The translations under genes and the position numbers were made by a program. Shown here in pieces: positions 1 through 44,832 of a stretch of 44,832 bases of DNA. This stretch comes from Nemertoderma westbladi (taxonomy: Eukaryota; Animalia; Xenacoelomorpha). Within the stretch, counting starts at the first letter, position 1. Every line of letters starts with the position of its first letter. The notes under the pieces were generated by a model. It saw only the letters and a list, made by a program, of their open reading frames with translations. It was not told the DNA's origin and made no database searches. The stretch lies in contig JAUCBJ010008304.1 in the NCBI GenBank assembly GCA_032718475.1, positions 1 through 44,832 of the forward strand, given 5' to 3'.

Positions 1-360
1 TTGTCCGGACTCCCTAACATCTGCATTGGCCGAAAAATAAAAGAACAATGAAATCAATTTAATGATAATGGTGATTTATCTTGTAGAAATAAATCAATAT
101 CAAAAGCAAAGCAATATATATATAAAATAAAATTAAGTAATAGGAACGCATTCTAAACCACCATAAGTAAAGCCGCACTGTGCAAGTATTATTGGTTGGA
201 AGTAAAGTTATTAAACATAAACAATTATTCACACCATATAATATAAATGTAAATAATGATAAATCAAAGTACAAAAACCTGTACATCCCAAACTTAAATG
301 TCTTTATGTATCAAATAAATGCATAAAAGCAAAAATGAACATTGAATGAAAATATTGTTT

Positions 361-3300
361 TTAGTTTGTGCTGAGATTCGACATAATATCAGCTATATGG
401 ACTTGACCTGTGTCTTTCAAACACTGGAGGAATATAAGAAAGTCTTTATAAGGCCTTCTAATAATAGAATTAATTAATTCATTATTCTTTCCAATTTTTG
501 TTTTCTGACAACTAATACGTTGTAAAACACAATCGTTCAGAACACCTCTATCCTCAAGACAAATTATCAGTTGTTCTGGTTCAATATTGGAAATTAGTTT
601 AGATTTATTATCTCTAATGATATCAATAAACTCCCCATCATTATTGGCGATTCCATTTAATTGATCTACCAGATGACTCTGATTGGTTGCTCGTAAAGCT
701 TCAACAAATATGTCAAAGTCATTTTCTGTTCCCCATTTTAGTGCCTCTACCAACGATTTATTGGTACTGTAAATTGTTAATTTTGAATTAATGTTATCCA
801 GAACTTCTACAGATAACGCACGTTTCTCATCAAGGTGTATTAGTACCTCTGTTGGTTCCAGTTTCAGACAAAGCATTTTTTGCTGCGTTTTCAACTTATT
901 TCGGTGAGAATTTGAACATCTGCCCTCTGGTAATTGAACACCATATCCAAGCAGACCGGTTTCAAGAGTCTTAAAACATTCCGATAACTTTAGAAAGTGG
1001 AAACACTCTTCGTCTTTACACTTAATAAATTCGTGTTTAATACATGGGGCATCACACGGACAATTTATTTCAAAATTAAACGTTATATTTCTCATCTTTA
1101 GTTGATGAATAATTTCATTCAATGATAATTGTAAATAGTCTTTTACTCTGAACACAATATCTGGATTTGGTTTATTCGCCGCCACGTTATCAATAACACC
1201 ATGGTGCACTTCTTTAAACCTGTTAATTTGAACTTTAATCCAGTGCAAATTTTTACCTGACCTCTCCAAAACGATTACATGGTCAGAATCTAGAAAAATC
1301 TCGGCAGATCTATGAAACAAGTTTGGTTTTATAAAATCACCGCCTACAATATATGATAAATCTAAAACTTTCTTAATCAGCCGGAAATATACACTATCGG
1401 GTAAAAAACCATCAAATGTAATATAAAATTCAATAAAAGATTGGTTTGCTTTCCAAGGTGTTAATTGGGTTGGCTTTAAGCGACAGGGTACATAATACTC
1501 CAATCGTTTATCATGTTTTGGAATGCCCACACACAATAAATTAAAACGTTCCAGAATATTCAATATAAATTGTTTCTTTTCAAAAACCCCTTCCCAGAGA
1601 TACTCAATAAGTTTTTCGTGTAATATGCCATGCTCATCTAGATCTTTCCAGTACATAGCATGTTCTGGTAGTATATTGTCTTTAACAGTTATTATTCTAA
1701 CAAACAGATCACTCAACCACTCAGGGCTTAATATGACCGTATCTCTCAATGATTCATCATCAAAGTAAATTATTTTTCCTAAATCATGATAAAATTCTAG
1801 AACCGTCTTTAATCCAGAATAATCAAACTCTACTTTAAAATCTTTTAACATCCTCTCCAACTCTTCAACCTCAATGCAAACTTTATTTACTTCTATCAAT
1901 TTAACTATAATTTGTTCAAATTTAAGATATTTCAAAGGAATTTCTTCTTTAAACTTAACCATTTCTTTGACAATTGATGCCTGTAATTTTTCTATTTCAA
2001 AATCGTCCTTATTTTTTATTTCGATATTATTTTCAACGGCATAGTATCCCTTAACAATACTCCTCAAAGGGAGAGATTTTTCTACGGAAATTTGAATTTC
2101 TTTAAGTATATTTGTGGCTATGTCATCTTGTTGTTTTGGATCAACATGCAAGCTACTCTTATGTGTTCCTACAATAAAGACTGGAGGATCAATATTCTCT
2201 GTATCACTTTCAGGTTTATGACAGACAGCAAATATGCTTCGCAACCAAAAATAAATATAATCAACGTTTGTCATCTCTCCGTAAAATGTACTAATGGTGC
2301 TATCGGATTCTCTTACAATAATATCCGCTGTTTCATGCAGATCTTTTGATAGATCAAAAACAATTATATACAGAGCTCGTCTATTCAGGAATATCTGATG
2401 GGTGGTGTAAAAAATACACTGTCCTCCAAAATCTACTGTTTGAAGAGAAAACTCTCTGTCTTCTTCGAGGAATTTTGCCAGAATAACATCTTGAGGTTTC
2501 CCAGATAGTAGTATATCTTCAATCCCCGCAGTAATTTGGTCAGGAATTTCATCATGGGCAGGATGACAAACTATTTTATCACTTTCGCCCTTTTGCATTT
2601 TTATATCTTCAGCATATGTTACATTGTTTACATTTGTGATTGAATTATCTGTTTCTGAATCCCGATTCACGATTCGGTTACTGACATTTCCATCACTGAT
2701 ATTGCTAAGCAATGGTGTTCCGATTATTATATCAGTAGATGATGTTGCTTTTACTGAAACATTATTGATTATTTCATTAATATTTTTCGCTTGAAATAAT
2801 TGTTCTTCTTCTGTAACTTTTTTCTTTTCAAGAACAATTTTTGCTATTTGTTTAGCAAGAATTCTGTTTATGTCTGTTTCTACATTGTCTTCAGTCTGGC
2901 ACCTTGTCCAATCAGCACTTTGGTCTGTGTTTATAATACAGGTTGTGGAAGAGTCAATACCATTTGTAATTGGCTCACTCTTATCAAATGTTTGACCAAT
3001 AAGAGCTTTCTTCAAGCTGGTCTTACCAGCTCTTTCTTGTCCTACAAACATTAATCGAGATTTTAGTCTCAAATTTGTTCCTTTAGAAAGTTCGGTTTTA
3101 TAGGCTGATAATGCTTCTGGACCTCTAGATAATATTTCAACAGGTATACCAACTAATTTATCGTTCATATATTTCAGTAATACTTTTGATACAACTATAT
3201 TTTGCTCATTTTTAGTTAGAAGTCCCTTTTCCATAAACTTTTTGATACAATTTATTTTAATTTCCGATATTCTGTTTTGGTTCTGTGTTGATAATTCCAA

Positions 3301-3554
3301 TAATTCATCAGCACACATACTATAGTATACTTCTTTATCATTTGCATTTAGAGAATCAACAGCTAGTCCAATTAACGATTTTATCTTGCCTTGATATGTT
3401 TGACTGATAGGACCAACCCATCCAATATGAATTGAAATTTCAACCCATTTCTTTGCCTTCCTCAACATTCCTTCAATTTCAGTAATACTTGTCGTTGTTT
3501 CAGTTTGTTTTCTAGAATTGGGGTCAATAACGATTATCGTACCATCTTCACCAC
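361..3554 (-). CDS. ROCO protein, coding exon 2: last WD40 strands, Roc GTPase, COR, two CARD-like domains
   Basis: The acceptor ttttattatggcag| at 3555 joins exon 1 in phase to give RHFIIG-GEDGTIIVID, completing a WD40 repeat. Pre-Roc helix IPVEILSRGPEAL; P-loop GQERAGKT (3019-3042); G2 EPITNG; G3 DFGGQ..FYTTHQIFL (2419-2433); G4 VGTHK; COR (LEFYHDLGKIIYF..VILSPEWL, YYVPCRL, FLPDSVYFRLI). Two C-terminal CARD-like repeats end in FVEALRATNQSHLVDQL and FLQCLKDTGQVHIADIM. Joined CDS is 4062 nt = 1353 aa + stop. Confidence 0.9.
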
Positions 3555-3624
3555 CTGCCATAATAAAATTACAATTAAGTATTATTCAACTGTGCGATTT
3601 ATTTAGCTGTAACTGTGCGAAACA

Positions 3625-3895
3625 AATGCCATGGTGGACAGCCCATGGACTTTCTTGAGACCCTTCTTCATTACATAGTACATATGCTTTGAAGATGCGG
3701 ATTTTCTCAAGAAATTCATGGGTGATAGGGAGTTGTGGCGGCACAATTTTGTTGATAAGCCGACATATCATTCTTAATTCACGCTGCATTGCGCTTGCCA
3801 ATAGCAAAAATATATTTATTCAGACAGCATCTCATCTCAACGTGCAGCTTCACTACAGAGGCCGATTAGTAGTATTAGTATCAGTAGTAGTAGTG
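3625..3895 (+). mobile_element. RTE-clade LINE 3' fragment in the ROCO intron
   Basis: Degenerate GGQPM...MGDRELWRHNFVDKP matches the 3' end of the RTE copy at 6248-6586 in the opposite orientation; ends in a (TAG)n-like tail at ~3867-3894. Confidence 0.75.
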
Positions 3896-4020
3896 CTATA
3901 CATTTATGGTTATTCTATGGTTAGCCTTCTAGCATTGATTGGCTATTCAAAATTATTAATTAATTTTTTTTTTTGTTAATTCACCATAAAAATTATTACA
4001 AACTTGCAATACATACATAC

Positions 4021-4888
4021 CTATAATAAAATGTCTGCTATTCCTATGGAAGTCAAGAGAGAGCACATTCGCAACAAATCCTCCACTTATTCGATTCAAA
4101 ATCTCCCCATCGATAGAGTCGATTAAGTAGATCAAACCAGTCTTTCCAGCAGTTGCTATTCTAGACCCATCAGAACTGAATGCCAGGCGATACGAATCAA
4201 AAACTCCTTTCTGTTCCCATAACAACTCACCATTGTTTACAAGGAAACGATGGAGTTCACCACCTTCATCCAATGAGACGATTGATTTACCATCAGGACT
4301 CCATACAAGGCGCCAAACTGGTCGTGAGTGACCATAATATACGGTAGTCAACTTTCTTGATGGAGTCGTCCATATTTTAATAGTTGTATCCATTGAGGTA
4401 GTGGCCATTCGAGCGCCGGTTAAATCAAACTGAATATCGATTACTATTCCAGAATGCGCCTTCCAGTTTGAAATGGTATAGGTTGAACCGTCTATAACCA
4501 TCAAAGACAAACCCCCAGCCTCGGCGCTGTCGTTATGCCATCCGCATGTCCCTATAATATTTGGGTTCATCGAATGGAACTGAACGCCTCGGCGTGACAC
4601 AACTATTTCATCTCCGATGCGGAATTCCGTTCCGGGTATCGCGAATCTGAGTTCCCACTTACGGGATTCACAGTACCAAACCATCAACGACCCACTGAGA
4701 GTCCCCGCAGCAATCCGTTTACCATCGTGTGATACCGCAACTCTTCGGAAACTCAGCGACGAATCTTCTACTAAACATTCTTCCACAAATAAAGTGTTTG
4801 TATCAGCTATTGCGACACGATTTGGTGAACTGAATACAAATTGATCAGAATTTCGGAAGCATTGCAACCCCCAGATAGCACGGTCCAT
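4021..4888 (-). CDS. ROCO protein, coding exon 1: WD40 beta-propeller
   Basis: WD40 repeats (VAVSHDGKRIAAGTLSGSLMVW; AHSGIVIDIQFDLTGARMATTSMDTTIKIW; GHSRPVWRLVWSPDGKSIVS). ATG at 4888 is preceded by an in-frame TAA and a tttcag acceptor at 4908, implying a 5'UTR intron. Phase-1 donor G|GTATGT at 4021/4020. Confidence 0.88.
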
Positions 4889-6796
4889 TACTAGGGTAGA
4901 ACTTTATCTGAAATATAATAATATACAATGTGTGAAATTGAATGGCGTAAAATAGTCTTAATTACCAACAAATGTTGTAGGTTTAAGAAATTGATTTAAA
5001 TTAAATTAAAAAAGAGGGAAAAGCGCTTGTTAACGTGGTGGTGTTTTCTAACCAAAACAAAATAAAAACTAGATTTCTCGTGTTATTCATTTGGGATGCA
5101 GTTCATTTTTTAACTTCCTACTATGTTTGCTAGGAGTTTCCTACGGAACTACTGGTGATCTGAACAATGATTTGTATTAATTGGAGTTTAATATGGTCTC
5201 CCGTAGGACATATTAGTGACCTAATTATCACCTACAGCATAACCCCTATAGTAAAATTTGGATTTTCTATTTTAATAAAAACCCATCTTCTTATCAAAAT
5301 AATGTTTGGAGATGTAAATGAATTTATTTAATATAAGAATTAAAATTTGAAATTATGAAACTCAAAGTTGTACACAATTAATTATTTTCGATTAATTCTA
5401 GTGTTACTGATTACAGATCCTCCATATCATTTCTTCAACATTCCGATTATAGGCAACATTATTTAGGTAAAGTGCATTAACTACTAGTAAAAAATCAGCT
5501 TTAGTTCGGTATATTACTTGAAAGAAACCGATACGCATATTAACAATTTCGTTAATTTTGGTCTATGGAGGAAGTATTGGGTCGCAGTCTTGTAACTATT
5601 ATTAACTCGTTATTTATTTATTTACTAATAAATGTTATTATAGAAATACTCTTAATTTAGTTTTGTCGATATCTCTTTTACCCCGCGGCGCATGGGGATG
5701 TACCTTGAATTATTATTAATTGTTTGTAATGTTAAGTTTTTTAATATTTATATTTGTTATTTGGCCTTAAACGACTAGAGTATTTTGTAATAATAAACAA
5801 AATTACCTACCATTTATACTTGCCTTTCAAATCAACGCATATTTGACTGAGATTAAAATAATGAGTGTGTTACAGTTATTACAGTTATCAATTAGAATTA
5901 AATTAATATCAATGTTGAAGACAATTTCCCTATGTTACTTACAGACACTGAGAATACCAGTAAATACACTGTATGGTAAATTAAAGTTGGCACTGAGTGA
6001 CACATTGTACTTTGTGCCTTTATATTATTATTCCCAAGTCCTAACTAAAGTCGTTCTGGTTGTGAACCATGGTTATGGATGTTCATTTAAGTAACATAGC
6101 ACTCTAGCAATTATTATATTTGTACCATAATTTATTATGTTGGTTCTAAGTGTTGAACGAATTGCAAGTAGTAATACATCTGGGGCACTTGTGCAGCACA
6201 TGAGGGGGGTACTACTAGGATCGGCATGCTGCATTGCAGCTGCATTTTTAAGAATGTTGTGCCGGCTTGTCAACAAAATTGCACCGCCACAACTCCCTAT
6301 CACCCATGACATTTGCTAGATCATCCGCATCTTCAAGGCCAGTGTCCTTTAAGATGCGTCTCAAGAAAGTCATGGGCTGTCCACCTTGCTTATTCACTCC
6401 ATGAGGCTGCCAAAGTACAAGATTATGCACTGGTTGGTCCTCACGGCGAAAGCAATGTCCTGCAAAGCGGAGGCGATTTTGTTCTAGTGTCAAGCTTGGG
6501 GGAACCAATGAGACACCTCCAATGTTATATAGTGTCTGGTTGGAGATGTGTGCATTGTACTTGACACAATGAACCCGGCGTAGCATTCTTGTGAATGTGC
6601 CATCCAGAGATTTATTATAGGAAGGGATCTAGGGGTCTTAACCTCGAATGATAAGTTTATTTTACCGAAAATAACTTATCTTTTATTGGCGCAATTGTAG
6701 GACTAATCCCATCACATGCGTACTTTTTAACCGGGTAGTGTACAAATTTAGGAATCGCGTATTTTTTCTTGAAATTAATATCTCATATCTCTCCAA

Positions 6797-6839
6797 ACCA
6801 CGTACGCCTTTCGACCTTACTGGGTCTCATCAGCGTGGT
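6797..6839 (-). ncRNA. Minimal type I hammerhead ribozyme
   Basis: Minus strand reads ACCACG CTGATGA GACC-CAGTAA-GGTC GAAA GGCG TA CGTGGT: 6-bp stem I, CUGAUGA core, 4-bp stem II, GAAA, minimal stem III, GUA cleavage triplet. A partial second copy on + (6936-6966) has the palindromic GAAA-CGCG-TA but lacks CTGATG. Confidence 0.85.
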
Positions 6840-6902
6840 GTCGGATTCGAACCTGGGACCTCGAGGTGCAAGCCGAGACTACAACCACTAGGCCACAGGT
6901 TC
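6836..6902 (-). promoter_or_regulatory. tRNA-derived sequence / type-2 Pol III internal promoter
   Basis: A-box TGGCCTAGTGG (6885-6895), anticodon-like arm with TGC, B-box GGTTCGAATCC (6843-6853). Ends in ACCA; the acceptor stem is incomplete, so this is not a functional tRNA. Confidence 0.75.
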
Positions 6903-9479
6903 TTGAGATATGGAGTATTAATTTCAAAGCCAGTAAGACCCAGTAAGGTCGAAACGCGTACGTGGTTTGGAGAGATATGAGATATTAATTTCAAGAAAAA
7001 ATACGCGATTCCTAAATTTGTACACTACTCGGTTAAAAAGTACGCATGTGATGGGATTAGTCCTACAATTGCGCCAATAAAAGATAAGTTATTTTCGGTA
7101 AAATAAACTTATCATTCGAGGTTAAGACCCCTAGATCCCTTCCTATAATAAATGTATAATAACAAACACCTCGAAAAATACAGCTTGCCAACACATTGTT
7201 ACTATCCAGAGATTTGGTGTCCTCAGCAGTTAGAGCCCAGCATGGACTCCCGTAGAGGAGTACTGGAACTACTGCTGCTCTAAATAATCGGACCTTAAGT
7301 TTCCGATTAATTATCGGTGACTTCCAAATCCTGGAAAGCCTATTCAAGGCTGCCCATGCCTTTCCCTTACGTATTCGAAGGTCCTCACCTGACTTCCGGA
7401 TCCATGATTCCAGGTAACAGAAGTCGTCCACATGCTCAAGCATACTATCCTTTGAGCTTATGCTCATGCTCACGCTGACTAAGTCTTACCTTGGCCACAA
7501 GATGGCGGTGATCACTGGAGAAGGGTCGAAGTGTAAATGCATTACAGTCTTGTATAGAGCTCCTGTATTTCCTACGAAACAGAATATGGTCTATCTGGGA
7601 CTTGTGACCACTGGGTCCACTATGAGTCCATAGCTTTCCAGTTCGCTTCTTGAACTGGGTTCCAGCCGAAAACAATCCATTTCCAGAGATAAAATCCTGA
7701 AGATGGACAGAATTTCGGTTAACACTATTGCTATAGACCCAGGGCGATGTAGGAGATTGATGCAGACTTGCATTAAAGTCTCCCAGGAATGTTAAGAATG
7801 CATGCTGATCCACTCCATCAGTAGCTGCTTGTAGATTGTGGTAGAAATTTTCCACCTCCTCTACAGGGGCACCACTAGTTGGAGAGTAGCACACAATCAG
7901 AACCACCTTAGGAAACTTCTTAGCCATTCTTCCAGAACATGAGAAGTGGCAACGGATGATGCGGTTAGAGATTTGGTCTATTTTGTCCAATGCTGCATGT
8001 GCAGTTGGATTCATCAATAGACCAATTCCACCATTGCCACTATCATCTGCTGACACGAGGGCGAGTTGCCAACCGCCCCCCATGTCCTTAATCAGAACCT
8101 CATCAGTCTGTCCAGTCTGCATTCGGTGCTCTTGAACACCCACTGCGCTAGGAGAAAGCTTATCTGCCAAGGCAGTCAGCTCACCTTGTCGCATTGGGGA
8201 CCCGAGTGTTAGGGTGTTTACTGAGGCTAGTCTAGTGACTTGCCTCGGATTCACCAATGGCTTTGCTGGTCGGGGTGGAACATGAGAGTAGCCTCCAACT
8301 CCAGAATCCCTCTCCCCCTCACAATCTGGCCTCCCTGGTGACCCAGGGTTTGGGCCAGAAAGGTCATCAGGAAAGGGACTCAAAGAATTGTTGGCTGCTC
8401 TCTCTCTCCAGTTGGGGTGTGAGACAGGCAGCCGGTCAGGAGTTAACTGACGCCTGTGAGGCCGATTGTGTCCGGTAATTCCACTGGCCTCTAGTGGCTG
8501 GACCTCCGCATTGCTAATGTAATCCATAGTGGGGGTTGGGGGTGCTTTTTTGCCGAGTCAGCTCTCGGGGCAAATACCACACCCTGGTTTGCCATTCCAC
8601 AGGGTGGGTGTCGCAATGGAGTCAGATATGAGGCCCATCACCAACCAACCAACCATCACTAATCATGCAACCAAGTAACATAAAGGGCGGTACATCCTAA
8701 AAGGGCAAACGAGCTGAACTAAGCTGAAACGACCTGAAACGAGTTGAAACAAGCTGTGAAAACGAATAATATTAGATTCTAGGGGAACTTAGATCTCGGG
8801 TGGGAACTAGTGTGGTGCGACCTCAATTGTACAACCTCAATTGTACATACGTTTCACAAACTCAGTTGTATAATCCTTCTCTATCCAATTGAGAGTAAGT
8901 TTTATTGATGTTTGTCAAGATTCGCTGATGCGAAAGCTTTTGGTGTAAATATTTCCCCCCCCCCCCCATCCCTTTGTCCTAATATGGCAGATACTGAGAT
9001 ATTTGATGCGTCTGTTATTAACTCTGTATGTAACATAGGATCGAAGTGAGATAATTACAGTATGTAGCTTTTGACATTTTCTCCTTCTCAGTTAATTAAA
9101 ACATTGCTGTATTTATTCGTTCCATGTACGTAAATGTACTACTATCTTTAATTAATAAAGCATATAATGGTTTAGCCATTTCTGCATAATGAGGTACGTT
9201 AATGAGGTAATTCATGAACCCCATGATACTAGTTGTAGTTTCTTTTTGGATGTTGTTTGGATTCATGTCTAGTACTACCCGAACTTTTTTAGGATCTGGT
9301 AAAAATCCCCCTTTTTTTATAATTTTTCCACAGAATTCGTTGGTTGTTTAGACTAAGTTTAAGTTCTTAATTCTGTACCTGTAAATCGCGTATTTTTTTG
9401 CTGTGGACAGACAATACGTAGGCTGTAGTTCTTAATTTTTTCTAAATCGTATATAAGTTTTTTAAAACCATGTATATTA

Positions 9480-9720
9480 TGTAAATGCTATAAGTATTTC
9501 ACAGCAATATGTGTGATAGTACTGTAGTCTTGTACATATATAATTTTGTTTTTTACTGACAGCTGACCCTTTACTTGTCCTAGTTCCGAAATTGCTTGAG
9601 TCATTTTCTTTGATATAGAATCGATATGTTTACGCCATTGTAGTTTGTTGTCTATAAAAATTTCCAGGTATTTATCTGTAACTTGATTGTGGTATGCGTA
9701 TGATGGTTTGTTGGGTCCCA
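9480..9720 (-). mobile_element. Degenerate LINE reverse transcriptase C-terminal fragment
   Basis: KYLEIFIDNKLQWRKHIDSISKK resembles the KYLGxxxDxxLxWxxHI motif that follows the RT core of non-LTR elements. Confidence 0.65.
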
Positions 9721-11309
9721 TTCGTGTTGGGTATATACAACAACAAAGTGTATCAACGGTCCGTCTTACAGTTAAAATGTAGTGCTACCCAGGCAATGCT
9801 TACAGATAACAATGTATAAAGTACCGGTATACAATATATTATATATAACAGTATTACAGCAAAACTGATATCACTCCTAAATACCGGTATATGCGTATAG
9901 CCTAAATTATATGAGTATATAAATAAGCGTACTGTTAGTACCGGTACGATCAATAATTAAACAATTGTGTTATAGTCAGTTATAGGAATTCGTTTCTGTT
10001 TACTTGGTGCTGATGTCAGGTAATAGGTTCAGCACATATGGTTTAGACTTAGTTGGATCTAACAGGCATACGGGTTTTAAATCTGATGAAATAAAATTTA
10101 AATTGAAATATATAAATATATATATGCCCGTAGCGGGTTTAATTAATATTTATCCTGATGTTGAGAGGATTACAAGCACAGTCAATTATTGTTAGAAATC
10201 ACAATTAATTGTTCTTATTCGTTCAGAGGTCACAGTAAGGATGGTAAACACTCAGTAGGGAGAGTTTATAGACACAATAATAATAATTTCTACTGACTAA
10301 GTTACATATCTCTATGAATTACTTAAATACGTACGACGGGTGGAGATTACACAATCTCTAAATAAACAACAAACAAAAGTTACACGTACAATTTTACGTG
10401 TAAATTTAACAAGAATTCTACTAACCAGAACCTTGAATCTCTGGTTCTTGCAGGGGTAATACGGAATTTTGATTGATTGGAATACGGAACTAATATAGTA
10501 GTAGCATTCAATAATATTTCTTTTTCCATTTTTCTAAGAGTCGAATTTTTGGTATAGGCTATAAAGTCTACTATATTTCTCTATTGACTATGTAATTGTA
10601 AAGATTTATGTTCTTATATGGAATTTGCGATATGAGATACCGTAAAACTTTAATTAAACTCGGTGTCAATATTAATTGATTTTTAAGTAAAGTTGATAAT
10701 TTTTTAAGGAGGGGGGCGGGGGGGGGGGGGGTTGTGGGGTAACCTCCTGCTGTTTTTAGAAATTTTAAATTTGTTTACATATCCAATATGGTTTGCATAG
10801 AAATCGATATACCATCGAAAAGAGAAACTAAAGTAAATAAAAATGTGAATTTTTTTGGCGCCCCCTAGCGGGTGGTGTGAGATTTACAACTTTTGCTAAT
10901 AAGACTACTCCTCCGCTATTTTCCATTTTTGTTTAACGATACCACATTTTTTTGGAAACAGAGCATGTTGATTTTCATTACTTTCTTTGACCAAGTTTTG
11001 TATTTTCATTTTCTATTTATGATAATTGGCAATTTTCTAAAAGAAAATTGTAAATTTTTAAAAAATTGAAATAATCCACGTTTAAAAATATGAGGAAATA
11101 TTCTGAAATCAAAAAAAGTAGTCGAAGCTAATTGAAGCTTATTAATTTTCATAAAAACCAAAAATTATAAAAAAAGGTTAGGAAATGGCGGAGGAGTATA
11201 ATTTTTCGTGTGAAAAAATGTCACTCAGAGATAGATACCTTCAAAGTTCAAACCTTCCCGCGCAAAATTGCCTTTATGAGGTCTGGTTGGTTAAAGTGTC
11301 TGACAAAAA

Positions 11310-11480
11310 GGAAGCACACCACCGAGCTAAAATTATATTTACGGGGATTTACGGGGTCTGTGTAATATTTGGTGGAATCTGGTCTGTCCGTCGGTCGGTC
11401 GGTTGTCTGTCTGTCTTACATTTTGACAGGCAGATTGCCAGACAGATATTCCACGATAACTCGAGAAGTACTGTAATATA
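11310..11480 (+). mobile_element. Putative Helentron-associated (DINE/HINE-like) element fragment
   Basis: GTCY-type microsatellite gtctgtccgtcggtcggtcggttgtctgtctgtc at ~11382-11415 followed by cacgataactcgagaa; the family assignment is inference. Confidence 0.4.
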
Positions 11481-11582
11481 TTGGAAATAACTGAAAAATC
11501 ACCGTCGATTCTGTATATATTGATACAACTTCATATATATTGTTTTATATATTTTTACTGTAGGCGTATGACGCTGTGTACA

Positions 11583-11820
11583 TCAGTCAGTATATGCAGT
11601 TCGATGAGTTAACAACCATTCTTCTACCGTAACAACAACCCCGTTAGCTATCCAAATATGATTTATTTCAGTCTCAACGATAGCCAATTGGAGGGCGGAC
11701 TCTAAAGATTTGCCTGGCTTCTGATTGGCTAATCCAGTTATTTGGTCTAGGTCTTTGTCGGTCTGCCAACCCACCGTTGCAAGTGGAATTAAATCAGCCA
11801 GTAGTTGGTAATCATCCCTT
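11583..11820 (-). CDS. M1 aminopeptidase N-like gene, terminal coding exon (ERAP1_C domain)
   Basis: Acceptor tttcatgcag|, phase 2. Encodes ...WQTDKDLDQI...ALQLAIVETEINHIWIANGVVVTVEEWL...*, comparable to the ANPEP C-terminus [27 protein letters not shown]. Confidence 0.8.
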
Positions 11821-12193
11821 CTGCATGAAAGTAAAATAATTATGTATTATGTAATAATAACTAAATTCAATAAATGTAATAAATCAATAACAAACGACAT
11901 ATGTAGTCGCGATGTGAATGAAAGACGACTACAACTCCAGAGGAAAGAGCATGTAAAGGAAACATAGTATGCAGCATAGTTAAGTACGCAGCATAGTTGA
12001 CTATGCAGCATAGTTGAATATGCAGCAACCCAACAAAAAAAGAAGCATTTTCGAATATACGCGGATATAAACAGCATATAGTTGACGAAACAAGTTTTTT
12101 AAAATATAAATAATTTCCATCACAATGTAAATTCAGTATGACATTTCAAGTAATATTTTATCCAAGAAATTACAGTTGTAATTAATATTTTAC

Positions 12194-12339
12194 CCGATAT
12201 TATCCGCGTTTAATGTATGTTTGATGATAAATCGCCAAACATTACGTTGTCCCGTCCTCGTTAGAGCCAATCCTTTCAGCTGATTTAGCAACCTCCATGG
12301 GTACGGGTACCAATTCACTTTGTCAAACTTGGACAGAAG
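12194..12339 (-). CDS. M1 aminopeptidase N-like gene, internal exon
   Basis: actttgcag| ... GG|GTAAAA, 146 nt, phase 0-2. Encodes LLSKFDKVNW...TRTGQRNVWRFII (cf. ANPEP GQGLVWDFV). Confidence 0.8.
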
Positions 12340-12542
12340 CTGCAAAGTGATAATAAATAGATGAGGTAGAGCTAGTCAAAAAAATTATGAAATTAACCTG
12401 ATTACGACTCTTCAATCTAAAAATATAAAGATTTACTTTCACTAGTGAGTTAGATTTTCATAAAATTTATTTTGCATTTTTATTGCGTTAGCTTATTAAA
12501 GAAGACTTACTACGATATTTAATTTATTAATATTAGGCCTAC

Positions 12543-12717
12543 CTCCATTTGCACGTCATCTTCAGTAGCACACGACATCCCATACACAATATCCTCAACG
12601 TGACCCGTTTCATCAAGGTGTTCTCTACTCTTCCTATCAAACTCTTCCAGTAACTCTAAACTGCCTCGGCTTCTCATCTCCCCACAGTAAACATATTTCC
12701 TTAGGTAATTTGGAACG
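12543..12717 (-). CDS. M1 aminopeptidase N-like gene, internal exon
   Basis: attacag| ... GAG|GTAGGC, 175 nt, phase 2-0. Encodes VPNYLRKYVYCGEMRSRGS...IVYGMSCATEDDVQME (cf. PNLRSTVYC...LACSKE). Confidence 0.82.
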
Positions 12718-13728
12718 CTGTAATATTGTAATTAATTCGTAATTTTACACTTGAATTTAGAAATTTAAACATTATTTAAAAATTAGTTGATTATTTTATT
12801 TACATATTTATTAATTAAATTGGTCACTAAAACAATTTTTGTCTTCTATATTAAATAGTTTTTTTTCACTAAACTTTTTTCTCTAAAATATGTGGATTCA
12901 TCAACTAAAGTACATTACTAAAAAATTTATTTTGGAGACATTACTGTAACTTGTGGTATTGAATGTAGTTTATTGTTTTGGTTAGAACAACGTGCAGTTG
13001 GTTTATAAGTAATACATTTTAGTGATAATAATTGTTTAAATCGATTTACTAGAAATTGAATAATTCAGTGACTTTCGTGTTAAAATTTAATCCCGGACTT
13101 TCCAACCCGGACTTTTTGTCCCGCACAAATTCGTCTCTGTCTATTTGTCTCGTGCTTTTAGTCCCTGACATTTCATCCAAAACTCGGACATTTCTTCCCG
13201 GACGTTCTATGTGACTTCTTCCAACTCCTGTAACTTTATATTTAATATCAGAAGTCACACCATCCTTGTACTGTAGTTCCATTACAAAATAAAATACATT
13301 GATTTTTATTGTGGATGCCAATTCCGCTCAAGTGACAGACATATTACGGAAATTGTCCATCAATAATGACATCCTGAGGTATTATACTGTAATTTCCCAT
13401 TAATAGGCATTTTTGCAACATGGTAAGTGATTTCCAAATATAGACCACATCTGAACCCCGCCAAATATGACCCAAATCAAAATATCGTATCTGAATTCGC
13501 ATTTGAATATTAATTCAATCGCATAATCACTAATTCCCTTTGTCATCTATATTTGACTCACACACATTTTCTTGGCCCCTCTCATGTGCTGCGCGAATGT
13601 CTATCAAAAAATTGACCTTGCCTCACACTGATAATTCGAGTTTGCGAAATATTTTGCGAAAGAAGAGCGGTTTGTCAGTGGTGGCGTATTGGTAGATGGA
13701 GGCCCCCCGAGGTCAGAAAATACTAGAG

Positions 13729-13850
13729 TAGGGCCTGAAGCGGTTAACCGGTTAATTCAAATTAACCGTTTACAAATTGATTAACCGGTTAACCAGTTAA
13801 TTGGAAATGGTTAACCGGTTGACGGAAAATTTAACCGCTTCAGGGCTCTA
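13729..13850. mobile_element. Small MITE, hAT-like termini
   Basis: TIR tagggcctgaagcggttaa / ttaaccgcttcagggctcta; internal repeated palindrome ttaaccggttaa. Confidence 0.65.
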
Positions 13851-14496
13851 ACCAGAATGTTTGGAGCTTATTCACGCCATAATAATAGACTAAAAGCGCA
13901 GAACTAAAAGTACCTCACAATAAGAGAAAACAAATAATAAGATAGTGACATTTCCCTTCAACAAACATCCATCATCAGGGCTGGAAATTAAACCGCTACA
14001 GCGAGTGCGTAAACTTGGTTAGGGCGTCAAGTAAGTTTTGTAATTCTTAGGGCCATCCTCCATCATGTGTCTCCCCTACGGGATGTGCTGTCTATGTACC
14101 CAGTCACTAACCGGACTGCTCACCTATTTGCGAACACCCATTTCAAAATACTATCCCATAAATTTTTAACTATTTTTATATCTATTAATTTTATAATATT
14201 ATTCATTAGGCAGCCTTGTAAATATAATAATATATTATATTATTTGCGTTTGTGATTTTAAAATTAATAACCTGAATTGAATAAAAGTATATACACCATT
14301 ACTCGTAATAGATTGTCATTTTCTGATGACACGGACGCCCCCCCCCCCCCCCCCCCCCCAACTTTTCTACAAATCTTTATCATATGAAACTCACCGTGGT
14401 TGTTACCATGAAGAGGGAATTTTGATTTTGCCTTTAAATTAACCCTTTCGCACCTAATACAGGATTTCATTTGTACCCCATAACCTTAACTAAAAT

Positions 14497-14968
14497 CATA
14501 AATCTGAAGTCTGTCGGTCTTTCTGTCAGTTTGTCTGTCAAGACTTAAGAAGAATAAAATATAACTAACATACTTGCTCTGTGGGTTTTAAAGGTCGGTG
14601 ATTTTATTTCTGATATTATCTTTCACGATTACATAAATCTAGTCTGTCTGTCTGTCGGTCTGTCGGTCTTTCTGTCCGTCAGTCTCTCGAAACTTAAAAA
14701 AGAATACAAACTAACTAATATTCTCGCTATGGGGGTTTTAAGGGTTGCAGATTTCATAGCTGATGTCAGTTCTCCCGTTTACATAATTTTACTATGTCTA
14801 TCTGTCGGTCTTTCTGTCAGACAGTCTGTCGAAACTTAAAAAATAATACAAACTAACCAATATTCTCGCTATGGGGGTTTTTAAGGGTTGCAGATTTCAT
14901 ATCTGATGTCAGTTTTAATGTTTACGTAAATTCAGTCTGTCTGTCTGTCGGACTTTCTGTCAGTCAGT
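14497..14968 (+). repeat. Tandem repeat of ~145 bp, ~3.3 copies, with GTCY microsatellite
   Basis: gtcggtctttctgtc recurs at ~14514, 14662, 14804 and 14947; shared aaacttaaaaa...ctcgctatgggggtttt...gatttcat blocks. Confidence 0.75.
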
Positions 14969-15287
14969 ACTACTGTAATAGATGGTTGGCAATACGCCAT
15001 ATACCTAACACTAATAATACAGTCTACAATACAGCCTATCTACAGTACAGAATGGATTTTTTGCCCTGAAGAACACTAAATGTCATCAATACTACACACC
15101 AGTATACCTACGGTAAAAGTTCCAGTAAAATATGGTATTCCAGCATGACGTCCACTGCAAGTCTTAGTGCTGTCCATGGTGACGTGCAGTGGACGTCATA
15201 GGCTCTAAGTGGTTTTAAGTAGTTAAGAGTAAGTAGTTAATTAAGTAGTAATTAAATTTTTATAAGCGTATAAAAATAACTATTTTT

Positions 15288-15988
15288 TTTACATAATTGT
15301 GAGCAAAGTAGCACTTTGCAGCGTTATGACCCGAGTTTATTTATGTACCGAGCGAGCGCAGCGAGTGAGGTTTACATAAATAAACAAGGGTCTTTAACAC
15401 TGAAAAGTGACCTTTGCAAGCAATGATGTATGTAATTTTGTTACATTATGTCAACTTATCAGCGTTCGGTATCTGAAGAAAGGATTTTATGAATGCTCAT
15501 TTATAAACATTTTAACCATGTGCTATATCGAATATAAGTTAAATTTATTGACAGGTACACAGTATTAATTATACATTTATAACAAATTAAAGTTTATTGG
15601 AATTTATCTCCTGCATGAATATGATAAATCTTTGATCCATCTTGACCTTGGTCGACTGAAGCAATACCGAACATTGTCGCCATTTTCTTTTGTCATTTTC
15701 TCTAAAATATCTTCTATTGGACGTTTCGCCTTAATGGATTACAGTACACAATAAACAATTATTTACGTACAGCAGCTTGTCCCGTCACTGCAAACTGGAT
15801 AATAAAGCAACACTCATTAATAGAAATGGGTATAATACATTCTGGAATACGGTAATTGAAGTTGTTTCCATGTTATTGATTTCTTTGCAGCGTTCCGTCC
15901 AATAGGCCGCAACGCTGCAAAGTAGTACTTTGCAGCGTTACGAGTAATTCACAAAGAATGCTGTTAAGTTGACATAATGTAAAAAAAA
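15288..15988. mobile_element. Composite foldback / non-autonomous DNA element
   Basis: Imperfect palindrome 15288-15436 around cgagcgagcgcagcgagtgag. Inverted repeat ttacattatgtcaactta (15444-15461) / taagttgacataatgtaa (15965-15982). The motif ctttgcagcgtt recurs in both orientations. Confidence 0.55.
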
Positions 15989-17483
15989 TGTATTTTGCTA
16001 AATCACACTATATGAAAGGTATTGTGGCCATTCTTCACCATAGCATAGTCGTAATTTTTTAAACATTAATTAGAAAACCTGCGTTGCAAGGATTTGAAAT
16101 ATGTAACAATATCTGAATTTCGTTGAGAAACAGCTGAGATATAGGCGTTTAAAAATTGCAAGAATTATTCGCTGAGGGCCATTTATTCTATTTAATAAAT
16201 ACATTAAATATTCTAGAACGTGTCAAGGTACTTTTATAACATTAGAGTATTTCTTACTCTGAGAGAGAATTTGATGTTTTACGAATTTTAGCTCCTCTAT
16301 ATACGAACTTTAAGAGCTAATCTGCAACCATTTAATGGATATTAATTAAATAAGTATTAATTAATTAATTAGCATACAGATATGTACCGGTATATATATA
16401 ATATATGTATATAATTAATTATGAATAACTTACTTTGTTAAATATTAAATGCATTATAGAGAACGTGTTATTAATTTTATTTGTTGTAATTCACTTTTTT
16501 TATGAAAACACAGAACAATTTTGTAAATTTTTTTCAATTTTTTAAAGTAATGTTCGTATTACATTTCAAAGTAATTTTCATGACATTAATAATAATAATA
16601 TTGCATTTAAATAGATTTCGCTGATGGTATTCACAGATTATTTAATATTCTAAAATATTATAATATCACAATAGGGCCTATATTACCTATTTTGCTCTCT
16701 CGATCTATATAACGGTATTTCATTATGGAAGAAGCTTCGATATTTATGCTGAAATAGGCCCAGATAAAAGTGAGAGAAGACTTACAACAAATAAAATTAC
16801 GTAAGTGGTTGCAAAAAGTAACATTTTTTCTCTTGCTTTCTCATTTGTCTCGCTACGCTCGAGAAATAAGTCTAATTTTTTGCCACCACTTAATTAAAAT
16901 AGTCATTGTGAGCAGAGATGGGCAATATGCCAGCCTATACAATATCTCTACCGCGTAGCTATTCATACATAAATGAGTGTTCAAAAATATTGTGTATTTA
17001 TTATAGAAAAAAAATGGCCTTACCGAACGAAGAACGCTCTTCGAGTTTATTACGTTGCGTTTTCACAAAAGACACTTCTTTAAGAAACGTATGAATTATT
17101 TTTAAGCAAAATCGAAAATTCCGTTAACAAACAACTACGGTGAGTTGTACTAGTTGTGTTTCAAATTCCAAGCAATATCACAATTACGGGTCATGATGTA
17201 TTGAATTACGACCCAGTGTAACCAGTGAGGTCATGTGTTTTTCCCCATCGTATATAACAACTGGTGGAGTCATAAATACATCTACCTAACTACATATAAA
17301 ATAACTATAAACTATAAGTCATAATAACTGCGCACAATCTTTTTCAGTAATCTTTAATATGATTAATTTCTAAATGTCAATAAAATAATTGTAAAACTTC
17401 AACATCATACATACAACACCTTCAATATCATAGAATACAATATATAATATTATATAATATTGTACAAAGATTAAATTATGATT

Positions 17484-18100
17484 TCATTTAATACCAGGTC
17501 TATACAGTACGTCTTCGTACTTAATATTGTCTTTCCGACATAATTTAAAGAATCTCCGCACGAGGGCGCTAAAGAAAGCAACAGGAGCGACTACAATGTT
17601 TGGTGGTTCGAATTGGTATCCAATAATACCAGAAACATTTCGCTCTAAATAGCAGAAAACAGGGAACCAGTAGACGCTAGCTAGTAAGTTATGGATTCCG
17701 GGTTGTTTTAATTCAGAGTTATTAGCTAAAGTATGGTAAGCCCAAAAAAAGTTGGTGGATATATAATAGGCAATTATCACGTCTATAGTGTAATGTTCAT
17801 GCCCCATTAATATAAACGCGACAGCGACTATATAGACCGAGGTAGTTAGGTATCTCAACCACCACAAATTCTTCGGGGAATAATAGCGAATAAACAGCCA
17901 AAAGGTAGTCAAGGATACAGTGTGCCCGGAGTAGATGTAGTCGCCACAGAGATGGTGTTCGTTGGAGACGTTGAGGCCGAATCCAAGCAGGACTTCGAGA
18001 GCGCGTTGGAATTTTCTTCCCCAACCCACATGGGGTCCGCATTCAATGTCCAGGTCTGGCCGCGGTAGATGCGTTACTAGGATACATATAACACGTAGCC
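17484..18100 (-). CDS. Sphingomyelin synthase family protein (SMS2-like), coding exon 2
   Basis: Acceptor cctgtactag| at 18101. SMS motifs D3 CGDYIYSGHT and D4 HEHYTIDVIIAYYIS; stop at 17484. Confidence 0.92.
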
Positions 18101-18972
18101 CTAGTACAGGAATAACAACGGTCACTTCATTCCGACACCAAACTCCTCATTCTTCCCCTTCCAACTTGCGCTTACTAACAAATATAATATGCTATATGCA
18201 TAAAAAATATATTTGAAACATTTTTTCACTCGCTTTGTGTGCTATTAGAATTAGCATTACTCTTATTAGCGTTTAAATATGGTGATTAGACCCCCCCCCC
18301 CCCCCCAAAAAAAAACACAGAAATTATCGGAAAGGAAATAGAACATTACTTTGCAAAAAGTAACAATTTTTAGCATTCTGCCTCTGGTGGGTTTATTACA
18401 CTGGTATCACCGAGTCTTATAGAAAATCGAGGGTCATACCGGTAACCCGGGTAACGGCTATATAGCGATGCTAGCCTACATTATCTAAAGTATGTTTGTA
18501 ATTTTCTCTATTTCTATCGAATTTTACAGTTCTAGTAAAATTGCCAGCTATCTTTTCAATATCAATGGGGGCACTATTCATTCAGTATTAATTCAACAAG
18601 ACCCATAGTTATATTATGTTTTTTTTTGTTGATGGTGCACTGCCTGAATGAGTTGTAGTAAAATTGAATTTGAATTTCCCTCCATTTATATAGAGTTGTA
18701 ATCTTTCCACTTTATAATATTATATAATTACACTACTTTATAAAAAAAGATGCAAAATTTTGACTTTCTGAAGATATGACAATTTGACTAAAACTATGAA
18801 AAATATTTCAATATTGTTGATTTTTATAGATTTTTAGCTCAAAAGTTTAAGGCAATATATTAGATATCTTGGTTTTACAGGATAAAATCAGCAATATTGA
18901 GAAAAATTTTAAAGGGACATAATTTTGAGGAGATTGTGCGAATGCAATGACCGTTAAGGCCAGTAGCTGTAC

Positions 18973-19483
18973 CGTATAGGTTGCCGATTAGAAAGAAAAG
19001 CCTGCGAAATATAATCCATCTGTGTTTCTGTGAGCAAATAATAACAAACATGATTAATCCCAAAGACATTCCTATATGTTCGCTGGCTGGAAAGGCCCAC
19101 GATCGGCGATGCTGTCTGTCTAGAATGACGTCAGACAACGGTTTAGCTTCAACATCAATAAAATCATTAACAACCGAGAGAGCGATAGCAGTTAAAATGA
19201 GATTAAATAACATGAAAAGGAAAGTCATGAATGTTTTCAGTTTCTCTTTCGGATAATTTTCGTTTTTCATAGCAGAGTTTGATTTAATTGTCCTTCCGTT
19301 ACAGTTTGGTATTTGAACCAGTGCGGTTTTAGGCATGTTATCGATAAATCTCGTCAATGAATTGGTTGTTTTCTCGAGGTTTTGAAATATAAATGTTCGT
19401 TTTTCACCCTCAACATGAATAATAGGGATAATTACACAGACGTTAGGATTCACCATATTATTAAAGACATCACCATCGGTCAT
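18973..19483 (-). CDS. Sphingomyelin synthase family protein (SMS2-like), coding exon 1
   Basis: YPKEKLKT, D1 PLSD, D2 RRLFFLIGNLYG|LRVICILVTHLP across a phase-1 intron (donor G|GTACAG at 18973/18972). Joined CDS is 1128 nt = 375 aa. No SAM domain seen; the start codon is uncertain. Confidence 0.9.
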
Positions 19484-20430
19484 TATTTAAATAACTCTGA
19501 ACAACTATTTACATATTTTACATATTTTAGTGTAAAATAGCAGAGAGCTCACGCAGAGAGCTAGTGAAATTAAATATAACGAGGATTACAACAGTGAAAT
19601 AAAGTAGTATTATTCTACTACATTCTATCTATATAGTCACTAAAAGGTAAATAATTTAATTTAACACTTTTGCATAAATAATACTCAAAATAATATATTG
19701 ATTATTTGGTTTCGGATTAGTTGTTCATTGGAATTGAATATTTGAGACCGCTAAATTATCTTTCAATTATAATAATGAATTATGATTTATTATATGTCTT
19801 AGTCTATCGGAATAGCAGACAAACAATTAAGGGGAATTTTTACAAGGGGAATGGAATGGAGTGGACATGGAAAGGAGGTTAATATATTATTAAGACAAAA
19901 ATAATTAAAATAATTACATTCAGGAAGGGTCCTCCTTTATAAACAGAAAAATAAGGACCTGATCTTAGGCAATAATGGTGAGGAAGTTAATATTTTATAC
20001 CAAGAATACGTTCTATACAGTGAAAACTTGCCTGAGCTTTTCAAAACACAATAAAACAAAACAAAATAAAAATTGCGACACAATAATTGGTGTAGGCCCT
20101 ACTTACAAACCTATAATTATCATCGACTGATACAGGTATACAAATATTCAATGTTGATTTAAATCATTTAATTTAATTTAAATTTAATTCTATTTAATTT
20201 AAAAATTACCTATGTTCACCAACGACTTAAACAGCCATTGGTAAATATCATCAATAATTAGCGAATCTTAAAGTAATTTACAAAATAATCATATAGTGGC
20301 GCACACTGACCGCAAGTGCAGTAGAAAGTGACTGGCAGGGCGAGAAGTCTGCTTCATTATCTTTAACTGGCGATCAATGAGTATAGATAGACAAGGGAAA
20401 AGCGAAATGGAAATATGGATTAGGTGGGAT

Positions 20431-20564
20431 ATGTAGAGATGGACCTGCTTTTAGTACCACTTCCTGGCACTCATCAGGTCAGAGTGATAAACACATAGTT
20501 CCTATGGCGACCTTCCATCACTTTCTGTTCTCGAGCCCCCCAGTAACAGCAAACATCTCTACAT
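20431..20564 (-). other. Degenerate hammerhead-like motif framed by an 11-bp inverted repeat
   Basis: Minus strand CTGATGA GTGCC-AGGAAGT-GGTAC TAAA (GAAA expected) ...TC; atgtagagatg (20431-20441) / catctctacat (20554-20564). Confidence 0.35.
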
Positions 20565-21514
20565 TTCAATTAACATTTTTAATAAAAAATATATATATAT
20601 TTATTTATATTTCTGCCACCCATAAATTGTTCAACCTATACAACACGTAAATGCCATCCTTCTAAGTACTGTAGGGAAAGTTTTATATTCCAATTATTTG
20701 AATAGGGAATTACCACAAATTATAAACGATGTATTTTCAGTGCGTCCCCTAGAATAACTATCAGAAGCTACAAAAAGAAGCTGTAACAAATTACTCCACT
20801 GGAACTAAACATAAAAGGATAATAATTCACAAGAGAAGTCAGTGATAAGTACAACATTATATTTAATTAATTTTCGCATCTCTCTCCACTGCTATATTAA
20901 ATATACATACCATCTTCCTTCATAACAAACAAATCAATATCTTTGTAACAACATAGTGTTTATATAACATATATATTATTGAATATAGTTAAGCAGCTTA
21001 AGTAATGGTGTGTTCTATGTCGTATATTGCTTTTACGCCGTCTTAGTATTACCTACAATACTGTAATGGGATTTAATGATGGAGATTTCAATTAGTTTTC
21101 TGTTATGCTTGCTGCTTTCTGAGACCATCAAGGATTCAAAAAGTCTTAAAAATACTAGACGTAACACACGATAAGTTAATTAATATTAAGCATTAGAATA
21201 ATGTGACAGAATATCATGGTCTACTACAATCAGCATAAACTTTAACAGCAATAAGACACAAAAATACCTGCCCCTGTATCGTACCTGTGAATACATCTAA
21301 GTCTGGCGCCTTACCTAGTGAGCTATGAGAAAGATAAATTACCACAGAAACAACAATAATAATTATGGTAATAGTCATGGTTATAGTAATAATTATACTG
21401 TAATTACGTTTTATAATAAATTGTACTGTACATCGTTACATCTAACTCGTTGAGTCGGAATATTGTCTCGCTCTTGGTAGAGTTTTACGTAGTGTAATTA
21501 CGTTTTGTATTTGT

Positions 21515-21693
21515 AAAGATGATAGAAAAAATAAAGTATTGAGGGTCTTTAGCTGGTTATATTATATTAGATAAAGATTAATCTATAATAATATATTTCT
21601 TATATATTAAAATATATATACCCTCAATACTTTATTTTTTCTATCATCTTTACACTATGCTGCCGCTGGTGAATGCCTACCACTTCATCCGTT
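21515..21693. mobile_element. Short PLE-type insertion (inverted arms + tail + TSD)
   Basis: 14-bp direct repeat CGTTTTGTATTTGT at 21501-21514 and 21694-21707; perfect 35-bp inverted arms 21512-21546 / 21620-21654; 39-bp unpaired tail 21655-21693. Confidence 0.65.
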
Positions 21694-22540
21694 CGTTTTG
21701 TATTTGTGTTAGGTTAGCGTATAGTGTAATATTGTAAAAAAGTAACATAAAGGACCCCCTTGGAAATTAGCTGCAAATCTTTAGAGGTAAACCTATATGT
21801 TATGTTGGACAATACCTTTATACCGGTACATTGTTTGGTGTATTTGTTACTGTTTTTACATAATGTATAAATAAATCTATCTATCTAAATAACTATAAAA
21901 TGTTTTACTTTGTATAACTAGTGCACAAAAGTATTAAACTCAATCCTATTATTTATCCCGACGTTGTAAATAACTACAACAAAGTAATTTTTAAAATAGT
22001 ACACATATAAATTAGTAACGAGAGTCAGCTCTCACCGTGCTGTGTTACACACCACATGTCACATGGCACTATAATATATACCGGTACGCAGATTATATGT
22101 CTGTCTAAAGTGCTTTAATATAGATTATAGTCTATGTCTGCTTTTATTGTAAGTCGCTATTCTTTAAAGAGTTACTTCAAAGTTTTTAAAACTAGAGTGA
22201 AAGAGGTTAAATTGTTTACATTTAAACGTTTTATGAGATAATATTGAAATTTACGTGAATGTTGTACACTGTACAGTTGTACGTTACTATACCAACAGTT
22301 ACATCAATCAGCAAATCAGTTCTACAGATATGTGTGTCATGTCAGCAGAACAAAATAAAAATATACCTGTAGTAATTCTAAAAGAAAGTGAAATAGAACA
22401 ATAGTTATATGCTCTAGAGAAACGGTGCAATATGAAACAAACTACAACAGCGTGAAATGGATCATAGTTCCGCGTCTACTAACGCATGAACTGTCTCCTC
22501 CATGAATGGCTTACTACCAATCTAACTACTAAATAAAATT

Positions 22541-22613
22541 CACCGGAAAGCAGGATTGAACTCGGTACCTAGAGATTTTAAGTCCAACGCTCTACCAACT
22601 TCGCTACTGCGCC
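22541..22613 (-). mobile_element. tRNA-derived SINE head / tRNA pseudogene
   Basis: GGCGCAGTAGCGAAGTTGGTAGAGCGTTGGACTTAAAATCTCTAGGTACCGAGTTCAATCC: A- and B-box-like motifs with broken stems. Confidence 0.65.
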
Positions 22614-23635
22614 ATATGAAGCCTTATAAGACCAAAATCTAACGAGAAATTAACAACAACACAACACCCACAACAATAACAACAACAATAGCAACACCGG
22701 AGTGAATACTAGTGGTCTCGCTTTGCGGACCTAACAAAATGAGTGTCAAAACACATCCGCGAATAATACCACACTGATTCAGTCTAATGACGCTCTATAT
22801 ATGCGAGTCAATAACATCAATGGGTTTAAACGCTACCGGTACAGCTGACTACCGCTGCCGACAACGGCAAATATGAAAATGTAACCTGAGATCGTGACTC
22901 CCGTTTATTGTTTTGGTTAGAATAACCTTCCGCTATATCCTGTTCCTTTCTCTCAATTGATAATTAACATTGATTAACTTGAATAGTGGTTGTCGGCTGA
23001 CGGTTGTCGGTTGTCGGCGTAGCGTTTACACCCGCCATTAATATCTTTGGACTTAGCGCGTTGAAATGTATTAAGAAATGCTATCAGTTTGTCTGAAGTT
23101 TTTTTATGACTAAATGTAAGTTCATATGAGATAGGCTCCTTATATGATATGTAAAAAAGAGACACCACACCCTTATTGGGCCTAGGCTGGTTATCGGTAC
23201 ACCAAGTACAGTAGACCACCACTTACTTTTATTTCACTAATATGCGATATTTAGCTTTTTTTACCGATGCAACGTACAACAACTGTACACCACAACCACC
23301 ACTACTGTACATAACACAGTGTAGTGGCATTTATTGTTTAACATTTAATTTTTTAAATGATATGATTAGTGATTTGTGAATGATAGATTATGATTTTACA
23401 TAATATGAAGTCTTTCATTAATGAAAATTTTCAATTTTTGAACAAAATTACATACATACATAGCCGTAATCTAACACATGAAATAATAACATTAAGTTCT
23501 TGTCTCTTGTAAAAATCGCCTCGCATTGTTATCTTATCAAGTGACATTAACCTTAGTATATATCATAATCTGAATTATATTTACAAACGCTCTACAGGAT
23601 AAGTAATCTATATATGAATTTGTGTTTAGTCTAAC

Positions 23636-23728
23636 CTTTTAATGTCCAAGTATAATGCACTAGACTGTTGAATGCACTTCGTTACACCGAAATTACAAGC
23701 CGTTGATATTGCCAATTCTTGAAAACTC
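23636..23728 (-). CDS. M1 aminopeptidase N-like gene, internal exon
   Basis: ttgttttag| ... AG|GTTAGA, 93 nt, phase 2-2. Encodes SFQELAISTACNFGVTKCIQQSSALY (cf. ANPEP AISTACSNGVPEC). Confidence 0.85.
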
Positions 23729-24107
23729 CTAAAACAAATATTTATGTTTATGGCCTATGGCCTATTTGCTTTATAGTTTATAGCTATTTACTATCTATCT
23801 ATTGCTAGACATATACTATTTACTTTATAGCTATTTAGCTATTGCTACACTATTTACTGTATAACTTTTATAGATTTTTAGCGGAAGGTAACTGAGGATG
23901 TCTGTGATATCTCCAGATTAAACTTCTATTTCCCGCCCATAAGTAGCTCTTTCATCATTTTTTATTCAAATTCGGCACCTTTTAATGAAAGTTTATGGAA
24001 GATTTATATAACAAACTTTATACCTTTGTGGTAGAGTGGTAGGGTCACCACTTGACATGCGGGTGGTGAATTATCACGGCAACCAAATTTAGTTGTTACT
24101 ACTACTG

Positions 24108-25752
24108 TACTAGGTCGAGCGAACTCGGACAGTGGAAATGAGATCCTTCCAGGCTTCCCGATTCTCCAACTACTACTAGGTCGAGCGAACTCGGACAGTG
24201 GAAATGAGATCCTTCCAGGCTTCCCGATTCTCCATAGTTGTCGCAATTTCGTTTCTCCCAAGTTCAGTATCCCTTTCAAGTTGATCTATATATGTTATAA
24301 CCGGTCGTCTACTGGTACGCTTTTCATGTGTTGGTTTGCAGAAAAGTAGATCTTGTATGACCTCATGTTTACTTCGCCAGCAGTGCCCTCTGAATCTTAA
24401 TCTGCGTTCACGGAGGGTGGTTGATACTGGTGGTATTGTACCATAAAGCTCGGCGTTTGTCATGTGTTGTCTGCAGCTGATGTATAGGGCTGCCCTTAGT
24501 AGTCTTGTGTAGCAACCATCAATTCGTTGTTCAAGTGATTTAGTCAGTGTCCAGGTCTCACCCCCGTATAAAAATAGACTTTCCACTGTGGCTCGAAAGA
24601 ACATAGTCTTCAGGTGCCTGGAGAGATCTGATTTCCAGATGGTATCCATTTTTGATAGAGCTACCCAAGCCTTTGCTTTCCTAACTTCTATATACTTTTT
24701 GCTACTCTCTATCCATGATCCAAGGTACGGTAGGAATAGTTGGGGGGCCCCCATAACGTGATTACCGGGATATTCAGCCATGACCGGGATAATTTTGATA
24801 AAAATGGTAAGACAGTTGGGATTGCAAATAACTACACACAGTACAAACCGGGATAATTTATTAGTGAAGATTTACATGATAATAGCTTTGATATTACAGT
24901 AGAATAAATTGAATTAAGATTGGACAAATTCAATGTTTTTACTTTGGTAACGCAGTCTTTATTAATCAATCAATGTACTTTACTATACTGTAGGCCATTA
25001 TTTTATTTATTATTGTATGGTCGTTATTTAATTATGTGTTCAAAAATAGGTCAAATAAAAAATATAGGGAATATTGATAGCTATAATGATAATTAATGCA
25101 AACAAGCACAAATCTTATACGATGTCTACAAATCGAAATATGAAATCGCATGAAATTTGAAATTCAAATGTTTTTACGTATTTGGAATCCTTGCACGGCC
25201 AGCTTTCTAACTGTACCAAGAAATCACTAAGATTAAAGAATAACTGCAGTGTAACTTGTCCAATATCGACGGAGTCACCTTTTTAAAACGCTTGTAGCTA
25301 AAGAATGAGCAAAAATAACAATCATGACTCTCTCACCACCCAGCAGGGCGTGAAACTGTTTCTCTTCTATTTAAAATTATATGCAATTTCATTAACATAT
25401 ACTAAATAGGCGTATTATACAGTATATAAGTACAGGAGCGGGACATTTTCACACAACAATACTTGGTTACCGGGATTTTTGAAGAATTTCCTACCCTGAA
25501 ACAAGGTACTGGAAGTCGTCAACCTTCCTTAGTTGATTCGTATCAATTGTTGTCAAGTTTCCATTAATATTACAAGTCATGAATTCGGTCTTGGTAGCAT
25601 TTATATGCAATCCAACCTCCTTAGCAGCCCTCTCCACTTTATTTAGTAGAAGCTGTGCATCTGCTAGCGTATTAGAGAGCAGGGCGATGCCATCCGCAAA
25701 GTCGGTGTCTGTGACTGTAGTTGCCGGATATCTACTACTTCTGCGTTCTTGT
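24108..25752 (-). mobile_element. 5'-truncated RTE-clade LINE, split by a MITE
   Basis: 25499-25752 encodes DTDFADGIALL...VGLHINATKTE...VDDFQYL. It continues at 24725 as YLGSWI...FFRATVESLFLYGGETWTL...RLRFRGHCWRS, ending in a TAG stop plus (TAG)n tail. Confidence 0.88.
24726..25498. mobile_element. hAT-type non-autonomous DNA transposon inserted in the RTE
   Basis: Imperfect 11-bp TIR tacggtaggaa / ttcctaccctg; 8-bp TSD atccaagg / aaacaagg; subterminal accggga repeats. Removing it rejoins the RTE frame (FQYLGSW). Confidence 0.7.
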
Positions 25753-25789
25753 AATGTGAATACTTACAGTATTTTTTTAAATATTCCAA

Positions 25790-26630
25790 AATGACCTTTC
25801 ATTCGGCCACCATATTGCAACGATCGTGAAAAAAGCAAACCGAACTCTTGGATTAATATATCGGACATTCAAGCACCTGGATGGGGATATCTTCATCAGT
25901 CTCTACAAAGCCCTCGTACGACCAACACTGGAGTATGCCTCCACCGTCTGGTCGCCACATCGGATCGGAGAGACACGGCTGATTGAATCAGTCCAACGGC
26001 GAGCTACTCGGTTAGTAGCCAACCTGCGAGACACACCGTACCCTCTTCGCTTGCGGCAACTGGGCCTCCCGACCCTCGAGTATCGTCGCCACCGCGCTGA
26101 CCTCGTCCAGGTCTATCGGTATCTGTCGGGTCTTGAGTCAGTCGACCATCTATTTACTCTCTCCTCCAGCAGTACTCGCCTCGCGGCCATTCCCTAAAAC
26201 TCCAGAAACCACGTGCGAGATTACTCCAACGGAACTCTACCTTCCACTTCCGGGTCATTGACCCATGGAATGCACTGACCGATAATATAGTCACCTCACC
26301 CTCGCTAAACACCTTCAAATCCAGCCTGAACACTCATTATAAACATTTACCCCTGAAATTCACCCCCTCGTGGTGGAACCTCACATAATCCACTTATTAC
26401 CTGCATTAATAATCACCAACTTTTATTCATCACATTAACGTTGTTTTATCTATCATATATTTTAAAATTTTTTAATTACAACACCAACTTTCATTCGTTG
26501 TTTTATCATATGTTTTTAAATTTTCAATTACAGCACCAACTATGTTCTATCATATATTTTTAAATTTTTAATTACAACACCAACTTTCATTCGTTGTTTT
26601 ATCATATATTTTTTATATTTTTAATTAATT
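25790..26630 (+). mobile_element. CR1-group LINE 3' fragment with tandemly repeated 3' region
   Basis: KKANRTLGLIYRTF, LYKALVRPTLEYASTVWSPH, IESVQRRATR; after a frameshift GHSLKL...FRVIDPWNAL...NTFK. ~60-bp tandem repeats at 26410-26630. Confidence 0.85.
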
Positions 26631-26889
26631 TTATTTCATTTTTTAACAAACCTTTTTTACAAACGAGGTTTTAAATAATCTCTATGAATTCAAAGATACA
26701 GTCGGGGTCTCAAAGTGCATCTGTTCTTTGAGAATTTCTCAAAGAACTAAAAGTGTCTCAAATTTCTAAAAGTGGTCCAAGAAAATAACAAAGTGTCCTC
26801 AAAGATTTCAAAGATTTCAAAGTAGTACTGTCTGTCATTTCATTCAGTCCTGCCTGAAGCTGGCTATGGTATGGGGTATATTAACTCTG

Positions 26890-27277
26890 ACTATAGGGTA
26901 AAATATAAGTAATAAAAACCTCTACGAAACAATAAAGATGCCTCCAAAAAATACTGCAGTAATAAATATTTGTTACTGAAAGTAAGAATTAAACTTACTG
27001 CAGTAATAAATAATTGTCTTTTTCTGCAGTAACAAATAATTTGTTACTGCAGTATAAATTTTTATTCAATTATTTATTAATATTGATTACTGCAGTATAG
27101 ATTTTTATTCAATTATTTATTAATTTATTAATATTGATTATTGCAGTAATAAATATTTGTTACTGCAGTAATTGTTATATGTTACTGCAGTAACTAATAT
27201 TTAATACAGCAGCATTTTTTGTAGGTATTTTTATTGTTTCATAGAGGATTTTATTAATTTATATTTGGACTCTTTAG
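26890..27277. mobile_element. Foldback MITE with ~70-bp inverted arms and internal TACTGCAGTA repeats
   Basis: aatataagtaataaaaacctctacgaaacaataaa... is mirrored by ...tttattgtttcatagaggattttattaatttatatt; many palindromic tactgcagta units lie between the arms. Confidence 0.65.
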
Positions 27278-27959
27278 AGACGCCATAATTGCGGGCTATC
27301 GGAATATGTTGGTATTTGTGTCATAGACAGTTTGTCTGTTGCCCTATCTATATTAATGTATAGTGCTAAAACTGTACAGTTTAAATTTGTTTAGCCCACG
27401 TGAACGCTGAATACCTTTACCAATGCATTTCAATGGTCAACCAGCCATACTTTTCCGCACTGTAAATTGTGTTATACAAAGTAAAGAATAACGATAGAGG
27501 CAGGAATAAAGATAAATGATTCAAGCGCACTAATTGGCTGTTCCCATAGATGTTTTAGGCATTGTTGGTGCGCAATGCAGAGTCATGCAATGGTCAGAGC
27601 GACCGCCCAGTCTGCCAAAATCTATTATGTATTCAAATGGTACCACAAGCCAAGCAAAGCATGTGACAGTTCTTTCCGACTCTGCACCTGTTTGTTTGAA
27701 GGTCGCCGACCGTGGGTCGCTACTCACTAGCTGTGATTGATAGTTTAAACTGGGTGCCGCTTTGCCAGAAGGCGGTACACATCAATTGAATATAAGGCAA
27801 ACATTTAAATTATGCTCAAATATAAACGGCAGCGGCAGGGGATATTTTAATATCTCTATTAAGCTAAAACAACACAAGATTGTAGCCGTTCTATCTTAAT
27901 TGAAAGTCGAAAGCCTTCGCGTTTCTCGCGCTCTCGTCAACATAGTTATCATATTAATT

Positions 27960-28370
27960 AAACAGTAAAGGTATCTTCATGTATAACGAAACTGTTTCCT
28001 ATCTAGAACATGTTCAGAAGGCCAGAGCCTTTTATTTTAAACTTTGGTGTGGAGTAAGTAAATACTCCTCCTCTTCTGCCATTCTGAAATCAATCGATAA
28101 CATCGATAATCCTGATTGTGACATCCAGCTGGATGCTCTATCTGGTTTTCGTCGCCATGCGTGCAGCTGCACTGATGCTCTCAAATGGGTGTCATCACCT
28201 ATTCTGTACCAAAAGTACTTGCTGGAAGGCAACTGCGGACTGCGTTTGTTGGTTATGCAATAATCCCGCCCCATACAAACTCCACTACAAAGTCTGTCCC
28301 AGTATCCCCCCACTTAGAACAGATCTCCAAAGGGCCCTCTTCCTCCACACTTTAGAAAATTCAAAATAAC
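27960..28370 (+). mobile_element. Possible degenerate LINE ORF2 C-terminus
   Basis: LEHVQKARAFYFKLWCGVSKYSS, then Cys/His-rich CWLCNNPAPYKLHYKVC in another frame; weak resemblance only. Confidence 0.3.
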
Positions 28371-29040
28371 CTATAGTTATAATATATGTCTAATATTATA
28401 ATTACTATCCAACCCAACTGCCATGTCTCTTTTACTTTAATTAACTTTATTATACCATTTATAAACCTCTGTGTATCTTAACAATAGTAATAATAATAAT
28501 ATAACCTACCCATATCTATAAATATAACTTTATTATCCAATTATCATCTGTTCCTGCTACTACCGATTTTACTCTCTAGAAATTACTGCATGCTGCATGT
28601 ACCAGGTACCTCTATTTTATTGGTTACGATAACCTATTTTATTTGTTATTGCTGTATGTACTCTCTACTTTTAATGGTGCGATTATTAATTAATTATAAT
28701 TTTATGTTAATTTAATATTCCTTATGCATTGGAAATTAAGAATCATAGTTCATTTATATAAATATAAATATAATTTGAAACATAGCAATTTCAACCCTAT
28801 ATCTATGTCTAGCTAAATTCAGAATGTCATATTTTGAGTTAAGATTTTCAATAAGTAATTTAAAATATATATACTTATATTTAATTCATAATACAGAAGC
28901 TCAGATTATATTTCATTAGAAACATTGTGTTTTAGGATTCAAAGAAAATATCAATAAAGTTTCTTGTGAAACAGCATGGTGTTCAAAGATGTATCATTGT
29001 TCTCTGGATGCTATTGATTTATTTAATAAAAACAAATTAT

Positions 29041-29347
29041 ACTATATACTAACTATAGTAACTATATACTAACTATAGTAACTATATACTAACTATAGTA
29101 ACTATATACTAACTATAGTAACTATATACTAACTATAGTAACTATATACTAACTATAGTAACTATATACTAACTATAGTAACTATATACTAACTATAGTA
29201 ACTATATACTAACTATAGTAACTATATACTAACTATAGTAACTATATACTAACTATAGTAACTATATACTAACTATAGTAACTATATACTAACTATAGTA
29301 ACTATATACTAACTATAGTAACTATATACTAACTATACTAACTATAT
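29041..29347. repeat. 20-bp minisatellite (ACTATATACTAACTATAGTA), ~15 copies
   Basis: Near-perfect tandem array read directly from the sequence. Confidence 0.97.
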
Positions 29348-29416
29348 TGTTTAAAAAAAATTATCACCGTAGACTTACTACTTTACTAATATTAAATTAG
29401 CCAAATTAGACAAAAC

Positions 29417-29659
29417 CTTTTAATATGATCTGAAGATAAATTCTGCCATCCTAATTCGTCGTACCATCTTTTAACCAAATGACCGACAAAAGCTGTCCTA
29501 TCCTGTCGAAATAGTTCGAAATCGTGCAGATCGCTATTCTCAACGACTTGCCAAACCAAAATCAGACGTTCAATGTACAAATTAAGTATTTCAAGGGTTT
29601 CTTCCGTAGCAATATAGTTGAATAGTTCGAGAAACTGGATAATCGATTTTTCGTAAAAC
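29417..29659 (-). CDS. M1 aminopeptidase N-like gene, most 5' exon visible in the window
   Basis: ttttttccaag| ... AG|GTTTTG, 243 nt, phase 2-2. Encodes SIIQFLELFNYIATEETL...FVGHLVKRWYDELGWQNLSSDHIK, typical of the start of ERAP1_C (Y..LGW...H). Confidence 0.8.
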
Positions 29660-29831
29660 CTTGGAAAAAAAGAAAATAAATTAATTTAATATTTATTATC
29701 CAAACCATTCCACTTATTAATCCACCCCCTGTGTGACTTGTTTAACGTGTGGGGCGAGTCAGAAACGTGAGCCATCAGCGAGCGGTTATAATTATACTCG
29801 GGCCGTTTACAGAAATGCCGGTGTGTGCGTC

Positions 29832-31730
29832 AGAAGCCAGCATTGACAAAAGCCAACATTGTCGGAAGGCAACAATGTTGGAAGCCAACATTGTCGGAAG
29901 CCAACATTGTCGGAAGGCAACAATGTTGGAAGCCAACATAGTCGGAAGCCAACATTGTTGGAAGCCCACATAGTCGGAAGGCAACAATGTTGGAAGCCAA
30001 CATAGTCGGAAGCCAACATTGTTGGAAGCCCACATAGTCGAGAGCCAACATAGTCGGAAGCCAACATTGTCGAAAGCCAACATAGTCGGAAGCCAACATT
30101 GTTGGAAGCCAACATAGTCGGAAGCCAACATAGTCGGAAGCCAACATTGTTGGAAGCCAACATTGTGCAAGCCAACATAGTCGAAAGCCAACATTGTTGG
30201 AAGCCAACATAGTCGGAAGCGAACATAGTCGAAAGCCAACATTGTTGGAAGCCAACATTGTCGGAAGCCAACATAGTCGGAAGCAAACATAGTCGGAAGC
30301 CAACATTGTTGGAAGCCAACAAAGTCGGAAGCCAACATAGTCGGAAGCCAACATTGTCGGAAGCCAACATTGTTGGATCCATCATTGCCGGAAGCCAAAA
30401 TTGTCGCAAGCCAACATAGTCGGAAGCCAACATTGTTGGAAGCCAACATTGTTGGAAGCCAACATTGTTGGAAGCCAACATTGTCGGAAGCCAACATTGT
30501 CGGAAGCCAACATTATCGCAAGCCAACATAGTCGGAAGCCAACATTGTTGGAAGCCAACATAGTCGGAAGCCAACATAGTCGGAAGCCAACATTGTCGGA
30601 AGCCAACATTGTCGCATGCCAACATAGTCAGAAGCCAACATTGTTGGAAGCCAACATTGTGCAAGCCAACATAGTCGGAAGCCAACATTGTTGGAAGCCA
30701 ACTTTCTCGGAAGCCAACATTGTTGGAAGCCAACATTGTTGGAAGCCAACATTGTTGGAAGCCAACATTGTTGGACGCCAACATAGTCAGAAGCCAACAT
30801 TGTCGGAAGCCAACATTGTTGGAAGCGAACATTGTCGGAAGCCAACATTATCGTAAGCCAACATAGTCGGAAGCCAACATTGTGGAAGCCAACATTGTTG
30901 GAAGCCAACATTGTTGGAAGTCAACATTGTTGGAAGCCAACATTGTTGGAAGCCAACTGTGTTGGAAGCCAACATTGTTGGAAGCCAACATTGTTGGAAG
31001 CCAACATTGTTGGAGGCCAACATTGTCGGAAGCCAACATTGGTGGAAGCCAACATTGTCGGAAGCCAACTGTGTTGGTAGCCAACATTGTTGAAAGCCAA
31101 CATTATCGGAAGCCAACATTGTCGCAAGCCAACGTAGTTGGAAGCCAACATTGTTGGAAGTCAACATTGTCTGAAGCCAACATTGTTGGAAGCCAACATT
31201 GTTGGAAGCCAACTGTGTTGGAAGCCAACATAGTCGGAAGCCAATATTGTTGGAAGGCAACTTTGTTAGAAGCCAACATTGTTAGAAGCCAACTGTGTTG
31301 GGAGCCAACATTGTTGGAAGCCAACATTGTGCAAGCTAACATTGTTGGAAGCCAACATTGTGCAAGCCAACATAGTCGGAAGCCAACATTGTTGGAAGCC
31401 AACTTTGTTAGAAGCCAACATTGTGCAAGCCAACATAGTCGGAAGCCAACATTGTTAGAAGCCAACTGTGTTGGAAGCCAACATTGTTGGAAGCCAAATG
31501 TGTTGGAAGCCAACATTGTTGGAAGCCAACATTGTGCAAGCCAACATTGTCGGAAGCCAACATTGTGCAAGTCATCATAGTCGGAAGCCAACATTGTTGA
31601 TAGTAAGAATGTGTTGGCAAGCTGTAATTCCTTCCTATAATGAGTTGGAAGCTAGTTGGAAGCCAACATTGTTGTAAGCCAACATTGTTGTAAGCCAACA
31701 TTGTTGGAAGCCAACATTGTCGGAAGCCAA
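29832..31730. repeat. Degenerate 15-bp satellite (GAAGCCAACATTGTT/CG), ~125 copies
   Basis: Tandem array with cattgttg, cattgtcg, catagtcg and ctgtgttg variants; it accounts for the many overlapping ORFs here. Confidence 0.95.
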
Positions 31731-32220
31731 TAACTATACTTTCTAACCCGACAGACGGGCATTTAAGGGTGGCCCAGATATTCATAATTGTAGTAGTTTG
31801 ATGTCGGCTTACCGTTCTGATGCAATTAATATTTAATTCAATAGCAACCTACCAAACAGAGTGAGATAGAGTGAGAAACAGAGAGTACATATAATATAGA
31901 ATAAATATTACTTATATATAATTATGTTTTCAATATTTTTCTACTGTCACCGGTTTTTCCACAAAAATTTGTTTATTAATGTTATTAATTTTACATCCGA
32001 TAAGTACTTAGTGAACCTCTAGGCTTTATTGGTAGAAATTTATTTGTAAAATCATTTGTTTACAAACAAGATATTAATAGTTTGAGGATTTTTTGCGGAT
32101 GCAAAGAAATAATATACAGTATAACAAGTTGATATTCTTGTTTGATAATATTTGTTTAATTTTTTAGCAGGTAGGGCACGGTTGAAATGAAAATGACAAG
32201 ATTTGCATATCACTACAGTT

Positions 32221-35200
32221 AGTTAAGTTAATACTAACAATTTTAACTAACTCTAATTTAACACTAACAATTTTAACTAACTCTAATTTAATACTAACAA
32301 TTTTAACTAACTCTAATTTAACACTAACAATTTTAACTAACTCTAATTTAATACTAACAATTTTAACTAACTCTAATTTAATACTAACAATTTTAACTAA
32401 CTCTAATTTAATACTAACAATTTTAACTAACTCTAATTTAATACTAACAATTTTAACTAACTCTAATTTAATACTAACAATTTTAACTAACTCTAATTTA
32501 ATACTAACAATATTAACTAACTCTAATTTAATAATAACAATTTTAACTAACTCTAATTTAATACTAACAATTTTAACTAACTCTAATTTAATACTAACAA
32601 TTTTAACTAACTCTAATTTAATACTAACAATTTTAACTAACTCTAATTTAATACAAACAATTTTAACTAACTCTAATTTAATACTAACAATTTTAACTAA
32701 CTCTAATTTAATACTAACAATTTTAACTAACTCTAATTTAATACTAACAATTTTAACTAACTCTAATTTAATACTAACAATTTTAACTAACTCTAATTTA
32801 ATACTAACAATTTTAACTAACTCTAATTTAATACTAACAATATTAACTAACTCTAATTTAATAATAACAATTTTAACTAACTCTAATTTAATACTAACAA
32901 TTTTAACTAACTCTAATTTAATACTAACAATTTTAACTAACTCTAATTTAATACTAACAATTTTAACTAACTCTAATTTAATACAAACAATTTTAACTAA
33001 CTCTAATTTAATACTAACAATTTTAACTAACTCTAATTTAATACTAACAATTTTAACTAACTCTAATTTAATACTAACAATTTTAACTAACTCTAATTTA
33101 ATACTAACAATTTTAACTAACTCTAATTTAATACTAACAATTTTAACTAACTCTAATTTAATACTAACAATTTTAACTAACTCTAATTTAATACTAACAA
33201 TATTAACTAACTCTAATTTAATAATAACAATTTTAACTAACTCTAATTTAATACTAACAATTTTAACTAACTCTAATTTAATACTAACAATTTTAACTAA
33301 CTCTAATTTAATACTAACAATTTTAACTAACTCTAATTTAATACAAACAATTTTAACTAACTCTAATTTAATACTAACAATTTTAACTAACTCTAATTTA
33401 ATACTAACAATTTTAACTAACTCTAATTTAATACTAACAATTTTAACTAACTCTAATTTAATACAAACAATTTTAACTAACTCTAATTTAATACTAACAA
33501 TTTTAACTAACTCTAATTTAATACTAACGATTTTAACTAACTCTAATTTAATACTAACGATTTTAACTAACTCTAATTTAATACTAACAATTTTAACTAA
33601 CTCTAATTTAATACTAACAATTTTAACTAACTCTAATTTAATACTGACAATTTTAACTAACTCTAATTTAATACTAACAATTTTAACTAACTCTAATTTA
33701 ATACTAACAATTTTAACTAACTCTAATTTAATACTAACAATTTTAACTAACTCTAATTTAATACTAACAATTTTAACTAACTCTAATTTAATACTAACAA
33801 TTTTAACTAACTCTAATTTAATACTAACAATTTTAACTAACTCTAATTTAATACTAACAATTTTAACTAACTCTAATTTAATACTAACAATTTTAACTAA
33901 CTCTAATTTAATACTAACAATTTTAACTAACTCTAATTTAATACTAACAATTTTAACTAACTCTAATTTAATACTAACAATATTAACTAACTCTAATTTA
34001 ATAATAACAATTTTAACTAACTCTAATTTAATACTAACAATTTTAACTAACTCTAATTTAATACTAACAATTTTAACTAACTCTAATTTAATACTAACAA
34101 TTTTAACTAACTCTAATTTAATACAAACAATTTTAACTAACTCTAATTTAATACTAACAATTTTAACTAACTCTAATTTAATACTAACAATTTTAACTAA
34201 CTCTAATTTAATACTAACAATTTTAACTAACTCTAATTTAATACTAACAATTTTAACTAACTCTAATTTAATACTAACAATTTTAACTAACTCTAATTTA
34301 ATACTAACAATTTTAACTAACTCTAATTTAATACTAACAATTTTAACTAACTCTAATTTAATACTAACAATTTTAACTAACTCTAATTTAATACTAACAA
34401 TTTTAACTAACTCTAATTTAACACTAACAATTTTAACTAACTCTAATTTAATACTAACAATTTTAACTAACTCTAATTTAATACTAACAATTTTAACTAA
34501 CTCTAATTTAATACTAACGATTTTAACTAACTCTAATTTAATACTAACGATTTTAACTAACTCTAATTTAATACTAACAATTTTAACTAACTCTAATTTA
34601 ATACTAACAATTTTAACTAACTCTAATTTAATACTGACAATTTTAACTAACTCTAATTTAATACTAACAATTTTAACTAACTCTAATTTAATACTAACAA
34701 TTTTAACTAACTCTAATTTAATACTAACAATTTTAACTAACTCTAATTTAATACTAACAATTTTAACTAACTCTAATTTAATACTAACAATTTTAACTAA
34801 CTCTAATTTAATACTAACAATTTTAACTAACTCTAATTTAATACTAACAATTTTAACTAACTCTAATTTAATACTAACAATTTTAACTAACTCTAATTTA
34901 ATACTAACAATTTTAACTAACTCTAATTTAACACTAACAATTTTAACTAACTCTAATTTAATAATAACAATTTTAACTAACTCTAATTTAATACTAACGA
35001 TTTTAACTAACACTAATTTAATACTAACAATTTTAACTAACTCTAATTTAATACTAACGATTTTAACTAACACTAATTTAATACTAACGATTTTAACTAA
35101 CACTAATTTAATACTAACAATTTTAACTAACACTAATTTAATACTAACAATTTTAACTAACTCTAATTTAATACTAACAATTTTAACTAACTCTAATTTA

Positions 35201-38200
35201 ACACTAACAATTTTAACTAACTCTAATTTAATACTAACAATTTTAACTAACTCTAATTTAATACTAACAATTTTAACTAACTCTAATTTAATACTAACGA
35301 TTTTAACTAACTCTAATTTAATACTAACGATTTTAACTAACTCTAATTTAATACTAACAATTTTAACTAACTCTAATTTAATACTAACAATTTTAACTAA
35401 CTCTAATTTAATACTGACAATTTTAACTAACTCTAATTTAATACTAACAATTTTAACTAACTCTAATTTAATACTAACAATTTTAACTAACTCTAATTTA
35501 ATACTAACAATTTTAACTAACTCTAATTTAATACTAACAATTTTAACTAACTCTAATTTAATACTAACAATTTTAACTAACTCTAATTTAATACTAACAA
35601 TTTTAACTAACTCTAATTTAATACTAACAATTTTAACTAACTCTAATTTAATACTAACAATTTTAACTAACTCTAATTTAATACTAACAATTTTAACTAA
35701 CTCTAATTTAACACTAACAATTTTAACTAACTCTAATTTAATAATAACAATTTTAACTAACTCTAATTTAATACTAACGATTTTAACTAACACTAATTTA
35801 ATACTAACAATTTTAACTAACTCTAATTTAATACTAACGATTTTAACTAACACTAATTTAATACTAACGATTTTAACTAACACTAATTTAATACTAACAA
35901 TTTTAACTAACACTAATTTAATACTAACAATTTTAACTAACTCTAATTTAATACTAACAATTTTAACTAACTCTAATTTAATACTAACAATTTTAACTAA
36001 CTCTAATTTAATACTAACAATTTTAACTAACTCTAATTTAACACTAACAATTTTAACTAACTCTAATTTAATACTAACAATTTTAACTAACTCTAATTTA
36101 ATACTAACAATTTTAACTAACTCTAATTTAATACTAACGATTTTAACTAACACTAATTTAATACTAACAATTTTAACTAACTCTAATTTAATACTAACAA
36201 TTTTAACTAACTCTAATTTAATACTAACAATTTTAACTAACTCTAATTTAATAATAACAATTTTAACTAACTCTAATTTAATACTAACGATTTTAACTAA
36301 CACTAATTTAATACTAACAATTTTAACTAACTCTAATTTAATACTAACGATTTTAACTAACACTAATTTAATACTAACGATTTTAACTAACACTAATTTA
36401 ATACTAACAATTTTAACTAACACTAATTTAATACTAACAATTTTAACTAACTCTAATTTAATACTAACGATTTTAACTAACACTAATTTAATACTAACAA
36501 TTTTAACTAACTCTAATTTAATACTAACAATTTTAACTAACTCTAATTTAACACTAACAATTTTAACTAACACTAATTTAATACTAACGATTTTAACTAA
36601 CACTAATTTAATACTAACAATTTTAACTAACACTAATTTAATACTAACAATTTTAACTAACTCTAATTTAATACTAACGATTTTAACTAACACTAATTTA
36701 ATACTAACGATTTTAACTAACACTAATTTAATACTAACAATTTTAACTAACTCTAATTTAATACTAACAATTTTAACTAACTCTAATTTAATACTAACAA
36801 TTTTAACTAACTCTAATTTAATACTAACAATTTTAACTAACTCTAATTTAATAGTAACAATTTTAACTAACTCTATTTAATACTAACAATTTTAACTAAC
36901 TCTAATTTAACACTAACAATTTTAACTAACTCTAATTTAATACTAACGATTTTAACTAACACTAATTTAATACTAACGATTTTAACTAACTCTAATTTAA
37001 TACTAACAATTTTAACTAACTCTAATTTAATACTAACAATTTTAACTAACTCTAATTTAACACTAACAATTTTAACTAACTCTAATTTAATACTAACAAT
37101 TTTAACTAACTCTAATTTAATACTAACAATTTTAACTAACTCTAATTTAATACTAACGATTTTAACTAACACTAATTTAATACTAACAATTTTAACTAAC
37201 TCTAATTTAATACTAACAATTTTAACTAACTCTAATTTAATACTAACAATTTTAACTAACTCTAATTTAATACTAACAATTTTAACTAACTCTAATTTAA
37301 TACTAACGATTTTAACTAACACTAATTTAATACTAACGATTTTAACTAACACTAATTTAATACTAACAATTTTAACTAACACTAATTTAATACTAACAAT
37401 TTTAACTAACTCTAATTTAATACTAACAATTTTAACTAACTCTAATTTAATACTAACAATTTTAACTAACACTAATTTAATACTAACAATTTTAACTAAC
37501 TCTAATTTAACACTAACAATTTTAACTAACTCTAATTTAATACTAACGATTTTAACTAACTCTAATTTAACACTAACAATTTTAACTAACACTAATTTAA
37601 TACTAACAATTTTAACTAACTCTAATTTAATACTAACGATTTTAACTAACTCTAATTTAACACTAACAATTTTAACTAACTCTAATTTAATACTAACGAT
37701 TTTAACTAACTCTAATTTAACACTAACAATTTTAACTAACTCTAATTTAATACTAACAATTTTAACTAACTCTAATTTAATACTAACAATTTTAACTAAC
37801 TCTAATTTAACACTAACAATTTTAACTAACTCTAATTTAATACTAACAATTTTAACTAACTCTAATTTAATACTAACAATTTTAACTAACTCTAATTTAA
37901 TACTAACAATTTTAACTAACTCTAATTTAATACTAACAATTTTAACTAACTCTAATTTAATACTAACAATTTTAACTAACTCTAATTTAATACTAACAAT
38001 TTTAACTAACTCTAATTTAACACTAACAATTTTAACTAACTCTAATTTAATACTAACAATTTTAACTAACTCTAATTTAACACTAACAATTTTAACTAAC
38101 TCTAATTTAATACTAACAATTTTAACTAACTCTAATTTAATACTAACAATTTTAACTAACTCTAATTTAATACTAACAATTTTAACTAACTCTAATTTAA

Positions 38201-41200
38201 TACTAACAATTTTAACTAACTCTAATTTAATACTAACAATTTTAACTAACTCTAATTTAATACTAACAATTTTAACTAACTCTAATTTAATACTAACAAT
38301 TTTAACTAACTCTAATTTAATACTAACAATTTTAACTAACTCTAATTTAATACTAACAATTTTAACTAACTCTAATTTAATACTAACAATTTTAACTAAC
38401 TCTAATTTAATACTAACAATTTTAACTAACTCTAATTTAATACTAACAATTTTAACTAACTCTAATTTAATACTAACAATTTTAACTAACTCTAATTTAA
38501 TACTAACAATTTTAACTAACTCTAATTTAATACTAACAATTTTAACTAACTCTAATTTAATACTAACAATTTTAACTAACTCTAATTTAATACTAACAAT
38601 TTTAACTAACTCTAATTTAATACTAACAATTTTAACTAACTCTAATTTAATACTAACAATTTTAACTAACTCTAATTTAATACTAACAATTTTAACTAAC
38701 TCTAATTTAATACTAACAATTTTAACTAACTCTAATTTAATACTAACAATTTTAACTAACTCTAATTTAATACTAACAATTTTAACTAACTCTAATTTAA
38801 TACTAACAATTTTAACTAACTCTAATTTAATACTAACAATTTTAACTAACTCTAATTTAATACTAACAATTTTAACTAACTCTAATTTAATACTAACAAT
38901 TTTAACTAACTCTAATTTAATACTAACAATTTTAACTAACTCTAATTTAATACTAACAATTTTAACTAACTCTAATTTAATACTAACAATTTTAACTAAC
39001 TCTAATTTAATACTAACAATTTTAACTAACTCTAATTTAATACTAACAATTTTAACTAACTCTAATTTAATACTAACAATTTTAACTAACTCTAATTTAA
39101 TACTAACAATTTTAACTAACTCTAATTTAATACTAACAATTTTAACTAACTCTAATTTAATACTAACAATTTTAACTAACTCTAATTTAATACTAACAAT
39201 TTTAACTAACTCTAATTTAATACTAACAATTTTAACTAACTCTAATTTAATACTAACAATTTTAACTAACTCTAATTTAATACTAACAATTTTAACTAAC
39301 TCTAATTTAATACTAACAATTTTAACTAACTCTAATTTAATACTAACAATTTTAACTAACTCTAATTTAATACTAACAATTTTAACTAACTCTAATTTAA
39401 TACTAACAATTTTAACTAACTCTAATTTAATACTAACAATTTTAACTAACTCTAATTTAATACTAACAATTTTAACTAACTCTAATTTAATACTAACAAT
39501 TTTAACTAACTCTAATTTAATACTAACAATTTTAACTAACTCTAATTTAATACTAACAATTTTAACTAACTCTAATTTAATACTAACAATTTTAACTAAC
39601 TCTAATTTAATACTAACAATTTTAACTAACTCTAATTTAATACTAACAATTTTAACTAACTCTAATTTAATACTAACAATTTTAACTAACTCTAATTTAA
39701 TACTAACAATTTTAACTAACTCTAATTTAATACTAACAATTTTAACTAACTCTAATTTAATACTAACAATTTTAACTAACTCTAATTTAATACTAACAAT
39801 TTTAACTAACTCTAATTTAATACTAACAATTTTAACTAACTCTAATTTAATACTAACAATTTTAACTAACTCTAATTTAATACTAACAATTTTAACTAAC
39901 TCTAATTTAATACTAACAATTTTAACTAACTCTAATTTAATACTAACAATTTTAACTAACTCTAATTTAATACTAACAATTTTAACTAACTCTAATTTAA
40001 TACTAACAATTTTAACTAACTCTAATTTAATACTAACAATTTTAACTAACTCTAATTTAATACTAACAATTTTAACTAACTCTAATTTAATACTAACAAT
40101 TTTAACTAACTCTAATTTAATACTAACAATTTTAACTAACTCTAATTTAATACTAACAATTTTAACTAACTCTAATTTAATACTAACAATTTTAACTAAC
40201 TCTAATTTAATACTAACAATTTTAACTAACTCTAATTTAATACTAACAATTTTAACTAACTCTAATTTAATACTAACAATTTTAACTAACTCTAATTTAA
40301 TACTAACAATTTTAACTAACTCTAATTTAATACTAACAATTTTAACTAACTCTAATTTAATACTAACAATTTTAACTAACTCTAATTTAATACTAACAAT
40401 TTTAACTAACTCTAATTTAATACTAACAATTTTAACTAACTCTAATTTAATACTAACAATTTTAACTAACTCTAATTTAATACTAACAATTTTAACTAAC
40501 TCTAATTTAATACTAACAATTTTAACTAACTCTAATTTAATACTAACAATTTTAACTAACTCTAATTTAATACTAACAATTTTAACTAACTCTAATTTAA
40601 TACTAACAATTTTAACTAACTCTAATTTAATACTAACAATTTTAACTAACTCTAATTTAATACTAACAATTTTAACTAACTCTAATTTAATACTAACAAT
40701 TTTAACTAACTCTAATTTAATACTAACAATTTTAACTAACTCTAATTTAATACTAACAATTTTAACTAACTCTAATTTAATACTAACAATTTTAACTAAC
40801 TCTAATTTAATACTAACAATTTTAACTAACTCTAATTTAATACTAACAATTTTAACTAACTCTAATTTAATACTAACAATTTTAACTAACTCTAATTTAA
40901 TACTAACAATTTTAACTAACTCTAATTTAATACTAACAATTTTAACTAACTCTAATTTAATACTAACAATTTTAACTAACTCTAATTTAATACTAACAAT
41001 TTTAACTAACTCTAATTTAATACTAACAATTTTAACTAACTCTAATTTAATACTAACAATTTTAACTAACTCTAATTTAATACTAACAATTTTAACTAAC
41101 TCTAATTTAATACTAACAATTTTAACTAACTCTAATTTAATACTAACAATTTTAACTAACTCTAATTTAATACTAACAATTTTAACTAACTCTAATTTAA

Positions 41201-44200
41201 CACTAACAATTTTAACTAACTCTAATTTAATACTAACAATTTTAACTAACTCTAATTTAATACTAACAATTTTAACTAACTCTAATTTAATACTAACGAT
41301 TTTAACTAACTCTAATTTAATACTAACGATTTTAACTAACTCTAATTTAATACTAACAATTTTAACTAACTCTAATTTAATACTAACAATTTTAACTAAC
41401 TCTAATTTAATACTAACAATTTTAACTAACTCTAATTTAATACTAACAATTTTAACTAACTCTAATTTAATACTAACAATTTTAACTAACTCTAATTTAA
41501 TACTAACAATTTTAACTAACTCTAATTTAACACTAACAATTTTAACTAACTCTAATTTAATACTAACAATTTTAACTAACTCTAATTTAATACTAACAAT
41601 TTTAACTAACTCTAATTTAATACTAACGATTTTAACTAACACTAATTTAATACTAACAATTTTAACTAACTCTAATTTAATACTAACAATTTTAACTAAC
41701 TCTAATTTAATACTAACAATTTTAACTAACTCTAATTTAATAATAACAATTTTAACTAACTCTAATTTAATACTAACGATTTTAACTAACACTAATTTAA
41801 TACTAACAATTTTAACTAACTCTAATTTAATACTAACGATTTTAACTAACACTAATTTAATACTAACGATTTTAACTAACACTAATTTAATACTAACAAT
41901 TTTAACTAACACTAATTTAATACTAACAATTTTAACTAACTCTAATTTAATACTAACGATTTTAACTAACACTAATTTAATACTAACAATTTTAACTAAC
42001 TCTAATTTAATACTAACAATTTTAACTAACTCTAATTTAATACTAACAATTTTAACTAACTCTAATTTAATACTAACAATTTTAACTAACTCTAATTTAA
42101 TACTAACAATTTTAACTAACTCTAATTTAACACTAACAATTTTAACTAACTCTAATTTAATACTAACAATTTTAACTAACTCTAATTTAATACTAACAAT
42201 TTTAACTAACTCTAATTTAATACTAACGATTTTAACTAACTCTAATTTAATACTAACGATTTTAACTAACTCTAATTTAATACTAACAATTTTAACTAAC
42301 TCTAATTTAATACTAACAATTTTAACTAACTCTAATTTAATACTGACAATTTTAACTAACTCTAATTTAATACTAACAATTTTAACTAACTCTAATTTAA
42401 TACTAACAATTTTAACTAACTCTAATTTAATACTAACAATTTTAACTAACTCTAATTTAACACTAACAATTTTAACTAACTCTAATTTAATACTAACAAT
42501 TTTAACTAACTCTAATTTAATACTAACAATTTTAACTAACTCTAATTTAATACTAACGATTTTAACTAACACTAATTTAATACTAACAATTTTAACTAAC
42601 TCTAATTTAATACTAACAATTTTAACTAACTCTAATTTAATACTAACAATTTTAACTAACTCTAATTTAATAATAACAATTTTAACTAACTCTAATTTAA
42701 TACTAACGATTTTAACTAACACTAATTTAATACTAACAATTTTAACTAACTCTAATTTAATACTAACAATTTTAACTAACTCTAACTTAATACTAACAAT
42801 TTTAACTAACTCTAATTTAATACTAACAATTTTAACTAACTCTAATTTAATACTAACAATTTTAACTAACTCTAATTTAATACTAACAATTTTAACTAAC
42901 TCTAATTTAATACTAACAATATTAACTAACTCTAATTTAATAATAACAATTTTAACTAACTCTAATTTAATACTAACAATTTTAACTAACTCTAATTTAA
43001 TACTAACAATTTTAACTAACTCTAATTTAATACTAACAATTTTAACTAACTCTAATTTAATACAAACAATTTTAACTAACTCTAATTTAATACTAACAAT
43101 TTTAACTAACTCTAATTTAATACTAACAATTTTAACTAACTCTAATTTAATACTAACAATTTTAACTAACTCTAATTTAATACTAACAATTTTAACTAAC
43201 TCTAATTTAATACTAACAATTTTAACTAACTCTAATTTAATACTAACAATTTTAACTAACTCTAATTTAATACTAACAATTTTAACTAACTCTAATTTAA
43301 TACTAACAATTTTAACTAACTCTAATTTAATACTAACAATTTTAACTAACTCTAATTTAACACTAACAATTTTAACTAACTCTAATTTAATACTAACAAT
43401 TTTAACTAACTCTAATTTAATACTAACAATTTTAACTAACTCTAATTTAATACTAACGATTTTAACTAACTCTAATTTAATACTAACGATTTTAACTAAC
43501 TCTAATTTAATACTAACAATTTTAACTAACTCTAATTTAATACTAACAATTTTAACTAACTCTAATTTAATACTGACAATTTTAACTAACTCTAATTTAA
43601 TACTAACAATTTTAACTAACTCTAATTTAATACTAACAATTTTAACTAACTCTAATTTAATACTAACAATTTTAACTAACTCTAATTTAACACTAACAAT
43701 TTTAACTAACTCTAATTTAATACTAACAATTTTAACTAACTCTAATTTAATACTAACAATTTTAACTAACTCTAATTTAATACTAACGATTTTAACTAAC
43801 ACTAATTTAATACTAACAATTTTAACTAACTCTAATTTAATACTAACAATTTTAACTAACTCTAATTTAATACTAACAATTTTAACTAACTCTAATTTAA
43901 TAATAACAATTTTAACTAACTCTAATTTAATACTAACGATTTTAACTAACACTAATTTAATACTAACAATTTTAACTAACTCTAATTTAATACTAACGAT
44001 TTTAACTAACACTAATTTAATACTAACGATTTTAACTAACACTAATTTAATACTAACAATTTTAACTAACACTAATTTAATACTAACAATTTTAACTAAC
44101 TCTAATTTAATACTAACGATTTTAACTAACACTAATTTAATACTAACAATTTTAACTAACTCTAATTTAATACTAACAATTTTAACTAACTCTAATTTAA

Positions 44201-44832
44201 TACTAACGATTTTAACTAACACTAATTTAATACTAACGATTTTAACTAACACTAATTTAATACTAACAATTTTAACTAACACTAATTTAATACTAACAAT
44301 TTTAACTAACTCTAATTTAATACTAACGATTTTAACTAACACTAATTTAATACTAACGATTTTAACTAACACTAATTTAATACTAACAATTTTAACTAAC
44401 ACTAATTTAATACTAACAATTTTAACTAACTCTAATTTAATACTAACAATTTTAACTAACTCTAATTTAATACTAACAATTTTAACTAACTCTAATTTAA
44501 TAGTAACAATTTTAACTAACTCTATTTAATACTAACAATTTTAACTAACTCTAATTTAACACTAACAATTTTAACTAACTCTAATTTAATACTAACGATT
44601 TTAACTAACACTAATTTAATACTAACGATTTTAACTAACTCTAATTTAATACTAACAATTTTAACTAACTCTAATTTAATACTAACAATTTTAACTAACT
44701 CTAATTTAACACTAACAATTTTAACTAACTCTAATTTAATACTAACAATTTTAACTAACTCTAATTTAATACTAACAATTTTAACTAACTCTAATTTAAT
44801 ACTAACGATTTTAACTAACACTAATTTAATAC
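32221..44832. repeat. 30-bp satellite (CTCTAATTTAATACTAACAATTTTAACTAA), ~420 copies, runs off the window end
   Basis: Continuous tandem array with recurrent point variants and two 1-bp deletions (~36875, ~44524). Confidence 0.98.

What the first reader, a model, noticed from the sequence alone, without database searches (positions are those of the whole stretch)
361..4888. WD40-Roc-COR-CARD-CARD protein: a candidate GTPase-based counterpart of Apaf-1/NLR sensors
Seen: the two separate ORFs splice (intron 3555-4020, GT-AG, phase 1) into one 1353-aa protein, and the junction completes a WD40 repeat. Roc motifs G1-G4 are intact, followed by COR and two CARD-like folds; there is no LRR or kinase. 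Known: LRRK1/2 carry LRR-Roc-COR-kinase-WD40, DAPK1 has a C-terminal death domain, and Apaf-1 is CARD-NB-ARC-WD40. Invertebrates have expanded, shuffled ROCO families, some with death folds. Inference: this has the sensor-switch-effector logic of an apoptosome or NLR in reverse order, with a dimerising Roc-COR GTPase replacing the STAND ATPase. It could be an uncharacterised innate-immune or cell-death receptor that recruits CARD caspases or adaptors. I do not recall this exact architecture being described.
Basis: partly seen in the sequence, partly recalled or inferred. Interest (0 to 1): 0.85.

Follow-up and report, generated by a model that had tools for sequence, protein, structure and literature searches.

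The report
WD40-sensor Roco switch with twin CARDs
This animal gene, likely spliced from two exons, joins a WD40 propeller, an LRRK2-type nucleotide switch and two caspase-recruitment domains, so it likely works as an inside-the-cell danger sensor that would recruit a cell-death protease; this exact combination was not found in print, but its parts and its design are already known from other Roco proteins.

Summary
Observation confirmed except one point. Joining 4888-4021 to 3554-361 (466-nt GT-AG intron, phase 1) gives an uninterrupted 1353-aa protein; this join best completes a WD40 repeat among 17 frame-keeping joins. WD40, Roc, COR and two CARDs pass Pfam cut-offs; models match LRRK/Roco and caspase-9/Apaf-1-type CARDs. 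Splicing is inferred, not read from RNA. Correction: G4 is not intact. It lacks the guanine-selecting Asp, a trait of its whole clade (Asp in 25 of 99, versus 114 of 121 outside), so GTP specificity is open. The core belongs to an invertebrate Roco clade (nearest: Neuralized-Roc-COR-Death-TIR proteins, at most 40% identical) whose relatives swap N-terminal repeats and C-terminal effectors, including caspases. No second WD40-Roc-COR-CARD protein was found, but a mussel gene model has propeller-Roc-COR-CARD-CARD on a separate branch. Roco-plus-CARD (Trichoplax), bacterial propeller-Roc-TIR and the NLR analogy are published. This scan earlier noted Roco-CARD and WD40-Roco proteins on other DNA. 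Verdict: new variant of a known kind; function untested.

The parts
4021..4888 (-). Coding exon 1: start codon and most of a WD40 beta-propeller (aa 1-289); 44% GC
3555..4020 (-). Predicted 466-nt phase-1 GT-AG intron interrupting the last WD40 repeat
   Evidence: best of 17 frame-keeping joins; inferred, not read from RNA
361..3554 (-). Coding exon 2: end of propeller, linker, Roc, COR, two CARDs, stop codon; 32.5% GC
3514..3554 (-). Second half of the last WD40 repeat (about aa 290-303)
3154..3513 (-). Unassigned helical linker (about aa 304-423); low-confidence helices, no family match
1951..3147 (-). Roc domain with leading helix (about aa 426-824): G1 at 461-468, G2 Thr486, G3 Asp664, G4 with Ser756 in place of Asp, G5 Glu797
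2475..2925 (-). Insert of about 150 aa splitting Roc between G2 and G3 (two helices, then a low-confidence stretch); relatives have inserts at the same place
967..1938 (-). COR domain (COR-A by Pfam aa 829-972; the rest by homology and model), ending in a Cys/His-rich stretch conserved in relatives
655..903 (-). CARD 1 (six-helix death fold; best rows NLRC4 CARD Z 13.1 and entry 6k9f Z 13.0)
379..621 (-). CARD 2 (best rows caspase-9 CARD Z 16.5, rmsd 1.5, 93 aligned; Apaf-1 CARD Z 16.3)

Best explanation
The gene, likely spliced from two exons, encodes a kinase-less Roco protein with a WD40 propeller, a Roc-COR module and two CARDs, and it likely acts as a cytoplasmic sensor whose propeller would bind a trigger, whose Roc-COR would change oligomeric state, and whose clustered CARDs would recruit and activate a CARD-bearing initiator caspase. 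Shown here: the open frame, the domains, the CARD folds, and membership of the core in an invertebrate Roco clade with interchangeable ends. Inferred: splicing; the sensor role of the propeller (by position, as for the LRR, TPR, ankyrin, NHL and Neuralized domains of relatives); a nucleotide-driven monomer-dimer cycle (from Chlorobium Roco, which is a monomer with GTP and a dimer without nucleotide, so the clustered state would be the GDP or empty one, unlike ATP-bound STAND wheels); and caspase recruitment (relatives fuse a caspase domain in the same slot). A dimer would present four CARDs, which may make up for the lower valency than a seven-spoked apoptosome. Which nucleotide the Roc domain uses is open, because the guanine-selecting Asp is absent.
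For: Domains pass Pfam cut-offs. Roc-COR model mostly pLDDT about 90; the Foldseek rows listed at E<=0.001 are all LRRK1, LRRK2 or prokaryotic Roco entries. CARD pair model pLDDT 85.8; the first 36 of 50 VIA rows are CARD-bearing entries or one designed protein, and Death domains start at Z 9.2. Among 134 new representatives scanned: Death in at least 33, HEPN 10, TIR 8, DED 5, caspase 4 (3 C-terminal to COR: Owenia, Lingula, Exaiptasia), CARD 2. A Sinanodonta gene model (P0368) has an NHL-like N-terminus, Roc-COR and two CARDs on a different branch (AU test rejects grouping with the query, p 9.8e-46), so the design likely arose at least twice. Published parallels: PMC8195603 section 15, PMC4104024 section 5, PMC6337361 passages on the monomer-dimer cycle.
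Against: In what I read, no member of this invertebrate clade has a tested function; the immune reading rests on domain context. CARD sub-type cannot name the partner: tandem CARDs also match RIG-I/MDA5 (Foldseek ranks 1-10; Z 15.1), and sequence hits to CED-3 and caspase-9 CARDs are weak (E 0.024 and above 0.5). G4 Asp and the G3 Trp are replaced and the end branch is long (1.28), so the switch may be altered. No paralogue lies in the window, so there is no sign here of the expansion typical of immune receptors. The nearest relatives look like a conserved orthologous group (Neuralized-Roc-COR-Death-TIR), not an expanded one.
Confidence: 0.45

Rival explanations
1. Same sensor-switch design, but the tandem CARDs nucleate a CARD adaptor filament and drive transcriptional signalling (RIG-I/MAVS or NOD2/RIPK2 style) rather than a caspase.
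For: Tandem CARDs are the RIG-I/MDA5 arrangement and these top the Foldseek list; CARD 1 aligns best to filament-forming NLRC4 and ASC-type CARDs; the nearest relatives end in Death-TIR, a MyD88-like pair (PMC9334734 passages).
Against: The RLR matches have rmsd near 9 and reflect having two CARDs; CARD 2 fits caspase-9/Apaf-1 CARDs much more tightly (rmsd 1.5); CARD 2 scores below the cut-off of the second CARD model, CARD_2 (16.9 versus 28.2 bits).
Confidence: 0.2
2. A scaffold or inhibitor: the protein uses WD40 and Roc-COR for localisation, as LRRK proteins do on membranes, and the CARDs hold or block death-pathway components without sensing a pathogen or danger signal.
For: Characterised Roco proteins act in trafficking, cytoskeleton and development (PMC4104024 section 5); the WD40 exon matches only generic WD40 proteins; altered G3/G4 residues would fit a weakened switch.
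Against: The same C-terminal slot holds caspase, TIR, HEPN, trypsin and GT4 effectors in relatives, the effector set described for conflict systems; G1, G2 and G3 core residues are kept.
Confidence: 0.2
3. The gene model is wrong: a WD40 gene and a Roc-COR-CARD gene lie side by side, or the protein has further upstream exons.
For: An in-frame ATG lies just upstream of the acceptor; the exons differ in base content (44% versus 32.5% GC; third-position GC 0.40 versus 0.25); none of 249 Roc relatives has WD40 directly before a Roc of this clade.
Against: Each piece alone carries half of one WD40 repeat and only this join completes it; consensus splice sites in the right phase.
Confidence: 0.07

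Closest known systems
Invertebrate Neuralized-Roc-COR-Death-TIR proteins (e.g. Saccoglossus 'neuralized PATS1', P0007) and echinoderm Roc-COR-Death expansions
   Same: Closest Roc-COR core (up to 40% over 543 columns; one clade at 99/92 support), split Roc, degenerate G4 with G5 Glu, death-fold after COR.
   Different: Neuralized replaced by WD40, Death-TIR replaced by CARD-CARD; long branch; not inside the Neuralized orthologue group.
Sinanodonta woodiana KAL3889163.1 (P0368), an unannotated gene model
   Same: Propeller-like N-terminus, Roc-COR, two tandem CARDs.
   Different: N-terminus is NHL-like (by similarity to P0319, E 1e-27; no Pfam hit of its own), not WD40; core only about 24% identical; separate branch; keeps the G4 Asp.
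AP-GTPase (Roc)-COR counter-invader proteins, Kaur et al. 2021, PMC8195603 (passages, section 15, hits in supplement files 4 and 6)
   Same: Repeat sensor + Roc-COR + variable effector, explicitly compared with NACHT/AP-ATPase receptors; lists bacterial BetaPropeller+AP-GTPase+TIR and animal APGTPase+COR+Death+Death and APGTPase+COR+DED+TRADD-N+caspase.
   Different: No COR+CARD entry in 12 of 13 supplement files searched (file 4 is held cut); the propeller forms I saw are bacterial.
Trichoplax ROCO repertoire, Civiero et al. 2014, PMC4104024 (passages, part 1 of 2 of section 5, figure legend)
   Same: Animal Roc-COR proteins with CARD and death domains.
   Different: The legend lists no WD40 and the search listing counts 0 occurrences of WD40; the figure itself was not seen.
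Apaf-1 / CED-4 / Dark and NLRs (STAND ATPases)
   Same: WD40 + nucleotide switch + CARD in one chain; CARD 2 superposes on Apaf-1 and caspase-9 CARDs.
   Different: No NB-ARC or NACHT domain; reverse order; one propeller rather than two and two CARDs rather than one (Apaf-1 layout recalled); dimer-type rather than wheel-type switch (inferred).
LRRK1/LRRK2 and DAPK1
   Same: Roc-COR fold; DAPK1 also ends in a death-fold.
   Different: No kinase, LRR or ankyrin repeats; WD40 is N-terminal.

Membership tests
ROCO family | Roc domain directly followed by COR | tested here: met
   Pfam Roc and COR-A above cut-off; model matches LRRK1/2 and Chlorobium Roco
ROCO family | G1-G3 motifs (P-loop Lys/Thr, switch I Thr, DxxG) | tested here: met
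   the Trp before G3 is replaced by Val
ROCO family | G4 Asp that selects guanine | tested here: not met
   Ser756; Asp in 25 of 99 clade members and 114 of 121 other relatives. Roco G4-G5 are known to vary, so this questions GTP specificity rather than family membership
ROCO family | GTP binding and hydrolysis; nucleotide-linked dimer cycle | not testable with these tools
   needs purified protein
CARD domain (death-fold) | Six-helix bundle closer to CARDs than to DD, DED or PYD, in both repeats | tested here: met
WD40 propeller | WD40 repeats forming a closed seven-bladed propeller | tested here: inconclusive
   WD40 family met; 5 repeats by profile, 7 by eye; the propeller was not folded
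Apaf-1 / NLR (STAND) | NB-ARC or NACHT ATPase domain | tested here: not met
   no such family at E<=0.1; so it may work like, but is not, an Apaf-1 or NLR
LRRK / DAPK1 | Protein kinase domain | tested here: not met
MFHAS1-type Roco | N-terminal LRRs before Roc-COR | tested here: not met
   LRR-Roco rows lie outside the clade
Neuralized-Roc-COR-Death-TIR orthologue group | Neuralized, Death and TIR domains; placement inside the group | tested here: not met
   same wider clade only
Expanded immune-receptor family | Many paralogues with diversifying sensor surface | not testable with these tools
   no genome held; none in the window

The most novel reading that the evidence does not exclude
Animals have repeatedly built a second, Roco-based apoptosome/inflammasome class (propeller-Roc-COR-CARD-CARD, here and independently in freshwater mussels), and the large invertebrate Roco clade holding this gene has lost strict guanine selection (G4 Asp lost, G5 Asp to Glu), so its switch may run on ATP or on any purine nucleotide: a GTPase fold converging on STAND ATPase receptors in both layout and fuel.
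Probability: 0.12. Interest if true: 0.85.

Novelty: new variant of a known kind. Interest (0 to 1): 0.48.

Why it matters
Kinase-less animal Roco proteins have long been proposed as immune receptors from domain content alone. A version ending in CARDs gives a direct read-out (caspase recruitment) with which to test whether a Roc-COR dimer cycle can do the job of an apoptosome or NLR wheel, and to study the LRRK2-type switch without a kinase. The clade-wide loss of the guanine-selecting residue is a separate, cheap-to-test question about Roco enzymology; in SpoIVA a similar loss accompanied a shift from GTP to ATP (PMC7952092 passages).

Tried and rejected
RNA evidence: no RNA holder listed, so no reads were laid. 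Own genome: none held. COR homodimer prediction (residues 528-866 of the exon-2 frame, 2 copies): no answer, score 0.00, no evidence either way. WD40 exon against longer proteins: the best 120 of 650 hits were generic prokaryotic and fungal WD40 proteins and their Pfam lists were cut, so fusions to Roc could not be read there. CARD pair against longer proteins: 0 of 755 candidates at E<=1. Metagenome scan with the protein: nothing; with the alignment: 80 of 408 loci kept, none with WD40 or CARD by my profiles; these profiles are weak (the WD40 one found 1 of 2 known WD40 carriers; the CARD one found only its own inputs). Linker: no Atlas hit, one Pfam hit below cut-off, no match among 249 relatives. 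G4/G5 co-variation is strong in raw counts but not significant in 16 independent pairs (median 4 same way, 0 opposite, p 0.125), so I do not claim compensation. Rfam on 1-32000: 0 matches. CARDs in the whole-exon model were low-confidence and were refolded alone. Paper searches; the literal architecture strings gave 3 unrelated clinical papers. PMC6321704 passages: no mention of Roc or COR. PMC11378527 reports about forty animal ROCO domain combinations in a figure I could not see; its one held supplement had no CARD, WD40 or Death. Rejected: LRRK fragment (no kinase or LRR), Apaf-1 orthologue (no NB-ARC), bacterial contamination or recent transfer of the core (intron; core nests among animal proteins).
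Full report
The observation. Two long minus-strand frames lie at 3956-4903 and 361-3585. Joining 4888-4021 to 3554-361 removes a 466-nt intron with a GT donor and an AG acceptor in phase 1 and gives 1353 codons with a single terminal stop. A stop-free run of 1074 codons is far beyond chance (longest 136 in 300 shuffles). To test the join I built a WD40-repeat profile from 400 of 792 repeats cut from unrelated proteins and scored all 17 frame-keeping donor/acceptor pairs near the intron ends: the proposed pair scored 8.2 bits and the next 1.0; the junction peptide scored 10.4 joined and -0.1 read through. The profile finds 5 repeats; I count seven blades by eye, the last completed by the join. 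Splicing remains inferred. A strong acceptor at 4908 is followed by an in-frame stop, suggesting an untranslated upstream exon, but a weaker AG at 4891 leaves an upstream coding exon possible.

Domains. Pfam gives WD40, Roc, COR-A and CARD above cut-off and no LRR, kinase, NB-ARC or NACHT; each C-terminal repeat passes the CARD cut-off alone. An AlphaFold2 model of exon 2 (72-row alignment) has Roc-COR at pLDDT near 90, and the Foldseek rows listed at E<=0.001 are LRRK1, LRRK2 or prokaryotic Roco structures. The CARD pair folded alone reaches pLDDT 85.8 as two six-helix bundles. CARD 2 fits caspase-9 (Z 16.5, rmsd 1.5, 93 aligned) and Apaf-1 (Z 16.3) CARDs, CARD 1 fits NLRC4-type CARDs (Z 13.1), and Death domains start at Z 9.2; Foldseek ranks the tandem CARDs of MDA5 and RIG-I first, at rmsd about 9. 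The two CARDs resemble each other (score 97, best of 500 shuffles 47). About 120 residues between propeller and Roc are helical and unassigned, and Roc is split by an insert of about 150 residues, as in relatives.

A correction. G1, G2 and the G3 core are conserved, but G4 has Ser where G proteins have the Asp that most determines guanine specificity (PMC7952092 passages). This is a clade trait, not decay of this copy: Asp occurs in 25 of 99 members of the query's clade (as drawn by FastTree) and in 114 of 121 other relatives, while G5 has Glu in 73 of 100 versus 3 of 122. The two changes go together in raw counts but not significantly in 16 independent pairs. The query alone also lacks the Trp before G3 (198 of 222 relatives keep it). 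A review notes that Roco G4-G5 vary (PMC6337361 passages). So it is a Roco protein whose nucleotide preference is untested.

Relatives. The 115 hits are led by Neuralized-Roc-COR-Death-TIR proteins of echinoderms, hemichordates, amphioxus, molluscs and annelids (30-34% identity; domain order, 28 proteins scanned); none lists CARD, and WD40 appears only in two LRR-kinase Rocos. The representative search found 5811 proteins at E<=0.001 and listed 150; the 134 new ones carry Neuralized, ankyrin, fn3, SH2, NHL, LRR, NACHT, Bcl-2, Ras, KIX or macro domains in front, and Death (at least 33), HEPN (10), TIR (8), DED (5), caspase (4), trypsin (2) or CARD (2) elsewhere, mostly behind COR; none showed WD40, though only the best 5 families were shown for 110 of them. 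The caspase fusions behind COR come from Owenia, Lingula and Exaiptasia; the CARD proteins from Amphiura (P0259) and Sinanodonta (P0368). P0368 has two CARDs and an N-terminus similar to the NHL-bearing N-terminus of P0319 (E 1e-27). In an IQ-TREE tree of 40 of the 230 aligned cores, the query is a long branch in a 21-row clade (99/92) with the Neuralized group and echinoderm expansions, away from P0368; holding the query with the four mussel propeller-Rocos is rejected (p-AU 9.8e-46; that group was chosen after seeing a first tree). The propeller-Roc-COR-CARD-CARD design therefore likely arose at least twice. The Atlas gave leads under 0.9 only: a mostly sponge Roc-COR cluster with CARD on 26% of 85 members and a bacterial WD40-Roc cluster of 94. 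The WD40 exon is richer in GC than the rest (44% versus 32.5%), which would fit later capture of the sensor, but this is only suggestive.

How it likely works. By position the propeller is the swappable input and the CARD pair the swappable output. Chlorobium Roco is monomeric with GTP and dimeric through COR when nucleotide-free. Applied here, trigger binding would favour the dimer, display four CARDs and recruit an initiator caspase; relatives that fuse the caspase directly behind COR show the same logic in one chain. I put this at 0.45, signalling through a CARD adaptor at 0.2, a non-sensing scaffold or inhibitor at 0.2 and a wrong gene model at 0.07. An earlier, unchecked note reports a caspase-Apaf-1 fusion elsewhere in this genome, which hints at reshuffled death machinery; I did not test it.

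What is known. Kaur et al. (PMC8195603; passages, section 15, supplement hits) describe repeat + AP-GTPase + COR + variable effector proteins as counterparts of NACHT/AP-ATPase receptors and list bacterial BetaPropeller+AP-GTPase+TIR and animal APGTPase+COR+Death+Death or +caspase, but no COR+CARD. Civiero et al. (PMC4104024; passages and part of section 5) report Trichoplax Rocos with CARD and death domains. PMC11378527 (passages) proposes algal Rocos as immune receptors and counts about forty animal architectures in a figure I could not see. PMC9334734 (passages) notes Aplysia Roco proteins with TIR and Death. Eight searches found no description of WD40-Roc-COR-CARD-CARD; subscription journals are largely outside that library. 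This scan earlier noted Roco-CARD animals and WD40-Roco proteins of bacteria and a protist on other DNA.

Verdict. A real, intact gene model with a domain order I could not find described, built from a published design in a family known for shuffling its ends: a new variant of a known kind. It works, if the inference holds, like an Apaf-1 or NLR but is not one. The least expected point is the clade-wide loss of the G4 Asp. Interest 0.48.

Noticed in passing
window 17484-19486 (-), with unlocated middle exon(s): Pieces of a likely sphingomyelin-synthase-like gene: PAP2_C 86 bits in the 17484-18146 frame; the 18875-19486 frame looks like its N-terminal exon (by eye; no Pfam hit). The family name is recalled from the PAP2_C context.
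   Followed up: partly
window 6248-8557 (-), 24176-24871 (-), 25781-26197 (+): Fragments that look like non-LTR retrotransposon frames: an endonuclease (Exo_endo_phos) at 7445-8557 and reverse-transcriptase-tail-like pieces (by eye).
   Followed up: no
window 32224-44832: A 30-bp AT-rich satellite, 420 copies, 98% matched, running off the window end; it gives stop-free frames of over 2500 codons that are not genes.
   Followed up: no
window 29850-31730 and 29041-29347: A 16-bp tandem array (118 copies) and a 20-bp array (15 copies).
   Followed up: no
proteins P0255 (Owenia), P0272 (Lingula), P0286 (Exaiptasia), P0349 (Potamilus): Roc-COR proteins fused to caspase domains; P0255 also carries an N-terminal Bcl-2 domain.
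   Followed up: partly
proteins P0001-P0049 and relatives: The conserved Neuralized-Roc-COR-Death-TIR group and its clade mostly have Asn, Glu, Ala or Gly in place of the G4 Asp, with Glu in G5; I did not see this noted in the papers read.
   Followed up: partly
proteins P0265, P0304, P0364: NACHT and Roc-COR switches in one chain; P0265 is from Montipora.
   Followed up: no

What the first reader, a model, noticed from the sequence alone, without database searches (positions are those of the whole stretch)
6769..6926. tRNA-derived Pol III promoter fused directly to a minimal hammerhead ribozyme, clamped by a long stem
Seen on the minus strand, in order: TTGAAATTAATACTCCATATCTC; a tRNA-like A-box and B-box; ACCACG, where the tRNA-like ACCA end is itself the 5' strand of hammerhead stem I; CTGATGA / stem II / GAAA / GUA; then GAGATATGAGATATTAATTTCAA. 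The flanks (6905-6926 and 6769-6791) are imperfectly complementary and would enclose the whole cassette. Known: minimal type I hammerheads mark Penelope-like elements and animal non-LTR retrozymes, and Schistosoma Sm-alpha combines Pol III boxes with a hammerhead. Inference: a self-promoting, self-cleaving non-autonomous retroelement (a tRNA-headed retrozyme or PLE-mobilised SINE), possibly a new family that may make small circular RNAs.
Basis: partly seen in the sequence, partly recalled or inferred. Interest (0 to 1): 0.8.

Follow-up and report, generated by a model that had tools for sequence, protein, structure and literature searches.

The report
tRNA-headed hammerhead retrozyme, mirror-image insertion
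This is one damaged, mirror-image insertion of an abundant 411-base non-coding repeat of an animal that joins a tRNA-like promoter motif to a predicted self-cutting hammerhead RNA, a design already known from blood flukes, and its ends suggest that a Penelope-type jumping-gene enzyme likely copied it from an uncut or circular RNA.

Summary
The motifs are real. They are part of a 590-bp insertion (6614-7203) between two copies of a 12-bp target, inside a LINE. The insertion has a sense arm (6933-6610, minus strand) and an inverted arm with a 50-57 nt tail. Public contigs show a multi-copy family; one contig closes on itself at 411 bp with no long ORF. The hammerhead is the canonical animal type I, not the minimal Penelope form. 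The family allele has a palindromic stem III and folds best as an active double hammerhead; this copy has lost that base and has one core only. ACCA is not a tRNA CCA end, and the clamp's 5' strand lies upstream of the predicted Pol III start, so the clamp can form only in read-through or circular RNA. A 43-bp remnant at 31.6 kb uses the same two ends, which points to Penelope-type priming. Expression, cleavage, circles and the partner enzyme are untested. Closest known: Schistosoma Sm-alpha and animal non-LTR retrozymes. The scan already noted 411/412-bp elements of this design on other pieces of this genome and similar ones in other genomes. Verdict: new member of a known kind.

The parts
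6602..6613 (.). target-site duplication, copy 1 (12 bp)
   Evidence: identical to 7204-7215; empty-site joint 6601->7204 with 12 shared letters in 4 of 4 runs
7204..7215 (.). target-site duplication, copy 2 (12 bp)
6614..7203 (.). whole insertion (590 bp; 597 bp if the 4 and 3 letters shared with the target are counted)
   Evidence: joint skips 602 = 590 + 12
6610..6933 (-). sense arm: 324 of the 411 bases of the family monomer
   Evidence: X4 contig positions 1-324, 3 other letters
6905..6927 (-). 5' strand of the clamp stem, upstream of the predicted Pol III start
   Evidence: 20 of 23 complementary to 6769-6791; fold
6837..6902 (-). decayed tRNA-derived head (predicted Pol III internal promoter)
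   Evidence: tRNA profile positions 5-67 match 6898-6837, E 2.7e-5; not a tRNA by ARAGORN or Rfam
6885..6895 (-). A-box motif
   Evidence: still box-like in relative X7 (table 3)
6843..6853 (-). B-box motif
6797..6839 (-). canonical type I hammerhead motif, predicted cut after 6803; base 6808 differs from the family and breaks the palindromic stem III
   Evidence: Rfam RF00163 22 bits; variant table; cofold
6769..6791 (-). 3' strand of the clamp stem
6936..7153 (+). inverted arm: second copy of the monomer's 3' part, starting inside hammerhead helix II (no catalytic 5' core)
   Evidence: 218 nt, 2 differences from 6610-6827
7150..7206 (+). A/C-rich tail between the two inferred reverse-transcription start points (50-57 nt), present on one arm only
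   Evidence: sequence; X4 contig positions 359-441; 35 of 53 letters of 7154-7206 are A or C
6248..8557 (-). host LINE fragment (AP-endonuclease part and C-terminal part) interrupted by the insertion
   Evidence: ORFs; Pfam Exo_endo_phos; the two flanks read on as one protein region, with a frame offset caused by my cut points
31599..31641 (+). 43-bp remnant of a second insertion: 31 nt from the tail end (inverted) plus 12 nt of the sense end
   Evidence: BLAST 29 of 31 identical, E 9e-8; next 12 nt equal 6625-6614

Best explanation
The finding is the head of a 411-bp non-coding repeat, here inserted as a mirror-image pair between 12-bp target duplications, that likely works as a tRNA-promoter retrozyme mobilised by a Penelope-like enzyme. 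Shown: the insertion, its target duplication, the inverted arm and tail, the multi-copy family, a contig that closes at 411 bp, the lack of a long ORF. Inferred cycle: (1) Pol III starts near 6902 from the A and B boxes of one unit of a tandem source and reads into the next unit (one T4 run in the 377 monomer bases held); (2) two hammerheads pair through the palindromic stem III and would cut unit-length RNA with the promoter at its 3' end, which a host ligase would close into a circle in which the clamp stem can form; (3) a Penelope-type protein would nick AT-rich DNA on both strands 12 bp apart and prime cDNA from each nick, at two fixed sites that flank the tail; (4) the two truncated cDNAs join head to head. 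Both arms run through the cleavage site, so the template was uncut multimer or ligated circle. This copy has one core, a broken palindrome and no upstream unit, so it is likely a dead end.
For: Empty-site joint with 12 shared letters in 4 of 4 runs. X4 contig of 441 letters whose last 30 repeat its first 30: 324 + 34 + 53 = 411; the same linker start hangs off 6933 in 20 X1 and 5 X2 contigs. At 6808 the family letter holds 133,481 of 133,556 depth in X1 and 92,706 of 92,839 in X2; with it the cofold minimum is exactly the double hammerhead with open cores (-31.7 kcal/mol), while for the window letter that fold (-25.3) loses to a mispaired one (-30.6). The remnant at 31599-31641 uses the same two ends. 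7 of the 15 joints shown (of 41) are other arm-to-arm inversion junctions. Both arms share a minority letter (6762/7001; the other letter holds 89-99% of depth), as expected from one source. Inverted 5'-truncated copy plus tail on one end is the PLE signature (PMC8557442); a purified PLE protein nicks and extends both strands, starts at two sites flanking the tail, prefers AT-rich targets and uses uncut RNA (PMC11167929). Relative X7 keeps head, hammerhead and part of the tail but not the spacer.
Against: No autonomous PLE was found or could be sought (no genome). The closed 411-bp contig comes from one run of another organism label, laid with only 2 records; it may be carried-over DNA and shows head-to-tail order, not an RNA circle. 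No head-to-tail joint appears in the shown rows for X1, X2 or X6 (tables are cut). The tail is 50-57 nt against 30-40 nt published and barely folds (-0.5 kcal/mol), whereas the published start sites lie in a stem-loop. Both ends share 3-4 letters with the target, while the in vitro PLE start is not homologous. T-run depletion is not significant (1 observed, 1.25 expected). The inversion joints have short sides (20-35 letters). In PMC-held and preprint tests many such motifs cleave poorly (1 of 9 Xenopus dimers).
Confidence: 0.7

Rival explanations
1. The repeat is the terminal repeat (pLTR) of a protein-coding Penelope-like element that has a tRNA-derived promoter, and the short copies are truncated by-products of that element.
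For: All insertion features are PLE features. One X6 contig of depth 512 has 444 unaligned letters beyond the tail end (record 16), which I could not read. Earlier unchecked notes report this layout in other genomes.
Against: The ATG in the hammerhead, where the Anolis PLE ORF starts, opens only 15 codons here. The X4 contig returns from the tail to the head after 34 letters. The hammerhead is the canonical retrozyme form, not the minimal PLE form.
Confidence: 0.15
2. It is a SINE-like repeat mobilised by a LINE enzyme, and the inversion is LINE-type twin priming on a multimeric RNA.
For: LINEs are very abundant here (depth over the LINE flanks is several times that over the element); 12-bp duplication and 3-4 nt microhomology fit LINE priming; the sense arm stops 34-37 nt short of the second priming point, as twin priming predicts (twin priming recalled, not read). 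An unchecked note reports 412-bp units joined to a LINE tail in this genome.
Against: No poly(A) or simple-repeat tail; no BLAST match between the element and any LINE piece of the window (window only); two fixed end points reused at 31.6 kb; the second priming point lies downstream of the first, giving a one-sided tail.
Confidence: 0.1
3. The family spreads mainly as DNA (satellite amplification, foldback repair), and head and hammerhead are relics without current function.
For: No RNA evidence was obtained; this copy is damaged; some X6 variants are decayed and sit in amplified contexts.
Against: Perfect 12-bp duplication, about 1% divergence, variable truncation junctions, and retention of head and hammerhead where the spacer has diverged (X7: 2 other letters over 6780-6859, spacer not aligned at 80%).
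Confidence: 0.05

Closest known systems
Schistosoma Sm-alpha / Sj-alpha SINE-like hammerhead retroposons (passages of PMC6765202, and PMC2770079; Ferbeyre 1998 not held; Laha 2000 seen only as a reference)
   Same: tRNA-derived Pol III promoter followed by a type I hammerhead, tandem units, promoter ending up at the 3' end of the cut monomer so that single copies are dead ends, high copy number.
   Different: Another animal (clade not fixed); sequence homology not tested; short palindromic stem III predicted to need a dimer; PLE-type inverted arm and tail documented here, which the passages read do not describe for Sm-alpha.
Metazoan non-LTR retrozymes (PMC7229834, parts 2 and 4 of 6 plus passages; bioRxiv 10.64898/2026.07.22.740005, parts 1-3 of 5)
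   Same: Canonical type I hammerhead in a 150-450 bp tandem unit, GC under 50% (41% here), non-coding, target duplication over 4 bp, proposed PLE mobilisation.
   Different: An internal tRNA-type promoter: term counts in PMC7229834 gave 0 for 'Pol III' and 'SINE'. Circular RNA is shown there, not here.
EN+ Penelope-like elements, e.g. Poseidon of Anolis carolinensis (PMC11167929 parts 1-2 of 4; PMC8557442 passages; PMC4209133 passages)
   Same: Inverted 5'-truncated copy, one-sided tail between two start points, AT-rich target, hammerhead upstream of the start points.
   Different: No RT/GIY-YIG ORF in the monomer; tail 50-57 nt, not 30-40; canonical, not minimal, hammerhead; tRNA-derived head.

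Membership tests
Metazoan non-LTR retrozyme | canonical type I hammerhead | tested here: met
   helix sizes match the definition; Rfam score below gathering for this mutated copy
Metazoan non-LTR retrozyme | head-to-tail unit of about 150-450 bp | tested here: met
   one self-closing contig, 411 bp (X4); linker loose ends in X1 and X2; the window itself holds no tandem
Metazoan non-LTR retrozyme | no protein coding | tested here: met
   15-codon frame from the hammerhead ATG; the two frames of 90 aa or more that overlap it are a stop-to-stop frame without annotation and LINE read-through; 34 linker bases not fully seen
Metazoan non-LTR retrozyme | target duplication longer than 4 bp, GC under 50% | tested here: met
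   12 bp; 133 of 324 G+C
Metazoan non-LTR retrozyme | self-cleavage | not testable with these tools
   predicted for a dimer of the family allele only
Metazoan non-LTR retrozyme | expressed as linear and circular monomer RNA | not testable with these tools
   only contigs were served; no run on record as RNA
Sm-alpha-type SINE-like hammerhead retroposon | tRNA-derived A and B boxes directly upstream of the hammerhead | tested here: met
   majority state of the family
Sm-alpha-type SINE-like hammerhead retroposon | transcription by Pol III | not testable with these tools
   motifs only; T-run test inconclusive
Sm-alpha-type SINE-like hammerhead retroposon | sequence homology to Sm-alpha or Sj-alpha | not tested
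   no such sequence was served by a tool
Autonomous Penelope-like element | ORF with PLE reverse transcriptase and GIY-YIG endonuclease | tested here: not met
   none in the monomer or among 10 window ORFs scanned; rest of genome not available
Penelope-type insertion structure | inverted 5'-truncated copy and one-sided tail with fixed ends | tested here: met
   tail longer than published
Classical LINE-mobilised SINE | 3' poly(A), simple repeat or LINE-derived tail | tested here: not met
   no such tail; no match to LINE pieces of the window; other LINEs of the genome not compared
Functional tRNA gene | cloverleaf recognised by ARAGORN or Rfam RF00005 | tested here: not met

The most novel reading that the evidence does not exclude
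tRNA-headed hammerhead circles are a recurring class of 'Penelope SINEs': Pol III-driven small RNA circles that Penelope enzymes copy from both target strands at two fixed sites, which arose independently in several eukaryote lineages (this animal, its relative X7, the unrelated 1-kb tandem repeat L029, and schistosomes), and this insertion is a direct genomic footprint of two-strand priming on such a circle.
Probability: 0.4. Interest if true: 0.65.

Novelty: new member of a known kind. Interest (0 to 1): 0.42.

Why it matters
Who transcribes animal retrozymes and which enzyme re-inserts them are open points; the papers read name PLEs as the strong candidate without a mechanism. A young family with its own promoter motif, two sharp end points, a tail and many independent inversion junctions gives a compact natural substrate to test Penelope-type priming on circular against linear RNA. 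The design itself is known from schistosomes since 1998, and the scan has met it repeatedly, so this copy adds support and geometry, not a new class.

Tried and rejected
No genome is held, so copy number, arrays and a partner PLE could not be searched. No RNA holder listed; X4 is only guessed to be RNA, held 2 records whose depth ratio (112.6 to 13.8) resembles that of DNA runs, and was not used as expression evidence. Summed contig depth was not used as copy number. tRNA isotype unresolved: best of 108 tRNAs from fetched loci was Gly(GCC), score 34 against a shuffle maximum of 32 in 200, but the half without the B-box was not above chance (30 of 200 shuffles as high); the family letter at 6869 would give a TCC loop and the X7 letters a TTC loop. 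T-run depletion as a sign of Pol III read-through: not significant; L029 has 0 T4 runs and 8 A4 runs in 1804 nt, not tested against shuffles. Pattern scans found no close relative: of 37 loci only L029 matched by BLAST (31 nt); 5 loci gave no BLAST match and no tRNA head. Host clade not fixed: best protein hits were 25-52% identical to lancelet, brittle star, coral and bivalve proteins. Rfam miRNA hits (mir-1000, mir-7386) are below gathering scores and treated as chance hairpins. The clamp as an artefact of the inversion was rejected because both strands lie in the X4 monomer. Polymorphism of this insertion cannot be read from the empty-site joint because the target is a multi-copy LINE. Ferbeyre 1998 is not held. 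Supplements of the papers were not read and may list similar elements; Repbase and Dfam were not searchable.
Full report
Observation. The A-box is at 6895-6885 and the B-box at 6853-6843. The hammerhead spans 6839-6797 with the cut predicted after 6803. Rfam Hammerhead_1 covers it end to end at 22 bits, under the gathering score of 34. A strict descriptor found it and nothing in 300 shuffles of the first 32 kb. The head is tRNA-derived but not a tRNA: a profile of 90 tRNAs from loci fetched here matches 6898-6837 at E 2.7e-5, while ARAGORN and Rfam report none. The clamp pairs 20 of 23 bases and the 158-mer folds at z -6.4.

Corrections. ACCA aligns to about positions 65-68 of the 75-position profile, so helix I replaces the acceptor-stem 3' strand and ACCA is not a CCA end (that eukaryotic tRNA genes do not encode CCA is my own knowledge). 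Helices of 6, 4 and 2 bp with a palindromic loop III are the canonical metazoan type I form of PMC4209133 (passages), which PMC7229834 places in retrozyme repeats, with minimal forms in PLEs (part 2). Profile position 1 falls near 6902, so the clamp's 5' strand lies upstream of the predicted Pol III start and can pair only in read-through or circular RNA (inference).

Surroundings. The motif lies in one arm of a 218-bp inverted repeat (6610-6827 and 6936-7153, 2 differences). A 12-bp duplication flanks it (6602-6613 and 7204-7215), and the target is a LINE fragment. Contigs that skip 602 letters with 12 shared occur in 4 of 4 runs laid (14, 9, 1 and 3 contigs); they may come from other copies of the LINE. 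The inverted arm starts inside helix II, lacks the catalytic 5' core, and runs 50-57 nt past the end of the sense arm into an A/C-rich tail. The host is an animal; protein hits do not fix the clade. No genome is held.

The family. 7 of 12 listed runs hold part of the stretch; 1,336 X2 contigs lie on the 590 bases. In X4 a single 441-letter contig covers 6610-6933, then 34 other letters, then 7206-7124 on the other strand; its last 30 letters repeat its first 30, so the unit is 411 bp, head to tail. The same linker start hangs off 6933 in 20 X1 and 5 X2 contigs. X4 carries another organism label and only 2 matching records, so it is no evidence of RNA. This copy differs from the majority at 6762, 6808 and 6869. 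The change at 6808 matters: the family letter (over 99.8% of depth in X1 and X2; also in the window's own inverted arm) makes stem III a six-base palindrome, and two such motifs have the open-core double hammerhead as their minimum-energy fold (-31.7 kcal/mol); for the window letter that fold is -25.3 and loses to a mispaired one at -30.6. A sediment metagenome (X7, 3 contigs) holds a relative with 2 other letters over 6780-6859, 12-13 over 6830-6925, part of the tail, and a spacer that does not align at 80%.

How it inserted. A 43-bp remnant at 31599-31641 consists of the tail end, inverted, plus the last 12 bases of the sense end, so an independent event used the same two end points. Of 41 joints, 15 are shown and 7 of these join sense arm to inverted arm at other points, with short sides of 20-35 letters; one more is. 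An inverted truncated copy and a one-sided tail are PLE hallmarks (PMC8557442 passages). The purified Anolis PLE protein nicks and extends both strands, prefers AT-rich DNA, starts at two internal sites that flank the tail, and uses uncut RNA (PMC11167929 parts 1-2). I infer that each nick primed one arm. Both arms cross the cleavage site, and both share a minority letter (6762 and 7001; the other letter holds 89-99% of depth), which fits one uncut multimer or one circle as template; later homogenisation of the arms or two RNAs from one source locus would also fit. Against: the tail is longer than published and barely folds, both ends share 3-4 letters with the target, and no partner PLE was seen.

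Rivals. A coding Penelope with a tRNA-headed terminal repeat (lead) is weakened by the 15-codon frame from the hammerhead ATG and by the 411-bp closure, but one deep X6 contig has 444 unread letters beyond the tail. LINE-driven twin priming is weakened by the fixed ends and the lack of a LINE-like tail (window only). Purely DNA-level spread is weakened by the duplication, the varied truncations and the conservation pattern in X7.

Relatives elsewhere. A B-box plus hammerhead pattern gave 30 metagenome and 7 viral loci, 25 distinct. One, L029, has the same design: a decayed tRNA head (E 1.5e-5), a type I hammerhead with the same palindrome and a tandem unit of about 1,012 bp at 85% identity, with no similarity beyond 31 nt of hammerhead. 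Most others are true tRNAs in phage-like clusters followed by a hammerhead (see noticed in passing).

Comparison with what is known. Promoter plus hammerhead in tandem units, with single copies as dead ends, is the Sm-alpha design (PMC6765202 passages; PMC2770079 passages; the original paper is not held). Animal non-LTR retrozymes make circles and are proposed to use PLEs. Eight searches of the paper library listed no paper whose title or abstract start describes a tRNA-headed, PLE-inserted retrozyme outside schistosomes; subscription journals, supplements, Repbase and Dfam were not seen. The scan's own unchecked notes describe 411/412-bp elements of this design on at least four other pieces of this genome and similar ones in other genomes; my reading was recorded before these look-ups, and I could not compare their sequences.

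Verdict. A real, young, probably dead copy of a tRNA-headed hammerhead retrozyme family with Penelope-type ends. New member of a known kind; interest 0.42.

Noticed in passing
L001-L037 (e.g. L001:1025-1150, L030:1148-1280): 16 of 25 distinct loci from the pattern scans have an ARAGORN tRNA ending 2-16 nt before a hammerhead core, mostly within tRNA clusters, several on viral contigs; 11 of the 16 close as type I hammerheads by a crude script test. tRNA adjacency is partly built into the pattern. Two paper searches found nothing; scan notes mention related phage layouts.
   Followed up: partly
L029:887-1020: Unrelated tandem repeat of about 1,012 bp with decayed tRNA head and type I hammerhead with the same palindromic stem III; a second example of the design.
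   Followed up: partly
window 31599-31641: 43-bp remnant of the same family inside a 16-bp satellite, using the same two ends.
   Followed up: yes
window 22548-22612, minus strand: Another decayed tRNA-like sequence (profile E 6.9e-7), probably a SINE head; a weaker one at 21296-21327.
   Followed up: no
window 32074-44832 and 29725-31720: A 30-bp satellite of over 400 near-identical units, nearly G-free on the plus strand, and a 16-bp satellite with inverted blocks.
   Followed up: no
window 361-3585, minus strand: Single long ORF (1,074 aa) with Roc, COR-A and two CARD-like domains, next to a WD40 ORF at 3956-4903; best hits 25-35% to marine invertebrate proteins.
   Followed up: partly
window 26907-27259: AT-rich palindromic repeat region with 22-bp subunits; its weak mir-1000 match is probably chance.
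   Followed up: no
L038-L040:2900-3100: Three contigs of bacterial MAGs share a related hammerhead-core repeat without a tRNA head, two copies on one contig; possibly host DNA in the bins.
   Followed up: no
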